This document shows positions 1 through 64,000 of a DNA stretch of 64,000 bases, piece by piece. The DNA comes from Minisyncoccota bacterium (GTDB lineage: Bacteria; Patescibacteriota; Minisyncoccia; Phycocordibacterales; UBA9973). How positions within the stretch are numbered: the first letter of the stretch is position 1; every line of letters starts with the position of its first letter. The stretch lies in NCBI GenBank assembly GCA_036405895.1, contig DASWWS010000001.1, positions 71,864-135,863 on the forward strand, read 5' to 3'. The notes under the pieces are model-generated. The model worked only from the letters and a program-made list of their open reading frames with translations. It was not told where the DNA came from and searched no databases. Made by a program: the position numbers and the translations under genes.

Positions 1-519
1 GTTTCTGGTATACAGGCTGCATTTATTGGCTTTATTATTGTCGCCCTCTTCCTTATCCTGTGGTATCGATTGCCGGGGTTGGTGGCAGTCTTGGCGCTTG
101 GAATTTATGTAGTGATGACGCTCACCCTCTACAAGCTTATTCCAGTGACACTTACGGCAGCCGGAATTGCAGGCTTCATTATTTCAATCGGTATTGCGGT
201 GGATGCAAATATTCTTATCTTCGAGCGCTTCCGCGAAGAGCGCGCTCGAGGCAAGAAAAATGCCGATGCGCTTGACGACGGTTTTGCGCGGGCATGGCAC
301 TCTATCCGCGACGCAAACATTGCGGCAGTAATCATTGCTGTTATCTTATTCTGGTTTGGATCATCGTTGATCAAGGGATTTGCGCTCACGCTCGGCCTCG
401 GTGTCGTGGTAAGCCTTATCAGTGCAATCACTATTACCAAACTCTTTCTCTCTGCGCTTCCAAAAATGGAGGACAGTCGAATCGGTCGGTTTCTCTTTAG
501 TAGCGGCGTTCGGTCATAA
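1..519 (+). CDS. secD: Protein-export membrane protein SecD, C-terminal part; the 5' end lies outside the window
   Basis: Frame 1 is open from position 1 (VSGIQAAFIGFIIVALFLILWYRLPGLVAV...). The C-terminal TM bundle is typical of SecD. It is immediately followed by secF. Confidence 0.75.
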   Translation, partial: VSGIQAAFIGFIIVALFLILWYRLPGLVAVLALGIYVVMTLTLYKLIPVTLTAAGIAGFIISIGIAVDANILIFERFREERARGKKNADALDDGFARAWHSIRDANIAAVIIAVILFWFGSSLIKGFALTLGLGVVVSLISAITITKLFLSALPKMEDSRIGRFLFSSGVRS

Positions 520-536
520 TCAATTCAGTTTTTATC

Positions 537-1436
537 ATGTTTATCATTCAATACAGAACATTTTTCATTTGGCTCTCAGTTGCACTGTGCACGATTTCAC
601 TCGCTGCGGTTGCAATGTTCGGCCTTCCGCTTGGCATTGATTTCAAGGGGGGATCATCTATTGAGCTTGCGTACAGCACTCCTCGCCCTGAAGTTTCAGT
701 TATTCACTCCGCACTTACTACTGCTGGATATGAAGATGCAGTAGTACAGCCAGTAGGTGACGACAGTATTGTCATTAAAAGCAGCGAACTGAGCGAAGAA
801 GAGCGCGCGGCAATTGTAGAAGCAGTGGGAACAACTGGCAGCGTTGAACAGCGTGGATTTACCACTATCGGCCCGTCAGTGGGAGCGGAGCTTAAGAATA
901 AAGCGATTCTTTCAATCGTTCTGGTACTCATCGCAATTATTTTCTTTGTTGCCTATGCATTTCGAAAAGTTTCCGAGCCAGTTTCCTCATGGAAGTTTGG
1001 ACTTGCGGTGATAATTGCTTTGATTCACGATATTATTATTCCGCTTGGCGCATTTGCAATCATTTCGCATATTACCGGTGCCGAGCTCGATACATTGTTT
1101 ATTGTTGCATTGCTTACAACGCTTGCACTCTCAATTTCAGACACGATTGTTGTGTTTGACCGTGTGCGCGAACATTTGGGCAGCGACAAAAAACAGCCGT
1201 TTCCCGAGCTTGTAGGAGAGAGTCTTAGAGAAACATTTGGGCGCTCTATCAATACATCCTTGATGGTGTTGGTGATGATTGTTGCGCTTGCAGTGTTTGG
1301 TCCTGCAAGTACACAGCTCTTCGCAACCATTCTCGCTATCGGAACATTCTTCGGTATTTACTCTTCAATTTTCTTGGCGAGCCCTATCCTAGTGATGATG
1401 GAGCAGTCTCAAAAGAAGGAAAAAAGCGAAAAATAG
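537..1436 (+). CDS. secF: Protein-export membrane protein SecF
   Basis: 299 aa. N-terminal TM, then periplasmic-type domain (GIDFKGGSSIELAY), then a C-terminal RND-like TM bundle. Classic secD-secF adjacency. Confidence 0.85.
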   Translation: MFIIQYRTFFIWLSVALCTISLAAVAMFGLPLGIDFKGGSSIELAYSTPRPEVSVIHSALTTAGYEDAVVQPVGDDSIVIKSSELSEEERAAIVEAVGTTGSVEQRGFTTIGPSVGAELKNKAILSIVLVLIAIIFFVAYAFRKVSEPVSSWKFGLAVIIALIHDIIIPLGAFAIISHITGAELDTLFIVALLTTLALSISDTIVVFDRVREHLGSDKKQPFPELVGESLRETFGRSINTSLMVLVMIVALAVFGPASTQLFATILAIGTFFGIYSSIFLASPILVMMEQSQKKEKSEK

Positions 1437-1440
1437 CCAT

Positions 1441-1500
1441 TTCAGAAGGACGGTCCTTCTGAAATCCCCCTAGCAAGGACCGTCCTTGCTAGGGGGATTT
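1441..1500. repeat. Palindromic intergenic repeat element, copy A. Two perfect hairpins, TCAGAAGGACGGTCCTTCTGA and CCCCCTAGCAAGGACCGTCCTTGCTAGGGGG, followed by a T-run. It doubles as the secF intrinsic terminator.
   Basis: Perfect inverted repeats read directly. The same hairpin units recur at 23181-23262 and 34497-34548. Confidence 0.8.
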
Positions 1501-1542
1501 TTGCTTCTTTGCGGGTTTTGGTGCGCGTGCTATGCTGACTAT

Positions 1543-2094
1543 ATGACATGGATAATAATTGCAATTGTAGCTGTTCTGGTACTGTGGTTTATCATTACCT
1601 ATAACGGTTTTGTCACCATTCGAAATCGCGTAGAAGAAGCGTGGGCTGATATTGAGGTTCAGCTTAAGCGCCGCTATGACTTGATTCCCAACCTTATCAA
1701 TACCGTCAAAGGATATGCCGCCCATGAAGCGAGTGTGTTCGAAAAGGTGACAGCAGCGCGATCGACTGCAATGCAGGCAGGAACTGCGGCCGAGCATTCA
1801 AAGGCAGAAGGGGAGCTTTCTGGAACACTCAAGAGCCTCTTCGCGATTGCAGAGGCATACCCGGACCTCAAGGCGAACACCAACTTCCTTGAACTCCAGC
1901 GCGAGCTCTCTGACACTGAAAACAAGATTCAGGCAGCACGCCGCTTTTACAACGGCAATGTGCGCGACTACAACACCAAGCTTGAAACAGCGCCTTCAAA
2001 CGTTGTGGGCAAGATGTTTTCATTCACTTCAAAAGAATACTTTGATATTCCGGACGATGGAGTTGAATCAAAGCCAGTGGAAGTGAAGTTCTAA
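1543..2094 (+). CDS. lemA: LemA family membrane protein
   Basis: MTWIIIAIVAVLVLWFIITYNGF... then the conserved LemA core EEAWADIEVQLKRRYDLIPNLINTVKGYAAHE. Start moved to the ATG at 1543; the ORF-track extension overlaps the upstream palindromic element. Confidence 0.8.
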   Translation: MTWIIIAIVAVLVLWFIITYNGFVTIRNRVEEAWADIEVQLKRRYDLIPNLINTVKGYAAHEASVFEKVTAARSTAMQAGTAAEHSKAEGELSGTLKSLFAIAEAYPDLKANTNFLELQRELSDTENKIQAARRFYNGNVRDYNTKLETAPSNVVGKMFSFTSKEYFDIPDDGVESKPVEVKF

Positions 2095-2107
2095 TTCAAT
2101 TTACTCA

Positions 2108-3013
2108 ATGGCTACAATCTATACGCACAAAGCTGAAAATGTCACAAAAACATGGCTCCTTGTCGGAGTGTTTGTGGCAGTTGTGCTCGCCATTGGATAT
2201 TTCTTGGCAGCGTACTACAACAACCCCGGCATCGTAACGATTGCAATCATCTTCGCAGTGGTGATGAATATCACGAGCTACTGGTTTTCTGACAAAATTG
2301 CGCTCCGCCTTGCGCATGCGGTGCCGGCTCGAGTGGAGCAGTATCCGGAGCTTCACCGCATTGTCGAAAACCTCTCTATCACGGCCGGCCTTCCAAAGCC
2401 TGGTGTATATATTATTCCTGATGCTGCGCCAAATGCCTTTGCCACAGGCCGAAATGCAAAGCACGCTTCAGTTGCAGTGACAGAAGGCTTGCTCGCACTG
2501 CTTGAAAGAAATGAGCTTGAAGGGGTGATTGCGCATGAGCTTGCACACATCGGCAACAAAGACATTTTGCTCCAAAGTATGGTTGCGGTACTTGTTGGAT
2601 TTATTTCTATTATTGCGGATATGGTCTCACGAAGCTTATTGTTCGGTGGCATGTCTAATAACCATGGCGACAGCGACAACAAGGGCGCAAATATTATTGC
2701 GATCATCGGTATTATTTTTGTCATCCTCTCGCCGATCATTGCGATGATGATACAGCTTGCTATCTCACGCCGTCGCGAATATTTAGCTGACGCAACAGGA
2801 GCACTGCTTACGCGCTATCCTGAAGGCTTGGCAAATGCACTTGCAAAGATTTCAAGCTATGGCAGGCCTATGGCAAATGCAACGAATGCAACCGCGCACA
2901 TGTATATCAGTAACCCGTTTGGCGGAAAGGCTGCAAGCGGTATTGCGCACTTGTTCATGACACATCCACCGGCTGAGAAACGCATTGCTCGCTTACACGA
3001 AATGGCGCAGTAA
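2108..3013 (+). CDS. htpX: Zn-dependent membrane protease HtpX (M48 family)
   Basis: HELAHIGNKD zinc motif and TM segments. The C-terminal region matches the HtpX pattern (FMTHPP..RI). Confidence 0.85.
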   Translation: MATIYTHKAENVTKTWLLVGVFVAVVLAIGYFLAAYYNNPGIVTIAIIFAVVMNITSYWFSDKIALRLAHAVPARVEQYPELHRIVENLSITAGLPKPGVYIIPDAAPNAFATGRNAKHASVAVTEGLLALLERNELEGVIAHELAHIGNKDILLQSMVAVLVGFISIIADMVSRSLLFGGMSNNHGDSDNKGANIIAIIGIIFVILSPIIAMMIQLAISRRREYLADATGALLTRYPEGLANALAKISSYGRPMANATNATAHMYISNPFGGKAASGIAHLFMTHPPAEKRIARLHEMAQ

Positions 3014-3015
3014 AA

Positions 3016-3537
3016 ATGAAAAACCGCGGATTCACTTTAATCGAACTCCTTGTCGTTATTGCAGTTATTGGCATTCTTGCATCAGTGGTGATGGCAAGTT
3101 TAAACAGTGCTCGAGTGAAAGCCCGAAACGCGCGAAGGACAAGCGATATAAAACAACTATCGAATGCATTTCATCTAGGGCTTGATGGAACCGGGTCACT
3201 TCCAAGCAGTAATGGCACGTGGGCATGCGTCAGTGCAACGTGTTATGACGGATGGAGCGTACAAGCCCCTGTTGCTGCAGTCGATACCTATCTCGCACCA
3301 TATCTTCCTACAAAGCCATCGGACCCAGTGGGAGGGTCCCGCGGATATGGCGGGTATTTATATCTTAGTGCTTGGGTAGGGAGCGTTCGCTATAACGGAC
3401 TCACCTATCCTGCAGGAGCATACCTTTATTGGAATGTTGAGATGCCTGCAACAGAAAGTTCATGCGCTCCAGGTGGAATTTTGAGCTTTGGCACAAGCGG
3501 AACCTATGCCTCTTGTATGCTCCAACTTAATACATAG
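3016..3537 (+). CDS. Type IV pilin-like protein (prepilin-type N-terminal cleavage/methylation domain), paralog 1
   Basis: MKNRGFTLIELLVVIAVIGILASVVMASLNSAR class III signal. Conserved Cys pair (WACVSATCY) and YLAPYLPxKPSDPVGGSRGYGGYLY block shared with the paralogs at 3793 and 11711. Confidence 0.8.
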   Translation: MKNRGFTLIELLVVIAVIGILASVVMASLNSARVKARNARRTSDIKQLSNAFHLGLDGTGSLPSSNGTWACVSATCYDGWSVQAPVAAVDTYLAPYLPTKPSDPVGGSRGYGGYLYLSAWVGSVRYNGLTYPAGAYLYWNVEMPATESSCAPGGILSFGTSGTYASCMLQLNT

Positions 3538-3574
3538 TTGCGAAATCTCTCTGAGCAAGTAGAATCTAGAACAC

Positions 3575-3661
3575 GGAGGATTCGCATAGCGGTCTAGTGC
3601 ACCATGTTGGAAACGTGGCAGGGTAGTAATGCCCTCGGGAGTTCGAATCTCCCATCCTCCG
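3575..3661 (+). tRNA. tRNA-Ser (anticodon GGA), type II with long variable arm
   Basis: Folded by hand. Acceptor GGAGGAT/ATCCTCC; D-stem GCAT/GTGC; anticodon stem CCATG/CGTGG with loop TTGGAAA (anticodon GGA); long variable arm CAGGGTAGTAATGCCCTCG; T-arm GGGAG-TTCGAAT-CTCCC; discriminator G. CCA is not encoded. Confidence 0.75.
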
Positions 3662-3792
3662 CAAAAATAGGAAGTCATCAAAGATGACGACCATATTTTT
3701 GCGCAGTGCATTATAAGGAGCCTTAACGACTATATAATGCCTCCGCAAAGCCTGAGCGATTCGAATCCCGTACCTTCTGTTATAATAAGGTA

Positions 3793-4314
3793 ATGAAAAA
3801 CCGCGGGTTTACCCTCATTGAACTTTTGGTAGTCATCGCGGTGATCGGCATTTTGGCAAGTGTTGTGATGGCAAGTTTAAACTCTGCGAGAGTGAAGGCC
3901 CGTAATGCTCGCCGAAGCAGCGACATCAAGCAGCTCTACAATGCCTTTCAGCTTGGTCTTGATACTACAGGAGCGCTTCCTAATAATGGAGCAGCATGGT
4001 CATGTGTGAGCGCAACGTGCTATGAAGGGTGGAGTGGTAACACAGCGCACGCAACAGTGGATGCATATCTTGCACCGTATCTTCCCAGCAAGCCGTCCGA
4101 CCCAGTTGGCGGAAGTCGGGGGCATGGAGGATATCTTTATAATGTTGCATGGCCCGGGAGTGTTGCATATGACGGCTACACATTTCCTGCAGGATCATAT
4201 ATCTACTGGCTCCCTGAAGCTCCGCTCGGGCCCAACTCATGCGCACCAGGGCGATTGTTGGCAGTTGCTTCGGGTGGTAACTACGCAGCATGCATGCTCC
4301 AGCTAGATCGCTAA
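3793..4314 (+). CDS. Type IV pilin-like protein, paralog 2 (tandem to 3016-3537)
   Basis: The first ~50 aa are near-identical to paralog 1. The C-terminal domain is divergent but keeps the same Cys positions. Confidence 0.8.
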   Translation: MKNRGFTLIELLVVIAVIGILASVVMASLNSARVKARNARRSSDIKQLYNAFQLGLDTTGALPNNGAAWSCVSATCYEGWSGNTAHATVDAYLAPYLPSKPSDPVGGSRGHGGYLYNVAWPGSVAYDGYTFPAGSYIYWLPEAPLGPNSCAPGRLLAVASGGNYAACMLQLDR

Positions 4315-4392
4315 TTATTTCTCCACAAAAAAACTAAAAAATCCTTTAGTAATATATGCAAATGTTGTAAAATAGAGCTATCTATTAGCTCG

Positions 4393-7305
4393 ATGCAATA
4401 CCACTTTTTTAAAAAACTTTTTTATGCACTGAGTATTCTCGCGATAGTATTTTCCGCAACTTCGCCTGTTGTTTTTGCGGCTCCGGGCGTACCAAACATT
4501 GTCAACTATCAAGGAAGGCTTACTGATAATGCAGGCAGACTTCTTGGTGGAAGCGGCACCAATTATTATTTTCGTTTTTCATTGTGGACTACTCCTACGG
4601 TAGGAGGCGGAAGCAAGCTGTGGCCTGCTGGCCAGCCGGGCACGGTAACTACAAACGTTGTCGATGGGGTGTTTAATGTAAACATTGGCGACACCGTAAA
4701 CGGCTATCCTGATGCGCTCGATTACAATTTCAACGATAGTGATGCGGTGTACCTACAAATCGAAGTATCAAGCAACGGATCTTCATTTGAAACACTTGGT
4801 CCTCGCCAGCGCATCGTTTCGAGTGGGTACGCGATTAATGCGCAGACGGTCGCTGGTCTTGCTCCCGGAACTAGTGCAAACAATATCCTCACGCTCGGCG
4901 CAGACGGAGAGATAGTGCTTTCAAGCACTGGCGTTTCAACGCTTGGGGATATTGCTGCGGGAGTCATTTCAGCCGGTACATGGAATGGGTCTGCTATTGA
5001 AGACACATATTTTGTGAAGACAGGAGATTGGACGGGGTTGTTTGACGGAAACGAGGGAAGCTATTATTTGGACGCAAACAATCTCACAAACTTTGATACA
5101 CGCATTGCAACCGCAGTCGCAAGCCTCACCACCGACGACATCGCAGAGGGCGACAACAATTTTTATTTCAGCAACACGCTTGCGCGCGGAGCGCTTTCGG
5201 CGGGGAGTGGTATAACGTATGACAACACGAGTGGCGTCATTTCAAACAGTGGAGCGCTTTCATTCAATACGCGAACAGGGGACATCACGCTTGTTTCCGG
5301 CGACGTGACGGACGCGCTCGGCTTTGCGCCAATGAACCCATCAGGAACGACGGCGCAGTATTTCCGGGGAAACGGCACGCTTGCAACATTTCCAACAACA
5401 GTGTCATCGTTTACTAACGATAGCGGGTTTATAACAGGCAACCAAACGATTACTCTTTCAGGAGATATTTCAGGGTCGGGCACCACCGCAATCACTACTG
5501 CCATAGGTGCAGGGAAGGTGACCAATACCATGCTGGCAGGCTCTATTGCAGCATCAAAACTTGTTGGTACTGATATTGTCACTGTTGGGACAATCGGGGC
5601 GGGTACATGGAATGGCACAGTAATTACTCCTGCATATGGTGGAACAGGAGTGAGCACTATTACGGGAATCGTAAAAGGAAACGGTACCTCGGCATTTACG
5701 GCTGCAGTTGCCGGTACAGACTATGAAGTCCCTTTGACATTTTCGACCGGGCTCACGCGCTCTACAAATACAATAACAATTGATAACACTGTGGTGACCC
5801 TGACAGGGAGCCAGGCACTTTCGAATAAGACTGGGAATATTTCACAGTGGACCAACGATGTCGGATATGCGACAGGGGGCGGAACTGCTTCTGGAACAAA
5901 TACCGGAGACATTACGCTTGGAACAATTGGTTCATCTCCTAACACAAGCGGCGCAAGCCTGGTAGGGCAAGTACTGACCTTGCAGCCCGCAGATGCAACG
6001 CGCGGAGGAGTGTTGACGGCAACGGCACAGGAGATTTTAGGAGAAAAAAAATTCCTCAATCGAATCGTCATTGAAAAGTCAGTCGACTCGTCTTTTATTG
6101 CAAACTCTACAACCGGGCGCTCGGTGGCAGTGGTGTCTGGCGCATTGAAGTCATCGTTTCTTTTTGATAACGGCGGGCCTTTCTCAATTCAAACCAATAC
6201 AAAAGCAAATGTTAACAACGGAACGCCGAGCGGTGTTTCACTTCTTGAGCTCAGTGCCACAGGGGATATGTCAATCGGTACGACTACTGCAGCTGACCAG
6301 CCGCGCCTCGATGTTCTTGTAGCAACTGCAAGTATTACCACTGCAAGCCGTACTGTTATACGCGGACGCAACGCTGGCTCGTCATTTGTCACTTCAGGAC
6401 AAGCAAAGACAAACTATATCGCCGAGTTTATCAATACTGCCACTCGAAGTACCGGTGCAAACAATCTTACCAATGTGGCGCTCTATGCTTCTGCAAGCGG
6501 GGCACAGGTAAACTACGCGGGTATTTTTGCGGCAGGGAATGTGGGTATTGGGGATGTGACCCCGGACTACACGCTCGACGTGAAGGGGACAATTTGTCAG
6601 GACACTGATTCAGACGAAACCTGTGACGGGTCGGTTACTTCTGATGCGCGATTAAAAACAAATATCGAAACTATTCCTTCGGCCCTTGAAAAAATCAGAC
6701 AGCTTCGAGGGGTGTACTTTGATTGGGACGAAACGAACAGCCATACGGCATTTCTTGGACGCGGGACTCGGCAGGTAGGAGTAATCGCGCAGGAAATCGA
6801 AGCGGTATTTCCTTCGCTTATTTATCGAGACAGCAGCGGGTATCGAATGGTCGACTATCAAAAACTCACCGGGCCGTTGATTGAGGCGGTAAAAGAGCTT
6901 GATATACAGGTCCAAGCAATTCCTGTATATGAAGACGAAACATTCACAGAAAAAATTGCTGACTTTTTGCGAGGTATTGCCGAGCGCGGAGAAGCGATTA
7001 TCGATACGGTCCGCGCAAAGAAATTGTGCGCAGAAGACGTGTGCATCAACCGCGACCAGCTCCAAGAGATGATTGAGTACATCAACAACCAACAAGAACA
7101 GTCTTCCGGAGGATCTTCATCGAATCCTCCAGTAGATGAAGAAATTCCGCCAGGCGATGCAGAGCCTGAAGGAGATACTGTGCCGGAAGGGGGAGAAGAT
7201 ACTCCGCCTGCTGAAGAAGAGCTGGTACTGGAAGAAACACCCGAACCCGAACCTGTTCCCGAAGAAAGTCCTGAACCAGAACCTGAATCACCTCCAGTCG
7301 AATAA
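4393..7305 (+). CDS. Secreted tail-fibre-like surface protein with a C-terminal intramolecular chaperone auto-processing domain (peptidase S74-like) and an acidic Pro/Glu-rich tail
   Basis: Signal peptide. N-terminal IVNYQGRLTD...LW...GVFNVNIG motif. Long Gly/Thr/Ser-rich beta-type repeats. TSDARLKTNIETIPSALEKIRQLRGVYFDWDE...VGVIAQEIEAVFPSLI...GYRMVDYQKLTGPLIEAVKEL matches the S74 chaperone-of-endosialidase signature. The last ~70 aa are PE-rich. Confidence 0.75.
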   Translation: MQYHFFKKLFYALSILAIVFSATSPVVFAAPGVPNIVNYQGRLTDNAGRLLGGSGTNYYFRFSLWTTPTVGGGSKLWPAGQPGTVTTNVVDGVFNVNIGDTVNGYPDALDYNFNDSDAVYLQIEVSSNGSSFETLGPRQRIVSSGYAINAQTVAGLAPGTSANNILTLGADGEIVLSSTGVSTLGDIAAGVISAGTWNGSAIEDTYFVKTGDWTGLFDGNEGSYYLDANNLTNFDTRIATAVASLTTDDIAEGDNNFYFSNTLARGALSAGSGITYDNTSGVISNSGALSFNTRTGDITLVSGDVTDALGFAPMNPSGTTAQYFRGNGTLATFPTTVSSFTNDSGFITGNQTITLSGDISGSGTTAITTAIGAGKVTNTMLAGSIAASKLVGTDIVTVGTIGAGTWNGTVITPAYGGTGVSTITGIVKGNGTSAFTAAVAGTDYEVPLTFSTGLTRSTNTITIDNTVVTLTGSQALSNKTGNISQWTNDVGYATGGGTASGTNTGDITLGTIGSSPNTSGASLVGQVLTLQPADATRGGVLTATAQEILGEKKFLNRIVIEKSVDSSFIANSTTGRSVAVVSGALKSSFLFDNGGPFSIQTNTKANVNNGTPSGVSLLELSATGDMSIGTTTAADQPRLDVLVATASITTASRTVIRGRNAGSSFVTSGQAKTNYIAEFINTATRSTGANNLTNVALYASASGAQVNYAGIFAAGNVGIGDVTPDYTLDVKGTICQDTDSDETCDGSVTSDARLKTNIETIPSALEKIRQLRGVYFDWDETNSHTAFLGRGTRQVGVIAQEIEAVFPSLIYRDSSGYRMVDYQKLTGPLIEAVKELDIQVQAIPVYEDETFTEKIADFLRGIAERGEAIIDTVRAKKLCAEDVCINRDQLQEMIEYINNQQEQSSGGSSSNPPVDEEIPPGDAEPEGDTVPEGGEDTPPAEEELVLEETPEPEPVPEESPEPEPESPPVE

Positions 7306-8612
7306 TGACTTCCTTTCCGTATAAAAAAAGTATCATAGCGTTTGCCTTAAGCATATCTCTTGGAGTACTGATGCATCCCGAGAATGGCTTTGGTATTACG
7401 CCAACCTCTTCAAGTTACACTGTACATAACCCGGTCATTACCAGTGGCTTTGCCTCAATGGCATCCGGAAATTTTGGATTAGGCCAGTCATTTGGTCAAT
7501 CGGTTATCGGCAAGTCGCTTTCATCATCATTTGCAGTGTGGAGCGGATTTCAATATTTTGCCAGTGCGGGAACATTCACCCTTTCCGGGGTGGGGGGATC
7601 AAGTCAGGCGCAACTTTCTTGGACAATACCCGAGGTATTTAACGGAGCAGTTATTTCCGGGTATGAAGTGGGAATCGGGACAACATCGGGCTCGTATACG
7701 TTTCAGGATGTTGGGAATGTCACTTCGTTTACAAAAACAGGGCTCAATAACAATACGCCGTACTATTTTTTAGTGAAAGCGCACACTGCTTCAGGTGCAC
7801 CATTGTCGTTTTCCAATGAAGTGAGTATTACTCCAACAGGAACTATTACCCCGCCAGGCGGCGGTGGTGGTGGAGGGGGAGGAGGCAGTTCAACGGGGAC
7901 GGGGAGCGTTATTGTTTCAGGAATCGCATATCCGGGAGCGACAGTCGTTATTCTTAAAGACGGCAAGATTGAAACACAAACCACTGCCGACCCCGGAGGC
8001 GCATTTAACGTGCTTCTCTCAAGCCTTCGCGCAACCCACTATGCAATCGGCGTGTATGCCGAGGATACTGCAGGAAGAAAATCTCCTCCATACAGTTTTC
8101 CGGTCACGCTTGCAGACCAAGTCACAATTACTATTGCCAACGTATTTCTTGCGCCAACTATCGGCGTTGATAAGTCGGTCGTTGCGCAAGGAGAGCCGAT
8201 TGGAATTTTCGGTTCTTCCGCACCTAATACGCAGGTGAATATTTATGTGCACTCCGCGCAAGAGTTTGTGGAGAAGGTGACTTCAACTACCACCGGTGCG
8301 TGGTTTAAGCAGTTCGACACCACCTTTCTTGAAATAGGAGACCATAGTACATTTTCTCGCGCTGTGCTTTCTGACCAAGTAACGAATACCAGTGTGACAG
8401 TACCGTTCGTTGTGGGTACAACATCAGTTCCGATAGAGACGCTCGGTCGGAGCGACTTGAACAACGACGGGCGCGTGAACATTACCGACTTTTCCATGCT
8501 CTTGTACTATTGGCAAGGAACCCCGCCGCCCGGTTCAAAGGTGGATATTATAAAAGACGGCATTGTTAACAGTACAGACCTCTCAATCATGCTCTATGAT
8601 TGGACTGGATAA
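7305..8612 (+). CDS. Secreted FN3-domain protein with a poly-Gly linker and a C-terminal dockerin (two Ca-binding repeats)
   Basis: The start overlaps the previous stop (TAATG). FN3-like block (GYEVGIGTTSGSYTFQDVGNVTSFTKTGLNNNTPYYFLVKAHT). G10 linker. C-terminal DLNNDGRVNITDFSMLLYYW ... DIIKDGIVNSTDLSIMLYDW matches DxNxDGxVNxxD twice. Confidence 0.7.
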   Translation: MTSFPYKKSIIAFALSISLGVLMHPENGFGITPTSSSYTVHNPVITSGFASMASGNFGLGQSFGQSVIGKSLSSSFAVWSGFQYFASAGTFTLSGVGGSSQAQLSWTIPEVFNGAVISGYEVGIGTTSGSYTFQDVGNVTSFTKTGLNNNTPYYFLVKAHTASGAPLSFSNEVSITPTGTITPPGGGGGGGGGGSSTGTGSVIVSGIAYPGATVVILKDGKIETQTTADPGGAFNVLLSSLRATHYAIGVYAEDTAGRKSPPYSFPVTLADQVTITIANVFLAPTIGVDKSVVAQGEPIGIFGSSAPNTQVNIYVHSAQEFVEKVTSTTTGAWFKQFDTTFLEIGDHSTFSRAVLSDQVTNTSVTVPFVVGTTSVPIETLGRSDLNNDGRVNITDFSMLLYYWQGTPPPGSKVDIIKDGIVNSTDLSIMLYDWTG

Positions 8613-8616
8613 AATT

Positions 8617-9729
8617 ATGAAAATACTTTTGCAAAAAATTATCAGTACAATTATTTTTAGTGTATCTCTCTGCGTTCTTTTCGCAACGCCAAGCAGTGCT
8701 GCCACCCTTTCAGCAAGTGCGGCCCAACAGCAAGTGTATGCGGGAGATACGTTTGCAGTGGAATGGTTTCTCGATACAGAAAATCAATCAATCAATTTGA
8801 TTGACGCAGTGCTAACGTATTCATCAGAAACACTAGAAGTCATTGAACTCTCAACGGGTGTTTCCTCGTTTACGCTGTGGCCAAACCAGCCATATGTTCT
8901 CCGTGCTGGAACTATTAGCCTTACCGGAGGTATCCCTGCCGGAATTACAGGCGCGCGCGTGCGAGTACTGCGCACCGTATTTCGCGCAACTGCTCCCGGA
9001 ACTGCGACCATTGCCACCGCAGCTCCTTCACAGGTACTGCTTAACGACGGAATTGCAAGTGCACGGCCTCTTGGTGTGACACCTGTGGTTTTTGAAGTAC
9101 TGCCGGGCGACAGCGCGCCGTACAGCATCTACTCAACCACGCATCCGCTGGAAAACGTCTGGTACAAAAATACGCATGTGGAAATTGATTTTACACAAAT
9201 AAAGGGAGAAGAATACAGCTACAGCTTCAGCACAAATGCAGAACTTATTCCCGACGCTGTGCCGGACAAAGCAAGGACGCCGATTGTGTACGACAATATG
9301 CCAGACGGCGTGTATTACTTTACCCTGGCAAGCCGCTCTGGTGGCGGAGCGTGGCACGAAGCGCGCGTTTTTCGCGTACAGATCGATACCCAAGCTCCCG
9401 AATTTATTGATGCAAACATAGCGACAGATGAATCTCTGTTTGAAGGAAAAGCATTTGCAACATTTGCGGCAGTGGATAAGACTTCCGGTATTGAAAAGTA
9501 TGCAATAAAGAGCGGATGGTTTGGAACGTATAAGACTGCGACAACACCGTTTGAACTTCGCCGGCCGATTGTGGGAGATACGACATACATCCGTGCAATT
9601 GATAGGGCAGGAAATGTACAAACAACTGCGATCAATTTCCCTGGATACAGTAGACCGTTGTATGCGTATGTTGTTATACTATTGATACTAATAATTGTCG
9701 CTCTACGAATTCGACGAATACATTCATGA
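8617..9729 (+). CDS. Membrane-anchored cohesin-like domain protein
   Basis: Signal peptide (start moved to the ATG at 8617; the alternative upstream start is 8563). The N-terminal ~150 aa follow the cohesin-like pattern (ATLSASAAQQQVYAGDTFAVEWFLDTENQSINLIDAVLTYSSETLEVIELSTG...GITGARVRVLRTVFRATAPGTATIA...VLLNDG). Second beta-rich domain. C-terminal TM helix. Confidence 0.55.
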   Translation: MKILLQKIISTIIFSVSLCVLFATPSSAATLSASAAQQQVYAGDTFAVEWFLDTENQSINLIDAVLTYSSETLEVIELSTGVSSFTLWPNQPYVLRAGTISLTGGIPAGITGARVRVLRTVFRATAPGTATIATAAPSQVLLNDGIASARPLGVTPVVFEVLPGDSAPYSIYSTTHPLENVWYKNTHVEIDFTQIKGEEYSYSFSTNAELIPDAVPDKARTPIVYDNMPDGVYYFTLASRSGGGAWHEARVFRVQIDTQAPEFIDANIATDESLFEGKAFATFAAVDKTSGIEKYAIKSGWFGTYKTATTPFELRRPIVGDTTYIRAIDRAGNVQTTAINFPGYSRPLYAYVVILLILIIVALRIRRIHS

Positions 9730-10511
9730 AAAAAATTACGTTCTCTTTTTTGATAGTTCTTATTGCATGGTTTTGTGCAAGCGCTCCTGCAACAGCAGCT
9801 ACGCTTGTTGTGACTCCTCCGAGCGCGAGTGTTACCGAGGGTTCGACATTCTCCGTGAGCGTGCGAACTGATACGCAAGGACAGTCAGTCAATGTTGCCG
9901 AAGCGACTGTCGGGTTTTCAACAGACACCCTTGAAATAGTGAGCGTCAGTCCCGGCGCTACGTTTACCCTTCAGACCCCTGGCTCGCCAAGTAAAACCGC
10001 ATCAACGGCGTACTTTTCTGCGGGGATTCCTTCGGGCTACAACGGCTCGGCCGGGATGCTGGGCCGTATTACCTTCCGCGCAAAAAAGGCAGGGAAAGCA
10101 ACAATCAGCGTAACGTCCGGGAAAGTACTATTGAATGATGGAAATGCAACAAATGCGCTCAATGGAACTTCTGGTTCCGTAATCACTATCACGCCAAAAC
10201 CGGCTGTTGAACCGACAACTCCTATTAAAGAACCAGAAACCGCTGTTGTACCTCCTTCAATAGAAACACAGCCAGTAGTGGAAATGCCGATTGTTGTTAC
10301 TCCAACGCCTGTTCCAGAACCTGCGACCACGACTATTAGAACAAAAGATCTCTTCACTCTTATTTACATACTGATCGGCATTATCTTTATCCTTCTCGGG
10401 GTAATAATCGCACTCATTGCCGTGATTGCTCATAGAAAACCACTACCTCCCGTTGTACGAAAACCTCGCGCGAAAAAAGCAAAAGAAGAAGTACGGCTTT
10501 CGGATATCTAA
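9726..10511 (+). CDS. Membrane-anchored cohesin-like domain protein (paralog of 8617-9729)
   Basis: ATGA overlap with the upstream gene. Signal peptide. The domain is homologous to the previous gene's (ATLVVTPPSASVTEGSTFSVSVRTDTQGQSVNVAEATVGFSTDTLEIVSVSPG ... KVLLNDG). Pro/Thr linker, a C-terminal TM helix and a basic tail. Confidence 0.55.
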   Translation: MKKITFSFLIVLIAWFCASAPATAATLVVTPPSASVTEGSTFSVSVRTDTQGQSVNVAEATVGFSTDTLEIVSVSPGATFTLQTPGSPSKTASTAYFSAGIPSGYNGSAGMLGRITFRAKKAGKATISVTSGKVLLNDGNATNALNGTSGSVITITPKPAVEPTTPIKEPETAVVPPSIETQPVVEMPIVVTPTPVPEPATTTIRTKDLFTLIYILIGIIFILLGVIIALIAVIAHRKPLPPVVRKPRAKKAKEEVRLSDI

Positions 10512-10512
10512 T

Positions 10513-11001
10513 ATGAAGAACCGAGGATTCACTCTTATCGAACTTTTGGTGGTAATCGCAATCATCGGTATCTTGGCGTCAGTTGTTTTAGCTTCTCTTA
10601 ACAGTGCAAGGAAAAAAGCGCAAGACACAAAAATCAGAGCAGAGCTAAAGCAGTTAGCAACTGCCCTTGAATTCTATTTTGATAAATACGGTACCTATGT
10701 TGTTGCTGCTAGTGGGTGGAATGACTGTGGATGCGGGTATGTGACAAGCGATGCTGGACCAAGTGGAAGGACGATAGTACAAGCTCTTGTTGCAGAAGGA
10801 TTCATGTCAACAGATTTTGATGAGCCGGGCGGCATCAATTATATGCTCTATAATTGCGGTACCGAGCGTTATGCGCTCTCTGCAACCTTAAACAACCCCA
10901 CCGCACAGGATATTGCGTATGCTCAAACGACTTGTAATGCAACCGGAGGAAACGGCACCTATTCCCATTATGGGAAAAACTTTTCCATAGAAAAGCTCTA
11001 G
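10513..11001 (+). CDS. Type IV pilin-like protein, paralog 3
   Basis: MKNRGFTLIELLVVIAIIGILASVVLASLNSARKKAQDTK... Start moved to the ATG at 10513, two bases after the previous stop. Confidence 0.8.
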   Translation: MKNRGFTLIELLVVIAIIGILASVVLASLNSARKKAQDTKIRAELKQLATALEFYFDKYGTYVVAASGWNDCGCGYVTSDAGPSGRTIVQALVAEGFMSTDFDEPGGINYMLYNCGTERYALSATLNNPTAQDIAYAQTTCNATGGNGTYSHYGKNFSIEKL

Positions 11002-11023
11002 AAAACTGCGCTATACTATATAT

Positions 11024-11704
11024 ATGAAAAAAACAATCACTTGGATTATTGTACTTTTGGCTATTGGGGCGGGAGCATTTTTGTACTTGACTCGACCGGT
11101 AAAGGTAGAGGATAGCAGCACTACAGCGGGAGTTGAATCCGAGCTTTCTGCGGACAATAAAAAGGGAGAAACACTCTATCGAATCAACAAAGAGCAGTCG
11201 ACCGCAAAGTTCACGATTAAAGAAGATCTTCGCGGTGAGCCATTTACTGTTGTAGGAACAACCAATGATATAAGCGGGGATGTTGTTCTTAAGACGGAAG
11301 GAAAGGCAGAGCTTACGATTGGAACAATTCTTATCGACGTTCGCACCTTCAAAACTGACAATGCAAATCGGGACGGCGCAATCAATCGCCTCATTGTGCA
11401 GACCGGTACAGAGGGTCATGAATATGCAGTACTTACGAACACTTCTGTTTCCGGTCTTCCTGAAACGATTACTGTAGGCACCCCATTTACGTTTGAGGTA
11501 ACAGGAGACCTAATGCTTGCAGGAATAAAGAAACCGGCAACCTTTGCAGTAACTGCAACACAGAACGAGGGTTCATTGTCGGGAACATTGAGCTCAACCT
11601 TGAAGCGCTCTGACTACAAACTCGTTATTCCGAACATTCCGTTTGTTGCAAATGTGTCTGACGACTTTGTTGTCAGCGCGGACTTTGTTGCAGTAGCGCA
11701 ATAA
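11024..11704 (+). CDS. Secreted YceI-like domain protein
   Basis: Signal/TM. The core ...KFTIKEDLRGEPFTVVGTTNDISGDVVL...IDVRTFKTDNANRDGAINRLIV... resembles the YceI family. Confidence 0.55.
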   Translation: MKKTITWIIVLLAIGAGAFLYLTRPVKVEDSSTTAGVESELSADNKKGETLYRINKEQSTAKFTIKEDLRGEPFTVVGTTNDISGDVVLKTEGKAELTIGTILIDVRTFKTDNANRDGAINRLIVQTGTEGHEYAVLTNTSVSGLPETITVGTPFTFEVTGDLMLAGIKKPATFAVTATQNEGSLSGTLSSTLKRSDYKLVIPNIPFVANVSDDFVVSADFVAVAQ

Positions 11705-11710
11705 TACATA

Positions 11711-12232
11711 ATGAAAAACCGAGGCTTCACCTTAATAGAGCTCCTTGTTGTTATTGCAGTGATTGGCATTTTAGCATCTGTTGTTTTAGCGAGCTTGAAT
11801 AGTGCTCGCGTTAAGGCTCGTAATGTTCGTCGCAATGCGGACATCCGGGAATTGCAAAGTGCCTTTGCTTTGGCAGCAAGCGATACAGGATCGATGCCGA
11901 GCTCTGCCGGAAACTTTGAGGGGTGGGCATGCGTCAGTGCTACATGCTATCAAGGATGGAGTATATATAGTGCCAACAGCACAGTGGATACCTTTATCGC
12001 AACAACGATGCCGTCAAAACCTATTGACCCTCCGGGCGGTCGCGGATACGGCGGATATTTGTACCATAGTTCATCATTGGGAGCCACTAACTATGATGGA
12101 AGTGTTACCACTGCAGGCCCCGTATTACACTGGCTGTTGGAGCCACCCTACAAAGTTGGGATGTGTGGTGCCGGAAATGCAAACGCTGTAAATTCAAACT
12201 ATGTCGCCTGTGTTATTTCGATAGGAAGATAA
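11711..12232 (+). CDS. Type IV pilin-like protein, paralog 4
   Basis: The same N-terminus plus the WACVSATCYQGWS and PPGGRGYGGYLY blocks shared with paralogs 1 and 2. Confidence 0.8.
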   Translation: MKNRGFTLIELLVVIAVIGILASVVLASLNSARVKARNVRRNADIRELQSAFALAASDTGSMPSSAGNFEGWACVSATCYQGWSIYSANSTVDTFIATTMPSKPIDPPGGRGYGGYLYHSSSLGATNYDGSVTTAGPVLHWLLEPPYKVGMCGAGNANAVNSNYVACVISIGR

Positions 12233-12233
12233 T

Positions 12234-12268
12234 AAAAAAACCCACCGTTTGGCGGGTTTTTTTATTAT
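12234..12268. terminator. Bidirectional intrinsic terminator (A-run, GC hairpin CCCACCG/GGCGGG, T-run) between convergent genes
   Basis: aaaaaaacccaccgtttggcgggttttttt. Confidence 0.7.
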
Positions 12269-13377
12269 TGGGTTTTGAAAGTAATAACAACAAGTTCAGG
12301 CGAATTGAATGTGCGGAATGGGGGACCGAATGTTCCAACTCCGCTCGTGGTCAAAACCTGCATGGTATTGAAGAGATTGAGTCCGTAATAATATGCTCCG
12401 TATATTGGGCGGACGACATAGGTCATTGGCCAAAACTGTCCGTTGTGGGTATGACCCGAAACCATAAGGTTCACTCCGGCATTTTCAGCTTCAGCCAGAG
12501 AAGTAGGCGGGTGATTGATAAGGATGGCAGTTTTATTTTTGTCGAGAGAAAGATTCTCTAAAGCACTGTTTGCAGCAGTCTTACTCTCTGCATTGGTACC
12601 ATAATAGGTAAGGCCCGCAATCTGTACGCCCTTATGTTCAACCATTCTGTTATCAAGCACGGTTACGCCTGCATTTCGCACGGAGTTTACAAACATTTCA
12701 TAATCGCCGTATGTTTCATGATTTCCTGGTGCGTAAAATACTGGAATTTTTTCTGCAAGGCGCTTCCAGGAAACAGTAATGGGAGCAGTTTCAACTCTCG
12801 GTCCGTCATAAAAGTCTCCGGCATGAAGGACGAGATCGGGGTTGAGCGTGAGAATGTTATTGATAACTTTATCGGAAAACTTGGCATGGTTTACTAGCCC
12901 GAAGTGCGTGTCAGAAACAAGCACTGCACGCACACCATTCCACTCTTGCGGCAGGTTCGCAAGTGTTACCGAATATTCGACCGTTACGAAAGAACGGGAC
13001 TGAATAAGGCCTGTAATGCCAAGTAGTAGTGAGATGCTTAAAAAAGTAATTGGGATAAATAGTGGAAGTGCGGTTTTTGCAAGAGAAAAGCCAAGCATTA
13101 CCACCGAAAGGGCAAGTCCTCCAAGAAAGAGATAAAACCCAAAGCCCGCAATAATATTTATTGCACTATAGAGGGTTGGATGAAGCGATTGAGCGCTTCG
13201 GCCCATTGTCATGCCAAGAATAAAGCCCCCAAGGACAAGGAGGCCAGACGCCATTGCAGCTTTTGACCAGGCAGGAGAAAGGCGAAATGCTACAGCGTAC
13301 ATTTTCCCTGAGAGAATAATAAGGCCGATAAATCCGGCGAATACCAAGATACCGAGGAGCATTTTTGTTGAAATCAT
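12265..13377 (-). CDS. Membrane-anchored metallophosphoesterase (calcineurin-like)
   Basis: N-terminal TM helices followed by the GDxHG / GDxxD / GNHE / GHxH motif series (VLVSDTHFG, HAGDFYDGP, APGNHE, VSGHTHNGQ). Start trimmed to MISTKML (ATG at 13377) because the ORF-track extension overlaps the divergent helicase gene. Confidence 0.75.
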   Translation of the reverse strand: MISTKMLLGILVFAGFIGLIILSGKMYAVAFRLSPAWSKAAMASGLLVLGGFILGMTMGRSAQSLHPTLYSAINIIAGFGFYLFLGGLALSVVMLGFSLAKTALPLFIPITFLSISLLLGITGLIQSRSFVTVEYSVTLANLPQEWNGVRAVLVSDTHFGLVNHAKFSDKVINNILTLNPDLVLHAGDFYDGPRVETAPITVSWKRLAEKIPVFYAPGNHETYGDYEMFVNSVRNAGVTVLDNRMVEHKGVQIAGLTYYGTNAESKTAANSALENLSLDKNKTAILINHPPTSLAEAENAGVNLMVSGHTHNGQFWPMTYVVRPIYGAYYYGLNLFNTMQVLTTSGVGTFGPPFRTFNSPELVVITFKTQ

Positions 13378-13429
13378 GTGTGTCAGTATAGCAGGAAAAG
13401 GATGCGAAACAGCGTGATACAATGAAGCT

Positions 13430-16384
13430 ATGGATACCTTTGGAGAGGCGTATAAGACCTTAAACACCAAGCAAAAGCAGGCGGTGGATGCTATTGAAGG
13501 GCCGGTCATGGTGATTGCGGGCCCGGGTACCGGCAAGACACAGGTTTTGAGCCTTCGCATTGCGAACATTTTAACCAAGACCGATACTCCGCCTGACGGC
13601 ATACTGTGTCTGACATTTACCAATGCCGGCGTCAAAGCGATGCGCGAACGCTTGATGCGCTATATCGGACCCGCGGCCCTTCGTGTGAAGGTAAACACTT
13701 TTCATAGTTTCGCACTTTCTTTAATCGAAGAGTTTTATCACGCACTCGATTATGATATGGTGCCGATGCTTTTGGAAGACACCTCAACGGTGGCACTGTT
13801 TGACGAATTGCTTCACATGCGCGAGTGGCACCATGTGCGCCCCCGCTCGAACCCTTCGATGTACTTTCGCGATCTCAAATCCCTCATTTCAACTCTCAAG
13901 CGCGACCGTATTACCCCCGCTGCTTTTATTGAAAGCATAGAGCGCGAAATGGAGACACTGCGAAATGATCCTGCAAGCATCTCTTCTCGGGGAGAGACAA
14001 AGGGGCAGATAAAAAAAGACGTTGAAAAGAAATTGGAGAGCTTTGAGAGAAGTCTTGAAGCCGGAGCTTTTTATGCACTGTACGAAGAAGTGAAAAACGA
14101 ACGCGGGCTGATTGACTACAATGATGTGTTGGAGCATTTGGTAAAGCTTGTGGAAGTATCAGACGATGTGCGAGACACGATTCGGGAGCGATACTTGTAT
14201 GTATTGGTTGATGAGCACCAGGATTCAAGTGGTATTCAAAACGAATTCTTGCGGTTGGTATGGGCCGATACGGAACAACCAAACCTCTTTGTGGTGGGGG
14301 ATGATAGGCAGCTGATTTATGGATTTGGCGGTGCATCGCTTTCGCACTTTGAAGCATTCACGCGCGGCTTCGGTGAAGTTGCGCTTATTACCCTTACCGA
14401 GAACTACCGCTCCACACAAACAGTATTGGATATGGCAGAGGCGCTCTTGCAGAGTGATATGGCCGAAGGCAAGCTTACGGGAAATACGCTTGAAGCTCAC
14501 TCTCTGAAGCTGGTTGAAGCAAGCTATCCTCGTGACGAAATTATTCTCGCCGGCCTTTTCATGCAGGAAAAAATAGCAGCAGGGACAGACAGTAATGACT
14601 GTGCAATCTTGGTGCCCAAAAACCGCCAGGTAAAAAGTGCAATGCAAACGCTTCGCGATATGGGATTGCCGGTTGCTGCGAGTACAACATTGCAGTTGTT
14701 TGAGCTACCCGAAGCGCAGTCCTTGTTGAACGTGCTTCGCGTGGTTGCGAATCCGTTTGACAGTGTTTCACTGGTCCATTCGCTCCTTGACCCGCTCTCG
14801 AGCATCCCACCCCTGATTGCACACCGCTTTCTTTCTGCTCACAAAAAACCAACACTTGAAACACTCCTTCAGTCTGAAGATGAACCAGTACACAAATGGG
14901 CGATGAGCATTTCTGTATGGCTTTCTGTTGCACAGACAACAGACGCATACGGGCTTATTCAGCACATTGCCGAAGACTGTTTTCTTGTGGCAGAAGCGGG
15001 GGACGACGTAGTACGTCGGCGTGTTGAAATTGTCCGTACATTTTTGCATCTTGCGCTTTCGCAAAGCGAGCGTGGGACAAAGGTAACTGTCAGCGACTTT
15101 CTTTCATTTATTGCGCGCTTGGAAGAGTACAACGAAGACATTCCGCTTGCGGTGTTTGGTGCAGGCCATGGAATAAAAGTCCTCACATTACACGGCTCAA
15201 AAGGGCTTGAATTTGATGCGGTATGGATTGCGCATATGGACGAGCGCTCACTGATGGGAAGCAAGCGTCAGGCTTTTGCACTGCCTGAGGACTTATTAAA
15301 AGAAGAAGCGCTCCACGACGAATCGGTAAAAAAGCGCGAGCTCTATGTTGCAATCACTCGCGCAAAGCGGTTTTGCACTATTTCTTCTGCACGCCATAGT
15401 TATAGTGGGGCAGACCAAGTGCTTGCAAGCGTAGTGTCTGCACTACCAAGCGAACTCTTTGAAAAAAGCACAGCCGAAGAATCAGAGGCTCTTATTCTCA
15501 GTACTGCCCCGCGCTTGTACATCGACGCAGTACCGCCTGAAAAAACCGAAACGCATGATGTATTGCAAGAATTGGTGCGGGAAGAATATGCAAAACGCCG
15601 CGTATCGGTGACGATGCTCAATAACTTTTTTGAATGCACCTGGAAGTGGTATTTTAGAAACCTTCTGCAATTGCCGGAGCCAGAAAACGAGTCTCTCCAT
15701 GTTGGTACGGTAGTGCACGGCGCGATTGAGGCAGTGCTTAAAAACGGCGTTGTTGGTCTTGAAGAAACAATAGAGACGCTCGCGCTTCGCGAGGCACGCT
15801 ATGACGAAGTGCATGCAAGCCGGCTGGTTGCTCAAGCAACGCCGATTGTGAATTCATGGATTAAAACCACGCTTCCGGATATTGTAGCGCCGTATAGTAC
15901 AGAGCGTGCACTTTCGTATGTTGACCCCGACTTCGCGCATCTTACGTTGTTTGGAAAAATCGACTTGGTGGAAGAAATCATTACCGACGAAGTGCGCGTG
16001 ACAGACTGGAAAACAGGGAGTACAAAAACAAAGGCCGACATTGAAAAAGTCGATGAAGAGGGGCGAATGTCAGCGTATCTCCGCCAGCTCGCGATGTATT
16101 CGTATCTGTTGCAAGGCATGACGCGCGACAATACAAGTGTGTCAGAGTCCCGATTGGTCTTTCTTGAAGCAAAGGCGGGGGATAAGAACGCCATTGTATC
16201 TCGGCGCATCGCAGGAGAGGAGGTTGCAAAATTGCGCCAGGATATCCGGGATTATGATGAATTGGCAAAAACAGGAGCGTGGATGGCGCGTCCGTGCCGC
16301 GCGAAACTCTATAGAGAGGGGGACGTGTGCGAATACTGCGCTATGGCCCATAAATACGGGGTTTTACAGCGTATTAGCGAGTAA
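13430..16384 (+). CDS. UvrD/PcrA-family DNA helicase fused to a C-terminal PD-(D/E)XK nuclease with a Cys4 (Cas4/AddB-like Fe-S) cluster
   Basis: Walker A (AGPGTGKT). UvrD motifs (DEHQDSS, VVGDDRQLIYGF, TENYRS). C-terminal FFECTW (Cys1) ... IDLVEE...DWKTG (D/E-K) ... YLRQLAMYSYL ... CRAKLYREGDVCEYCAMA (Cys2-4). Confidence 0.8.
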   Translation: MDTFGEAYKTLNTKQKQAVDAIEGPVMVIAGPGTGKTQVLSLRIANILTKTDTPPDGILCLTFTNAGVKAMRERLMRYIGPAALRVKVNTFHSFALSLIEEFYHALDYDMVPMLLEDTSTVALFDELLHMREWHHVRPRSNPSMYFRDLKSLISTLKRDRITPAAFIESIEREMETLRNDPASISSRGETKGQIKKDVEKKLESFERSLEAGAFYALYEEVKNERGLIDYNDVLEHLVKLVEVSDDVRDTIRERYLYVLVDEHQDSSGIQNEFLRLVWADTEQPNLFVVGDDRQLIYGFGGASLSHFEAFTRGFGEVALITLTENYRSTQTVLDMAEALLQSDMAEGKLTGNTLEAHSLKLVEASYPRDEIILAGLFMQEKIAAGTDSNDCAILVPKNRQVKSAMQTLRDMGLPVAASTTLQLFELPEAQSLLNVLRVVANPFDSVSLVHSLLDPLSSIPPLIAHRFLSAHKKPTLETLLQSEDEPVHKWAMSISVWLSVAQTTDAYGLIQHIAEDCFLVAEAGDDVVRRRVEIVRTFLHLALSQSERGTKVTVSDFLSFIARLEEYNEDIPLAVFGAGHGIKVLTLHGSKGLEFDAVWIAHMDERSLMGSKRQAFALPEDLLKEEALHDESVKKRELYVAITRAKRFCTISSARHSYSGADQVLASVVSALPSELFEKSTAEESEALILSTAPRLYIDAVPPEKTETHDVLQELVREEYAKRRVSVTMLNNFFECTWKWYFRNLLQLPEPENESLHVGTVVHGAIEAVLKNGVVGLEETIETLALREARYDEVHASRLVAQATPIVNSWIKTTLPDIVAPYSTERALSYVDPDFAHLTLFGKIDLVEEIITDEVRVTDWKTGSTKTKADIEKVDEEGRMSAYLRQLAMYSYLLQGMTRDNTSVSESRLVFLEAKAGDKNAIVSRRIAGEEVAKLRQDIRDYDELAKTGAWMARPCRAKLYREGDVCEYCAMAHKYGVLQRISE

Positions 16385-16441
16385 AAGGACTATTCGTCAA
16401 CTCGCTCTCACTCTATAAAAATGCTATAATTTGCAGACTAA

Positions 16442-18523
16442 ATGGCAAAATCTGAAGCGGAAAAAAAGAAAGGCGGAAGCTATGGAGCAGACCAAATCTC
16501 AGTCCTTGAAGGACTTGAGCCGGTGCGCCGCCGACCGGGTATGTACATTGGCTCTACAGGGCCGACTGGTCTTCACCACCTTGTATGGGAAATTTTCGAT
16601 AACTCACGCGACGAGGCGATGGGCGGCTTTGCCGACCATGTTGAACTCACCCTTTTGCCGAACAACCAAGTGCGCGTTGTCGACAACGGTCGAGGGATTC
16701 CTGTAGGTATTCATCCAAAAACAAAAGTATCCGCCCTTGAAACGGTGATGACTACGCTTCACGCGGGAGGAAAATTCGGAGGAGATGACTCGGGGTACAA
16801 GGTGTCCGGAGGTCTTCACGGCGTGGGCGCGTCAGTGGTAAATGCGCTCTCTGACTATACGCGCGCAGAAGTGCACAAAGAAGGTGCGGTGTGGGTGCAG
16901 GAATATTCGCAAGGGAATAAAAAGGCTGCGGTAAAGAAAATCGGCACGACAAAAAACAACGGAACGATCATTACTTTCCAGCCGGACCCGACTATTTTTA
17001 AAGAAGGAATCGTGTTTGATTGGAAAACCATCGTCGACCACCTTCGCCAGCAGGCATACCTCGTCAAGAAACTTCGTGTCACTATTATTGATGCTCGAAA
17101 CGTTGAAGAGTCATTTGATGCAACAAAAGCATTTTGGTTTACCGAGCTTGCCATTGAAGCGCCTTCCATTACGTACTACTTTGAAGGAGGGATACAGTCT
17201 ATGGTGCGCCATTACAACCAGCATCAAAAGCCGATCCACGACACCGTATTTTATTGCGAAAAGGATCAGGACAATGTCGGCATTGAAATTGCACTCCAGT
17301 ATGTTGACGATATTTCAGCGCGCATCGTGCCGTTTGCAAACAACATCTACAACCCCGAGCAGGGAACACATGTTACCGGTTTTAAAACAGCGCTTACCCG
17401 TGTGCTCAATACATACGGCAAGAAAAACAACCTCATCAAAGACGCTGACGGCCCGTTTACCGGAGACGACGTTTTGGAGGGCCTCACTGTAGTGATTTCT
17501 GTAAAGCTCGCTGAAATTCAATTTGAAGGACAGACGAAAGCAAAGCTCGGAAGCATGGAAGCACAGGGTGCGACTACCACTGTCTTTGGTGACGCGTTCT
17601 CAACATTTTTGGAAGAGAATCCTGACCAGGCAAAGGCTATCATTATGAAAGGCCTTTTGGCACTGCGTTCACGAAAAGCTGCGAAAGCTGCAAAGGATAA
17701 TATTCTTCGCAAGGGCGCGCTAGAAGGAATGACACTGCCGGGCAAGCTCGCTGACTGCCAGACCAAAGATGCTTCTGAGAGCGAGCTGTTTATCGTTGAG
17801 GGTGACTCTGCTGGCGGTACGGCAAAGATGGGGCGTGACCGCCGTACCCAAGCTATTTTGCCGCTTCGAGGAAAAATCCTTAACGTTGAGCGCGCTCGAC
17901 TCGACCGCATGCTCGGAAGTCAGGAGATTAAGAACCTTGTCATTGCAATGGGGACTTCAATCGGAGACACCTTTGATCTTGAAAAGATGCGCTACCACAA
18001 GATTGTGCTTGCAACGGACGCGGACACTGACGGCGGGCACATCCGCACACTTATCCTCACGCTCTTCTATCGCTACTTCCGAGCAGTGATTGAGGCGGGC
18101 TATGTTTACATTGCGCAGCCGCCACTCTACAAAATCAAAAAAGGGAAAGAGCTTTTTTATGCGTACAACGATACTGAAAAAGAGGCAGTGCTCAAGCAAA
18201 TCGGAGGAGGCGATGTGCCCGAGGTGGTCTTAGAAGAAGGAGAAGAGGCGATGTCTGAAGAAGAGGAGGATGGAGAAGGCGAAGAGACAAAGAAGAAGCG
18301 CGCAACCAAAATCTCTATCCAGCGATACAAAGGTTTGGGTGAAATGAACTCAGACGAATTGTGGGAAACCACCATGGACCCAGCGCGCCGAGTGATGAAG
18401 CAAATCACGATTGACGATGCTGTAGAAGCCGACAATATCTTCGATGTCCTGATGGGCTCAGAAGTTGCTCCGCGAAAGAGCTTCATCCAGGCTAATGCCA
18501 AGCTCGCAAACCTCGATATATAA
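16442..18523 (+). CDS. gyrB: DNA gyrase subunit B (type IIA topoisomerase ATPase subunit)
   Basis: GHKL ATPase motifs (GLHHLVWEIFDNSRDE, GLHGVGASVVNALS). Toprim EGDSAGG. PLRGKILNVE. Acidic insertion near the C-terminus. Confidence 0.85.
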   Translation: MAKSEAEKKKGGSYGADQISVLEGLEPVRRRPGMYIGSTGPTGLHHLVWEIFDNSRDEAMGGFADHVELTLLPNNQVRVVDNGRGIPVGIHPKTKVSALETVMTTLHAGGKFGGDDSGYKVSGGLHGVGASVVNALSDYTRAEVHKEGAVWVQEYSQGNKKAAVKKIGTTKNNGTIITFQPDPTIFKEGIVFDWKTIVDHLRQQAYLVKKLRVTIIDARNVEESFDATKAFWFTELAIEAPSITYYFEGGIQSMVRHYNQHQKPIHDTVFYCEKDQDNVGIEIALQYVDDISARIVPFANNIYNPEQGTHVTGFKTALTRVLNTYGKKNNLIKDADGPFTGDDVLEGLTVVISVKLAEIQFEGQTKAKLGSMEAQGATTTVFGDAFSTFLEENPDQAKAIIMKGLLALRSRKAAKAAKDNILRKGALEGMTLPGKLADCQTKDASESELFIVEGDSAGGTAKMGRDRRTQAILPLRGKILNVERARLDRMLGSQEIKNLVIAMGTSIGDTFDLEKMRYHKIVLATDADTDGGHIRTLILTLFYRYFRAVIEAGYVYIAQPPLYKIKKGKELFYAYNDTEKEAVLKQIGGGDVPEVVLEEGEEAMSEEEEDGEGEETKKKRATKISIQRYKGLGEMNSDELWETTMDPARRVMKQITIDDAVEADNIFDVLMGSEVAPRKSFIQANAKLANLDI

Positions 18524-18553
18524 AAACTCCCACAACAGTGGGAGTTTTTATAT
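18524..18553. terminator. Bidirectional intrinsic terminator after gyrB
   Basis: aaaaactcccacaacagtgggagtttttat. Confidence 0.7.
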
Positions 18554-18741
18554 TAGAGAGCGTTTTTGATAAGTGTGCGGAGGTCTTCGATATGCTTTTC
18601 TTTATCTTCCATCAAAGTACTCCAGAATGCTTTTACTTCTTCAGTGTCCGCTTCGGGGAGGTAATTGTTTTTAATGCGCCAGAGGCTTTTTGATTCTTGT
18701 GTGAGCTGGGTCATCAGGTTGTATGTGTTGTTGTTTTCCAT
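18553..18741 (-). CDS. Hypothetical small protein (62 aa)
   Basis: ORF only. It lies downstream of and co-oriented with thrS. No recognisable domain. Confidence 0.35.
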   Translation of the reverse strand: MENNNTYNLMTQLTQESKSLWRIKNNYLPEADTEEVKAFWSTLMEDKEKHIEDLRTLIKNAL

Positions 18742-18748
18742 AAATATA

Positions 18749-20506
18749 TTATATATCCTTTCGGTTTGTTATTTCGCCGATAATGCGGGTGATGAAATCT
18801 TCAGTTGAAATATTCTCAAGCTTAAGTTCTTTTCTCCCTTCAACGGTAAGGGTATTGCTCTCTATTTCCTTGTTTCCAATGATAATTTGGTAAGGAATTT
18901 TCTCTGTCTTTGCAGAGCGGATGCGTTTGCCGAGGCTGTCGTCCGTAAGAATGGTTGCACGAATGTCGCGCGCGCGAAGCGCTGCAAGAACACCCTGCGC
19001 ATACTCATTGTGAGCTTCCGCTACAGGGATAATCGCAACCGCTGTGGGTGCAAGCCACACAGGGAAGCTTCCTGCAAAGTGTTCAATCATCACGCCCATA
19101 AAGCGCTCAAGCGACCCGCTGATTGCGCGGTGAATCACTACCGGGCGCTCCTTCTCACCTTTTTCGTTGGTAAATGAAAGGTCAAAGCGTTCAGGCAGGT
19201 TAAAGTCGCATTGAATGGTTGCAAGCTGCCACTCGCGTCCGATTGCGTCTTTGAACATAAAGTCGAGCTTTGGTCCGTAAAATGCAGCCTCGTCTTTTGC
19301 GGGAGTATAAGGAAGATTTTCCGCAATACACACTTCAGTAAGTGCGCTCTCTGCCATATTCCATACTTCATCGCCCCCAAGATATTTTGAAGTATCGTCT
19401 CCCCGAAGAGAAAGACGCACCCAGTACCCCTCAATCATGCCCATGGTCGTATAAAATGACTTGATGATAGAGACGATTGTTTTGATTTCTTCCCCAATTT
19501 GCGTTGTGCGGCAGAAGAGGTGTCCGTCATCTTGCGTGATTGAGCGCACACGGGTAAGCCCGCCAAGCTGTCCGGTCTTTTCGTCGCGGTATACAGTAGC
19601 GGGTTCAAAGTAGCGTACCGGCATGTCTCGGTACGAGAATTGGTTGTCCGCAAAGATTTGCATGTGATGCGGACAGTTCATCGGCTTTACATAAAAATCT
19701 TCTTTAGAGCTCCCACCCTTAACGGCGAACATATCGTCCATATAGTGGCCGGCGTGCCCCGATACTTCATAGAGGCTTTCTTTTGCAAGGTGTGGAGTCC
19801 AGACGCGGTCGTACCCTTTGTCTTTGTGCAATTCCCATAAATAGTCTTCTACTGCCTTTCGTACAATCATGCCGTTGGGCTGAAAGAGCGGGAGACCTGC
19901 TCCGACAAGGTCGGAAATGGTAAAGAGCTTTAATTCTTTACCAAGCTTTCGGTGGTCGCGTTTTTTTCCTTCCTCAAGCTGCCACTCATGTTTTGCAAGG
20001 TCTTCTTTTGTGGAGAAGGCGAGACCGTAGATGCGGGTGAGCATAGGATTTTTTTCGCTGCCGCGCCAGTAGGCTCCGGCAACGCGGTCGAGCTTGAAAC
20101 TTTCTGCATCAATAACACTGAGGTCTTCAGTATGTCCGCCTCGACACAGGTCGGTGAAGTTGCCCATTGTGTAGAGAGTAATAACTTCACCCTTTGCGGC
20201 GATTTCATTGATAAGTTCTTCTTTGAATTGATTTCCCTTGAAGTGCTCCAATGCTTCTTCTTTGGTCACCCGCCTGTGGGTAATAGTGGTCCAGGTAGGG
20301 AGGAGTTCGCGCATACGCATTTCAATTGCAGGGAGTTCATTGGTGCCGATGGTGCCCGCAAACTTGATGTCGTAGTAAAAGCCGTCATCAACTGCAGGTC
20401 CGAGCGTGAGCTGTGCGTCAGGATAGAGCTCCATGACCGCAGCACCAAGGAGGTGGGCGAGGGAGTGGCGGGTGTGTTCAATAGTATTGGGATTGGTGTC
20501 AGACAT
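18749..20506 (-). CDS. thrS: Threonyl-tRNA synthetase, apparently lacking the N-terminal TGS domain
   Basis: HTRHSLAHLLGAAVMELYP (editing/SAD domain HxxxH). Class II motifs. The C-terminal anticodon-binding domain ends ...VAIIPV. Start trimmed to MSDTNPN (ATG at 20506), since the upstream 56 aa of the track ORF read through the promoter. Confidence 0.8.
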   Translation of the reverse strand: MSDTNPNTIEHTRHSLAHLLGAAVMELYPDAQLTLGPAVDDGFYYDIKFAGTIGTNELPAIEMRMRELLPTWTTITHRRVTKEEALEHFKGNQFKEELINEIAAKGEVITLYTMGNFTDLCRGGHTEDLSVIDAESFKLDRVAGAYWRGSEKNPMLTRIYGLAFSTKEDLAKHEWQLEEGKKRDHRKLGKELKLFTISDLVGAGLPLFQPNGMIVRKAVEDYLWELHKDKGYDRVWTPHLAKESLYEVSGHAGHYMDDMFAVKGGSSKEDFYVKPMNCPHHMQIFADNQFSYRDMPVRYFEPATVYRDEKTGQLGGLTRVRSITQDDGHLFCRTTQIGEEIKTIVSIIKSFYTTMGMIEGYWVRLSLRGDDTSKYLGGDEVWNMAESALTEVCIAENLPYTPAKDEAAFYGPKLDFMFKDAIGREWQLATIQCDFNLPERFDLSFTNEKGEKERPVVIHRAISGSLERFMGVMIEHFAGSFPVWLAPTAVAIIPVAEAHNEYAQGVLAALRARDIRATILTDDSLGKRIRSAKTEKIPYQIIIGNKEIESNTLTVEGRKELKLENISTEDFITRIIGEITNRKDI

Positions 20507-20540
20507 GAAAAAACTATAGCATTTATATGACTCCTTTGAC

Positions 20541-21182
20541 ATGCTTGACAAAATCCAGAATGTATTACAAGATGACATAAATAACTCTGATATGGTAACT
20601 AAAACAAACGAGTTTGATTTCATCACAACCGATGAATCGCTCACTGTGTACCTTTCAAATTTACCCCCAAACATTCAAATCCGATATCCTGCCTTTACTT
20701 CTTTAGACGGGTTACGGGGCGTTGTTTCTATCGTTCCACATAAAGAGAGAAAAGATTATTTTCTTACGGTTCCGTACGACCTATTAAAGGCATATCTGAC
20801 CTCTAAAAGAGTTACCGGGTATACTCGTGAGACCGTGCGAACTATCACCGCAAAAGGTCTTTTAAAAGAAACTTTTCTGCGACTTGTGGATATGACATTG
20901 CTGGGCACTATTCCTGTGTCTAATACACTGCCGGGAGCTACCGAAGACCATGTAAAAAGCACGGTGTTGGTAACAAAGTATTTTCGTAGAGACGAAAAAG
21001 AACCGTATGACTATCCTCTAAAAACCGGAACTCCGGTATGGATGCACAAGGATTTGCTCGGTCAAATATTTAAGAAGGTTGTGGAAGTCAATGGGGAGAA
21101 AAAATATCACCCCCATGCAAGGCAATATAAGCAATATCTCGATTATTTGGATTTAAAGCAGATAGAAGAATCGTTTGGGTGA
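20541..21182 (+). CDS. Hypothetical protein (213 aa)
   Basis: ORF with no recognisable motif, followed by a hairpin terminator. Confidence 0.5.
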   Translation: MLDKIQNVLQDDINNSDMVTKTNEFDFITTDESLTVYLSNLPPNIQIRYPAFTSLDGLRGVVSIVPHKERKDYFLTVPYDLLKAYLTSKRVTGYTRETVRTITAKGLLKETFLRLVDMTLLGTIPVSNTLPGATEDHVKSTVLVTKYFRRDEKEPYDYPLKTGTPVWMHKDLLGQIFKKVVEVNGEKKYHPHARQYKQYLDYLDLKQIEESFG

Positions 21183-21197
21183 TAAGTGATGAAGGGT

Positions 21198-21230
21198 AAA
21201 GCCACTGTAGGGATACAGTGGCTTTTTATT
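21198..21230. terminator. Intrinsic terminator
   Basis: aaagccactgtagggatacagtggcttttta. Confidence 0.65.
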
Positions 21231-21266
21231 TGCATATTTGGGGAAATAGGGTATGATGAGTCCATT

Positions 21267-21485
21267 ATGGTAGTTCGAATGAGACACACACGTGCGCATA
21301 CGGCAAATCGCCGCAGCCACCATGCCCTAAAAGACCCAGCGCTTTCCAAAGACAATGATGGCACACTGCACATCCGTCACCGCGCAAGTCTTGATGGCAT
21401 GTACAAGGGAAAGTCAGTAATTGGCGACCCGGTAAAAGCTGTTGAGAAAAAGCAGGCGAAAAGCGTGGGTAAAAAGACTAAATAG
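21267..21485 (+). CDS. rpmF: 50S ribosomal protein L32
   Basis: MVVRMRHTRAHTANRRSHHALKDPALSKDNDGTLHIRHRASLDGMYKGKSVI matches the E. coli-type L32 (MAVQQNK..R..RRSHDAL....S.D...GE.HLRHH...DGYYRGRKVI). Confidence 0.7.
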   Translation: MVVRMRHTRAHTANRRSHHALKDPALSKDNDGTLHIRHRASLDGMYKGKSVIGDPVKAVEKKQAKSVGKKTK

Positions 21486-21500
21486 TATATAATAGTATCC

Positions 21501-22406
21501 ATGGCAAACCGCCACCTCTCGAGGTCAATTGTTCTTCAATCACTGTTCGAATGGGATTTCTCCGGCCATCCGGAGGAGCTTAAGAGTGTGATTGATCGGG
21601 ACATTGCGGAGTTCGCTCCGGGGCACAACGATACTGCATTTATCTACGAACTCGCGGAGACTGTTCAGCGCAAGCAGACAGTCATCGATGACATCATCAT
21701 GAAGGCCGCTCCCGAGTGGCCGCTCGAAAAAATTTCAAACGTTGACCGCAATGTCCTTCGCATGGGCCTTGCGGAATTATTGTTTGGCGACCGCGAACAG
21801 GTTCCTCCAAAGGTTGCAATCAACGAAGCAATCGAGCTTGCAAAAACATTCGGCGGAGAAAACTCCGGCAAGTTCGTCAACGGCGTACTCGGTGCGGTGT
21901 ATAAAGAGATCGGCGAACCGGGCAAAGATCAGGCAAGCGCACCGCGCGGAAAGAAAGTCGAAGAGCCTGTAGATCCAAGCACGCTTGTTGTGGAAGCAAA
22001 GGCGGGAGGAATCGTGCACGCGCGCCATGACGGCGTGGACTATGTTGCACTTGTCCATGATGTCTTTGGATATTGGACGCTTCCAAAAGGCGGACTTGAA
22101 GAAGGTGAGACAAACGAAATTGCCGGCAAGCGCGAGATTGAAGAGAAGCTTGGTATCGAAGTAGAGCTCGGTCCGGAGATTGGGTCTATTGATTATGTGG
22201 CATCGCATCCTGAAAAAGGGAAGATTCGCAAGGTGGTAACCTTCTATTTGGCGCAAGCACAATACCAAGAACTCGACATGCACTCAAACGGCGGACTTGA
22301 CCGCGCTGCATGGTTCCAGCTGCACGAGGTGGTTGACCTGACGATATATGATGATATATTGCCACTGATTGCGAAAGCAATCGAGCATATTACCAAGAAA
22401 GACTAG
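21501..22406 (+). CDS. nusB: NusB (N-terminal ~140 aa) fused in frame to a NUDIX hydrolase domain
   Basis: The N-terminal VLQSLFEWDFSG...VDRNVLRMGLAELLFGD..VPPKVAINEAIELAKTFGGENSGKFVNGVLGAV is NusB. The C-terminus carries the Nudix box GGLEEGETNEIAGKREIEEKLGI. The reading frame is continuous, with no stop between the two halves. Confidence 0.75.
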   Translation: MANRHLSRSIVLQSLFEWDFSGHPEELKSVIDRDIAEFAPGHNDTAFIYELAETVQRKQTVIDDIIMKAAPEWPLEKISNVDRNVLRMGLAELLFGDREQVPPKVAINEAIELAKTFGGENSGKFVNGVLGAVYKEIGEPGKDQASAPRGKKVEEPVDPSTLVVEAKAGGIVHARHDGVDYVALVHDVFGYWTLPKGGLEEGETNEIAGKREIEEKLGIEVELGPEIGSIDYVASHPEKGKIRKVVTFYLAQAQYQELDMHSNGGLDRAAWFQLHEVVDLTIYDDILPLIAKAIEHITKKD

Positions 22407-22484
22407 GCTTTAGCTTATAGGCTAGCTCAGCATACCCATGCTGTAGTTTATAAACTGAATCCTACGAACTAATTACTACTATAT

Positions 22485-23177
22485 ATGATAGATTTTACTC
22501 CTTTTGAACAGTCACTCGGCATCAGCTTTGCCGATAAGTCACTGCTCCAGCGTGCGTTCACCCACCGTTCTTTTATCAATGAAAATCCAAAAAGCGGACT
22601 TGAGCACAATGAGCGTTTTGAATTTTTGGGCGACGCCGTAATTGAGTTGATTGTTACGGACTATTTGTTTCGTGCCTACCCAAACTCTGCCGAAGGCGAG
22701 CTTACAGCGTACCGAAGCGCATTGGTGAACGCTGTTATCATGGGCGAAGTTGCAGGCGTGATCAAGATGAACGACTACCTCCTCCTTTCAAAGGGCGAGA
22801 CCAAAGACACGGGTCGTGCACGCCAGACGATTCTTGCGAACACGTATGAGTCGTTTGTCGGGGCGCTCTATCTCGATCAGGGGTATGAAGTATGCAATAC
22901 CTTTGTTACTAGCACACTCCTTCCGCGCCTAGAAGACATCATCAAGATGAAGAGTTGGAAAGACCCAAAGAGTCAGGTACAAGAAGAAGCACAGGAACGC
23001 GTGGGCGTGACGCCTTCGTACCATGTCGTTGCCGAAAGCGGACCCGACCATGACAAGCATTTCACAATCGCCATCTTCTTTGGCGAGAAGAAAATCGCCG
23101 AAGGTAAGGGCCGAAGCAAGCAAGAAGCGCAGCAGGCAGCAGCGCAGGCAGCACTCGTGGCAAAAGGCTGGGCGTAA
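22485..23177 (+). CDS. rnc: Ribonuclease III
   Basis: ERFEFLGDAVIEL catalytic signature and a C-terminal dsRBD (GPDHDKHFTIAIFFGEKKIAEGKGRSKQEAQQAAAQAAL). Confidence 0.85.
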   Translation: MIDFTPFEQSLGISFADKSLLQRAFTHRSFINENPKSGLEHNERFEFLGDAVIELIVTDYLFRAYPNSAEGELTAYRSALVNAVIMGEVAGVIKMNDYLLLSKGETKDTGRARQTILANTYESFVGALYLDQGYEVCNTFVTSTLLPRLEDIIKMKSWKDPKSQVQEEAQERVGVTPSYHVVAESGPDHDKHFTIAIFFGEKKIAEGKGRSKQEAQQAAAQAALVAKGWA

Positions 23178-23180
23178 TAA

Positions 23181-23290
23181 CTAGCAAGGACGGTCCTTGC
23201 TAGGACCTAACGAGGACCGTCCTCGTTAGAATTTTTCAGAAGGACGGTCCTTCTGAAATAAAAAATCTCGTTACAGGACGAGGTTTTTTT
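23181..23290. repeat. Palindromic intergenic repeat element, copy B (three hairpin units plus a terminal hairpin with T-run = rnc terminator)
   Basis: CTAGCAAGGACGGTCCTTGCTAGG, TAACGAGGACCGTCCTCGTTA and TCAGAAGGACGGTCCTTCTGA, then ctcgttacaggacgaggttttttt. Confidence 0.8.
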
Positions 23291-23315
23291 GTGTGCGTAC
23301 GATATACTATTGTGT

Positions 23316-25592
23316 ATGCGTCTGCAGCACATAGAGATTGCCGGATTCAAGTCGTTTGCTAAAAAGAGCACGCTTGCTTTTACGGCACCTGTGACTGCAG
23401 TGGTGGGGCCGAACGGCTCGGGAAAAAGCAATGTCGTTGAAGCGTTTCGTTTTGTACTCGGCGAGCAGTCAATGAAAAGCATGCGCGGGAAAAGCGGGGC
23501 GGACCTTATTTTCCGCGGAGGCACCGGCACAAGCAAGCTCTCTCGTGCATCAGTTTCTATTACTTTCGACAACTCCGACAAAGTGTTTGCCTTTGCGCCA
23601 AGCAGTACTGAAAGCACTGTGCGCTCACCACTATTGTTTGAGAGCGTAACATTCACGCGCGAGCTTTATGCCGACGGTACGAGCAAGTACTTGATGAATG
23701 GCGCGGAAATTCGCCTCAAGCAAATGGCTGAACTCCTGTCATCGGTGAACATTGGTTCGTCTGGTCACCATATTATTTCGCAAGGGGAAGCTGATGGTAT
23801 TTTGCGCGCGTCCCCGCGCGAACGCCGTGAAATGCTCGAAGATGCGCTCGGACTAAAGATTTACCACTACCGCATCAAGGAAAGTGAGACGAAGCTTGCC
23901 CGTGCACTCGACACCCTTAAAGAAGTGCAGTCACTGCGCCGAGAAATCGTTCCTCATTTGAAATTCTTGGCTAAGCAAGTTGAGAAAGTCGAGAAAGGCC
24001 GTGCTATCCGTGTAGAACTCGAAGGTGCTCTTATACAATATTTGGCAACAGAACGAACACATCTTGGAGAAGAAGACGCACGCATTGGTAGTGCGGAGCA
24101 ATTAATCCGCACGCGCCATGCTGACCTCTCTGCACTGTTGGAAACATTGCCCGAAGAAGGTGCTGTGCACGACACAACTGTAACCGAGCGCGCAATGCTT
24201 TCAAACACCTTAAGAGAAATTCGCGATAAGCGCCGAACACTTGAAAGTCGCATCAGCCGATTGGAGGGAATGCTCGAGGCACACCGACAAATGATTGCAC
24301 GGCAGGCTGCTGTTCCTACAACGAGCGCAAGTATTTCTTTTGCAGCAACTGAATATGGGCAGCTTGTGAGCGATATCGAATTTTTCTTAAGTAATTTGCG
24401 CAGTGCCGAGAGCATTGATGCCGTGCGTGCAACACTTAGCCAGCTTGAAAGCCTGCTTGCTCGGTTGAAGACTCGCGAGAACAAACCTGTTGCGCAGGAA
24501 AATCACAACAGCCTTTCATACGATACGCTGAAAGACACGGCTCTTGAAATGGAAGGATTGCAAAAAGACCTTATCGCACTGTTGGGACAGGAAGATGAAG
24601 TAGTGGCGCGCATCAACACGCTTGAGCTTGCGCGTGAAGCGCTCTTAACCGGCAACCAAGAGAGCACTCGCAAGCGATACGAACTGCAAAGCGATATCCG
24701 CCAATGCGAAGCTGAGCTTCAAATTTTGGCCGTTTCTAAAAGCGCATTTCTTGAGCGCAAAGAATATTTTGATGCAGAGCTCAAGGAAGCAGGCTTTCTT
24801 TTCGGGCCGTCATTTATTCATGCTCTTCAGGCGGCGCAAGCGCTTCCGGAACTGAATTTGCACGACATGAAGCGGAGTATTGACCGCTTGAAGATTCGCC
24901 TTGATGAGCATTCAGGAATAGGTAACGACGTAACGGCAGAATACGAAGCGACAAAAGAGCGCGACGAATTCCTTGCTCGCGAAGTGACCGATATCGAAGC
25001 AAGCATTCGCAACCTCGAGTCGCTCATTATTGATTTGAAAAAGCTCTTGGATGAAAAGTTCACGACAGGGGTGACAGTAATCAACGAGCGCTTTGGAGAA
25101 TTCTTTAAAACAATGTTTGGAGGGGGAAGCGCATTCCTTTCAGTGACTATTGAAAAAAAGCGAAAGAAAAGAACGGACGAATCGCTCGATGATATGGACG
25201 GGGAACCAATGGATGAAAATGATGACCGATTCTTTGAGCGAGGTATTGACGTGCATGTAAATTTGCCGGAGAAAAAGGTGAAAGAGCTTCATATGCTCTC
25301 AGGGGGCGAGCGATCACTTGTTTCTATTGCGCTCCTCTTCGCGATCTCCCAAGTGAACCCACCACCATTTTTAGTGCTCGACGAAACCGATGCAGCACTC
25401 GATGAAGCAAACTCTCGCCGTTATGGAGACATGATAGAACTGTTGGCTGCCTATTCACAACTTATTGTGGTGACCCACAACCGCGAAACGATGTCGCGTG
25501 CAAGCGTGCTCTATGGAGTTACTCTTGGTGCAGACAGCGCTTCAAAACTCCTCTCGATTAAGTTCGATGATGCAGTGAAGGTAGCGAAATAA
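23316..25592 (+). CDS. smc: SMC-family chromosome condensation ATPase, short form (~758 aa)
   Basis: N-terminal head (IEIAGFKSFAKKST..VVGPNGSGKSNVVEAF). Long coiled-coil middle. C-terminal LSGGERSLVSIALLFAI signature and Walker B (FLVLDETDAALDE). It sits directly after rnc, as in the conserved rnc-smc(-ftsY) arrangement. ATG at 23316; the track ORF starts at TTG 23289. Confidence 0.7.
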   Translation: MRLQHIEIAGFKSFAKKSTLAFTAPVTAVVGPNGSGKSNVVEAFRFVLGEQSMKSMRGKSGADLIFRGGTGTSKLSRASVSITFDNSDKVFAFAPSSTESTVRSPLLFESVTFTRELYADGTSKYLMNGAEIRLKQMAELLSSVNIGSSGHHIISQGEADGILRASPRERREMLEDALGLKIYHYRIKESETKLARALDTLKEVQSLRREIVPHLKFLAKQVEKVEKGRAIRVELEGALIQYLATERTHLGEEDARIGSAEQLIRTRHADLSALLETLPEEGAVHDTTVTERAMLSNTLREIRDKRRTLESRISRLEGMLEAHRQMIARQAAVPTTSASISFAATEYGQLVSDIEFFLSNLRSAESIDAVRATLSQLESLLARLKTRENKPVAQENHNSLSYDTLKDTALEMEGLQKDLIALLGQEDEVVARINTLELAREALLTGNQESTRKRYELQSDIRQCEAELQILAVSKSAFLERKEYFDAELKEAGFLFGPSFIHALQAAQALPELNLHDMKRSIDRLKIRLDEHSGIGNDVTAEYEATKERDEFLAREVTDIEASIRNLESLIIDLKKLLDEKFTTGVTVINERFGEFFKTMFGGGSAFLSVTIEKKRKKRTDESLDDMDGEPMDENDDRFFERGIDVHVNLPEKKVKELHMLSGGERSLVSIALLFAISQVNPPPFLVLDETDAALDEANSRRYGDMIELLAAYSQLIVVTHNRETMSRASVLYGVTLGADSASKLLSIKFDDAVKVAK

Positions 25593-25595
25593 TCT

Positions 25596-26774
25596 ATGCA
25601 AGAACACTTTCCTCATTCAGATAGCCACTCTCTCGAATCGCGAATAGATGCAATTGTTGAACGACAGCTGCGTGAAATCGAACTTCAGCAAGAAGGGGTG
25701 CAGCCGGAGCAATTGGCAGTATATCGAGAAAAAGCAAACGAGTTCAAAAAAAGATTACCCGAAATGATGGATGATGAAGCTAAAGAATATTTAGCGGGCG
25801 TAAATGATGAAGAGTTCGGAGCATTAGTATTGCCAGCCCTTGCACGGCAGCATGAAAGAGGAAAAGAACATGTTCCGTTGACGAAAATCCAACTTCAAAA
25901 CATACTTTTATACCGAAAGGTATACGGGTATGGACATCCTGACTTGGAAAAACGAATCGAGCAGCATCCCATGCCTACAGCTGCAGAACTATTGCTTGGC
26001 TGCTACGCCGAACAACTTGAAGAACAGACTCGTGATGCTGTATTACTGATGAGAAAAAAAGGATATGATACTGTTCAATCTGGTTTTCACGATACATTGA
26101 AAGGTTCGCAATTTTTTGATATTTATGAAGCGAATCAAACAATGGTACCCCAAGAAATCATTGATGAAATGAAGAGTCGGTTTGGAGTGGATGTAACCAG
26201 TAAACGTCACAAGTCATCCGAGAGGACGGATATTGATCTCGTACCTACGGGGTTCAAAGATATTGCGGACTGGAAGGAAACCCTTAATCACTTCGCTGCA
26301 ATTATGCCGACGAAAGAAGAACAAGGTTTGGGTCAATACGGTATGGGTGTTGATTTTATCTATGATGCTATAAAGACATATAAGAAGGAGGATATATTGG
26401 AAACTGCTGAAACAGATCAGCAGCGTGTGTTAGTTGAGCGTTTATATGAATGCAAAAATAAGGAAGAGGTGATTTTGTTGTTACATAAAGAATCTGATTC
26501 GGCTGAACAAAGAGTGGTAGAGGAAAGACTAAAAGAAGAAGCTAAAAAAGATTTCTCGCCGGATACTGTTGAAGCTATTAATCAAATAATAAGTGAATTC
26601 ATCTCAGCATCTTTTGTTATCGATAAAGAAGATATTGAAGCCGGGTTGCAGATAATCCGGGATCAGTGCACTCACATTGGAGAAATTTATACTGACGATG
26701 CGTCTCATGGCAAGCTTTTCGCAATAATTAATCAAGCGATTCAGTATCTTGAAAACCGCTTGGAGAAAAAATAA
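25596..26774 (+). CDS. Hypothetical acidic alpha-helical protein (392 aa)
   Basis: ORF 4 nt after smc. No GTPase or other recognisable motif, so not ftsY. AT-richer than its neighbours. Confidence 0.5.
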   Translation: MQEHFPHSDSHSLESRIDAIVERQLREIELQQEGVQPEQLAVYREKANEFKKRLPEMMDDEAKEYLAGVNDEEFGALVLPALARQHERGKEHVPLTKIQLQNILLYRKVYGYGHPDLEKRIEQHPMPTAAELLLGCYAEQLEEQTRDAVLLMRKKGYDTVQSGFHDTLKGSQFFDIYEANQTMVPQEIIDEMKSRFGVDVTSKRHKSSERTDIDLVPTGFKDIADWKETLNHFAAIMPTKEEQGLGQYGMGVDFIYDAIKTYKKEDILETAETDQQRVLVERLYECKNKEEVILLLHKESDSAEQRVVEERLKEEAKKDFSPDTVEAINQIISEFISASFVIDKEDIEAGLQIIRDQCTHIGEIYTDDASHGKLFAIINQAIQYLENRLEKK

Positions 26775-26806
26775 AAACCTATCTTTATGATAGGTTTTTA
26801 TTTTTT
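26774..26806. terminator. Bidirectional intrinsic terminator
   Basis: aaaacctatctttatgataggtttttatttttt. Confidence 0.7.
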
Positions 26807-27487
26807 CTCAATTTTCTCTAAATCTTCAAACGAATTGCATGGCTGCCAGAAGGTGAGACGGTGGGCGAAGAGTGGGTAGGTGTCGACTTGTTTCAAAAGC
26901 GTTTGCGGCAAGCCGAATTCGTTGTCTATTTGCTCAACAGCAGGAAAAGAAAAAATGCGGCTGTCGAGAAGGTACATGCCGTTGGCGAATGTATCCTCTA
27001 CAAGCTCTTCTCTGTTTTCTTGAGGGTGCCGCTCCAAGCCCTCAACGTTTCCCTCGCGTGAGATTTTTATACTGTGATATTTTGCAGGCATGGTGGTTGC
27101 TGTCACACCCATTCCTATTTTTTTGCTCTCTACCACTGTTTCAAGTTCGCTCTTGGTGAAGAGGTCATCGCAATTGAGTACAAGAAATTGTTCACCTTCT
27201 TCAAATAGATCCTTTGCACAATAGACTGAGGGCCAGGTCCCGCAGATAGCAACTGGCTGAGGAACATAGATAACTTTTTTGTTGTTGTAGAGAGTGCCAA
27301 TACGCTCTTCAATCAAAGCACTTAAGTATTTTGTTGTGATGATAACAGTGTCGATGCTCTCGGGGAGGGAATTGAGAACTTCTTCCAAAAGAGTGCTTTT
27401 TCCAACCGGTATCAAGGCTTTTGGGACGCTGTCAGTGAGGGGTTGTAGTCGTGTACCTTTTCCGCCGGCGAGAATAATAGCTTTCAT
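26798..27487 (-). CDS. Sugar-phosphate nucleotidyltransferase (NTP_transferase family)
   Basis: MKAIILAGGKGTRLQPLTDSVPKALIPV N-terminal signature. Start trimmed to the ATG at 27487. Confidence 0.7.
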   Translation of the reverse strand: MKAIILAGGKGTRLQPLTDSVPKALIPVGKSTLLEEVLNSLPESIDTVIITTKYLSALIEERIGTLYNNKKVIYVPQPVAICGTWPSVYCAKDLFEEGEQFLVLNCDDLFTKSELETVVESKKIGMGVTATTMPAKYHSIKISREGNVEGLERHPQENREELVEDTFANGMYLLDSRIFSFPAVEQIDNEFGLPQTLLKQVDTYPLFAHRLTFWQPCNSFEDLEKIEKK

Positions 27488-27546
27488 TGCAATTAATACT
27501 ACCGTAAAAAAATAAAAAGCTATAGCGGGTGCCGCTATAGCTTTAG

Positions 27547-28101
27547 TTACTTTTTCTTGGAGAAATACTTTTTCCGTTTCCAGAAGCGTCTTTCGTAGAG
27601 CAATCCTTCCTGGATTTCTCTTGTTTCTTGAAACTTTAGATAGGTGAAGTACATCCATAATGCCCCTGAAGAGAAATCCCTCCAGTTCTCCATGATTTCT
27701 TTGTGAAAAAAGAACCGAGAGTCCGTGTGGTCATGACTAAGCGTGACTGTGGGGCGCTTTCCGGGTAAATTGCAATAATACAAGAACAGAGAACCATATT
27801 GAATGCCGCCAAACTCATCAGACGTTTCGATGTGAAGGCGTTGTCCTAAGACTGCATAGAGTCGCAGTTTTTTCTCTGAAATTTTAACCCCTGCTTCTTC
27901 TTCGATTTCTCGAATCAGAACCCCTTTGTGCTTGAACTCATCATTGTTGGTTCCGCCTCCAGAAAGTTCCCACAGGCCATTGTCTTCGCGCTTGAGCCAT
28001 AAGCTCTGCTCCTCGTGCCGGATTAGTCCGAACGAGCTGTTAATGGAGCGTTCTATATGAGGTCGTACCATATGTATATTTTTTTGAAACAGTACTACCA
28101 T
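27547..28101 (-). CDS. NUDIX hydrolase
   Basis: Nudix box SGGGTNNDEFKHKGVLIREIEEEAGV. The alternative start MVRPH lies 10 codons downstream. Confidence 0.65.
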   Translation of the reverse strand: MVVLFQKNIHMVRPHIERSINSSFGLIRHEEQSLWLKREDNGLWELSGGGTNNDEFKHKGVLIREIEEEAGVKISEKKLRLYAVLGQRLHIETSDEFGGIQYGSLFLYYCNLPGKRPTVTLSHDHTDSRFFFHKEIMENWRDFSSGALWMYFTYLKFQETREIQEGLLYERRFWKRKKYFSKKK

Positions 28102-28259
28102 TTGTCAATAAAAGCAAACTGCTTTTATTCTGAAAAGAAAAAGAAGGAAGGGGCACATTTTCTAGAGGGATTATCCTTGAACAAGCCTAGTTCCAAAAGC
28201 CCTTAAAACAGGGGATTTTTTGCTGGAAAAAGGCTCAAAAAAGCCTTGTGAACAAATGC

Positions 28260-28287
28260 TTGACTTTGATTTTCAGGTGTATATAAT
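28260..28287 (+). promoter_or_regulatory. Sigma70-like promoter upstream of the 16S rRNA gene (TTGACT, 16 bp spacer, TATAAT)
   Basis: ttgactttgattttcaggtgtatataat lies ~190 bp upstream of the mature 16S 5' end. Confidence 0.5.
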
Positions 28288-28479
28288 AGGGGTCGCTCTG
28301 GAGATAGGGCTGTGTTGTTTGAAAATCTATTGTTAAGAATTAAAATGAACGCAAATATCTATTAAAGAAACCTAACTATTCCAAGTTAATTAAGTAAGGA
28401 GGCAAGCATACGGAGATTCGGAAATACCAATTTTCTCTTGCCTCAGTCTAAGATGTAGTTTTAAACTTATCTTTTAAGA

Positions 28480-30189
<1,710 letters not shown>

Positions 30190-30395
30190 CAAATTGAGAT
30201 GTTTTCTCATTGTCCCTCGTGGATGGTGATAAGATTGATACGGTTGAACCGGCGCAAGTCGGAAAAAGGTTGTGGTATGTGACTTAATACATACTCCCTG
30301 TGCAAGGGTTAGAGCACAAAAATCCTCTCGTACGTATCTATAGAGCGTATGAGCGGTAGACTGAGGCAAAAGAAAGTTGATATACTTTACTGGTA

Positions 30396-30869
30396 ATGGC
30401 ATTCATTCAAAACAATAGATTTTTTATACTACTAGGAATTGCACTCCTTTCATTAGGGGTGCTTTTTCTATTGTTGGGCCAGGGCACCCGTACTATAGTG
30501 CCCGGCTTTACTGATGGCACCCTGGTGAGCGGCAGTACCCGCATAGCGGTAAGCATTGCCGACAGCGAGTCTGAGCGCGTGCAGGGCTTATCCAATACCG
30601 ATCCGCTGCCGAAAGGTGTGGGCAAGTTTTTTATCTTCGATACGCCTGAAATGCATGGGTTTTGGATGAAGGATATGCGCTATGCAATAGATATTATATG
30701 GCTTGATGCGCAGATGAGGGTTGTTTCAATAAAAACGGGCGCCGCCCCTGAAAGCTATCCAGAAACATTCTACCCAAGCGCTGAATCTCTCTACGTACTC
30801 GAGGTGCCGTCCGGGTTTTCCACAGCAAAGAGCATTGAAGTGGGGCAAACGTTCACACTTCTGAAATAA
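30396..30869 (+). CDS. DUF192 (COG1430) family secreted protein
   Basis: N-terminal TM/signal. GLSNTDPLPKGVGKFFIFD...GFWMKDMRYAIDIIWLD...YVLEVPSGF matches the DUF192 pattern. Confidence 0.6.
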   Translation: MAFIQNNRFFILLGIALLSLGVLFLLLGQGTRTIVPGFTDGTLVSGSTRIAVSIADSESERVQGLSNTDPLPKGVGKFFIFDTPEMHGFWMKDMRYAIDIIWLDAQMRVVSIKTGAAPESYPETFYPSAESLYVLEVPSGFSTAKSIEVGQTFTLLK

Positions 30870-31053
30870 TTTATTTCGCCCCCGATTGGCCGCTGGTCAG
30901 AGAGATTGATGTATAACACTCTCTGGACAGAAGTCTTTACAAGAAAAAATTTTTATATCATTGCGCCAAAAAATGGAACAGAACTTCGTTGTTATCCTCG
31001 TATTTTTGTATACTATACGAAGTTTTAATTAATAGGTAAGCGGGGGAAACGAG

Positions 31054-32325
31054 GTGGCAATTACACTCATCAAGAAAAGAAGTGGCTCTATTACTGATTT
31101 TGATCGGTCTCGTATTGAGGTCGCAATAACCCGCGCTTATGAAGCGTCTAAGATGTTTATCGACATCGTATCCCTCTCCGAACTGGTCGATAAAATCGTT
31201 GCAGTACTTGAGGAAACCTACAATGAGCACAATATTCCGGAAGTTGAAGACATCCAAAACGTTGTCGAAAAAGAAATTGCATTGAAAGGGGATTTCGAGG
31301 TTGCAAAAGCTTATGTATTGTACCGAGAGGAAAGGAATCAAGAGCGAAAACGCGATATCTTCAAAAAAAGAGTGCATCTCAAGCCCTATGAATACCCAGA
31401 ACTCTATGAATACGTAAGCGCTGTTCGCCATTCGTACTGGATTCATACAGAGTTTAACTTTGTCAGCGACGTACAGGACTTTCAGGTAAATGTGGACGAG
31501 AAAGAGCGAAATGTCATCAAAAACGCAATGCTTGCCATTGCGCAAATAGAAGTCACCATCAAAACATTTTGGGGGGATATTTATAAGCGCCTGCCAAAGC
31601 CTGAGATCGGGGCAGTGGGAGCAACATTTGCAGAAAGCGAAGTGCGCCACACGGACGCCTATGCCCACCTTTTGGAAATTTTAGGACTCAATGAAGTATT
31701 CAAGACAATTGATGAGATACCGGCCCTGATGAAGCGGGTGAACTATTTGGAAAAATCCTTGGCAAATGCCCGCAGTGAAGATAATCGAGAATATAGTCAA
31801 TCAATATTACTCTTCTCGTTGTTTATAGAGCATGTGTCACTCTTCTCCCAGTTCCTTATCATGATGTCCTTTAATAAAAATAAGAATTTGTTCAAAGGCA
31901 TATCAAACGCTGTTGAGGCCACCTCGAAAGAAGAGCAAATTCACGGATTGTTTGGGATCGAGATCATCAACATCATCAAAACCGAGCATCCGGAATGGTT
32001 TGATGCAGAGTTTGAAGAGAGTGTGGTGAAACTATGCGAGGAAGCGTTTGAGTCGGAAACGGCTGTCGTAGAATGGATTTTTGAAAAAGGAGAGCTCGAA
32101 TTCATTTCAAAGGAAGTTGTTCTTGAATTTATTAAGACCCGCTTCAACAACTCGCTGCAAAGTATCGGTATTGCCAAGATATTCACCACGAATGAAGCCC
32201 TGGTGAAGGAATCAGAATGGTTTTATGACGAAGTAATCGCCACCAAGCACGGAGACTTCTTCAATAAAAAGTCGATCAACTACAACAAAAAAAGCAAGAG
32301 TATAACGAGCGATGACCTCTTTTAG
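31054..32325 (+). CDS. nrdB: Class I ribonucleotide reductase small (radical-generating) subunit with an N-terminal ATP-cone
   Basis: The N-terminal LIKKRSGSITDFDRSRIEVAITRAYE is an ATP-cone. Ferritin-like diiron ligands follow: ESEVRHTDAY (E-x2-H plus Tyr at H+4), EEQIHGLFG (E-x2-H) and FELSHxxxx-type helices. Confidence 0.8.
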   Translation: MAITLIKKRSGSITDFDRSRIEVAITRAYEASKMFIDIVSLSELVDKIVAVLEETYNEHNIPEVEDIQNVVEKEIALKGDFEVAKAYVLYREERNQERKRDIFKKRVHLKPYEYPELYEYVSAVRHSYWIHTEFNFVSDVQDFQVNVDEKERNVIKNAMLAIAQIEVTIKTFWGDIYKRLPKPEIGAVGATFAESEVRHTDAYAHLLEILGLNEVFKTIDEIPALMKRVNYLEKSLANARSEDNREYSQSILLFSLFIEHVSLFSQFLIMMSFNKNKNLFKGISNAVEATSKEEQIHGLFGIEIINIIKTEHPEWFDAEFEESVVKLCEEAFESETAVVEWIFEKGELEFISKEVVLEFIKTRFNNSLQSIGIAKIFTTNEALVKESEWFYDEVIATKHGDFFNKKSINYNKKSKSITSDDLF

Positions 32326-32346
32326 CAGACTAAATAAACAACAGAC

Positions 32347-34074
32347 ATGTATTGGTTAAATGAAAACAGCAGAAAATTTTTATCAAAAGGCTACCTTGTA
32401 GGAAACATTACTGCAGAGGAGCGTATTCGCGAAATCGCAGAGATTGCAGAGAAGTATCTTCAGAAGCCCGGTTTTGCCGATAAGTTCTACGACTACATGT
32501 CTCGAGGGTTCTACTCGCTCGCAAGCCCTATTTGGTCTAACTACGGCCAGACCCGCGGGCTTCCCATCAGCTGTTTTGGGAGCTACGTCGGAGATGACAT
32601 GTCTCGAATTCTCTACACCCATGCCGAAGTTGGCATGATGACAAAAAACGGCGGCGGCACGTCCGTGTATCTTGGAGCACTTCGCCCTCGCGGAGCGGTG
32701 ATTAAAGACAATGGGCACTCATCAGGCTCAGTGCACTTTTTGGAACTCTTCGACAATCTCATTAATATTGTTTCGCAAGGCACCGTTCGCCGCGGGCACT
32801 GCGCACCGTATTTACCCGTTGAGCATGGCGATATCGAAGAATATTTGAACATTGGAACAGAAGGCCACCCAATTCAGGAATCAACCTACGCTGTTACTGT
32901 GGGCGATGCATGGCTTAAGGCTATGGTGGATGGCGACCAGGACAAGCGAAAGATCTGGGCAAAGATTATCCAGCGCCGTACTGAAATTGGCTACCCGTAC
33001 ATTCTTTTCAGTGATACCGTGAATAACAACACTGTGGACGTCTACAAGGACAAGGGAATGAAAATCAACAACAGCAACCTTTGTTCCGAAATCTGCCTTC
33101 CGACTGCAGACGATATCTCATTCGTTTGCTGCCTCTCTTCCATGAATGTTCGCCATTACCACGAATGGAAGGACACTGATGCGGTTGAAGTCTTGACCAT
33201 GTTCCTCGATACAGTTATCTCAGACTTTGCTGCGCGCCTCGAAAGCTTCCGCGACAGTGAGGACCCTCAAAAGCAGTCAGCGTTCTACTTTATGCAACGC
33301 GCGCACAAGTTTGCTGTAGAGCATCGCGCTTTGGGTCTTGGCGTACTCGGTTGGCACACCTTCCTTCAGGAAAGCAATATTGCATTTGAAAGCCCTGAAG
33401 CAACTGCGCTCAACGAAGAGATTTTCAAGCTTATCAAAGAAAAGGCATACAAGGCATCCGAAGATATGGCAAAAGAATACGGCGAGCCTGAAGTATTGAA
33501 AGGCTATGGCCGCCGCAATACAACGCTCTTGGCCGTTGCGCCGACCACTTCTTCTGCATTTATTCTCGGGCAGGTATCTCAAAGTATCGAACCGTTGATG
33601 TCCAACTGTTTTGTAAAAGATGTCGATAAGATGAAGGTGACTATCAAAAACCAGACCCTTGAAGCATTGCTTGAAGAGAAGGGGCAGAATACTGCAGAAG
33701 TATGGGGTAATATTCGCGATAATGATGGATCGGTTCAACACCTCGACTTCCTGACAGCTCATGAAAAAGAAGTGTTTAGAACATTTAGTGAAATCGACCA
33801 GAAGGCAATTGTGGACCAGGCAGCAGACCGCCAAAAGTACATTGATCAGGCTCAGTCATTAAACATCATGATTGACCCGGCGATTTCTACAAAAGAACTC
33901 AATGCTCTGTATCTGTATGCATGGGAGAAAGGAATCAAAACCCTCTATTACCAGCACAGCATGAATGCTGCTCAGCAGTTTGGGCGAAAGAAGCTTCAGG
34001 AGAATGCAGAAGCAAAAAAGCCAAAAGTGATTTTTGTCGGCGAAGACAACATGTGCGTTAACTGCGAAGCATAA
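32347..34074 (+). CDS. nrdA: Class I ribonucleotide reductase large subunit, short form without an ATP-cone
   Basis: NLCSEI active-site Cys-Glu loop. The ten-stranded barrel GYPYILF and CCLSSMN motifs. C-terminal Cys pair (CVNCEA). 575 aa. Confidence 0.8.
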   Translation: MYWLNENSRKFLSKGYLVGNITAEERIREIAEIAEKYLQKPGFADKFYDYMSRGFYSLASPIWSNYGQTRGLPISCFGSYVGDDMSRILYTHAEVGMMTKNGGGTSVYLGALRPRGAVIKDNGHSSGSVHFLELFDNLINIVSQGTVRRGHCAPYLPVEHGDIEEYLNIGTEGHPIQESTYAVTVGDAWLKAMVDGDQDKRKIWAKIIQRRTEIGYPYILFSDTVNNNTVDVYKDKGMKINNSNLCSEICLPTADDISFVCCLSSMNVRHYHEWKDTDAVEVLTMFLDTVISDFAARLESFRDSEDPQKQSAFYFMQRAHKFAVEHRALGLGVLGWHTFLQESNIAFESPEATALNEEIFKLIKEKAYKASEDMAKEYGEPEVLKGYGRRNTTLLAVAPTTSSAFILGQVSQSIEPLMSNCFVKDVDKMKVTIKNQTLEALLEEKGQNTAEVWGNIRDNDGSVQHLDFLTAHEKEVFRTFSEIDQKAIVDQAADRQKYIDQAQSLNIMIDPAISTKELNALYLYAWEKGIKTLYYQHSMNAAQQFGRKKLQENAEAKKPKVIFVGEDNMCVNCEA

Positions 34075-34080
34075 CAATAT

Positions 34081-34113
34081 AAAAAAACCTCATATTGCAT
34101 GAGGTTTTTTTAT
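34081..34113. terminator. Intrinsic terminator after nrdA
   Basis: aaaaaaacctcatattgcatgaggtttttttat. Confidence 0.7.
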
Positions 34114-34123
34114 ATGCATAATG

Positions 34124-34463
34124 GAGGGGTTGTACCGCTCGATCGCTCTTGATTCAGTAATTGAGTCAGGGGAGGAAAGTCCGAACACACAACGATTCAA
34201 TTCGTACAGGTAGCGGGTAATTCCCGTCTGGCGCAAGCCACGAGGTGCGAACAGAGACGCCCGCGCAGAAATGCAAAGGATTCCTCCTCTCTTGTAGATG
34301 AGGAATAGCTCCTTTGGTAACAAAGGAGTTGAAACGGCTAAATCCTTACTTGTGTGCAAGGCCGTGCCCCGCAAAGCCGGGGAGTGCTGCTAGAGGGAGT
34401 TGGCAACAACTCTCCCAGATAAATGATCGATAGAACAGAATTCGGCTTACGAGTACAACACAT
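34124..34463 (+). ncRNA. rnpB: RNase P RNA (bacterial type A-like)
   Basis: GGAGGAAAGTCCGAACAC (P4 5' strand). ACAGGTAGCGGGTAATTCCCG. The CAGAAATGC...ACAGAATTCGGCTTA P4 3' strand near the 3' end. P1 pairing GTTGTAC/GTACAAC. Followed by the hairpin aaaaaacatcctgaaacggatgtttttt. Confidence 0.75.
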
Positions 34464-34496
34464 GAAAAAACATCCTGAAACGGATGTTTTTTCTTA

Positions 34497-34548
34497 CCCT
34501 AGCAAGGACCGTCCTTCTGAAATTCAGAAGGACGGTCCTTGCTAGGGG
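34497..34548. repeat. Palindromic intergenic repeat element, copy C (a chimeric long palindrome built from halves of units 1 and 2)
   Basis: CCCTAGCAAGGACCGTCCTTCTGAAATTCAGAAGGACGGTCCTTGCTAGGGG. Confidence 0.8.
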
Positions 34549-34567
34549 ATTTGGTATACTGCTACGC

Positions 34568-35908
34568 ATGAATCACTCACCATGGATAGTCCAACTCAAA
34601 CGAACCCGCCCGGTCGAACCGCTTTCATCAAATCTTACCGCTGACGTTGCTGTTGTAGGAGGCGGGATTGCCGGAATAACAACCGCATATTTCCTTCTTA
34701 CAAAAACCACGCAATCAGTAATACTTTTGGAAGCAGGGAAAGTTGCACATGGTGCAACTGGGCACAATGCAGGACAGATTACGAGCTATTTTGAAAAGTC
34801 CTTTACCGAGCTCGCTGAACGCTACGGCATAGTGCAGACAACCGCAGCTCACCGAGCAATAGAAGAAGATGCACGCGCGCTCCTTGAACATATTTTTGCA
34901 CATGCCGAGCTTTCGACCCCGTTCTCGCAATTTATTGGGTATGACGGACTCGCGCTTGAAAGTCAGGTTCTTCAGGCGCTGCATGATCTCTATCTCAAGG
35001 CAAAAGCGGGCCTTCGCGTGCGCCCTTTGTTGATAGCAAAAGAGTGGGTAGCGCACGGGGTGATTCCGCATGAGTACACGCCGTACACACTGGTGGTTGC
35101 TCAAGAGAATATTCTCTCGCTTTTGGAAACAAGCGACACGCAGTATATTGCCGCTTTGCCATTTCTTTCCGGATGCATGAACAGCGCGCTTTTTACTGAA
35201 GAGCTTACGGGGTATTTGCTCGCAACATTTCCTGAGCGGTTTACCTTGAAAGAGCATACCCCTGTGTCACGTGTTGTGTTGGGTTCTGAAGAAGTTCTGC
35301 TCCACGCCGGTATTAATATAGTGACGACAAGTCATGTTGTGCTGTGCACGAACGGCTTTGAGTCTATACAGATTGATAATCCAGGGGGCGCTGATATTGA
35401 TACGGCATTTCACATGGAAGTTGAAGGGGTGGTAGGGTACATGGCAGCCTATAAAGAAGAACTCAATAAGGCGCCCTTTGCTGGAATTTATTCTCACGCT
35501 TTGGTCAGCGAAGCCAATCCGTATTTCTACACGACACGCCGTCCGTTTGAAGACGAAAGCAATGCAACGCATAATCTTGTATGTGTGGGAGGACCCGAAG
35601 TCTATCTGCCGGACCGCGCAACGTACGATGCGCACAAAGAATATCCGCTTGAGATTAGTGATGCAATTGGAACGTTTTCGTCACTGCATTACCAGCATCA
35701 CCCGCATATGGACTACTACTGGCACGGGCTTATGGGGTACACAAAAAGCTGGGTGCGTATGGTGGGATTTGAACCAAAAAACAAACGACTGTTGTATAAC
35801 CTCGGTTGTAACGGCGTCGGCATTCTTACCAGCGTGTACGGTTCGGAGCGCATCGCCCGACTCTTAAACGGAGAATTGCTCGCACACACTATCTTTGATC
35901 CGCAATAA
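34568..35908 (+). CDS. FAD-dependent oxidoreductase (DAO/glycine oxidase-like)
   Basis: Rossmann DVAVVGGGIAGITTAYFL...GATGHNAGQI. Start trimmed to the ATG at 34568, downstream of the repeat element. Confidence 0.7.
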   Translation: MNHSPWIVQLKRTRPVEPLSSNLTADVAVVGGGIAGITTAYFLLTKTTQSVILLEAGKVAHGATGHNAGQITSYFEKSFTELAERYGIVQTTAAHRAIEEDARALLEHIFAHAELSTPFSQFIGYDGLALESQVLQALHDLYLKAKAGLRVRPLLIAKEWVAHGVIPHEYTPYTLVVAQENILSLLETSDTQYIAALPFLSGCMNSALFTEELTGYLLATFPERFTLKEHTPVSRVVLGSEEVLLHAGINIVTTSHVVLCTNGFESIQIDNPGGADIDTAFHMEVEGVVGYMAAYKEELNKAPFAGIYSHALVSEANPYFYTTRRPFEDESNATHNLVCVGGPEVYLPDRATYDAHKEYPLEISDAIGTFSSLHYQHHPHMDYYWHGLMGYTKSWVRMVGFEPKNKRLLYNLGCNGVGILTSVYGSERIARLLNGELLAHTIFDPQ

Positions 35909-36111
35909 GTGTTGTAACAGAAAATAAACGCAAACGATTTGCATTTACATTTTTTCAAAAAAACACGAGTTATCCACAGTTTTTTATAAAAAAATATTGC
36001 TTGTGCATCACGCGCGAGAGATAATGTATGTACATGTGGTGATAACGCGTTCAATCACAATCAGTGGTCGATCATCACAGATGTATTACAAGTAAACTTA
36101 CGCATAAATTT

Positions 36112-36252
36112 ATGGCAGCAAAAAGAAAGGTAGCCAAGAAAGCTGTGAAGAAGGCTGTTAAAAAGACAGTTAAGAAAGCAGTTAAGAAGGTTGCTAAAAA
36201 AGCAGTAAAGAAAGCAGCAAAGAAAAAGGTTGCTAAAAAGAAAAAGAAATAA
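36112..36252 (+). CDS. Lys/Ala-rich histone H1-like small basic protein (46 aa)
   Basis: MAAKRKVAKKAVKKAVKKTVKKAVKKVAKKAVKKAAKKKVAKKKKK. Followed by the hairpin accgcgacaacaaggccgcggtttt. Confidence 0.5.
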   Translation: MAAKRKVAKKAVKKAVKKTVKKAVKKVAKKAVKKAAKKKVAKKKKK

Positions 36253-36367
36253 TCTTTTTCTTACTCACTCTCTTTCCACTTACACAAAACCGCGACAACA
36301 AGGCCGCGGTTTTGTGCTATTGGGGCATCTTTTAAAGAGGGTGTTTTTGTGGTAAAATCATGTTCTT

Positions 36368-38689
36368 ATGGCATTCACATTTCTTCAGGGGCTCTTCGAT
36401 AAGGGGGCAATAAAGCAATACGAAAAAAGGGTAAAAAACATCAATGATTTGGAGGAATCAGTTGCCGCTTTGGGCGACCAGGACTTTCCCAATGAAACTG
36501 CAGCTCTCAAAGCCCGCCTCACGGCTGGAGAGTCGCTCGACGATATCTTGCCTCGCGCATTTGCGCTTGTTCGAGAAGCCGCAAAGAGGACTTCAGGCAA
36601 ACGCCACTATGACGTGCAGCTGATTGGAGGAATGGTCCTCAATGGAGGCAATATCGCCGAGATGCGAACAGGTGAAGGGAAGACATTGGTAGGAACGCTC
36701 CCAGTGTATTTAAATGCGCTTACAGGGCGCGGGGTGCACGTAGTAACCGTCAACGACTACCTTGCTCGCCGTGACGCGACATGGATGGGGCAAATCTATA
36801 ACTTTCTTGGCCTTTCTATTGGCGTTATCAACGACCAGTCAAAATCATTTGTATACGACCCGACACATCAAGAACTCGATGAAGAGCGCGATGAAGAAGG
36901 GTCATTTAAAGTGGTGCAGCAATTTTTGCGCCCGGTGAGCCGCCGCGATGCCTATGCCGCCGACATCACGTACGGGACGAACAGCCAGTTCGGCTTTGAC
37001 TACCTGCGCGACAACCTTGTCAGCAACAAGAGCGATATTGTGCAGCGAGGACACTACTTCGCCGTTGTCGACGAAGTGGACTCTATCTTGATTGATGAAT
37101 CCCGCACACCGCTTATTATTTCAAGTGCGGTTGCGGATTCTGCAGCCCTCTATAAAACCGTCGCCGGAGTCGCGACTAAGCTTGTTGTAGGGACCGATTA
37201 TACTGTGGACGAAAAGCTCAAGGCCATTCAGTTGACCGATGAAGGAATCACCAAGGCTGAAAAAATGCTCGGCATTACGGACATGTATACCGAAAAGGGT
37301 ATCAAGTACGTGCACTATCTCGAAACTGCCATCCGTGCCCGCGCACTGTTTGTAAAAGACAAAGACTATGTAATTAAAGACGGAGAGGTAATTATTGTGG
37401 ACCCCTTTACTGGGCGCATGCAGCCGGGCCGACGATGGTCTGAGGGCTTGCACCAGGCAATTGAGGCAAAAGAAGGAGTAAAGATTGAGCAGGAAACCCG
37501 TTCGATTGCTTCTATTACGTACCAAAACTATTTTAAATTCTACGAAAAGCTCTCGGGTATGACCGGTACCGCAAAAACCAGCGAAGAGGAATTCACCAAG
37601 GTGTACGGCCTTTCAGTTGTCTCCGTACCGACCCACCGAAAGACGCAGCGTATCGACCACAACGACCTCATCTTCCAGACTGAAGAAGGAAAGTTCAAAG
37701 CGATAGCGAGAAAAGTAAAAGAGCTCCACGAAAAAGGACAGCCAGTGCTGATCGGTACAGTCTCTGTTGAGAAAAACGAACTCTTGGGGGCGTATTTGAA
37801 ACGCGAAGGCATTCCGCATCAAATCCTTAATGCGAAAAACCATGAACAAGAAGGAACGGTGACTGCGCAAGCGGGCCGCAAAGGCTCTGTAGTGATTGCT
37901 ACGAACATGGCTGGCCGCGGAGTGGATATTATCCTCGGCGGTAACCCATCAACCCCGGAAGAGCAGGAAGAAGTGAAGTCTCTCGGAGGATTGTTCGTTA
38001 TCGGTACCGAACGCCATGAAGCGCGCCGAATCGACAACCAGCTTCGCGGACGCGCTGGTCGTCAGGGCGACCCGGGCGAAACGCAGTTTTACGTTTCTCT
38101 TGAGGATGAATTGATGCGCGTATTCGGAAGCGAACGCATCAAGACCATGATGACGCGCCTTGGCTTGCCTGAAGATGAAGCGATTCAAAACGGCATCGTG
38201 TCGCGCGCCCTTGAAAGCGCTCAGAAAAAAATCGAAGGCTTCCACTTTGATGCCCGCAAGCACACGCTTGAATACGACACCATTCTTTCGTACCAGCGAG
38301 AACAGGTCTACGGCCGCCGCCGCGCGATGGTGGAAGGGGACCGCGGACATGTGATCAGCACATTCTATACCTTGGGTGAGCAAGGAAATCTTGAGGCAAT
38401 CGTAAAAGAAAAGACCGAGCTCGTAGGGGAAGATGCATTTTGGGAGAATGTCCGACGCGTCATCCTCTTTACTACCGACACACTGTGGGTAGAACACATC
38501 GACACCATGGAATACCTTCGCCAGTCGGTTGGGCTTCGGGCATACGGGCAGCGCGAACCGCTTGTTGAATACAAAAAAGAGTCAACTCGACTCTTTAAGG
38601 AGATGGAAGAGCGCCTGAAAGACCAAGTAATTAGCCTTGCCAGCGGGATTACCAAACTCACAGCGGGAGTAAGCGACAAAGCTCAGTAA
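36368..38689 (+). CDS. secA: Preprotein translocase ATPase SecA (short form lacking the C-terminal Zn-finger tail)
   Basis: MAFTFLQGLFDKG... and the DEAD-like motor motifs (MRTGEGKTLV, VDEVDSILIDE, TNMAGRGVDI). 773 aa. Confidence 0.9.
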   Translation: MAFTFLQGLFDKGAIKQYEKRVKNINDLEESVAALGDQDFPNETAALKARLTAGESLDDILPRAFALVREAAKRTSGKRHYDVQLIGGMVLNGGNIAEMRTGEGKTLVGTLPVYLNALTGRGVHVVTVNDYLARRDATWMGQIYNFLGLSIGVINDQSKSFVYDPTHQELDEERDEEGSFKVVQQFLRPVSRRDAYAADITYGTNSQFGFDYLRDNLVSNKSDIVQRGHYFAVVDEVDSILIDESRTPLIISSAVADSAALYKTVAGVATKLVVGTDYTVDEKLKAIQLTDEGITKAEKMLGITDMYTEKGIKYVHYLETAIRARALFVKDKDYVIKDGEVIIVDPFTGRMQPGRRWSEGLHQAIEAKEGVKIEQETRSIASITYQNYFKFYEKLSGMTGTAKTSEEEFTKVYGLSVVSVPTHRKTQRIDHNDLIFQTEEGKFKAIARKVKELHEKGQPVLIGTVSVEKNELLGAYLKREGIPHQILNAKNHEQEGTVTAQAGRKGSVVIATNMAGRGVDIILGGNPSTPEEQEEVKSLGGLFVIGTERHEARRIDNQLRGRAGRQGDPGETQFYVSLEDELMRVFGSERIKTMMTRLGLPEDEAIQNGIVSRALESAQKKIEGFHFDARKHTLEYDTILSYQREQVYGRRRAMVEGDRGHVISTFYTLGEQGNLEAIVKEKTELVGEDAFWENVRRVILFTTDTLWVEHIDTMEYLRQSVGLRAYGQREPLVEYKKESTRLFKEMEERLKDQVISLASGITKLTAGVSDKAQ

Positions 38690-38949
38690 TAGCTCAATAA
38701 TAAGACAATTTATTTGCCAAGTTGGCAAATAATGTCCTCTAAAATACCCTTATAAAATAAGGGTATTTTATGTTTGACACTAGTATTTTCCATTGTATAA
38801 CTATTGACAAAAATAAACGTTTGTGATACTATGTAGCTACTTCCTTAGCACGTAATTGTATAAGGAATTTTCATTTGAAGGCTGATCTATCAGACATTCA
38901 GTGTGGAAATATACTGCTGCGAAGTTCCCCCGGAGCTCAACCGGGAACT

Positions 38950-39534
38950 ATGAGTTCAATAAAACTATATTCAATAACAAAATCCTTTATTATCGTACCG
39001 TTAGTAGCAACTGCAATCTCAATGAACGCCTTTACGGCCTCAGTGAACAATGCAATTGCACCAATCATCGCACCACAAACAGAAGTTTCTCCAGAAGAAG
39101 CGAAGCTCCAATTGGAAAGAGAGGAAAAAGCTGCCAAAATCGATGCGTACTTTGCAGAGCGTAATATGCCCCTTGCAGGTACAGGTATGAAAATGGTGAC
39201 TGAAGCTGAAAAAAACAACATTGACTGGCGTCTTATCCCAGCTCTCGCAGTTCGCGAAAGTACTGGCGGTAAGCATGCTTGCAAAAGTGTAACCTATAGT
39301 CCATTTGGATTCGGTTCATGTAAAATCAACTTTAAGAGCTGGGACCATGCGATTGAGATTGTTGCAACCAACCTTGGTGGTAACAATCCCCGCACAGCCC
39401 GCGCTTATGGCGGAAAGACGCTTCGCGGTAAACTCGAAGCCTACAACCCTCCATCAGTCGTACCAACATACGCTAATGAAGTGATTGCACTGATGAATAA
39501 AATTGAAGCAACAGTGGTAATCGCTGAAGCCTAA
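38950..39534 (+). CDS. Hypothetical secreted protein, possibly a lysozyme/transglycosylase-like fold
   Basis: Signal peptide after MSSIKLY. ALAVRESTGG resembles an SLT-type ES motif (weak). Start trimmed to the ATG at 38950. Confidence 0.45.
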   Translation: MSSIKLYSITKSFIIVPLVATAISMNAFTASVNNAIAPIIAPQTEVSPEEAKLQLEREEKAAKIDAYFAERNMPLAGTGMKMVTEAEKNNIDWRLIPALAVRESTGGKHACKSVTYSPFGFGSCKINFKSWDHAIEIVATNLGGNNPRTARAYGGKTLRGKLEAYNPPSVVPTYANEVIALMNKIEATVVIAEA

Positions 39535-39544
39535 ATAGTATTCC

Positions 39545-39577
39545 AAAAATCCCTGACCGAAAGGTCAGGGATTTTTG
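39545..39577. terminator. Intrinsic terminator
   Basis: aaaaatccctgaccgaaaggtcagggattttt. Confidence 0.7.
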
Positions 39578-39633
39578 TTATGAAAGATAAGGGGAATAAA
39601 AAAGAACGGCGCAACTGCCGTTCTTAATCGTTG

Positions 39634-39954
39634 TCAGGTCATTGAAATTCTTTCAGACCATGATGAGGGAAAGAGTTCTCCTTGGACTACTCGTGAAATA
39701 GTGCTTTTTATAACTGCTACTTTTTCTATAGAGGGAGAGGGGGTTTCCAGCTCTCTTTCTTTTTTATACGCCTTACGGTCTTTTCCGATAGCGCTTTTAA
39801 ATTCTTTAAAATCAGGATAGTGTTGCTGAGCTAATTGATAGACATGGTTACAAGCAATCTCCCAGTCATTATTAGTCTTCTTTCTCCCTGCTTCATTTCG
39901 TAGTCCAAAATAATAATTAAGGACACTAATCGTGAAATCTCTTAACGTATTCAT
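39634..39954 (-). CDS. Hypothetical protein (106 aa)
   Basis: ORF with its own downstream hairpin (gaacggcgcaactgccgttc). No motif recognised. Confidence 0.45.
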   Translation of the reverse strand: MNTLRDFTISVLNYYFGLRNEAGRKKTNNDWEIACNHVYQLAQQHYPDFKEFKSAIGKDRKAYKKERELETPSPSIEKVAVIKSTISRVVQGELFPSSWSERISMT

Positions 39955-40028
39955 AGAACTATAGGTTGGTTGTTTCTATAATACCAAAACATATTTAAAA
40001 GTCAAGTCAAGAGTGGGGAAGAGGAATA

Positions 40029-43000
40029 TTACGAAAGGATTTTGATGTCGTCAATCAGTACGCTTCGGCGCTCTTCGCGGTCGGCAACGGTGCATTTCAT
40101 TGCAGCAATGGCACCTTCTCTAATTAGTGGACCGATGGTCTTAAATGTCTCAGGGAATACGACGCCTTCTATTGTTCCGGTTTTGTCGGTAAGCGACAAA
40201 AATGCCATCTTCAGGCTCGTCGCTTTTGTCATAATGACCTTTGCTGTATCAATATGGGCGACAAGCAGGTAGGACTGCTTCTTTTTTGTAAATCGCTCGC
40301 GGGCTGGAACAGGAGGCTCGTTAAGGAGTTTTTTGATAGTGGTTCCGGCCTTTTGAATCTTCTCCAGAAAGCTATCGAGTGGGTGGCCTGAAATATAAAG
40401 CCCAAGGAGTTCTTTTTCCCAGATAAGCTTCTGTGCAATAGGGGCATCAGGTGCGTCGCGAAGCGTCAGTGTTGCAGTGGGGTTCGAGTCCAGACCAGCA
40501 AAGAGGGAGTCTTGCGCCGCACCGTTGTGCGTCTTGAGCCCCTTGTGAAATGCCAAGAGTACTTCGATATTTGCACACAATACGCCGCGCTCGCCAAACG
40601 CATCCATCGCTCCGCACATAATCAATGCTTCAAGGGATTTTTTGTTCATGTTTTTGTGCTGTACGCGCTCCAAAAAGTCCTCAATTGTTTTAAACCGCCC
40701 ATTGGCTTTGCGCTCGGCAATGATTGCTTTTCCAATCTCTTCTCCGAAGTTTTTTACATTACGCAGCCCGAATCGGATTTTCTTGGTAACGACGCCTTCT
40801 TCAACGACTACAGTAAAGTCTGAAAAGGATTCGTTGACGTCAGGCGGCAAAATAGTAAAGCCCATGCGCTTCGCTTCATTGATGTATTCGCTGCACGTTT
40901 CAATGTCGCCACTCTCGGCTGTCATACAGGCGCTTAAGTATTCGGCAGGATAGTTTGCCTTGAGGTAGGCCGTCTTGTACGCCACCATGCCGTAGCTTGC
41001 AGCGTGGGCCTTGTTGAATCCGTACGCTGCAAACGGCTCAATCAAGTGCCACAACTCGTCGATCTTTTCGACGCCGAGCCCTCCGTACTCCATGCATCCT
41101 TTGTAGAACTTTTCTTTCTGTTCTGCCATTTCAGCGGGAATTTTTTTACCCATGGCTTTGCGGAACTTGTCAGCATCAAGCCAGGTGTAGCCTGCGAGAC
41201 GGATAGAAGTAATCAACACGTCATCTTGGTACACCAAGAGGCCGTAGGAGGCCTCCAAGTCATCTTTGAGGCGAGGGTCAGGATACTTTATCAGTCGAGG
41301 ATTTTCTTTTCGGCGGATATATTCCGGGATTACTTCCATGGGCCCTGGGCGGTAGAGTGCAACCATTGCCATGAGGTCTTCAAGTTTTGAAGGCTTGAGC
41401 TCTTTGAGATAGCGCGTCATGCCGTCGCCCGCCATTTGGAACACCCCCATTGTCTCGCCGCGCGCAAGCATTTCAAACACTTTTTTGTCATCGAGCGGAA
41501 TAGTATCGATGTCGATTTCAATGCCGTAGATTTTTTTGATGCGATCAAGCGTTCCGGAAATGAACTGCAGGTTGCGGATTCCAAGCATGTCGAACTTCGG
41601 CAGGTTCACCACGCCATCGCGGCCGCCGGAGAACATGTCGTACTGGGTAATGATTTTTGTTTCTCCTTTCGGGTCATACTGGATGGGAGTGTAGTCCGAA
41701 ACGTCGGGTGTCGGCGCAATGATGACGCCGGCAGCGTGCACTGAAATATGACGGACATTCCCTTCGATTTTTTTTGCCATGTCGATGATTTCTTTTGTCC
41801 CACGGTCATTGTCGTACTCTTCCTTAAGCTCAGGAATAATTTCAAGCGCGTGATCGATTGTCATTGGAAATCCTTGCGAACCCATAGGAATCATTTTTGA
41901 GATTTTGTCGCCCACTGCATACGGGTAGCCAAGCGCGCGCGCAACGTCGCGAACGGACCCTCGTGCAGCCATTGTTCCAAAAGTACAGATTTGGGCCACC
42001 GCCATGGCGCCGTACTGTTCTCGAATGTAATTGATAAGGTCGTCGCGGCGGTCGTCTGCGATGTCCAGATCAATATCAGGAATACCAGGGCGAAGCGGGT
42101 TTAAGAAGCGCTCAAAGGGGAGCTTGTATTTGATTGGGTCAACGGTCGTGATGCGCATGGCATACGACACTAAAGAGCCCGCGGCACTTCCTCGGGTGTT
42201 TGTCTGGATGCCCATACGGCGAGCCGCCTGCACCAAGTCGGCTTCCACTAAAAAGTAGGAAGAGAATCCTTTGTTCTTGATAATGTCGAGCTCAAAGTCT
42301 ACGCGCTCTTTAATAATGCCATCATAGGTGTAGCCAATATCGGGCAATCCTGCGAGAACGCCGGCACGCAATTCGTCGTCGTAGTTAGAGCCTTCGGGAA
42401 TAGGGTAGGTAGGGAATTTCCAGGGAGCAAGCTCGATTTCAAGGTCAATCGTTTCAGCGAGCTTCACGGTGTTTTCTATTGCACCAGGAATGTCCTTGAA
42501 AATTTCTTTTGCTTCGTCAGGGGAAATAAAAGAATAGTTTCCCGCTTTCATTGAGATTTTGCTGTTGCCTACTTCGGTGCCGGTATTAATCGCCACAAGC
42601 GTATCTTGCGCATCAGCATCCTCTTTGTTGATGTAGTGCGAGTCCCAGGTAGCCACTACAGGGAGATCCATTTTCTGCGCAATTTCGATAATTGCGGGAA
42701 CAAGCGGAATATACCAGTCCACTTCTTTGTGATACATCACTTCGACATACACGTTTTCTTTGCCGAAGATATCGATATATTCCAGCAGAAGCTTTTCTGC
42801 TTCTTCTCTATTTCCGTTTTTGAGGTGAGTGATGAAGCGGCTTCCGGGACATCCTGAAAGGCAAATGATTCCGTCACCGTGTTCGCGCAACAACTCCATA
42901 TCCATGCGCGGCTTGTAGTAGAAGCCCTCAAGGTTGCTCTTGGTGACGAGCTTCATCATGTTTTTGTACCCCGCATTGTTTTTTACCAAGAGCGTGAGGT

Positions 43001-43259
43001 GGTAGCGCTTCGAGTCTATTCCCGGTTCTTTGTCAAAACGCGTACGCTCGGCAATGTACGCTTCAACGCCGATAATCGGCTTGATGTCGGCTTTTTTGCA
43101 GGCATTGTAAAACTCAATCGCGCCGTACATGGCGCCGTGGTCGGTCAGCGCAAGCGCCGGCATGCCAAACTCTTTCGCTTTTTTTACGAGCTGAGGAATT
43201 TTCGAGAGCCCGTCGAGCAGCGAGTAGTGGGAGTGGGTGTGGAGGTGGACGAAGCTCAT
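40029..43259 (-). CDS. dnaE: DNA polymerase III alpha subunit
   Basis: PHP domain MSFVHLHTHSHYSLLDGLSKI... Polymerase core motifs (GRGSAAGSLVSY, NPLRPGIPDIDLD). OB fold at the C-terminus. Start trimmed to the ATG at 43259. Confidence 0.9.
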   Translation of the reverse strand: MSFVHLHTHSHYSLLDGLSKIPQLVKKAKEFGMPALALTDHGAMYGAIEFYNACKKADIKPIIGVEAYIAERTRFDKEPGIDSKRYHLTLLVKNNAGYKNMMKLVTKSNLEGFYYKPRMDMELLREHGDGIICLSGCPGSRFITHLKNGNREEAEKLLLEYIDIFGKENVYVEVMYHKEVDWYIPLVPAIIEIAQKMDLPVVATWDSHYINKEDADAQDTLVAINTGTEVGNSKISMKAGNYSFISPDEAKEIFKDIPGAIENTVKLAETIDLEIELAPWKFPTYPIPEGSNYDDELRAGVLAGLPDIGYTYDGIIKERVDFELDIIKNKGFSSYFLVEADLVQAARRMGIQTNTRGSAAGSLVSYAMRITTVDPIKYKLPFERFLNPLRPGIPDIDLDIADDRRDDLINYIREQYGAMAVAQICTFGTMAARGSVRDVARALGYPYAVGDKISKMIPMGSQGFPMTIDHALEIIPELKEEYDNDRGTKEIIDMAKKIEGNVRHISVHAAGVIIAPTPDVSDYTPIQYDPKGETKIITQYDMFSGGRDGVVNLPKFDMLGIRNLQFISGTLDRIKKIYGIEIDIDTIPLDDKKVFEMLARGETMGVFQMAGDGMTRYLKELKPSKLEDLMAMVALYRPGPMEVIPEYIRRKENPRLIKYPDPRLKDDLEASYGLLVYQDDVLITSIRLAGYTWLDADKFRKAMGKKIPAEMAEQKEKFYKGCMEYGGLGVEKIDELWHLIEPFAAYGFNKAHAASYGMVAYKTAYLKANYPAEYLSACMTAESGDIETCSEYINEAKRMGFTILPPDVNESFSDFTVVVEEGVVTKKIRFGLRNVKNFGEEIGKAIIAERKANGRFKTIEDFLERVQHKNMNKKSLEALIMCGAMDAFGERGVLCANIEVLLAFHKGLKTHNGAAQDSLFAGLDSNPTATLTLRDAPDAPIAQKLIWEKELLGLYISGHPLDSFLEKIQKAGTTIKKLLNEPPVPARERFTKKKQSYLLVAHIDTAKVIMTKATSLKMAFLSLTDKTGTIEGVVFPETFKTIGPLIREGAIAAMKCTVADREERRSVLIDDIKILS

Positions 43260-43310
43260 ACTGACACTAGTATAGCAGTGGAGAGATTCGTTTGTTATAT
43301 TGACATACAT

Positions 43311-43925
43311 ATGACAAACAAGCCCAAAAAGCCCCTGTGGGTGATAGGGATAGATGAAGTGGGACGCGGGCCGCTTGCTGGCCCTGTTACGGTGTGCGCG
43401 GTTGCAGTGCCGTATAGGGGGTATAGTGCGAGCTTGTGGCCCGGACTCACCGACTCTAAAAAAATGACCGCACCCGCTCGAGCGAAGTGGTATAAAGAGG
43501 CTCTCCGGCTTGAGCGCTCCGGAATATTGCGCTACGCGCTTTCAAGCAGAAGCGCACAAACGATTGATACCAAAGGAATAGCGCCGTGCATCCGCGAGTG
43601 CATTGTGAGTATTTTGAAAAAAATCGCATTGCCACCCGAAGAGTGTCTGGTGCTCCTCGACGGGGGACTAAAGGCTCCGGCCCAATACGCTTTTCAGCAA
43701 ACGATTATTAAAGGCGACAGCAAAGAACCTGTTATTTCGTACGCCTCGGTCATCGCAAAAGTTCATCGCGATATGTATATGACCAAGGCGCACCGCAAAA
43801 ATCCCGAATACGGATGGGACAAAAACAAGGGGTACGGCACGCAGGACCACCAAAATACCCTTATAATACAAGGTGTAACAGCACTTCACCGCAAGAGTTT
43901 TCTTCGCCGCATACTTGACAAATAG
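43311..43925 (+). CDS. rnhB: Ribonuclease HII
   Basis: VIGIDEVGRGPLAGPVTVCAV signature. Divergent from dnaE, with a 51-bp gap. ATG at 43311. Confidence 0.85.
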   Translation: MTNKPKKPLWVIGIDEVGRGPLAGPVTVCAVAVPYRGYSASLWPGLTDSKKMTAPARAKWYKEALRLERSGILRYALSSRSAQTIDTKGIAPCIRECIVSILKKIALPPEECLVLLDGGLKAPAQYAFQQTIIKGDSKEPVISYASVIAKVHRDMYMTKAHRKNPEYGWDKNKGYGTQDHQNTLIIQGVTALHRKSFLRRILDK

Positions 43926-43969
43926 TCAATAAACATATATACTATAGAAAATTCACAAATCTATAAGCA

Positions 43970-44614
43970 ATGAAAATAAGACTAACAATAGTTGTGTTGC
44001 TGGCAATAGTTGCCTGCAGCAGTGCACAAGCGCAATTTTTGGGAAAGAAAACTCCCCCACAGCAAGAAAAACCAAATTTCATGCGTTTGTATATTGTGGA
44101 TATTCCACGGACAGACGATATGATTTTCAACAATGTATTACCCAGCACTCATAAAATAATTGGTGTGGGAGATATTAATGGTGAAGGGCAGTTTCTTCTT
44201 GTGAATGCCGCGGCATTCGATACTATCCAAGCCTTGTTCAAAGGATACAAGGAACAGTATGCCATTTCGAAAAATGCGCTTTCAGACCGTTTTATTGGAA
44301 TGGATGTATCGGTAAGCTATATCGGCAAACTCTCTCTTGTTTCAGAAAAAGAAATAAGAAACATGAACAATGAGGATAAAGAGCTCGCACGCACACTCAA
44401 TGCGTACGAAAAATTTACTCTTATTGGAGAGAGTCCTAAGCCGATATTGATGAGGCGTACAACTGCTGGGAAATTTGTTCCGGATTTCAATTCGCCTTTG
44501 TCATCATCTGGTAACGAAGCGAGGACTAAACCTGGGAACAATTCTCAAAACAATACTCCGCCTTCCAATGAGTCTCCCTTCTTTGAAGAATTGAGGAGGA
44601 AAGGTAAATTGTAA
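43970..44614 (+). CDS. Hypothetical lipoprotein
   Basis: Signal peptide with lipobox-like IVAC. No further motif. Confidence 0.5.
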   Translation: MKIRLTIVVLLAIVACSSAQAQFLGKKTPPQQEKPNFMRLYIVDIPRTDDMIFNNVLPSTHKIIGVGDINGEGQFLLVNAAAFDTIQALFKGYKEQYAISKNALSDRFIGMDVSVSYIGKLSLVSEKEIRNMNNEDKELARTLNAYEKFTLIGESPKPILMRRTTAGKFVPDFNSPLSSSGNEARTKPGNNSQNNTPPSNESPFFEELRRKGKL

Positions 44615-44660
44615 AAAACACATGTACTCAAAGGACCCGATTATTCGGGTTCTTTTTTAT

Positions 44661-45410
44661 TTATATAAACAACAGAACAAGAATGCCGAGCGCGATGCGG
44701 TACCACCCAAACCAAGAGAGCGGTTTTTTTGTTAAGAGAGTAATGAAAAAGCGGATAGAGAGAAGTGCTACAGCAAATGCCACCACACTTCCAAGAGCAA
44801 CGAGTTGCCACTCGTTCGCACTCAGCATTGGCGCATTTTTAAGCTCTACTGCGCTTGCGCCCACAATAGTGGGAATCGCAATAAGGAATGAAAAGCCAAT
44901 AATGATTTGCCGAGGAATTTGTACGAGCGTTCCGCCAATCAGGGTTGAGCCCGCTCTCGAAAGCCCTGGAATGAAGGCGAAGATTTGCATCAGCCCGATA
45001 GCAAGTGCTTGCTTGTAGGAGATGGATTCTACCGGCGCTTGTGTGTCGTGCGGGCGAATAAGAATGAGAAGGATTCCTCCAATGATAAGAGCCCAGGCAA
45101 TCACTAAAGAGCTTGAAAGAAGCGGTTTGATGAGGGGATAAAAGAGCACTCCGGCAATGGCAGTGGGGATGAATCCGACAATCACTTTTGGAATAAGAGA
45201 GCGGTTGTTCCAGACGGTGCCCCAAAAATACCACGCCGCGGCGAGGATTGCCCCGCTTTGAATGCTGATAGAGAGAACTTCAAGAAATGCTTGAGGCACT
45301 GTAATGATTCGCCCCGCCAAGAGAAGGTGGGCCGTGGAGGACACAGGGATAAATTCCGTAAGTCCTTCGATGATTCCTAGAATAATTGTATGAAAGGTTA
45401 GGAGTGCCAT
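44661..45410 (-). CDS. uppP: Undecaprenyl-diphosphatase
   Basis: GIIEGLTEFIPVSSTAHLLL and 8 TM segments. BacA/UppP family. Confidence 0.85.
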   Translation of the reverse strand: MALLTFHTIILGIIEGLTEFIPVSSTAHLLLAGRIITVPQAFLEVLSISIQSGAILAAAWYFWGTVWNNRSLIPKVIVGFIPTAIAGVLFYPLIKPLLSSSLVIAWALIIGGILLILIRPHDTQAPVESISYKQALAIGLMQIFAFIPGLSRAGSTLIGGTLVQIPRQIIIGFSFLIAIPTIVGASAVELKNAPMLSANEWQLVALGSVVAFAVALLSIRFFITLLTKKPLSWFGWYRIALGILVLLFI

Positions 45411-46093
45411 AGCAGGGTGTATGCTCCGATAATAGCCGCAGTTTCAGTACGAAGAACCTTCTCGCCGAGCTTCAGTCGGGTGATGCTGTATTGTTCAAAT
45501 ACCGCTTCGTCAGAGAGGCTCCATCCGCCCTCAGGCCCCACATACAAGACCGCTGTTTCGGGTACTATTGCAACAGAGTCACCCTCATAGCCGTCGCAGA
45601 CAAATGCACTGTGAGGGAATGTGGCAAAGCATTCTTCGAGCGTCATCGGCTCGTGAATCGTGACCCGTGTATTTCCGCCGGAGAGCTCAAGTGCTTCATT
45701 GCTGATTTTTTGCAGACGGTCGAGACGCACTGCGGTTTTCACTGTGCGCTCTGAAAGAATCGGGACAATAGCACTTACTCCTATTTCGGTGAGCTTTTGT
45801 ACGGCAAGTTCAAAGCTTGCACCCTTTGCAATACTGATAGCCGCAATAATAGTTCGCGGAAGTGCGGGTGTGGAAACCTCTTTTATTTTTTTAACGGTCA
45901 TACTACGCTTATCGCGGTCAATCAGTTCAACTGTTATGTCCGGGCCTTTGTCGGCAAACACAATGAATGATTCTCCGATTTTGAACTTCAGTATTGAAAG
46001 CCCTTGATGTACAACATGCTCGTCATCAAGCACCCAACTGTCGGATGAGGGAATTTTCTCTATAAGAAATCGGTGAAGTTTTTTTGGCGTCAT
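45398..46093 (-). CDS. rsmE: 16S rRNA (uracil-N3)-methyltransferase RsmE-like
   Basis: PUA-like N-terminus plus a SPOUT knot region (AISIAKGASFELAVQKLTEIGVSAIVPI). Confidence 0.7.
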   Translation of the reverse strand: MTPKKLHRFLIEKIPSSDSWVLDDEHVVHQGLSILKFKIGESFIVFADKGPDITVELIDRDKRSMTVKKIKEVSTPALPRTIIAAISIAKGASFELAVQKLTEIGVSAIVPILSERTVKTAVRLDRLQKISNEALELSGGNTRVTIHEPMTLEECFATFPHSAFVCDGYEGDSVAIVPETAVLYVGPEGGWSLSDEAVFEQYSITRLKLGEKVLRTETAAIIGAYTLLWHS

Positions 46094-46575
46094 GAAAGTT
46101 TATTAATAGCGAGCTTCGTCATTGCGACCACTCGGCGGTATTCTTGAATCACTAAAATAATGACAACAGTGTTGAACAATAAAAATGCCGTCACGACAGG
46201 AGAGAACTGCACGCTAATTTCGTAGAGCTGATACAGGCTGAAGCCGCTGAGGAATACAATTGATACAGGGTATGCCCAGAGTTTCGTCTTCCATAGCCCC
46301 CAGACTAACAGAAGTTTCACTGCGCCATGGCTGAAGAAATAAAATGCGCCGATGAGCTGTACGCGCCCCGACATGTCGATAACCAACTGCGAGAGGGCTG
46401 CAATAAATCCGCCGTACTGCATGAGTCCCAGAAGATAGACGTCAATGCTCGGCTTAAAGACAAAAAAGAATCCCGCAAGGATATCGAGTACTGCAATAAC
46501 GCCGTTCATAATAACGGTTGCGATAAATGCTCGATGCAAGTGCTTCTGTACTTTCGTTTCTTCGGGAGGATTCAT
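46090..46575 (-). CDS. DUF2127-like membrane protein
   Basis: Four TM helices. ATGA overlap with rsmE. Confidence 0.5.
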   Translation of the reverse strand: MNPPEETKVQKHLHRAFIATVIMNGVIAVLDILAGFFFVFKPSIDVYLLGLMQYGGFIAALSQLVIDMSGRVQLIGAFYFFSHGAVKLLLVWGLWKTKLWAYPVSIVFLSGFSLYQLYEISVQFSPVVTAFLLFNTVVIILVIQEYRRVVAMTKLAINKLS

Positions 46576-47169
46576 TTAGGAGAGGATAAAGCGACGATAC
46601 CAATATCGCAGTAATGATATCACAATGATAATGGCAAATCCGATAAGAATGACATTTCGAATAATATCGACGCTGTCGATGATGCGAACGATGCGGCTTT
46701 GGAAATAGTAGCCGATCCATACAAACAAGGGTACATAAACGACGAGAGCAGCGAGCTCGTAGGTGATGAATTTTCGCACCGGCACTTTTAGATGGCCGGC
46801 CATAAACGGTCCGATAAAACGCAGTTGCACCATAAAGCGGGAATAGAAGATTACTTTTTCCATATGGTGCTCTATCCACTCTTGTTTGGCTTCAAGGCGG
46901 TGTGCAAAGAATTTGTCGTAAAATCCTTGCACCCACTTGTTTCCCGCGCGTGCGAGGAAATACATGATTAAGTCGCTGACCAAAAGGCCAGCAATGATGA
47001 CAGGAATGATGATAAATACTGAGGCATGTCCGCTTCCAGCCAAGTATCCCAGTGCGAGAAGGACAATTTCCTCAGGGACAGGGATAACAATATTTGCCAA
47101 GAGCGATACCCCGAATATGCCGAGGTAGGAGAAGGTGCCCAATTCATTGATAATTGCTTGTGTTTCCAT
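46576..47169 (-). CDS. DedA/VTT-domain membrane protein
   Basis: GIFGVSLLANIVIPVPEEIVLLALGYLAG. Confidence 0.7.
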   Translation of the reverse strand: METQAIINELGTFSYLGIFGVSLLANIVIPVPEEIVLLALGYLAGSGHASVFIIIPVIIAGLLVSDLIMYFLARAGNKWVQGFYDKFFAHRLEAKQEWIEHHMEKVIFYSRFMVQLRFIGPFMAGHLKVPVRKFITYELAALVVYVPLFVWIGYYFQSRIVRIIDSVDIIRNVILIGFAIIIVISLLRYWYRRFILS

Positions 47170-47180
47170 AGTAGTGCTTT

Positions 47181-48287
47181 TTACAGTGTACCGTGTTTAC
47201 TTCCGCTATACACCCATAGCTTGGAAGCGACGAAATTCCAGACAAATGTTACTGCTGTTGCAATAATGACACCGATACTGTCGGGGATATTGAAAAGACT
47301 GATGCAGGCCGAGAGGGTAGCGATATTGATACCCATGCCAATGCCCACTGTCAGATAAAATCGTACCAATTCGCCATAGCGGATGCGGGAAACATTGTTG
47401 AAAGTCCATGCACGGTTCCCAAAAAAGCTTGAAAGCGTCCCTGCTCCAAACGAGAATGCTTTGGCAACCAGCAGGTGCGCCGCAAAGAACTCACTGCTTC
47501 GCGTAAGAATAAAGTACAGCCCGATATCAATTGCAGTATTAAGCACGCCGACAGCGGCAAATCGAATGAGCTGAATTCTTGAAACTCGTCCAAGCTGCCC
47601 TCGGTAGAGCGAAACAAGATCCCGTACTGCTCGAGCAATGACACGGGGATGCGCACCTGTTGCGGTGCCTTGTGTGCGCGGAAAATGAGTGACGGGAATT
47701 TCCTTGAAGGCAACGCCTCGATGCTGCAGATGAATCAGCATCTCCGCGCTCATCATGGCTCCGCGCGTTTGCAAGGGAAGCCCAGCGACAAGCTTTCTAT
47801 CAAGAAGCTTGAAGGCGCAGTCAATATCGCACACCCGCAATCCAAAGAGAATGCGGTTTGCAATATTCCAGATCTTCGCATTGATAAGGCGAATGAGTGG
47901 GTCGTTTCGTTTTGCGCGATATCCGAGCACTGCTTTATATTCTTCGGCAAACGGCAAAAGAAGGGCGAGTTCGGACAAATCAAACTGCAAATCCGCGTCT
48001 GTAAAAAACACATAGTCATGCTGCGCGGATTGGATGCCGGTCCATACTGCTGCGCCATAGCCTTGGTTTTTTTCATGGTGCACCACTCGAACACTCTCAT
48101 GGATTTCTGCAAGACGGTCAGAAATTGTGCCCGTATTATCGGTAGACCCGTCGTTTACGATGATGATTTCGTAGGTATCGACAAGCTCTTTCACGGCCGT
48201 AATTGCTTTGGTGACTGCCTTTTCAATAGTATGCGCTTCATTATAGGCTGGAAAAAAAACCGAGAGAGATACCGGGCGGTTATTCAT
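47181..48287 (-). CDS. Family 2 glycosyltransferase (polyprenyl-phosphate sugar transferase type) with a C-terminal GtrA-like membrane domain
   Basis: FPAYNEAHTIEK...IIVNDGSTDNT...FFTDADLQFD (GT2 DXD). C-terminal RFAAVGVLNTAIDIGLYFIL (GtrA). Confidence 0.8.
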   Translation of the reverse strand: MNNRPVSLSVFFPAYNEAHTIEKAVTKAITAVKELVDTYEIIIVNDGSTDNTGTISDRLAEIHESVRVVHHEKNQGYGAAVWTGIQSAQHDYVFFTDADLQFDLSELALLLPFAEEYKAVLGYRAKRNDPLIRLINAKIWNIANRILFGLRVCDIDCAFKLLDRKLVAGLPLQTRGAMMSAEMLIHLQHRGVAFKEIPVTHFPRTQGTATGAHPRVIARAVRDLVSLYRGQLGRVSRIQLIRFAAVGVLNTAIDIGLYFILTRSSEFFAAHLLVAKAFSFGAGTLSSFFGNRAWTFNNVSRIRYGELVRFYLTVGIGMGINIATLSACISLFNIPDSIGVIIATAVTFVWNFVASKLWVYSGSKHGTL

Positions 48288-48340
48288 GCACTGTACAATA
48301 TCATATTTTTAGAGAGTGCTCTATGGTACGATAGGGTGCA

Positions 48341-48955
48341 GTGGAACAATTTTCTATCATCATAACGGAGCTCTTTTTTGCGCTTACGCCCCTTTTGCGA
48401 GGTGTGCTTATTTTCCTTTTTGCCTATGGCGAAGGGTTGCCCGTTATCGGCTCAATCTTGCCGGGAGGCACCATTGCGCTTTTGGTCGGAAGCCTTTCAG
48501 TGGCCGGATTCATTGCACCGTGGAGCGCTGTTCTTATCATTACAATCGGAAGCTTTTTGGGGGACATGACCGGATTTTTTATCGGCAAGAAATTCAAGCA
48601 CTGGAAGTGGGTGCAGCGCCTTGTCGTACAGAGCAAGCATCAAAAGTCGTGGGATCTCTTTGACCGCCACCTGGCGCTTATTGTCATTTTTGGAAAACTT
48701 ATTCCGGTCGTGCGATCGACTCCGTCATTTTTTGCGGGCGCCCGCAATGTAAAGGTGCGCACGTATATAGGCTTAAGTTTTGTCGGCAGCATGCTCTGGG
48801 CAGTCGTCGGCATTTATGGAGGCAATGCGCTCGCACGGGTTGCACCAAGTGCGGCAATTCCTGTTATTGTCGGCATACTTATTATCAGTGGCATCGCAGC
48901 AGTAGTTGCCAAGCGCCACAACGCTCGAAAAAAACAAAAACTTCAAAATTCATAA
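48341..48955 (+). CDS. DedA/VTT-domain membrane protein (second copy, divergent from the first)
   Basis: GEGLPVIGSILPGGTIALLVG. Confidence 0.7.
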   Translation: MEQFSIIITELFFALTPLLRGVLIFLFAYGEGLPVIGSILPGGTIALLVGSLSVAGFIAPWSAVLIITIGSFLGDMTGFFIGKKFKHWKWVQRLVVQSKHQKSWDLFDRHLALIVIFGKLIPVVRSTPSFFAGARNVKVRTYIGLSFVGSMLWAVVGIYGGNALARVAPSAAIPVIVGILIISGIAAVVAKRHNARKKQKLQNS

Positions 48956-49048
48956 CACCGTTCTTTATTGTTCTGTCAACGTAAGTGCCGCTCTTTCTCC
49001 TCGTCTCTATGTATGTCGCTTATAAGAAATAATAGTAAAATAATACAT

Positions 49049-49861
49049 ATGATTTCAAAGAAACTCGCCGCAATGGCCCTTATCGCTTTGGTATGTTCAG
49101 CAACTGCTGTGCATGCGGAGAGTGGTACTGATAAAGACACTACAAAATGGAACGGTTTTCGAACATCGTTTGGATTGAATGCTCGCATTGACGCTGATAA
49201 TCGTGAGGATGACAACAAGAATGGATGGGGTGACCGCAAGCAGGACAAGGATACTATGAATGAAAAGCGTTCATACGACCCAGGCGTGCTTGGCACCGTA
49301 ACCGCAAAAAGCTCTACTACTATTACAGTGAAAGCTGGCAAGGACGGCACTCTTTACACAGTTGCTACAGCGGACGCAAAAATCCGCACCCCCGGCAAAG
49401 GGGAAGCAACTCTTGCTGATATCGTGGTAGGAGACACCGTGCTCGTGCAGGGCGATATTGATGGGACTTCTATCGACGCAAGCATGATTATCGATGCTCG
49501 CCTTCCAAAAGGCACTGTCATTAAAAAAGACATGTCAGGAATTGCCGGCACTGTAACTGCTGTAACAGGAACAACTATCACTGTAAAAGGAAAGAATGAT
49601 GTAACGTACACAGTAGACGCCGACCAGGCACGCATCCGCCACGAGGGCGATGACGAGGCAACAGTTTCTGATATTGCTGTAGGAGACACCGTTATCGTAC
49701 AGGGAGCAGTAAACAGCACCTCTGTTGACGCAACCGCAATCATTGCAGTTGATGCAGACACCAAAGCCGAATTGAAGGCAGACTTGAAGGCTGAGGGGAA
49801 AACAGGATTCTTCCATAAAATTGGACTTTTCTTCAAAGGATTCTTTGGTAAGAAAGAATAA
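49049..49861 (+). CDS. Secreted protein with two ~70-aa internal tandem repeats
   Basis: Signal peptide MISKKLAAMALIALVCSATAVHA. Repeats GTVTAKSSTTITVKAGKDGTLYTV...DIVVGDTVLVQGDIDGTSIDASMIIDA and GTVTAVTGTTITVKGKNDVTYTV...DIAVGDTVIVQGAVNSTSVDATAIIAVDA. Confidence 0.55.
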   Translation: MISKKLAAMALIALVCSATAVHAESGTDKDTTKWNGFRTSFGLNARIDADNREDDNKNGWGDRKQDKDTMNEKRSYDPGVLGTVTAKSSTTITVKAGKDGTLYTVATADAKIRTPGKGEATLADIVVGDTVLVQGDIDGTSIDASMIIDARLPKGTVIKKDMSGIAGTVTAVTGTTITVKGKNDVTYTVDADQARIRHEGDDEATVSDIAVGDTVIVQGAVNSTSVDATAIIAVDADTKAELKADLKAEGKTGFFHKIGLFFKGFFGKKE

Positions 49862-49896
49862 TTCAACAATTCTCGGAATATATTCTCCCATTCCCT

Positions 49897-49928
49897 AAAA
49901 GAACCCGATTCTAGAATCGGGTTCTTTT
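49897..49928. terminator. Intrinsic terminator
   Basis: aaaagaacccgattctagaatcgggttctttt. Confidence 0.7.
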
Positions 49929-49981
49929 GCTATGAAAATACACATAGCGTATACTAGTCTTATTATAATAACTCTTATTTT

Positions 49982-50290
49982 ATGGAATCAGACACCACCC
50001 TTGAAGCTTTTGTAGAACGCCTTATTACTGAAAAGCAATTTGAAAATCTTGAACCCGAAGTGCGCGAGCAGCTCAAAAGCGACCTTGTCAGCCGGGCAGA
50101 GGACCACGTAAATGCGTCTGTGATTGCAGCGCTTTCTGAAACCGATCTTGCAGCCTTCCAAACAATGCTTGCAGAGGATAAGGATGCGGCAGCACTCCAG
50201 GCATTTCTTTCAGAGCATGTAAAAGATATGGACCAAGTAGTAGCGGGAGCATTGATAGCATTCCAACAGACCTATCTCGGTAAAGAATAG
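49982..50290 (+). CDS. Hypothetical small helical protein (102 aa)
   Basis: ORF 5 nt upstream of the giant ORF. Probable operon partner. Confidence 0.45.
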   Translation: MESDTTLEAFVERLITEKQFENLEPEVREQLKSDLVSRAEDHVNASVIAALSETDLAAFQTMLAEDKDAAALQAFLSEHVKDMDQVVAGALIAFQQTYLGKE

Positions 50291-50295
50291 TATTC

Positions 50296-53200
50296 ATGGA
50301 AAAGAATCACGATATTAACAAATCTTTGGAACACACAGCGCCGGAAGTCGTGCCTGTTGTAGAGGGTGAGACAGTGGATGTAGAGCACGAGCTGGTAGAA
50401 GCACCACAAGAACAAGAACAAGAACCGCAAACGACAGAACAAGAATCAGAACAGGTGCAGCCAGAGCAAGCGGCAGAACCCGTACCGGAATCCGCAGTAA
50501 AGGAGACTAAGAGCCCCGAAGAATTGCAGAAAGAATTTGAAGCCCAAATCAAACAAATCGCTTTTGTAAACGTGGCCCAGCTTGCTGAAAACGAAGCGCG
50601 CGATGTTGCCGAAGAGCGCCTTACCGAGGAGCGCGAAAAGTCTACTGGCGTAAAAAATTTCTTTAAGCGCGTATGGAAGCACAACATTGCGCGAGAGTAT
50701 TACCGCCAAAGAGAAATCGCGGACGTGAAAGATGCGATTTATTCTCAGCAGAATATTTTTGCCGGGGAGGCCTTGGAAAAAAAGAGCCACCAGTCTGCAA
50801 TGGATGCAGTAACCGAGCGTTTTTTGAGCGAATACGATGGCGTGATTCGAGAAGATGCGGGTGAAAAAAAGGCTTTGCTTGAAGAAGAAAACCCGGAGGT
50901 GAAAACGCTGAAGGGTGAAATCACCGAAATGATTAAAGGATATGCCAATGGAAGCATTGATGATGCGACATTTGATGTTGAGCGCGACAGAATCCTTGAG
51001 AGTGTGGGTGCTGTGGGCAAAGAAACGGTGGGTGAAGGCCGATTGTATGCGGACAACCTCAAGCGCGTTGCCGAACAATTAAAGCATGCACTTAATCATG
51101 GCGTATCACTTGAGAATCTTGATATGAAATTTGATCTTAAGGTGGGGCGCGCCGTGTCAGGTGTTAAAACCGAAGCCAATACAAACAAGGTAGACAGGGC
51201 AATTGAGTGGATTAACAAAAAAACAAAAGGGGGAAGCAGTATTCTTATAAATGAAACCACTGTCGCAGCCGGTGTTTCTATTGCGACCGCTTTCGGCGCC
51301 GCTGCACTGAAAGGCGCTGCACGTACTACTGCGCAAGTCGGCGGATTTATGGGGGGAGCTGCGCTTGCCGGCACCATGAGCGCATTTAAGGAAAACAGCC
51401 GCCTTAAAAATGAGCGCGCGCAGCATGCCCGCGACCGCGCAAAAGGGCGTGTGATTGATGAAGATTCTCCGCGCCGGGAAAAGATGGAAGCGTTTCAATA
51501 CAAGACCAAGACAGCGCAAGAGCTTCGCAGCGGACTCCTTTCAACGCTCTATACCGACAATGACCCAAGCAAAGGTATTAGCGAAGAAATGAAGTCGCCG
51601 GAGAAATTCAAGGCTGCCCTTGCCGCACTTGCAGAAGTGGAGGGGCGCATCAGTGTTTCCAATAAAGCGCGCATTGACCTGATTTCTTTTTCTGATGCAA
51701 AGGCGGTTGAAGTTGAGCGAACGGCGCTTGAAATAGAGCATGCCCGCGCAAAGACGCTGCTTCGAAACTATTACGACAGCACTCCTGCAATCAACGAGTC
51801 AATTCGGGAAAAATTTGATTCACTGCTTGCCAAGGACGCCGGCGCATACGAAAAGTCTCTTTTTGATGGAGATCTCAGCGAAAAAGACAAGGCATTTCGT
51901 GCAATGAAGCAAAAAGCCGTGGGCCGCGCATTGGTCAAGGGTGCACTTTCAAGTGTTGTTGTGGGAGGTGTTGTGCAAGAAGGCATGGCATTTGCACAGA
52001 GCAACACGGAAGGATTTGTTGAAGGTTTAACAGTCGGAAATCCGACAGCAGAACATGCAACCCCCCTTGAATCTCTTCGAGTATGGATCTCGGGTAAGTT
52101 CGGCGAGAAGGCGGCAGATGCAGTGGAAGTTTCAAACCTCCATCTTAAAGAAGTGCAGTGGAGCAATCTCAGAGAACACCTTCGTTTTCCAGAAGGAACA
52201 GAACTTACTGAAAATGGGGACGGAAGCGTAACAATCACCCAAGGAGGCACAGTGCTTGCAGACCACATACCGTTTGAGTTTGGAGCCGACCATATTCCGA
52301 CAGCAGAAACGCTTGCATCGCTGAGTGCGCACAAGATTATTCCCGGAGATGTGACGGTTGATTCCATTACAGAAATGATAGAAGGAGCGCCGCTTTCTCC
52401 AAAAGAATATGTTGACCAAAACCTTGAAGATACGCAGGCTATCAAGCGAGACCTGTGGTATGACAACAATACAACAGCGCCTGTATTTGAGAAAAACGAA
52501 TTACAGGCCGACTGGGGCGGAGAAAATGCTACGGGTATTGATGAGAAAGGAAATTATGTATTCAGTACGGCCGAGATGTCCAAAGATGGCTCGACCCAGG
52601 GCGCATTTTCTGCTGATGCAAAAGCACTTGCGGAGAAAGGGGAACTGAAGATGCTTCTGTCGCTCTCCAAAGACACGCAAAACCAAGTGTTTGAAGTTCC
52701 TATCGATGCAAATGGTAATGCTGTTATCGACCCAAACAGCGAAGTGGGCAAGCTATTCTTTACGACAGTGGACGGCAAGGCCGTATTCAACGGAAAGTAT
52801 GCTGAAGTTGCCCAGATAATGAAGGGCGCCGAGGGGGAAGCGGAGCATGTTCGCGTGCTGAGCACTGTTGTTGGAAAAGGAATTGATACGCTGCCCGGAA
52901 TGAAAGAAAGTGTTGTTGAGGAAGCAACCCATGACTTTACCTTCGATACTGCGCCCGCTGACCTGCCGCGAGACACTGATTTGCCGCCGACAATTCCCTT
53001 GGTAGGGCGTATTCCGCTTGAGCCGATGAAAGGACCCGCAGAAGAAAAGAAAGAAGAAAAACCTCTTGTCGATATACCTTCAATGATTCCGACAGCAGAA
53101 CAACCACCAATCGCTCCTCCCGCTGTAACGGTAATGGATGTAGCTCCAGACGGAACATTGATGAAAGAAAATGTGCAAACAGGAGAAAGCGAACCTGTTG

Positions 53201-53790
53201 TTGCAAAGAATGGACAATGGAATGGAGAGGTGGAAGTCGATACTCCTGAACAAAAAAAGACTGAAGCAATTTCGCAAGCTGACTACGATGCCCTTCGAAA
53301 AGACCTTGATCTTATAAATGCAAAAATACAGGGGCACGATGGCATAATCACGGTGAACGAAAACGACTTTGCGTCGACCTTGGGGCGCCGCCGCTACCTT
53401 GATCTTAATCGGGTGCCTGACGGAAAACCGGTATCATTTAATAAAGAAGAATTGCGCGCAATAGGAGACTCTCTTGAGAAGACTCTTTCAGAAAGCCATA
53501 TCGACAGCACGCTCAAGCCCGGAGAAAAAGAGCGCATGCTCAGAGAAGGGATAGCGCTTGCAGAGTACAATATGCTTCGCGCGGACATGGAGAAAATCAA
53601 TAAAGAATATGCCCAAGGACGCAACATTCTCAGCATGAATCCAGATGAGTTCCAATCAGCATATGCAAAGCTTCGCCTCTTTGAACTCAAGCAAGAAGAG
53701 CGAGCTCGCCCCGCATTGTATCGAGGAGAGCTTCGTACTATCGGAGACGAGGTAGAAGACCTGCTCGTGCGAGGAACAATAAAAAATTAA
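50296..53790 (+). CDS. Giant hypothetical protein (1164 aa). Acidic QE-rich N-terminus, coiled-coil stretches, and two Gly/Ala-rich hydrophobic segments.
   Basis: Long uninterrupted ORF. No catalytic motif recognised. Hydrophobic stretches SILINETTVAAGVSIATAFGAAAL and VGGFMGGAALAGTMSAF. Confidence 0.6.
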   Translation: MEKNHDINKSLEHTAPEVVPVVEGETVDVEHELVEAPQEQEQEPQTTEQESEQVQPEQAAEPVPESAVKETKSPEELQKEFEAQIKQIAFVNVAQLAENEARDVAEERLTEEREKSTGVKNFFKRVWKHNIAREYYRQREIADVKDAIYSQQNIFAGEALEKKSHQSAMDAVTERFLSEYDGVIREDAGEKKALLEEENPEVKTLKGEITEMIKGYANGSIDDATFDVERDRILESVGAVGKETVGEGRLYADNLKRVAEQLKHALNHGVSLENLDMKFDLKVGRAVSGVKTEANTNKVDRAIEWINKKTKGGSSILINETTVAAGVSIATAFGAAALKGAARTTAQVGGFMGGAALAGTMSAFKENSRLKNERAQHARDRAKGRVIDEDSPRREKMEAFQYKTKTAQELRSGLLSTLYTDNDPSKGISEEMKSPEKFKAALAALAEVEGRISVSNKARIDLISFSDAKAVEVERTALEIEHARAKTLLRNYYDSTPAINESIREKFDSLLAKDAGAYEKSLFDGDLSEKDKAFRAMKQKAVGRALVKGALSSVVVGGVVQEGMAFAQSNTEGFVEGLTVGNPTAEHATPLESLRVWISGKFGEKAADAVEVSNLHLKEVQWSNLREHLRFPEGTELTENGDGSVTITQGGTVLADHIPFEFGADHIPTAETLASLSAHKIIPGDVTVDSITEMIEGAPLSPKEYVDQNLEDTQAIKRDLWYDNNTTAPVFEKNELQADWGGENATGIDEKGNYVFSTAEMSKDGSTQGAFSADAKALAEKGELKMLLSLSKDTQNQVFEVPIDANGNAVIDPNSEVGKLFFTTVDGKAVFNGKYAEVAQIMKGAEGEAEHVRVLSTVVGKGIDTLPGMKESVVEEATHDFTFDTAPADLPRDTDLPPTIPLVGRIPLEPMKGPAEEKKEEKPLVDIPSMIPTAEQPPIAPPAVTVMDVAPDGTLMKENVQTGESEPVVAKNGQWNGEVEVDTPEQKKTEAISQADYDALRKDLDLINAKIQGHDGIITVNENDFASTLGRRRYLDLNRVPDGKPVSFNKEELRAIGDSLEKTLSESHIDSTLKPGEKERMLREGIALAEYNMLRADMEKINKEYAQGRNILSMNPDEFQSAYAKLRLFELKQEERARPALYRGELRTIGDEVEDLLVRGTIKN

Positions 53791-53801
53791 TGTATAAAAA
53801 T

Positions 53802-53836
53802 AATTACACCGCAGGCTCTGTGGTGTAATTATTTTT
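53802..53836. terminator. Intrinsic terminator
   Basis: aattacaccgcaggctctgtggtgtaattattttt. Confidence 0.7.
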
Positions 53837-53857
53837 CCACTCCGTTGAGCATGGTGC

Positions 53858-56800
53858 ATGTTATATAATAGAAAGATGATGAAGTACACCACACCACTGT
53901 TCTTGATAGCATTTTTATTTCTTATCAGTCCGTTTTCTGCGCATGCTGCATTTAGTGATACGCCTCAAGCTCGTTATGTAGGCACTACAGCGGGGTCATA
54001 TTATACGATGGCGCAAAATGCGGATACGATTTATGTCGGGGGCGAGTTTCCCGATATTGCTGTTACCAATAGCGTGCTCTCGCTCAATCTTGCAAATCAA
54101 ACAATAGCTGACAGAGAACTTCCGCTTGTCGTCGCAGCATCAGAAGGAATTATGGCAACTGCAGTTGATGCAGACGGCAATATATATCTTGCGGGGGACC
54201 CAATTGAAGTTGACGGAGTTGATAGAGGAAGGGTTGTTCGCATTCTTGCGAATGGAACGCTTGATGAGTCCTTTTCCATAGAAACAACCCAAGGAATTCG
54301 CGCACTGGCACTTTCAGGGGATACTCTGTATGCCGGAGGTGATGGGGAGCTGATTGCCATTGATTTGGACACCGCTGAGCAGGATGTTGTAGGAACGGAT
54401 ATGCTCGGAATCCTTTCTCTTGCAGTTTCAGGAAATATTCTGTATGTCGGAGGGCAGTTTTCCGATGCTGATGCTGACTCGGGGAATCCGGAAGTCTATA
54501 AATATCTCGCCGCATTTGATATGAGTGTTCCGGGCGGCGCACTGGTAACAGCTTTCAATCCTATTATTGACGGAGGAGCAGTGCGTGCTCTTGTTGTGTC
54601 TGGAGGCACGGTGTATGCAGGAGGATCGTTTACAGAAGTGGATGGCGACACTGCGCACAATGCAGTAGTTGCGCTGAGTACGACCGACGGAAGCATTGTT
54701 GAAAGTTTTGCCGCATCAGTGGATACAGGCGGGGTAGTGCTCGACCTCCTTCTTGAAGGCACAACACTCTATGTTGCAGGAAATTTCAACGGCATAAATA
54801 GCGAAGCTCGATTAGGTGTTGCAGCAGTGTCTACCATAGATGGCTCCGTTATTACTGCATTTGATGCAGATCTTACGGGGACTGCTCGCTCTGTAGTGTT
54901 GCATAACAGCACTCTTTACATGGGGGGAGAATTTATGGCTCTCAACGGGGACATGAACCATAATTATTTTGGAGCATTTGATGCTGCAACAGGAGAAATG
55001 CAAGCACTGAAAGCTTCTGTAGGGGCAAATGTAAATTCACTTTTTCTTTTGGGAGAGAGGTTGTATATAGCGGGAGAGTTCACCTCTACATCATTTTTTA
55101 GAAATGGGATTGCTGCTTTTGAAAAAGAATCAGGAGCCTTGACCTTCTTTGACCCTGGAATTGAAACATCTGCACCTGTCTATGCATTAATGCTTGATGG
55201 CACCACGCTGTATGCGGGTGGAGGGTTTTCGGGTATGGGCCCGGACGCTGAGCACAACTTTCTTGCAGCATTCGACAGTACGACAGGTGCTCTGATAGAG
55301 AGCTTCAAGCCTATTATTGAAAATACTGTCTGGAGTATTGCACTCGACGGCACCACAATCTATGCCGGAGGAGAGTTTACTGCAGTAGGAGGCAATGCGG
55401 CACACAATCGTCTTGCGGCATTCAATACTGCAGATGGCAGCTTAGTGGGGACACTTGCTCCGGACTTGGATTTTGAGGTGTGGACACTGTTTGTTGATGG
55501 TCAAAATGACCGACTCTATGTTGGGGGTGTATTTACTGATGTCGACGGAGATCCAGATTTGGATTATCTGGTGGCGTTTGACACAGTTACGGGAGCCCTT
55601 ATTCCAAGCTTTAATCCGATTGTTAATGGTGACGTCTATTCATTTGCACTTGACGGCACTACGCTTTATGTAGGAGGAACCTTTACTGCGGTAGGAGGCA
55701 ATGCGGCACACAATCGTCTTGCGGCATTCAGCACTGCTGACGGATCAGTAATTGGGTCCTTTGTTCCTAATCTTGAAACAAGCAATCCAAACTCTCTCGT
55801 GCTCGACGGTGACACGCTCTATGCGGCAGGGTATTTTACAGCAGTCAATGGCGACAGCGACTACGCGTATCTTGCAGCGCTTGATACTACAGACGGCTCT
55901 CTTGTGTCTGGCTTCAATCCTGTAATGAATGCTGACGTGTTGGCAATCCAAAGTGATGACGATGCATTATATGCGGCCGGATCCTTTAGTTCTGTAGGAG
56001 GAGAGGATCATAGTCATATTGCAGCCTTTCCTTTCGCTGTTCTTACCCCAACCGTTACTACCCAAGCCGCTTCTTCTATCACCCAAACCACTGCGACTCT
56101 CAACGGCACAATCGCCGATACAGGAGGTGAGAATGCAACTGCTCGCGGATTCAATTACGGTCTTACAACAGGGTATGGATCTACAGCGTCTACGAGCGGT
56201 TCATACTCAGCCGGCGCCTATACTGCAAGTATTACAGGCCTTACCTGCGGCACCCTTTATAACTTCCGCGCATTTGCGACCAATTCTGAAGATACTGGCA
56301 CTGGAGCAAACCAAACATTCACCACAAGTGCCTGTGACGGAGGGTCGGATGCCCCCACTGTAACAACAGAGGACACTTCTTCTCTCAACAGAACCACTGC
56401 TACAGTAAACGGAACCATTACTGCAACAGGAGGAGAAACTGTGACTGCTCGCGGATTCAATTATGGAATTACGACAAGTTACGGCAGCACCGTTTCTGAA
56501 ACGGGTACGTACTCAACCGGCGCATTTTCAGCACAGATTGAGGGTCTTGAGTGTGAGACTGAGTATCACTATCGTGCATTTGCAACCAATACTGAGGGTA
56601 CCAGCTATGGATCCGATGAGGTATTCACGACTTCAGACTGTACACGAAGCGGAGGAGGATCATCCTCAAGCGGGCCGCGCAATGATGCGTCTGCTCCCGC
56701 TGAAACTCCCACCCCTTCAACCGACACAACAGCGTGCCGCCCTGGAGACAATTTTAGCGCCGCAACGGGAGCGAGATGTTCTGGAACGGCAACGCCACCA

Positions 56801-57133
56801 GGCACCACCACTCCTCCCGGTACAACACCGGGCACCCCAGCTACTCCGGGAACCACAACCCCTGTCCCTCCTGCAACAAAATCAGCAGTGACGCTTGCTC
56901 CAACGCTTTCACTCAACAAAGACGATGTTGCGGTTAAATCCCTCCAACAGATTCTTAATGCTCTTGGCTACACCGTCTCAACAGAGGGAGCGGGTGCACC
57001 AGGAAAAGAAACCACCACCTTTGGGCCTAAAACAAAGGCTGCGCTTATTAAGTTCCAAGCAGCAAACGCTCTTGTTGCAGACGGAATCTTTGGACCGAAG
57101 ACGAAGGCTTCACTCTTGTTGCTTGTGCAATAA
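53858..57133 (+). CDS. Secreted beta-propeller repeat protein (delta-60/LYVGG-type repeats), followed by two Ig/FN3-like domains, a Thr/Pro-rich linker and a C-terminal peptidoglycan-binding domain
   Basis: Signal peptide. More than 12 repeats of the form TLYAGGEFTAVGGNAAHNRLAAF(D/N)TADGS. Duplicated TTATLNGTI...ARGFNYG...YHYRAFATN modules. C-terminal LSLNKDDVAVKSLQQILNALGYTV...FGPKTKAALIKFQAANALVADGIFGPKT (PG_binding_1-like). The alternative start MMKYTT lies 6 codons in. Confidence 0.65.
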   Translation: MLYNRKMMKYTTPLFLIAFLFLISPFSAHAAFSDTPQARYVGTTAGSYYTMAQNADTIYVGGEFPDIAVTNSVLSLNLANQTIADRELPLVVAASEGIMATAVDADGNIYLAGDPIEVDGVDRGRVVRILANGTLDESFSIETTQGIRALALSGDTLYAGGDGELIAIDLDTAEQDVVGTDMLGILSLAVSGNILYVGGQFSDADADSGNPEVYKYLAAFDMSVPGGALVTAFNPIIDGGAVRALVVSGGTVYAGGSFTEVDGDTAHNAVVALSTTDGSIVESFAASVDTGGVVLDLLLEGTTLYVAGNFNGINSEARLGVAAVSTIDGSVITAFDADLTGTARSVVLHNSTLYMGGEFMALNGDMNHNYFGAFDAATGEMQALKASVGANVNSLFLLGERLYIAGEFTSTSFFRNGIAAFEKESGALTFFDPGIETSAPVYALMLDGTTLYAGGGFSGMGPDAEHNFLAAFDSTTGALIESFKPIIENTVWSIALDGTTIYAGGEFTAVGGNAAHNRLAAFNTADGSLVGTLAPDLDFEVWTLFVDGQNDRLYVGGVFTDVDGDPDLDYLVAFDTVTGALIPSFNPIVNGDVYSFALDGTTLYVGGTFTAVGGNAAHNRLAAFSTADGSVIGSFVPNLETSNPNSLVLDGDTLYAAGYFTAVNGDSDYAYLAALDTTDGSLVSGFNPVMNADVLAIQSDDDALYAAGSFSSVGGEDHSHIAAFPFAVLTPTVTTQAASSITQTTATLNGTIADTGGENATARGFNYGLTTGYGSTASTSGSYSAGAYTASITGLTCGTLYNFRAFATNSEDTGTGANQTFTTSACDGGSDAPTVTTEDTSSLNRTTATVNGTITATGGETVTARGFNYGITTSYGSTVSETGTYSTGAFSAQIEGLECETEYHYRAFATNTEGTSYGSDEVFTTSDCTRSGGGSSSSGPRNDASAPAETPTPSTDTTACRPGDNFSAATGARCSGTATPPGTTTPPGTTPGTPATPGTTTPVPPATKSAVTLAPTLSLNKDDVAVKSLQQILNALGYTVSTEGAGAPGKETTTFGPKTKAALIKFQAANALVADGIFGPKTKASLLLLVQ

Positions 57134-57134
57134 A

Positions 57135-57173
57135 TAAAAAAACTCCGGACATCGAATGTCCGGAGTTTTTTTA
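57135..57173. terminator. Bidirectional intrinsic terminator
   Basis: aaaaaaactccggacatcgaatgtccggagttttttt. Confidence 0.75.
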
Positions 57174-57185
57174 TTACGCGCTGTA

Positions 57186-57320
57186 TTATGCAGCTGCTTC
57201 TTCAGAAGGAGTTTCCTCTGCAGGAGCTTCTTCTGAAGTGCCTTCAGTAGCTTCTTGTGCAGCGAGGGCAGCCTTTTCTTCTTCAGTGAGTTCTACGTTT
57301 GTTGTTTCGTCTGGATTCAT
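57186..57320 (-). CDS. Small acidic protein (44 aa) not present in the ORF track
   Basis: ATG...TAA ORF on the minus strand, MNPDETTNVELTEEEKAALAAQEATEGTSEEAPAEETPSEEAAA. It sits between two terminators. Confidence 0.3.
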   Translation of the reverse strand: MNPDETTNVELTEEEKAALAAQEATEGTSEEAPAEETPSEEAAA

Positions 57321-57388
57321 AGTATATATCTGTTTAACTGGTATCTATTCATCATAGCATATGTGTTGTGTAATAGATAGGTGCAAGT

Positions 57389-57414
57389 AAAAAGCCTCCG
57401 AAAGGAGGCTTTTT
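57389..57414. terminator. Bidirectional intrinsic terminator
   Basis: aaaaagcctccgaaaggaggcttttt. Confidence 0.7.
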
Positions 57415-57641
57415 ACAGAAGGTGGCACCGAGAAAACTTTCATAGCGGTTGAGCGCTCATTCGTATATGGATTGCATATACGATGAAGTGTATACAATCC
57501 AAACCCCTGAGGCCTCCAAAGATGTGAGTAACAAAAAGGTAAAACCTTATAGATACAATAGCACTGAGTCTGGGGAATAGATAGTATCGCGGGCGGGAAT
57601 GTGTGTTGTAACACTATCCTCTGTTATTCGTCTTAATAATC

Positions 57642-58127
57642 ATGAATACATCACACACCATAAAGCTCAGCATTGCCGCAATAGCGCTTCTCGTGACGGC
57701 AATTCTTATTTATTCGTTTACTGCAACACCTCAAAACCCTCCCCGCGAAGCAGTAGTGAAAAATACCTCAGAAGAATCAATTGAGGGGTGCTATGTACTG
57801 CGAAGAGACAAGGATGTGTATACCCTGAAAATCGATTCACACGACGAAGGAAAGGTTGCGGGAACGCTTGCGTATAAAAACTTCCAAAAGGACAGCTCGT
57901 CCGGAAGTTTTGAGGGAACCTATGAGGGAGAGACACTGCGCGGATACTATTCTTTTACTTCTGAAGGGACGGATTCAGTGCGTGAAGTGATATTCAAGAA
58001 AACGGACAACAGCTTTATTCAAGGCTTCGGCCCAGCCCAAACCATAGAAGGGAAGGAAGTGTTTGTTGACCCCACCGACATCACCTATGAGGGAACACTT
58101 ATCTTTGTTTCCGAACCATGTTCGTAA
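57642..58127 (+). CDS. Hypothetical membrane-anchored or secreted protein (161 aa)
   Basis: N-terminal TM segment IAAIALLVTAILIYSF. ORF followed by the terminator aaaaaaagcgcccaagggcgctttttt. Confidence 0.5.
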   Translation: MNTSHTIKLSIAAIALLVTAILIYSFTATPQNPPREAVVKNTSEESIEGCYVLRRDKDVYTLKIDSHDEGKVAGTLAYKNFQKDSSSGSFEGTYEGETLRGYYSFTSEGTDSVREVIFKKTDNSFIQGFGPAQTIEGKEVFVDPTDITYEGTLIFVSEPCS

Positions 58128-58175
58128 AGTTGTTGATACAAAAAAAGCGCCCAAGGGCGCTTTTTTCTTTTGCAT

Positions 58176-58574
58176 TTAGCTTCGATTGTTCAACAGTTGC
58201 TGGTATGCAGAGCGGTTTTGCCAGAGGAAGTACAGATTGAGTGCAAAAAGCACATTTCCCATTATCGCACCCGCAGTCAAAAGTCCGCCATCGAGGAATA
58301 GGTGGAAAGCTATGATGTTGATCGTGACCGGCAAGAGAAGGAGGGCTGCAAGCGCCATCCGCTTCATGATGATAAGGACAAGTGCAATCGCAAAGACAAG
58401 TGCGATCATTGCCGTGAGGTATCCGGTGGCAGAGAGCGCTTCAATAAATGCAAATGCCTCAGGGGTGTTGTACATTTCCGCAGTAGGAGCTGGGAAAAAT
58501 CCAAGCGCTCCAGCGATAGGGCTTACCAACAAAAAGCACAAAAGAACTTTTAAAATGATATTAATTATTTTCAT
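58176..58574 (-). CDS. Hypothetical small membrane protein
   Basis: Four predicted TM helices. Start trimmed to MKIINIIL. Confidence 0.45.
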   Translation of the reverse strand: MKIINIILKVLLCFLLVSPIAGALGFFPAPTAEMYNTPEAFAFIEALSATGYLTAMIALVFAIALVLIIMKRMALAALLLLPVTINIIAFHLFLDGGLLTAGAIMGNVLFALNLYFLWQNRSAYQQLLNNRS

Positions 58575-58678
58575 AAAGGTATTATTGCACAAATGAACCA
58601 CCAAGATATAGCGGTGTTGATTGACAAAGGGGGTGAGTAGGGTAGAGTGAAAAAAACCTTACCTTAAATAACAATATC

Positions 58679-59485
58679 ATGGAAGATAAAACAAAGACTG
58701 TAATGGCCCTGGGAAAGGCGCTTTTTCAGAGTATGAAATACCTCTCCAGTGACCAGCTTATGTATTGGGGGCGCAATGATGTAGCACTCTACAGAACACT
58801 CAGTGGAGCAACCGAACAAGAAGCAAAGCCACTATTTTTCGGACCCTGCATGAATTTGCATTCCCAAGACGGAACAAGTACGGTGGCGGGGAAATTTGCA
58901 GAAACATTTTTTCGCGTTGTGCAGGTATTGCCTGACAGGCATATTGCGCATTGGGCGAAGAACGAACAAAAGCTTAAAAAAATTCTTTCAACAAAAGCGC
59001 TTCCTGTTATAGGTGACATTCTTGATACCGTTTCGATTGGGGCGCAAGAAGCAAACACACTTCGGCATGTTTTATTGAAAAAGCCCTTTAGGACAAATAA
59101 TTTGTCTGTGGATATTCAGTCAAAATTGCCTGACATGGTTATGCGCACGCCTGCGCGCACCGCACTGTGCGCTCCGATCAATTGCTATCTTTCCTCAGAA
59201 GAAGCCATCAATCAGTTGGAGCAGTTGGTATCACTTGAACACAACGGACTGAGCGTTCAGCAAATACGCGTGCTTGCTCAAAAACAGAACCAAAAAGGCA
59301 AACAAGGATTACTGTCTCATGATGGGTATAATCATTTTTTGATGAGGTGTACAGACCACGCATTATTGTTTATGACCCTGCTGTGGCGCAGGTATGAGCG
59401 TGCACATAGCACTTCCGCAGCAGGGTCATGGGACTATTTTATCCATGATGATCTCAAACCCGGACGCTTGTTCATTTTGGAATAG
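58679..59485 (+). CDS. Hypothetical protein (268 aa)
   Basis: ORF followed by the hairpin terminator aaaacacgaccgtgaggccgtgttttttt. Confidence 0.5.
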   Translation: MEDKTKTVMALGKALFQSMKYLSSDQLMYWGRNDVALYRTLSGATEQEAKPLFFGPCMNLHSQDGTSTVAGKFAETFFRVVQVLPDRHIAHWAKNEQKLKKILSTKALPVIGDILDTVSIGAQEANTLRHVLLKKPFRTNNLSVDIQSKLPDMVMRTPARTALCAPINCYLSSEEAINQLEQLVSLEHNGLSVQQIRVLAQKQNQKGKQGLLSHDGYNHFLMRCTDHALLFMTLLWRRYERAHSTSAAGSWDYFIHDDLKPGRLFILE

Positions 59486-59526
59486 CGTACTGTAAAACAC
59501 GACCGTGAGGCCGTGTTTTTTTATTT

Positions 59527-59745
59527 TTATATACTCTTATATTCGAGGATATCTCCGGGCTGACAGTCGAGTGCTTTGCAAATCGCCTCAAGTGTTGAAA
59601 GCCGTATTGCTTTTGCCTTTCCGTTTTTAAGAATAGAGAGGTTGGACATCGTAATGCCGACACGTTCGGAGAGTTCGGTCACGCTCATTTTTCGCTTTGC
59701 GAGCATGACGTCTATGTTTATGATGATTCCCATACAATTAAACAA
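59527..59745 (-). CDS. XRE-family HTH transcriptional regulator (YozG-like)
   Basis: MSVTELSERVGITMSNLSILKNGKAKAIRLSTLEAICKALDCQPGDILEY fits the YozG-type pattern. Confidence 0.75.
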   Translation of the reverse strand: MFNCMGIIINIDVMLAKRKMSVTELSERVGITMSNLSILKNGKAKAIRLSTLEAICKALDCQPGDILEYKSI

Positions 59746-60235
59746 CTAAATCGTTCTCAGCTTTTATATCGATCGCATTTTGCAGGAGTTTTCGAAGCAC
59801 TGCTGCAAATGCCGCAACCACAAGGGGAGCGCACACAATGACCATGCCCATAATGATAAGCCCTGGAGCATCGTCCTTTTGCGCAATCATAAACATCACC
59901 GGCATTCCCGCTGCAAATGCCGCACTGATTGCAACCGCACAGTAGGTGATGTATTTGAGCGCTTTGATCGACTGTGCTGAAAAGGCATTGTTCTGATCGA
60001 TGTAATTGAGGAGCCTGAAGGCTTCGGCCACCGCAACAAAAAAGACTGCCACTGTCAGGTACGCTCCGAGCATAATAGGGTACTGCAAAGAAGGAAGTTC
60101 AATAAATTCCGAAACATCCCACGCTATGGAAGGAACGCCAAAAACGCACAGAGCAAGTACTATAGCGATGATAACAATGAGGGCGGCGCGCAGGAACCAC
60201 GTTGAACCTTTTTTAAATACTATTTCTTTATTCAT
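59738..60235 (-). CDS. DUF2975-like membrane protein, partner of the YozG-like regulator
   Basis: Four TM helices. It overlaps the regulator gene by 8 nt, which is the typical two-gene module arrangement. Confidence 0.55.
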   Translation of the reverse strand: MNKEIVFKKGSTWFLRAALIVIIAIVLALCVFGVPSIAWDVSEFIELPSLQYPIMLGAYLTVAVFFVAVAEAFRLLNYIDQNNAFSAQSIKALKYITYCAVAISAAFAAGMPVMFMIAQKDDAPGLIIMGMVIVCAPLVVAAFAAVLRKLLQNAIDIKAENDLVV

Positions 60236-60329
60236 ACAGCGATTCTAGCACTTTATTTATCGTTTTACAATAAATAAGTATCGTTTAATTAATAAAGAGC
60301 CCGTAGAGGCTCTTTATAGAGTGCGAGTA

Positions 60330-60881
60330 TTATTTAAATCTTGTAGGGTGGCACCAGTGGATTTTGTTACCATTCGGAAGCTCTTCCTCAGTTTCATAAC
60401 TGCTGATGTAGTTATAGGTTGATTTCAGTCCCACATCAAGATGTTGGTTTCCTTCGCTGTCGAGGACGATGTTGTGCACGGGGTACTTTTTCCCTTCTTT
60501 TAGTGGAGGACCGATTTCATTTCCCGGCAGAGGAGAAGCATTTACGCAGACAACTTCTTGGTCTATGGTAAACTTTTTTCTGCGAATACCGGTAATAAGT
60601 TCTTGCAAGAGAATGTTTTTAACGTTGTAGTGCGTGATACTATCCTCTCCAGTTTCCCTTTGGGGAAACTGTTCCCAGAGCACCTTCAGTGCAGTCTCCT
60701 GGTCACACCTTACTGCGGCTGCAACTTTTTCATTGTATTCTCTTAGTTCCCGGCGATAGTGGGTCTGAAGAGAATTTTCCTCATCGATGAATCCTGAGTG
60801 AGGAGGAGGGGTTGGCTTGTACAAGCCGGAAACAGCAAATATTTCCTGATTCGGATGTACCAATAATGCTACTGTTCTCAT
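60330..60881 (-). CDS. Hypothetical protein (183 aa)
   Basis: ORF only. Confidence 0.45.
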   Translation of the reverse strand: MRTVALLVHPNQEIFAVSGLYKPTPPPHSGFIDEENSLQTHYRRELREYNEKVAAAVRCDQETALKVLWEQFPQRETGEDSITHYNVKNILLQELITGIRRKKFTIDQEVVCVNASPLPGNEIGPPLKEGKKYPVHNIVLDSEGNQHLDVGLKSTYNYISSYETEEELPNGNKIHWCHPTRFK

Positions 60882-60936
60882 ATTCTTCTTTTTAAGGGTT
60901 TAACGATTTTTCCTTACCTTACTCTGAATTAGGGTT

Positions 60937-61275
60937 TTGTCAATTAATTGCTACAATAATTTTATGCCTATAAAAAGAATTTCCGGTGGTACTGCACATA
61001 CACTCCCGGGCGATTTGCGAAAAGCGCTTTCGTCTTCTGTAAAGGCGCTTTCTGTGTGGGAAGACATAACGCCCTTGGCGCGCAATGAGTGGATCTGTTG
61101 GACGATATCCGTTAAAACCCTTGAAACACGAAAGCACCACGTTGTACGAGCAGTTGAGGAGCTCGCAGACGGGAAGCGCCGTCCGTGCTGCTGGATTGGA
61201 TGCGTGCACCGTACAGACAAGCCAATCAACGCAACACAGAAGTTTATTCTCGGTAAAAAATCTACTAAGAAATAA
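60937..61275 (+). CDS. YdeI/OmpD-associated (DUF1905/OmdA-like) family protein
   Basis: ISVKTLETRKHHVVRAVEELADGKRRP resembles the OmdA C-terminal motif. Confidence 0.45.
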   Translation: MSINCYNNFMPIKRISGGTAHTLPGDLRKALSSSVKALSVWEDITPLARNEWICWTISVKTLETRKHHVVRAVEELADGKRRPCCWIGCVHRTDKPINATQKFILGKKSTKK

Positions 61276-61343
61276 AAGGGAAAGGTGTTCGAACTGAATT
61301 GCAGGAGGTATAATTATATTGTTATAAGTCATAGTATATTTTT

Positions 61344-61793
61344 ATGGAAAAACTACACATGTCAGTCACAATAAACGCACCGCGCGAAAAAGTATGGGAT
61401 ACAATGCTCAGTGTCGATACTTATCCTCAGTGGACCACTGCATTTCACCCGGGGTCATACTATAAAGGTACTTTGGCGCAAGGAGAAAAATTTCTTTTCC
61501 TTGGTCCTGATGAAGAAGGAGGAGAAATGGGGATGGTAAGCCGGGTGGCAGAAATTCGCCCCCATGAGTTCATCTCATTTGAACATCTCGGCATTGTAAA
61601 AAACGGCGTTGAAGATACTGAGAGCGAAGAGGCAAAAAAGTGGGCGCCTGCATTTGAGAATTATACCTTTAATGAAGTAGAGGGTGGCACAGAGGTGGTC
61701 ATTGATCAGGATATAGAATCCGGCTACAAAGCGGAGTTTGAAAAAATGTGGCAAGAAGCGCTAGTGCTTTTGAAAGAGCTTGCGGAGAAATAG
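61344..61793 (+). CDS. SRPBCC (AHSA1/Bet v1-like) family protein
   Basis: MSVTINAPREKVWDTMLSVDTYPQWT... The fold pattern is typical of Activator-of-Hsp90-ATPase-like bacterial proteins. Confidence 0.6.
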   Translation: MEKLHMSVTINAPREKVWDTMLSVDTYPQWTTAFHPGSYYKGTLAQGEKFLFLGPDEEGGEMGMVSRVAEIRPHEFISFEHLGIVKNGVEDTESEEAKKWAPAFENYTFNEVEGGTEVVIDQDIESGYKAEFEKMWQEALVLLKELAEK

Positions 61794-61877
61794 TATTGGC
61801 CAGAATTCCTGGGAATATTGAAAAATAGCAGCTAAAATGCTATAGTTTTCCGGTCATTTGATAATAGAATAGTGTGT

Positions 61878-61949
61878 TCCCCTGTGGCGCAGCGGTAGCG
61901 CAGTTGCCTGTTAAGCAATTGGTCGTAGGTTCGAATCCTACCGGGGGAG
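61878..61949 (+). tRNA. tRNA-Asn (anticodon GTT)
   Basis: Acceptor TCCCCTG/CGGGGGA. D-stem GCGC/GCGC. Anticodon stem GTTGC/GCAAT with loop CTGTTAA. T-arm GTAGG-TTCGAAT-CCTAC. Discriminator G. Confidence 0.8.
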
Positions 61950-62092
61950 CACACTATTTTAGAAATGATAATAAGAAATCGCTGTAATGGCGGTTTTTTA
62001 TTTTGCCATAGGATTCGAACCGTGGTGCCTGTTTTTAAGGAGCAGTGCGACTATAAAAACAGCGCATTTCGACCGAAGGGAGAGGCGAAGAA

Positions 62093-62117
62093 TACCGGGG
62101 GAGCACACTATTTTAGA
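62093..62117 (+). repeat. 25-bp direct repeat of the tRNA-Asn 3' end and downstream sequence (the first copy is at 61939-61963). The two copies bracket a 129-bp mini-insert.
   Basis: TACCGGGGGAGCACACTATTTTAGA occurs twice. The insert contains a 9-bp inverted repeat CTGTTTTTA/TAAAAACAG and a tRNA T-arm-like fragment GGATTCGAACC. Confidence 0.7.
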
Positions 62118-62125
62118 TGATGGCT

Positions 62126-62157
62126 AAACAAAAACACCCGAAAGGGTGTTTTTGTTG
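62126..62157. terminator. Bidirectional intrinsic terminator
   Basis: aaacaaaaacacccgaaagggtgtttttgtt. Confidence 0.7.
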
Positions 62158-62158
62158 T

Positions 62159-62413
62159 TTAGCGTCTTAAAGCAAAATCGCCCTTTTGCACGCTTCGGCC
62201 GGTTGCAGGCGGAGTGTTCCAAAAATCAAAGCGAAACCATCCATATCCTTCAGGCGGGGTAGCGAGGAGCTCACGCGTGCCTGAAGGCGCGTATTCAAAC
62301 GCCCAGTGCCCATACGGTGCCGCTGTAGGTGCGAGCCACTCGCCACGCGCAATATGGGGCACTGCCACCCATACAAACAACACGAGGAATATAATTGCCA
62401 AAACCTTCTCCAT
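62159..62413 (-). CDS. Hypothetical small secreted or membrane protein (84 aa)
   Basis: N-terminal hydrophobic segment. ORF only. Confidence 0.4.
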   Translation of the reverse strand: MEKVLAIIFLVLFVWVAVPHIARGEWLAPTAAPYGHWAFEYAPSGTRELLATPPEGYGWFRFDFWNTPPATGRSVQKGDFALRR

Positions 62414-62461
62414 AAGGCTATACTACACTGCATTTTTTACAAATCAATCAATACACTCCAT

Positions 62462-63526
62462 ATGAACACACATCCCCGAAAAACAAAAATTGTCGCTACA
62501 ATCGGCCCTCGCTCTGAAAAACCTGAACGCTTTGCCGAGCTCCTTCATGCAGGTATCAATGTAGCCCGCACAAATATGAGCCATGACGACCAGGCTGTGC
62601 ACCAGGCCCGCATCGATACTATCCGTGAAGTTGCAGCTCAAGAAGGGAAGTCTATCGCCATCCTCCAAGACCTTTCAGGGCCAAAGATTCGCATCGGCGA
62701 CTTTGAAGACGGCTCTATCGAGCTTATCCCGGGGCACGAATTTATTCTCAGCGGTACAAAAGCAAGCGGGAATGCGTACAAAGTGTATTTCAACTATCCA
62801 AACATCGACAGCGACATCAAGCCGGGGCAGTTGCTCATGATTGACGACGGACGTCGAAAGCTTCGCGTAGACAAGGTAGAGAACGGAGATATCTACACCA
62901 CTATTTTGGTAGGAGGTGTTATTAAAAGCCGCCGAGGAGTAAATATTCCGAACGCCTTTCTTTCTATTTCTGCAATCACCGAAAAAGACAAGAGCGATCT
63001 TGAGTTTGGCATCAAGGCCGGAGTTGATTATGTCGCACTTTCATTTGTGCGCACTGCAAAAGACATTGAAGAATTGCGCGAACTAATCAAAAGCCACGGA
63101 GGCAACCAGATGATAATTGCAAAAATTGAAACACCGGAAGCGGTGGAAAAAATCGATGAGATTATTGAAGCGGTTGACGGCATTATGGTTGCCCGAGGCG
63201 ACCTTGCAATTGAAATCGGCCACGCAAAAGTGCCGGCAGTGCAGAAAATGCTCATTCGCAAGTGCAATGCGGCAGGCAAGCCTGTCATCGTTGCAACCCA
63301 AATGCTTGAAAGCATGATCAACGCTCCTGTACCTACCCGGGCTGAAGTATCCGATATCGCTCACTCTGTGTACGACGGAGCGGACGCAGTGATGCTCTCT
63401 GAAGAGAGCGCATTGGGGGAAAATGCACTTGAAGCGGTAACTATCATGGTGGAAACAATTGTTGAGACCGAGCGCGACATGGGTATTGACGCAAGCGCTC
63501 AAAAAGAGTGGAAAAGCCGGGCGTAA
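62462..63526 (+). CDS. pyk: Pyruvate kinase, short form (354 aa, no C-terminal regulatory domain)
   Basis: KIVATIGP...NVARTNMSHDD...LQDLSGPKIRIG...MVARGDLAIEI...VATQMLESM. Start trimmed to the ATG at 62462. Confidence 0.85.
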   Translation: MNTHPRKTKIVATIGPRSEKPERFAELLHAGINVARTNMSHDDQAVHQARIDTIREVAAQEGKSIAILQDLSGPKIRIGDFEDGSIELIPGHEFILSGTKASGNAYKVYFNYPNIDSDIKPGQLLMIDDGRRKLRVDKVENGDIYTTILVGGVIKSRRGVNIPNAFLSISAITEKDKSDLEFGIKAGVDYVALSFVRTAKDIEELRELIKSHGGNQMIIAKIETPEAVEKIDEIIEAVDGIMVARGDLAIEIGHAKVPAVQKMLIRKCNAAGKPVIVATQMLESMINAPVPTRAEVSDIAHSVYDGADAVMLSEESALGENALEAVTIMVETIVETERDMGIDASAQKEWKSRA

Positions 63527-63560
63527 CCCCACCTCTTTAATGGTGGTATACTATAAGAGT

Positions 63561-63917
63561 ATGACCATTTCAATCAAAGCAACAAATATGGAACTGACTG
63601 AGGCGTTGAAAGATTACGCTGAGAAACGGCTCTCAAGCATTGCAAAGTATGGCGCTATAGCAACTGTGGAAGCGGAGCTTGGAAAAAGCACGAACCATCA
63701 CCGAAACGGAGACATCTTTATTGCAAACGTAAATGTGACGACCTCTCTGGGAAAGCTCTATCGTGCAGAAACTGAAAAGGCAGACCTCTATGAAGCAATC
63801 GATATTGTGCGCGACGAATTGGTGCGAGAACTGAAAAGCGCAAAAGGAAAAGAGCACTCGCTCTTTAAGCGCGGAGCACAGCGCGTAAAAAACATGCTCA
63901 AAGGATTTCGCTCCTAG
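63561..63917 (+). CDS. hpf: Ribosome hibernation promoting factor (RaiA/HPF family, short)
   Basis: MTISIKATNMELTEALKDYAEKRLSSIAKY...ADLYEAIDIVRDELVRELK. Confidence 0.8.
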   Translation: MTISIKATNMELTEALKDYAEKRLSSIAKYGAIATVEAELGKSTNHHRNGDIFIANVNVTTSLGKLYRAETEKADLYEAIDIVRDELVRELKSAKGKEHSLFKRGAQRVKNMLKGFRS

Positions 63918-63918
63918 G

Positions 63919-64000
63919 ATGAAACAAAAGGGATTTACTTTAATAGAACTTCTCGTTGTTATTGCGGTAATCGGTATTTTGGCTTCTGTCATTCTGGCAT
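63919..64000 (+). CDS. Type IV pilin-like protein, paralog 5; the 3' end lies outside the window
   Basis: MKQKGFTLIELLVVIAVIGILASVILA... starts 2 nt after hpf. Confidence 0.75.
   Translation, partial: MKQKGFTLIELLVVIAVIGILASVILA

Follow-up and report, generated by a model that had tools for sequence, protein, structure and literature searches.

The nrdBA operon

The locus at positions 31054-34074 of the window (the whole 64,000-nucleotide stretch of DNA that was analyzed) raises the question of which subunit of its class I ribonucleotide reductase (RNR) carries the control of overall activity, and of what kind of metal center that enzyme would use to make its radical. An earlier note had proposed that activity regulation lies on the small subunit, with the genes in the order nrdB then nrdA. 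Domain scans, PDB homology and synteny all agree with this; the locus is a two-gene class I RNR operon with an ATP-cone on NrdB and none on NrdA, and the two ORFs lie exactly where they had been placed, 21 nt apart. Its features are as follows.

31007..31014, + strand: putative extended -10 element (TG-TATACT) for nrdBA, proposed from the sequence
31042..31046, + strand: putative Shine-Dalgarno-like GGGGG, 7 nt 5′ of the nrdB GTG
31054..32325, + strand: nrdB, class Id (NrdBi) radical-generating subunit with N-terminal ATP-cone (ORF, GTG start, 423 aa)
31069..31338, + strand: ATP-cone domain, NrdB residues 6-95, predicted allosteric ATP/dATP sensor (PF03477)
31369..32193, + strand: ferritin-like metal-binding core, NrdB residues 106-380 (Ribonuc_red_sm)
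32236..32322, + strand: flexible C-terminal tail, NrdB residues ~395-423, with Y410 and the terminal SITSDDLF (alignment, pLDDT)
32326..32346, + strand: intergenic spacer, 21 nt, with no room to encode a cone
32347..34074, + strand: nrdA, cone-less class Id (NrdAi) catalytic subunit (ORF, ATG start, 575 aa)
34077..34115, no strand assigned: perfect palindrome with an 18-bp stem and A and T runs on its flanks (terminator scan)

A TTTTGTATA(A/C)T box is present at the position equivalent to the putative -10 element 5′ of nrdB in most close relatives when their upstream regions are aligned; the consensus promoter scan did not report the element at 31007..31014 because it lacks a good -35. The same aligned regions contain a conserved TTTACA-N12-T-rich module whose role is unexplained, and no 16-bp palindrome of the NrdR type was seen in them by eye. 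The GTG start of nrdB is backed by the orthologous MAI... start in related loci. The nrdA frame is shut by a stop three codons 5′ of its ATG and the gap between the genes is only 21 nt, so there is no hidden cone exon upstream of nrdA, which the earlier note had named, together with an N-terminus that fails to score as an ATP-cone, as the outcomes that would speak against its reading; the N-terminus of NrdB does score as one (below). The palindrome lies in the gap that separates the nrdA stop (34074) from the RNase P RNA gene (34127-34465), and it is likely a bidirectional intrinsic terminator that ends the nrdBA operon. The order nrdB then nrdA is found in all 80 related loci and is a published correlate of cones on the β subunit (PMC9669993). 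The GC content of nrdA (0.47) equals that of the window, and that of nrdB is somewhat lower (0.42).

Relationship to known reductases

The closest solved relative of NrdB is the cone-bearing Leeuwenhoekiella blandensis protein (5OLK; E 2.6e-163), which is also its top full-length Foldseek match (59% identity over 394 columns, cone included), and the NrdB core is 68-69% identical to that of L. blandensis over about 290 aligned positions. The closest NrdA structures are 6DQX (E 5.2e-214) and 6DQW (E 2.6e-174); other close class Id structures are 6SF4/5, 8DQ3 and 6CWO-Q (NrdBs/NrdAs). By sequence the two subunits belong to class Id (NrdAi/NrdBi). The L. blandensis NrdAi/NrdBi system (5OLK, 6SF4/6SF5; Rozman Grinberg et al. 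2018 eLife, PMC5794259; 2019 JBIC, PMC6754362; Hasan et al. 2021, PMC8350387) has the same arrangement of N-terminal ATP-cone, linker, NrdBi core, disordered tail ending in SITSDDLF and separate cone-less NrdAi, with identical metal ligands and the same Lys/Trp/Tyr/Thr signature. It differs in its host, a marine flavobacterium that additionally has a class II RNR, whereas the host here is a Patescibacteria MAG, and in the length of its NrdA (a 600-aa construct vs 575 aa here; PMC8350387).

The NrdA protein has 575 aa and the Pfam scan found no ATP-cone on it, as had been claimed, but it does not quite start directly in the catalytic barrel. A short all-alpha N-terminal segment comes first, matched just below threshold by the Pfam all-alpha N domain (27.9 vs 28 bits, residues 3-71) ahead of the RNR barrel. 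The TIGR02510 "NrdE-prime" equivalog is passed (771.7 vs a cut-off of 602), and TIGR04170 (NrdE) falls far below its own (164.8 vs 750); the latter score and the N-terminal location of the NrdB cone speak against a class Ib NrdE/NrdF pair. NrdA has the features of an NrdAi protein: it is short (the NrdAi median is about 564 aa; PMC9669993) and cone-less, and it contains the catalytic Cys/Asn/Glu set (N244/C246/E248), the Tyr-Tyr pair (Y534-Y535) and the C-terminal Cys pair (C570-x-x-C573), as well as the key cysteines C76 and C261-C262.

Three other groups of reductases share parts of this layout. In Facklamia ignava, NrdB consists of a glutaredoxin domain, an ATP-cone and an NrdBi core (PMC6187632, PMC6754362); it has the E/K/W signature of class Id and a Mn2(IV,III) cofactor, and unlike it the present NrdB has no glutaredoxin domain and no redoxin gene is found among the window ORFs scanned. 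The cone-less class Id RNRs have the same "minimal" NrdAi (6DQX) and an NrdBi core with identical fold and ligands, but no cone on NrdB and hence no overall-activity regulation, unlike what is predicted here. Meiothermus NrdF (class Ib; PMC5794259) also has a cone on the radical-generating subunit and a cone-less catalytic partner, but it belongs to an NrdE/NrdF pair and its cone is C-terminal, whereas the cone here is N-terminal.

The NrdB ATP-cone

Pfam PF03477 matches NrdB residues 6-95 with 66.4 bits (cut-off 25.8; E 3.3e-18) over profile positions 3-87 of 88, and Ribonuc_red_sm matches residues 106-380 with 194.8 bits, which bears out the earlier placement of an ATP-cone ahead of an R2 core in 31054-32325; the peptides quoted in support of it are also present (ITLIKKRSGS... 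at residues 3-30, ESEVRHTDAY at 194-203 and EEQIHGLFG at 293-301). In the AlphaFold model the cone, the one part predicted with confidence, is a β-hairpin (strands 5-7 and 13-15) followed by four helices (18-31, 38-55, 64-77 and 81-104), with mean pLDDT values of 76-91 in 10-residue blocks over residues 1-80 and 63 over residues 81-90. The best-scoring HMMER stretch against 5OLK starts at query residue 53, and its envelope extends to chain residue 8.

The cone is far more divergent than the core (median identity to 78 orthologues 51% vs 83%). The same 78 orthologues show no variation at cone residues K8, R9, A24, E72, Y90 and R91, F16 and Y87 are kept in 77, and 76 have R or K at position 20; K8, Y87 and R91 persist even in cone-NrdB clusters that are only 36-46% identical. 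The cone aligns to those of Pseudomonas aeruginosa NrdA and of NrdD, and K8, R9 and position 20 align with P. aeruginosa K36/R37/K48. The P. aeruginosa class Ia NrdA cone (5IM3) is likewise of the two-dATP type, with an alignable KR motif and aromatic/Arg last helix, but it lies on the catalytic subunit, its inhibited form is α4, and the accompanying small subunit is of another subclass. Two-nucleotide cones are marked by an aromatic residue in their last helix (PMC9110341), and in characterized cones of the two-dATP type cone-cone pairing drives tetramerization. The nucleotide-binding residues are invariant in the 78 orthologues, so that dATP feedback inhibition by way of NrdB tetramers appears likely.

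The residues that form the tetramer interface in L. blandensis (Asp73, residue 76, Met80, Lys89, Ile92, Ile93 and Arg95) correspond here to N69, E72, A76, K85, V88, L89 and R91. The charge pair and the hydrophobic character are retained, but Asp73, Met80 and Ile92/93 are replaced by Asn69, Ala76 and Val88/Leu89, respectively, and because of these changes the β4 interface may differ from that of L. blandensis in strength or geometry; of the 78 orthologues, 47 have Asp at position 69 and 31 have Asn. Such partial conservation (notably Asp73 to Asn69 and Met80 to Ala76), together with the fact that the cone is about 50% identical even among close orthologues and that ATP-cones drive many different inhibited oligomers across RNRs (PMC11226230, PMC8350387), could mean that the cone senses nucleotides but acts by a quaternary route other than the L. 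blandensis β4, for example by another kind of contact between cones or between cone and NrdA, or chiefly as an activator that depends on ATP. We consider this unlikely, as the protein keeps the salt-bridge pair E72/K85, R91 and hydrophobic residues at positions 76/88/89, and the last-helix motif AKAY-x-x-YR matches that of L. blandensis almost exactly in the alignment with 5OLK.

The NrdB metal site and C-terminal tail

The earlier note had called the NrdB core a diiron/tyrosyl-radical core, and this is probably wrong. Six metal ligands, E166, E196, H199, E259, E294 and H297, are present and invariant in the 78 orthologues, as are K170, W173, Y203 and T290, which make up the class Id signature. 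When residues are mapped onto L. blandensis NrdB from the alignment (query number = L. blandensis number minus 4), K170/W173 correspond to Lys174/Trp177 and Y203/T290 to Tyr207/Thr294, and the spacing E-x3-K-x2-W of E166/K170/W173 is that of F. ignava E239/K243/W246 (PMC6754362). NrdBi proteins are recognized by a first metal ligand that is Glu rather than Asp and by a Lys that reaches toward the metal site and is followed, three residues on, by a strictly conserved Trp (PMC6754362), and by these residues the core is of the class Id NrdBi type. The characterized NrdBi relatives contain a Mn2(IV,III) center and no tyrosyl radical (PMC5794259, PMC6754362), and the signature residues predict the same cofactor here.

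A classical class Ia-type diiron center with a stable tyrosyl radical on Y203, in an enzyme that is unusual solely in the position of its cone, would be compatible with a tyrosine at the canonical radical position and with the complete set of carboxylate and histidine ligands. It is nonetheless very improbable. The first ligand is Glu166 and not Asp, Lys170 and Trp173 are NrdBi-specific substitutions, and the invariant Thr290 is the counterpart of the threonine that keeps the radical-position tyrosine away from the metals in L. blandensis NrdB (PMC6754362). In addition, E. coli-type diiron NrdB gives an E value of only about 1e-4 over a partial stretch, vs 1e-163 for class Id, and the class Ia β family NF006576 scores 22.3 against a cut-off of 346. 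The L. blandensis enzyme is itself inhibited by Fe2+ and activated by Mn, and no organic radical was seen in it (PMC5794259, PMC6754362). The AlphaFold core is poor (mean pLDDT 61.7, from a shallow input alignment of 16 sequences), and the model was therefore left out of considerations of metal-site geometry.

The terminal SITSDDLF of NrdB is identical to the last eight residues of L. blandensis NrdB, and Y410 and F423 are nearly invariant over divergent cone-NrdB clusters. The pLDDT of this region is low, as expected of a disordered tail. From what is generally known of class I RNRs, this peptide should bind NrdA.

Predicted mechanism

The locus itself supplies the domain architecture, the subclass by sequence, the conservation of ligand and nucleotide-binding residues and the operon structure. 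With these, the reading that we hold to be very likely is that nrdBA encodes a class Id aerobic RNR of Candidatus Paceibacterota with a Mn2(IV,III) center, in which the NrdB cone would act as a dATP switch via β4. The dimanganese center of NrdB would be oxidized, probably by superoxide, to Mn2(IV,III), and this center itself, with no tyrosyl radical, would start radical transfer to NrdA via the NrdB C-terminal tail. NrdA would then reduce NDPs at C246, and its C-terminal CxxC would be re-reduced by a thiol redoxin encoded elsewhere. ATP on the cone should leave NrdB as a dimer that forms an active α2β2 complex; when dATP builds up, two dATP molecules would bind each cone, the cones would pair by their last two helices to give NrdB β4, and β4 would trap NrdA in a non-productive α2β4 or α4β4 complex, as in the characterized homolog (PMC5794259, PMC8350387). 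Cofactor identity, dATP inhibition and tetramerization are carried over in this scheme from the homologous enzymes of L. blandensis and F. ignava. Anaerobic fermentation is the lifestyle ascribed to many Patescibacteria. A superoxide-activated enzyme needs at least micro-oxic conditions, which counts against this explanation; the enzyme also implies that deoxynucleotide synthesis depends on O2 and Mn in a lineage most often portrayed as anaerobic.

Distribution and genomic setting

The cone-nrdB then nrdA layout is present in all 80 of the best related genomic loci, nearly all of which are labeled as Patescibacteria-group lineages, and cone-bearing forms make up 80 of the 80 best genomic matches and 77 of the 80 best viral matches (IMG/VR). 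NCBI has a Candidatus Paceibacterota protein with 100% identity to NrdB, and the identical protein is recorded on five contigs; this and the uniform layout of the 80 loci indicate that the architecture is not an assembly artefact. That the cone is a decaying, non-functional remnant, leaving an enzyme effectively as unregulated as the cone-less class Id RNRs, is scarcely credible even though cone-less NrdBi enzymes work (F. johnsoniae, A. ureae), cones are readily gained and lost (PMC5794259) and the cone is missing from three of the 80 best viral relatives, for the 80 best genomic relatives all keep a full-length cone at 60-90% identity, its nucleotide-contacting residues are invariant amid freely varying positions (a pattern typical of purifying selection on a binding site), and its Pfam score is well over threshold.

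The architecture, the structure, the dATP-driven β4 mechanism, the Mn2(IV,III) cofactor and the β-α gene-order correlate are already published, and 31054-34074 is a real but ordinary example of a layout described and structurally solved in 2018. Its value is chiefly taxonomic and ecological, and it adds little to RNR biology. The arrangement had been called rare, which holds for the older RefSeq sampling of 2018 (93 sequences, mostly of Flavobacteriales) but not for species-representative genomes and IMG/VR viral contigs, where relatives number in the hundreds. The cone-on-NrdB RNR is a standard syntenic core-chromosome trait of Paceibacteria-type CPR and is frequent in viral contigs, so that "rare, mostly Flavobacteriales" understates its spread. 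Among the papers in the literature collection searched, none joins Patescibacteria with ATP-cone RNRs.

It is possible, but at present rather doubtful, that Patescibacteria (CPR) and not Flavobacteriia are the main cellular reservoir of cone-NrdB class Id enzymes, perhaps, in genomes as small as theirs, with this as their only RNR and with no NrdR. If so, a sole RNR in CPR would be at odds with the 2018 finding that species with a cone-bearing NrdB always have another RNR too, the dNTP supply of supposedly fermentative episymbionts would require O2/superoxide and manganese and have no feedback control other than the NrdB cone, and the close match of the core to its flavobacterial and viral counterparts would suggest horizontal spread, possibly phage-borne. 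Within the window, phmmer queries made from the cone, from the NrdB core and from NrdA matched only nrdB and nrdA among all six-frame ORFs of at least 50 aa, with no second RNR or other ATP-cone, and none of 40 more ORFs of the window that were scanned with Pfam encodes NrdR, NrdI, thioredoxin or glutaredoxin.

The window belongs to the core chromosome of a Candidatus Paceibacterota genome. Genes for 16S rRNA, RNase P RNA, SecA, DnaE, GyrB and SMC flank the operon, and a mobile-element origin was rejected on the basis of these core genes, a GC content near that of the window and the lack of adjacent mobility genes. The downstream DAO-family FAD oxidoreductase gene (34484-35908) was considered as a superoxide-generating activase and rejected, as it lies near nrdBA in only six of the 80 loci. 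A DUF192 gene upstream, considered as a partner, is present in 45 of the 80 loci, mostly those of closer relatives; its presence tracks NrdB identity, and this neighborhood is most simply inherited synteny.

Class assignment of the reductase

The two reductase genes lie exactly where the earlier note placed them:

31054–32325, + strand: nrdB, open reading frame with a GTG start, 423 aa
32347–34074, + strand: nrdA, open reading frame, 575 aa

As that note also claimed, NrdB begins with an ATP-cone (residues 6–95; Pfam, 66.4 bits vs. a cut-off of 25.8, E 3e-18), which is followed by the RNR small-chain domain (residues 106–380; 194.8 bits), and a Pfam scan of the 575 aa NrdA found no ATP-cone, its matches being only the RNR barrel and a borderline all-alpha N-terminal match. 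A hidden cone upstream of nrdA is excluded, since its frame is closed by a stop three codons 5′ of the ATG and the nrdB-nrdA spacer is only 21 nt. Neither of the two results that the earlier note named as refuting its reading was thus obtained. The GTG start of nrdB is supported by its orthologues, which begin with the same MAI... N-terminus. The catalytic set of NrdA is complete (C76, N244/C246/E248, C261-262, Y534-535, and the C-terminal C570-x-x-C573).

Among solved structures, the best match to the window NrdB is 5OLK, the ATP-cone NrdB of Leeuwenhoekiella blandensis (E 2.6e-163), with other class Id (NrdAi/NrdBi) β subunits next (6SF4/5, 8DQ3, 6CWO-Q); the best matches to NrdA are the class Id α subunits 6DQX (E 5e-214) and 6DQW, and NrdA scores above the cut-off of NCBIfam equivalog TIGR02510 (771.7 vs. 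602 bits). With numbering transferred from the 5OLK alignment (window residue = L. blandensis residue minus 4) and the ligand, Lys/Trp, and Tyr/Thr criteria for NrdBi taken from PMC5794259 and PMC6754362, the metal ligands are E166, E196, H199, E259, E294, and H297, the NrdBi-specific residues are K170 and W173, and Y203 and T290 are equivalent to the L. blandensis Tyr/Thr pair, which holds the tyrosine about 6–7.6 Å off the metal site (PMC5794259, PMC6754362). None of these ten residues varies among 78 orthologues taken from related genomes. From its best relatives, mapped ligands, NrdBi residues, and Y203/T290, the window enzyme is thus a class Id reductase, and by every criterion that can be applied to a sequence the pair belongs to the L. 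blandensis-type family. It differs from the L. blandensis RNR in host lineage, from L. blandensis NrdB in its cone, which is more divergent and has two substitutions at the interface, and from F. ignava NrdB in having no glutaredoxin domain. The "diiron/tyrosyl-radical core" of the earlier note is probably wrong, given the class Id signature and the match to the classical diiron NrdB of E. coli, which reaches only E about 1e-4; the cofactor excepted, that interpretation was essentially right. Characterized class Id members have a Mn2(IV,III) cofactor without a tyrosyl radical, and superoxide is probably their activator (PMC5794259, PMC6754362).

The ATP-cone and its predicted function

Among the 78 orthologues the cone varies far more than the core (median 51% vs. 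83% identity to the window protein), yet its canonical nucleotide-contacting positions are nearly fixed: K8, R9, A24, E72, Y90, and R91 never change, F16 and Y87 are each kept in 77 of 78 sequences, position 20 holds R or K in 76, and position 85 is K or R. K8, Y87, and R91 are still kept in cone-NrdB clusters with just 36–46% identity to the window NrdB. The published hallmark of a cone that takes up two nucleotides, tail to tail, is an aromatic side chain in its last helix (PMC9110341). In the AlphaFold model, which is poor outside the cone, the cone is confidently predicted as a β-hairpin plus four helices (mean pLDDT of 10-residue blocks 76–91 over residues 1–80), and Foldseek ranks 5OLK first, aligned along the full length. 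Only part of the cone-cone interface of L. blandensis is retained, with Asp73, Met80, and Ile92/93 replaced by Asn69, Ala76, and Val88/Leu89, and with Glu72 (L. blandensis residue 76), Lys85 (Lys89), and Arg91 (Arg95) at the other positions. The window cone is predicted, with good support, to sense dATP.

On the model of PMC5794259 and PMC8350387, ATP-bound NrdB would be a β2 dimer that forms active α2β2; each cone would bind two dATP molecules, and loaded cones would pair via helices α3/α4 into a β4 tetramer that holds NrdA dimers in non-productive binding. Substrate-specificity regulation would remain with NrdA. We infer the exact β4 geometry of the window enzyme by homology.

Genomic setting and operon signals

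The window belongs to the core chromosome of a Patescibacteria (CPR) genome; SecA, DnaE, SMC, GyrB, ThrRS, and type IV pilins are encoded near nrdBA, and its NrdB shows 100% identity to an NCBI protein of a Candidatus Paceibacterota MAG. The GC content of nrdA matches that of the window, and that of nrdB lies slightly below it. The operon is flanked by genes for 16S rRNA (28473–30194) and RNase P RNA (34127–34465). The former is 1722 nt long vs. 1533 model positions and so carries about 190 nt of insertion, and it is followed not by a 23S gene but by DUF192, nrdBA, RNase P RNA, and secA; CPR bacteria typically have rRNA genes that carry insertions and are unlinked. Within the 64-kb window no second RNR, further ATP-cone, or NrdR was found. 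Other features at the operon are:

31007–31014: putative extended -10 element TG-TATACT, conserved in relatives
34077–34115: perfect palindrome, a likely terminator that closes the nrdBA operon
34484–35908: DAO-family FAD-dependent oxidoreductase, 474 aa, just past the RNase P RNA gene

The TG-TATACT element appears to drive the operon. Upstream of nrdB lies a conserved module (30900–31053, and equivalent regions of related loci L001–L041) without likeness to an NrdR box: a TATAAC-like box, then CTTTACA and, ∼12 nt past it, a T-rich TTTTTTATTTC run ∼118 nt 5′ of nrdB; the TTTTGTATA(A/C)T extended -10 box comes next. Many relatives are near-leaderless, with just 10–15 nt from -10 box to ATG, whereas the window has a 39-nt leader, a GGGGG Shine-Dalgarno-like sequence, and the GTG start.

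The gene directly 5′ of nrdB (30396–30869) encodes a membrane-anchored DUF192 (COG1430) protein and has the same place at 45 of 80 loci in related genomes, chiefly where NrdB is a closer relative. The adjacency is probably inherited synteny and less probably reflects a functional tie to the reductase. The DAO-family oxidoreductase was considered as a possible superoxide source for cofactor activation and rejected as a conserved partner, as it lies near nrdBA in only 6 of the 80.

Distribution

GTDB representatives (one genome per species) encode relatives in at least 587 stretches. All of the best 80 (60–90% identity) have the cone, with cone-less nrdA directly downstream. The nrdB-then-nrdA order reported earlier is a known correlate, as Burnim et al. 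found cones on β nearly confined to β-α operons, especially NrdAi (PMC9669993). Most of the 80 carry Patescibacteria-group labels (Paceibacterota, Nomurabacteria, Saccharibacteria, and similar), and a few are labelled differently, among them Woesearchaeota, Methanosarcinales, and Gammaproteobacteria. IMG/VR holds 497 relatives (cone in 77 of the best 80), and clustering at 50% identity gives at least 13 distinct clusters of full-length cone-NrdB, besides intein-containing variants and one fused variant. The 2018 description had 93 RefSeq sequences, 70 of them from Flavobacteriales (PMC5794259); against that number, these counts make the arrangement much more widespread than the "rare" of the earlier note. 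The same study stated that every cone-NrdB species has another RNR too (PMC5794259). A more speculative reading is that, in these reduced genomes, the window reductase is the only RNR, depends on oxygen and manganese, and escapes control by NrdR. No paper that connects Patescibacteria to ATP-cone RNRs turned up in full-text literature searches, so the prevalence in CPR may have gone unremarked; this is a distributional point, and the mechanism is not new.

Cone-NrdB operons L062, L063, and L078 come from contigs that binning assigned to Woesearchaeota (DPANN archaea) and Methanosarcinales, and from an Absconditabacterales genome, which points to mis-binning or to horizontal spread between episymbionts with small genomes. 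The Absconditabacterales genes are fragmented under table-11 translation, as would fit an alternative genetic code.

Distant relatives of the cone outside the window include unusual proteins (P0197, P0152, P0237, P0182, P0139). Among them are cone-NrdBs interrupted by Hint/intein domains, a protein in which a uridine kinase (PRK) domain is joined to two ATP-cones, and a single 1019-aa chain that unites the cone with the NrdB and NrdA domains, possibly a natural β-α fusion or a missed stop.

Other features of the window

A 301-aa open reading frame (21501–22406) joins NusB (residues 7–135) and NUDIX hydrolase (189–283) domains in one chain, a fusion of which we know no other example. The run of large surface-type proteins at 4393–10511, with Peptidase_S74 (endosialidase chaperone), fn3, Big_6, dockerin, and cohesin domains, may be the cohesin-dockerin attachment apparatus of an episymbiont; three type IV pilin-like genes lie in or around it (3016–3537, 3793–4314, 11711–12232). 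A 62-aa frame (36064–36252) without a Pfam match consists almost wholly of lysine-rich KKAVKK repeats and is histone H1-like or nucleoid-protein-like. Two very large adjacent frames of 1164 and 1091 aa occupy 50296–57133 on the + strand.

Follow-up and report, generated by a model that had tools for sequence, protein, structure and literature searches.

A short non-coding insert between two copies of the tRNA-Asn 3′ end in a Minisyncoccota genome: a candidate integrative mini-cassette

Integrative elements that target tRNA genes, with repeats of the tRNA 3′ end at attL and attR, reportedly received their classic descriptions from Reiter et al. in 1989 and Williams in 2002. SCCmec and pseudo-SCC elements are serine-recombinase cassettes at the 3′ end of rlmH, where they form composite arrays bounded by repeats. 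CIMEs of Streptococcus are non-autonomous elements, flanked by att sites and devoid of a recombination module. A large serine recombinase (LSR) is defined by the domain set Resolvase, Recombinase, and Zn_ribbon_recom, and its att site spans ~40–50 bp, with imperfect dyad symmetry around a central crossover dinucleotide.

The locus described here lies in a 64,000-nucleotide stretch of DNA from a Minisyncoccota bacterium (the window, meaning the whole stretch analyzed), and its att-type footprint at a tRNA gene is of a known kind. As in tRNA-targeted prophages and islands, inserted DNA stands between direct repeats of the tRNA 3′ end, the tRNA remains intact, empty and occupied alleles occur among relatives, and units can stand in tandem at one tRNA. 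Unlike in classic tRNA islands, the recombinases found at the tRNA-Asn site are LSRs and not tyrosine integrases, and the window insert measures 129 bp between the repeats, has no gene, is conserved, and carries an inverted copy of the T-arm. SCCmec is similar in its LSR-type enzymes, in a site inside the 3′ end of a conserved gene, which the element restores, in the direct repeats of 13 to 25 bp between tandem cassettes, and in the presence of some cassettes without a recombinase; here, however, the target is a tRNA gene, and the cassettes can be as small as 46–175 bp, are non-coding, and are only putatively mobile. CIMEs share the attL-like and attR-like repeats with no integrase within, whereas they span kilobases and carry genes, and the window insert, made up of structured non-coding DNA, is some 100-fold shorter. 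A hairpin within the insert resembles REP, BIME, and REPIN sequences and integron attC sites in being extragenic, multi-copy, sometimes tandem, and imperfect, with bulges, and recognition of the folded strand, as for attC, is conceivable. Its design is nevertheless the opposite of REP, with an invariant apex (the 20-nt core) above a variable stem; unlike REP and attC, it is associated with neither a RAYT transposase nor an integron integrase and has no cassette ORFs, and the invariant core itself shows no resemblance to the R and L boxes of attC.

Logan contigs L001–L003 are identical to the window, and the gene set is of Patescibacteria type. The features at the tRNA-Asn locus are as follows.

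61878–61949, + strand: tRNA-Asn(GTT) gene (ARAGORN, 3′ end at 61949/50; Rfam RF00005, 70.3 bits, E = 3e-15)
61939–61963, + strand: direct repeat copy 1, attL-like, made of the last 11 nt of tRNA-Asn (TACCGGGGGAG) and 14 nt of trailer
61971–62001, + strand: terminator-like hairpin and T-run inside the insert (minimum-free-energy fold of 61970–62117)
62005–62092, + strand: structured module X2, with an outer stem (UUCG/CGAA), a long hairpin, and a small 3′ hairpin
62009–62021, + strand: inverted copy of the T-arm of the same tRNA, TAGGATTCGAACC, a 13-nt perfect reverse complement of 61928–61940
62022–62069, + strand: conserved hairpin element, stem 62029–62037/62054–62062 (covariance model R1, 45 bits, E = 2e-7)
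62036–62055, + strand: invariant core TAAGGAGC-AGT-GCGACTATA, 20 nt
62093–62117, + strand: direct repeat copy 2, attR-like, an exact 25-mer
62127–62156, + strand: native terminator-like hairpin (AACAAAAACACCC/GGGTGTTTTTGTT), a 13-bp perfect inverted repeat outside the inserted DNA

An earlier reading of the letters alone (the sequence-only reading) had reported a 25-nt string, TACCGGGGGAGCACACTATTTTAGA, in two copies, the first of them running across the tRNA 3′ end into 14 nt of flank. Both copies are exact, and ARAGORN and Rfam agree on a tRNA end that gives copy 1 this span. The string has exactly two matches in the window, both on the + strand and 129 bp apart; no further match appeared in the window with up to 3 mismatches, and none arose in 100 dinucleotide-preserving shuffles (2 observed vs. 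0 expected). When 3 mismatches are allowed, the repeat extends to 32 nt (61932–61963 vs. 62086–62117, 91% identity), with copy 2 showing degenerate similarity to the T-loop region back to 62086. Its 13-nt core, TACCGGGGGAGCA, occurs only twice in the window plus the 7.8 kb beyond it in L001, on both strands and with up to 2 mismatches. The tRNA-Asn gene is intron-less and does not encode CCA. A group I intron occupies the anticodon loop of this tRNA in several relatives (L158, L095, L117, L155, L145, L128, L252); the window insert aligned to the L158 intron, and the L145 insert aligned to its own intron, scored no better than shuffled means, and a group I intron remnant was rejected.

The insert amounts to 154 bp (the 129 bp plus one repeat copy), is non-coding, and lies directly 3′ of tRNA-Asn. 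All of its ORFs are of 51 aa or fewer and without support, and a scan of 61700–62500 against Rfam 15 returned the tRNA model only, everything else having E ≥ 0.2 and scores far below gathering thresholds. The hairpin at 61971–62001 was not called by a consensus terminator scan; its predicted fold and T-run are terminator-like, and it may end the tRNA-Asn transcription unit within the insert. The order of tRNA, ~20 nt, hairpin, and T-run is common to LSR-occupied and mini-insert loci. Further downstream, a 9-bp inverted repeat (CTGTTTTTA/TAAAAACAG) had been noted from the letters and is confirmed at 62029–62037 and 62054–62062, around a 16-nt “loop”; it is real, although it is better described as the stem of the widespread hairpin element discussed below. 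The T-arm-like string GGATTCGAACC also exists, within TAGGATTCGAACC, but it belongs to the inverted copy (an exact 13-nt reverse complement) and is not a sense T-arm. Comparable inverted arms derived from a tRNA occur in L138, L115, L252, and L343.

Module X2 has full-length homologs 3′ of tRNA-Asn in L367 and L252 and 3′ of tRNA-Tyr in L343, and in L252 and L343 its outer arms match the local tRNA. An RNAalifold consensus of four sequences has 26 pairs, 6 of them with compensatory changes, and folding z-scores on the + strand range from −2.5 to −3.1. A hidden tRNA or tmRNA gene was considered and rejected: ARAGORN finds none in the insert at normal thresholds, relaxed settings (-ps80 -i) return no tmRNA and only a weak minus-strand “tRNA-Stop with 17-nt intron,” and the T- and D-arm analogues of the insert lack tRNA-like pairing. 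Similarly, when the left part of the insert was considered as a frameshifted remnant of an LSR C-terminus, tblastn gave nothing significant. Its layout, a terminator followed by a GGTTCGAA-like motif ~60 nt past the tRNA, is a weak hint of such a relic.

The insert is an insertion relative to a close relative. Of the 97 loci in GTDB representative genomes matched by the 3′ 29-mer of tRNA-Asn, that of the Minisyncoccia MAG L158 comes closest, its flanking genes being ~83% identical in nucleotides to those of the window. L158 has the tRNA-Asn 3′ end in single copy, and pairwise alignment opens one clean gap of exactly 154 nt; next to the tRNA are the terminator, the 84-aa ORF, and the pyruvate kinase (PK) gene also seen in the window. 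The right flank of copy 2 is homologous to the sequence directly 3′ of the single copy in L158, and the native hairpin at 62127–62156 is homologous to the one directly 3′ of tRNA-Asn in L158 and 3′ of copy 2 in L367. The latter locus, found via its PK protein (97% amino-acid and 84% nucleotide identity to the window), has the orthologous insert with both repeat copies, which are 22/23 identical. The empty site that the sequence-only reading would lead one to expect in relatives thus exists, and the arrangement varies within this genus-level clade, being present in the window and L367 and absent from the sister L158, instead of being a fixed, invariant duplication.

Pairwise identities suggest an order of events. 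L367 and L158 share 90.1% of nucleotides over 1.9 kb and 85.8% over 6.2 kb, vs. 84.2/83.6% for L367 and 83.3/81.5% for L158 against the window over the same lengths, which gives the topology (window,(L367,L158)). On this topology, the simplest history is probably that the insert was gained once, long ago, and later removed precisely, from repeat to repeat, in the lineage of L158; otherwise, this one site would have to have gained it twice independently. The insert is conserved well above a neutral proxy. Between the window and L367, identity is 84% in the left part of the insert, 87% in the structured module, and 96% in repeat copy 2, compared with 64% at PK third codon positions and 67% in the native terminator just outside. 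What had been proposed as a decayed island or miniature element is read here as a probable integrative mini-insert, but an old and conserved one, shared by lineages ~16% apart in nucleotides, and neither as a recent arrival nor as freely decaying debris. The core of the hairpin is degraded in L367 (20 bits vs. 45 in the window), so that constraint in this clade may act on the structure or the terminator and not on the core.

The same tRNA end is the integration site of LSR-encoding islands in related Patescibacteria. In L092, L095, L117, L155, and L157, a minus-strand ORF stands directly 3′ of tRNA-Asn; it has 538–571 aa from the first Met in the last four, and 448 aa in L092, where it ends at the edge of the stored stretch. 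Pfam assigns these ORFs Resolvase, Recombinase, and Zn_ribbon_recom domains, and they end in codons (..LPR and stop) that are read from the antisense strand of the tRNA 3′ end. The corresponding ORF of L096 has a frameshift close to its C-terminus. By profile search, LSR ORFs abut or overlap the tRNA-Asn 3′ end at 15 or more of the 97 loci, the hosts falling in four phyla (Patescibacteria, Bacteroidota, Planctomycetota, and that of a gammaproteobacterial MAG). The family comprises 1731 proteins at E ≤ 1e-30. On IMG/VR contigs, a convergent tRNA gene of a different specificity (Gln, Leu, Asp, Ala, Pro) usually lies downstream of related LSR genes, which run at their C-terminal ends through the antisense T-loop.

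Two syntenic relatives of the window (L372 and L373, PK 78% identical) have an LSR and cargo abutting tRNA-Asn beside the 84–86-aa ORF and PK genes, and thus provide the occupied site, with integrase and cargo, that the sequence-only reading proposed looking for in related genomes. The cargo of L372 includes a reverse transcriptase, tRNA-Arg, and small ORFs, and that of L373 a SNF2/PLD helicase, an MmeI-like restriction-modification enzyme, and an HTH_17 protein. The L372 island is ~9.3 kb long, with TACCGGGGGAGCA at the tRNA and again at the far end, and its repeats start at the same base as those of the window: in the window, L367, L372, L139, L153, and L150 alike, the tRNA and the distal copy match from TACC onward. 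The repeats had been read as the attL/attR signature of tRNA-targeting integrases. That signature stands, the same core bounding the L372 island, but the integrases found are LSRs and not the classic tyrosine enzymes. At the far end of L372 are two attR-like units in tandem. One such unit (terminator, GCGAACCCCGGAAAGCTCTGCT, core) is almost identical to the short insert directly 3′ of tRNA-Asn in L139, which suggests that short inserts and full islands form one system in which older inserts are pushed outward by newer integrations.

Short inserts recur at tRNA-Asn. In a survey of 108 tRNAs in the 97 loci and the window, the final 11 nt of the tRNA recur within the next 400 nt downstream in six cases, each a Patescibacteria tRNA-Asn, and upstream in no case; L115, L128, and L139 add further, degenerate cases of a duplicated tRNA-Asn end. 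Some loci have arrays. In L252, two units lie behind tRNA-Asn, the second of them of the window's type, and each is closed by a further core, which makes three cores in all. L145 likewise has three copies, around a 174-bp unit and a 3-kb cassette that both terminate in the same ~150-nt element and core. Mini-inserts with the same tRNA-end duplication and no hairpin element are found in L139, L153, L150, L126, L138, and L145. No Rfam family matched the inserts of L138, L128, L145, L126, and L115.

We consider it somewhat probable that the 154 bp are a small non-coding integrative cassette in an attachment site formed by the tRNA-Asn 3′ end, with the 25-nt copies as attL-like and attR-like junctions. 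An LSR-type recombinase, either supplied in trans or encoded in cis by a gene that was later deleted, would have joined an element-borne TACCGGGGGAGCA(...) to the tRNA. On one side of the integrated DNA, the tRNA would then be intact and provided with a terminator by the element; on the other would lie the native tRNA 3′ end, now displaced, and the native flank. The remainder would consist of two att-proximal arms and the structured module of ~85 nt. The attP of an L372-type LSR element can be tentatively reconstructed as GCGAACCCCGG...TACCGGGGGAGCA..., and, read by eye, L139, L153, and L372 seem to share the pattern TGCGAACCCCGG-N10-13-CCGGGGGAGCA. The attR-like left arm in the window is cut to GGCGAA-GAA before TACC and is shorter than in those three loci. 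No LSR gene was detected by tblastn and hmmsearch in the 64-kb window or the 7.8 kb beyond it in L001, and no relic of an LSR protein was detectable in the insert by tblastn. Given this lack of an LSR gene and the short left arm, the cassette is probably no longer mobile. Its conservation above the neutral proxy suggests that it now serves the host, at minimum perhaps as the first terminator of tRNA-Asn, or that it may be kept for the hairpin module. The best-supported verdict is a fossil or non-autonomous integrative mini-cassette, old and retained.

Several observations weigh against a cassette. An identity of 25 bp is long for a serine-recombinase site, no LSR gene accompanies the insert, and in the LSR elements of L363 and L364 the tRNA end has no repeat of ≥12 nt in the 6.5–10 kb stored on the element side of the LSR gene. 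L373 has no second TACCGGGGGAGCA core within ~9.7 kb. In addition, the inverted T-arm copy and the hairpin module are unexplained by integration alone.

The hairpin has a wide distribution of its own, beginning in the window, where a motif search for AGGAGC-N-CGACTA gave 2 matches vs. 0.03 expected and covariance model R1 finds only two copies, both linked to a tRNA. The second is at the following features.

3575–3662, + strand: tRNA-Ser(GGA), the only other tRNA of the window (ARAGORN)
3700–3749, + strand: second hairpin copy, core 3714–3734 (R1, 37.2 bits, E = 1e-5)

Directly 3′ of this second hairpin, CCTCCGCAAA (3740–3749) is an exact 10-mer repeat of the tRNA-Ser 3′ end (3656–3665). A search for other copies of the insert thus has a mixed answer: the full 129 bp are found nowhere else in the window, but the hairpin module recurs after tRNA-Ser. 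Homologous tandem units follow tRNA-Ser(GGA) in L247, and in both L247 and L349 the tandem hairpin units behind tRNA-Ser are each closed by the 3′ end of that tRNA. The pattern TAAGGAGC-N4-5-CGACTATA-WWWW, which does not constrain the left stem arm, was scanned against metagenomes and matched at least 120 loci. Most of those listed come from the same few sample series, including contigs labelled “Hain,” which we take to be groundwater metagenomes. Rfam assigned no family to the hairpin at 17 metagenome loci, and in the 97 representative genomes R1 had no match near tRNA-Asn at E ≤ 1. A variant, AAGGGGCTATCGACTAT, lies at +72 in L102, as seen by regular-expression search only.

Nearly all listed copies have a flanking stem of 7–13 bp and variable sequence. 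In the 116 distinct copies among the matches listed, 7 stem pairs covary; taken together, cells are paired in 78.7% of cases, vs. 62% in shuffles and 39–47% with slid partners, and the covariation score was reached by 0 of 500 shuffles; one pair, for example, is UA in 56 copies, AU in 54, and otherwise in 6 of the 116 listed. In the predicted fold, the invariant core can pair with itself through two G.A pairs and a C-G-closed triloop, which is mostly GNA or ANA, with GAA the commonest. Among 124 listed copies, 15 lie within 400 nt downstream of a same-strand tRNA (~2 expected by our own calculation) and 10 within 10 nt (~0.05 expected, likewise by our calculation), and the hairpin is on the tRNA-sense strand in all 15 of these tRNA-downstream cases. 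No hairpin was found inside the LSR elements examined, so its link to those elements is by position only, and an LSR is encoded in 2 of 120 listed hairpin-bearing loci.

Other identities for the hairpin were tried and rejected. A phage attP carrying it is not indicated by IMG/VR, where none of the 62 matches to the core lies beside a tRNA call and nearly all lack a flanking stem, as chance would produce. A role as a transcription terminator was likewise set aside, since no more than around half of the copies have a T-rich 3′ flank, the others being A-rich there. REP/REPIN identity was set aside given the invariant apex and variable stem, and phmmer with an IS200-like TnpA found L145 only. TIGR arrays, which lie beside a Tas gene, repeat in tandem a unit in which box C/D-like motifs flank two variable spacers (PMC12045711). 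The hairpin units, by comparison, have a fixed 20-nt core and no spacer pairs, and most copies are solitary, which speaks against a TIGR-Tas array.

It is possible, though doubtful, that these hairpins are an undescribed structured nucleic-acid class of Patescibacteria, with the core TAAGGAGC-NNN-GCGACTATA above a covarying stem, forming foldback mini-cassettes with tRNA-derived arms that are arrayed behind tRNAs, the window duplication being one instance. Such a hairpin might recombine as a folded single strand, as integron attC sites do, or might instead be released as a processed, tRNA-like RNA.

The main rival to an integrative cassette is a self-propagating hairpin element, REPIN- or MITE-like, that lands by tRNA 3′ ends and leaves the repeat as a by-product; we regard it as unlikely. 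Its stem would be built from the flank and an inverted copy of it, for example by template switching during replication and with no site-specific recombinase, yielding a direct-inverted-direct arrangement of the tRNA 3′ segment. Such a mechanism would explain both the hairpin module and the inverted T-arm copy. It would also fit the existence of more than 120 copies whose 20-nt core is invariant while their stems vary and covary, and a unit layout of inverted tRNA 3′ segment, module, and direct tRNA 3′ segment. Where a hairpin abuts a tRNA (L243, L261, L283, L321, L349), the stem is the 3′ strand of the tRNA and its complement; L258 has one tandem unit more than L281; and the scarcity of LSRs at the listed hairpin loci points in the same direction. 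However, the 25-nt repeat of the window lies outside the hairpin stem, the tRNA end is also duplicated around the hairpin-free mini-inserts listed above, and the LSR island of L372 has the same repeat with the same edge. Moreover, no Y1/RAYT-type transposase is associated with the hairpins, bar the one IS200-like gene in L145.

Rated lower still is a functional non-coding RNA, co-transcribed with tRNA-Asn and released as a structured RNA by tRNA-processing enzymes that recognize the second 3′ end by mimicry. The conservation of the insert, the compensatory changes in its helices, the + strand z-scores, and the tRNA-sense orientation of every tRNA-downstream copy among the listed metagenome loci are all as such an RNA would have them, and every unit ends with a tRNA 3′ end and trailer. 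Against it, a terminator-like hairpin and T-run separate the tRNA from the module, L158 manages without the insert, the hairpin core has decayed in L367, and the identical core around the 9.3-kb LSR island is left unexplained. Lastly, it is very improbable that slippage or unequal crossing-over simply duplicated local sequence here, or that the repeat is a meaningless product of chance. Tandem duplication of units does occur in arrays (L258 vs. L281), but chance predicts 0 repeats of the 25-mer, the intervening 129 bp are not duplicated upstream sequence, and the architecture recurs at tRNA-Asn in several lineages with unrelated inserts.

Returning to the integrative cassette, the use of tRNA ends by LSRs on this scale, the arrays of cassettes below 200 bp, and the hairpin family appear to be undescribed in the searchable literature, where we found no paper with a 13-nt sub-string of the commonest core variant in a tRNA-linked context and none on tRNA-linked hairpin repeats in the Candidate Phyla Radiation. 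An LSR clade uses tRNA 3′ ends, tRNA-Asn especially, across Patescibacteria and other phyla, and the same sites gather arrays of very small non-coding cassettes that are kept in streamlined genomes. One type of cassette bears a hairpin with an invariant 20-nt core that is abundant in what are presumably groundwater metagenomes and belongs to no Rfam family. Serine recombinases specific for tRNAs, with short cores, could interest tool builders. If the hairpin is functional or mobile, it would open a new way into the gene flow or RNA biology of a phylum without cultured members.

A unit analogous to the insert behind tRNA-Asn lies downstream of the window's tRNA-Ser(GGA), in the region 3575-3800, and comprises, in order:

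terminator-like hairpin
3700-3748, conserved hairpin element, as in the tRNA-Asn insert
3740-3749, second copy of a 10-nt string at the 3′ end of tRNA-Ser (first copy at 3656-3665)
last, a fragment resembling the 3′ end of another tRNA, TTCGAATCCCGTACCTTCTG

In metagenome contigs, three to four analogous units stand in tandem after tRNA-Ser (L247, 8400-8900; L349, minus strand, 130-480). The tRNA-Ser locus of the window is flanked by two paralogous genes encoding 173-aa type IV pilin-like proteins (3016-3537 and 3793-4314), both with the N-terminus MKNRGFTLIELLVVIAVIGILA. Either a tandem gene duplication enclosed tRNA-Ser, or tRNA-Ser and its unit were inserted between the two copies.

At tRNA-Asn, the 5′ leader TAGAATAGTGTGT (61865-61882) is complementary to the trailer CACACTATTTTA in both copies of the 25-nt direct repeat (61944-61961 and 62098-62115), and this pairing would add about 11 bp to the acceptor stem. 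Complementarity of this type is absent at the window's tRNA-Ser. A −10-like box, TAGAAT, is present in the leaders of both tRNAs.

One subfamily of the conserved hairpin, the class with CATGGNTGATTT... found in metagenome loci such as L246, L263, L287, L290, and L307, keeps a constant spacing of about 9 nt to the start codon of an oppositely oriented gene, and is followed by a second hairpin beginning ACCC[CAT]G. Several of the adjacent genes are presumably highly expressed, judging from our own translation of their first codons, which yielded what we take to be L31-like (MQKDIHPKY), L11-like (MAKKITKKIKLQ), and SSB-like (MYLNKIILIGN) products.

In many Patescibacteria, a group I intron that is 190-560 nt long and matches Rfam RF00028 (52-115 bits) splits the anticodon loop of tRNA-Asn (L158, L095, L096, L117, L155, L083, L128, L145, and L252). 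The intron of the close relative L158 measures 557 nt, but tRNA-Asn in the window is uninterrupted. L145, from a representative genome, also carries two copies of a GC-rich structured element of approximately 170 nt that ends in the tRNA-Asn 3′ end (L145 features: 4213-4386, 7190-7365, and 7550-7963). Three ORFs lacking Pfam matches lie between the two copies, and an IS200-like Y1 transposase gene immediately follows this arrangement. A related module, GGGGTCGGGAG...GTAGGAAG, recurs in L138, L128 (twice), and L252; an Rfam scan of L138 and L128 returned no match for it. In L364 (11660-11800), a degenerate second copy of the tRNA-Asn 5′ end and leader, CGCGGAATAATAT..., lies upstream of the tRNA-Asn associated with a large serine recombinase; the island is on the other side of the tRNA from this pseudo-tRNA.

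Three independent Logan contigs identical to the window (L001-L003), from different runs, all start exactly at the base matching window position 55701, which suggests an assembly break there, for instance at a repeat or at a site that varies in the population.

The 3′ end of tRNA-Asn faces the pyruvate kinase gene in the window (61878-63526) and in L158 and L367, another close relative. In most related genomes (loci compared: L372/L373/L371, L085, L110, L083, L153, and L139), tRNA-Asn is reversed relative to the conserved 84-aa ORF and pyruvate kinase genes, with its 5′ end toward pyruvate kinase. This opposite direction indicates that the tRNA-Asn segment was inverted in the window's lineage, and the inversion may be linked to recombinase activity at the tRNA-Asn site.
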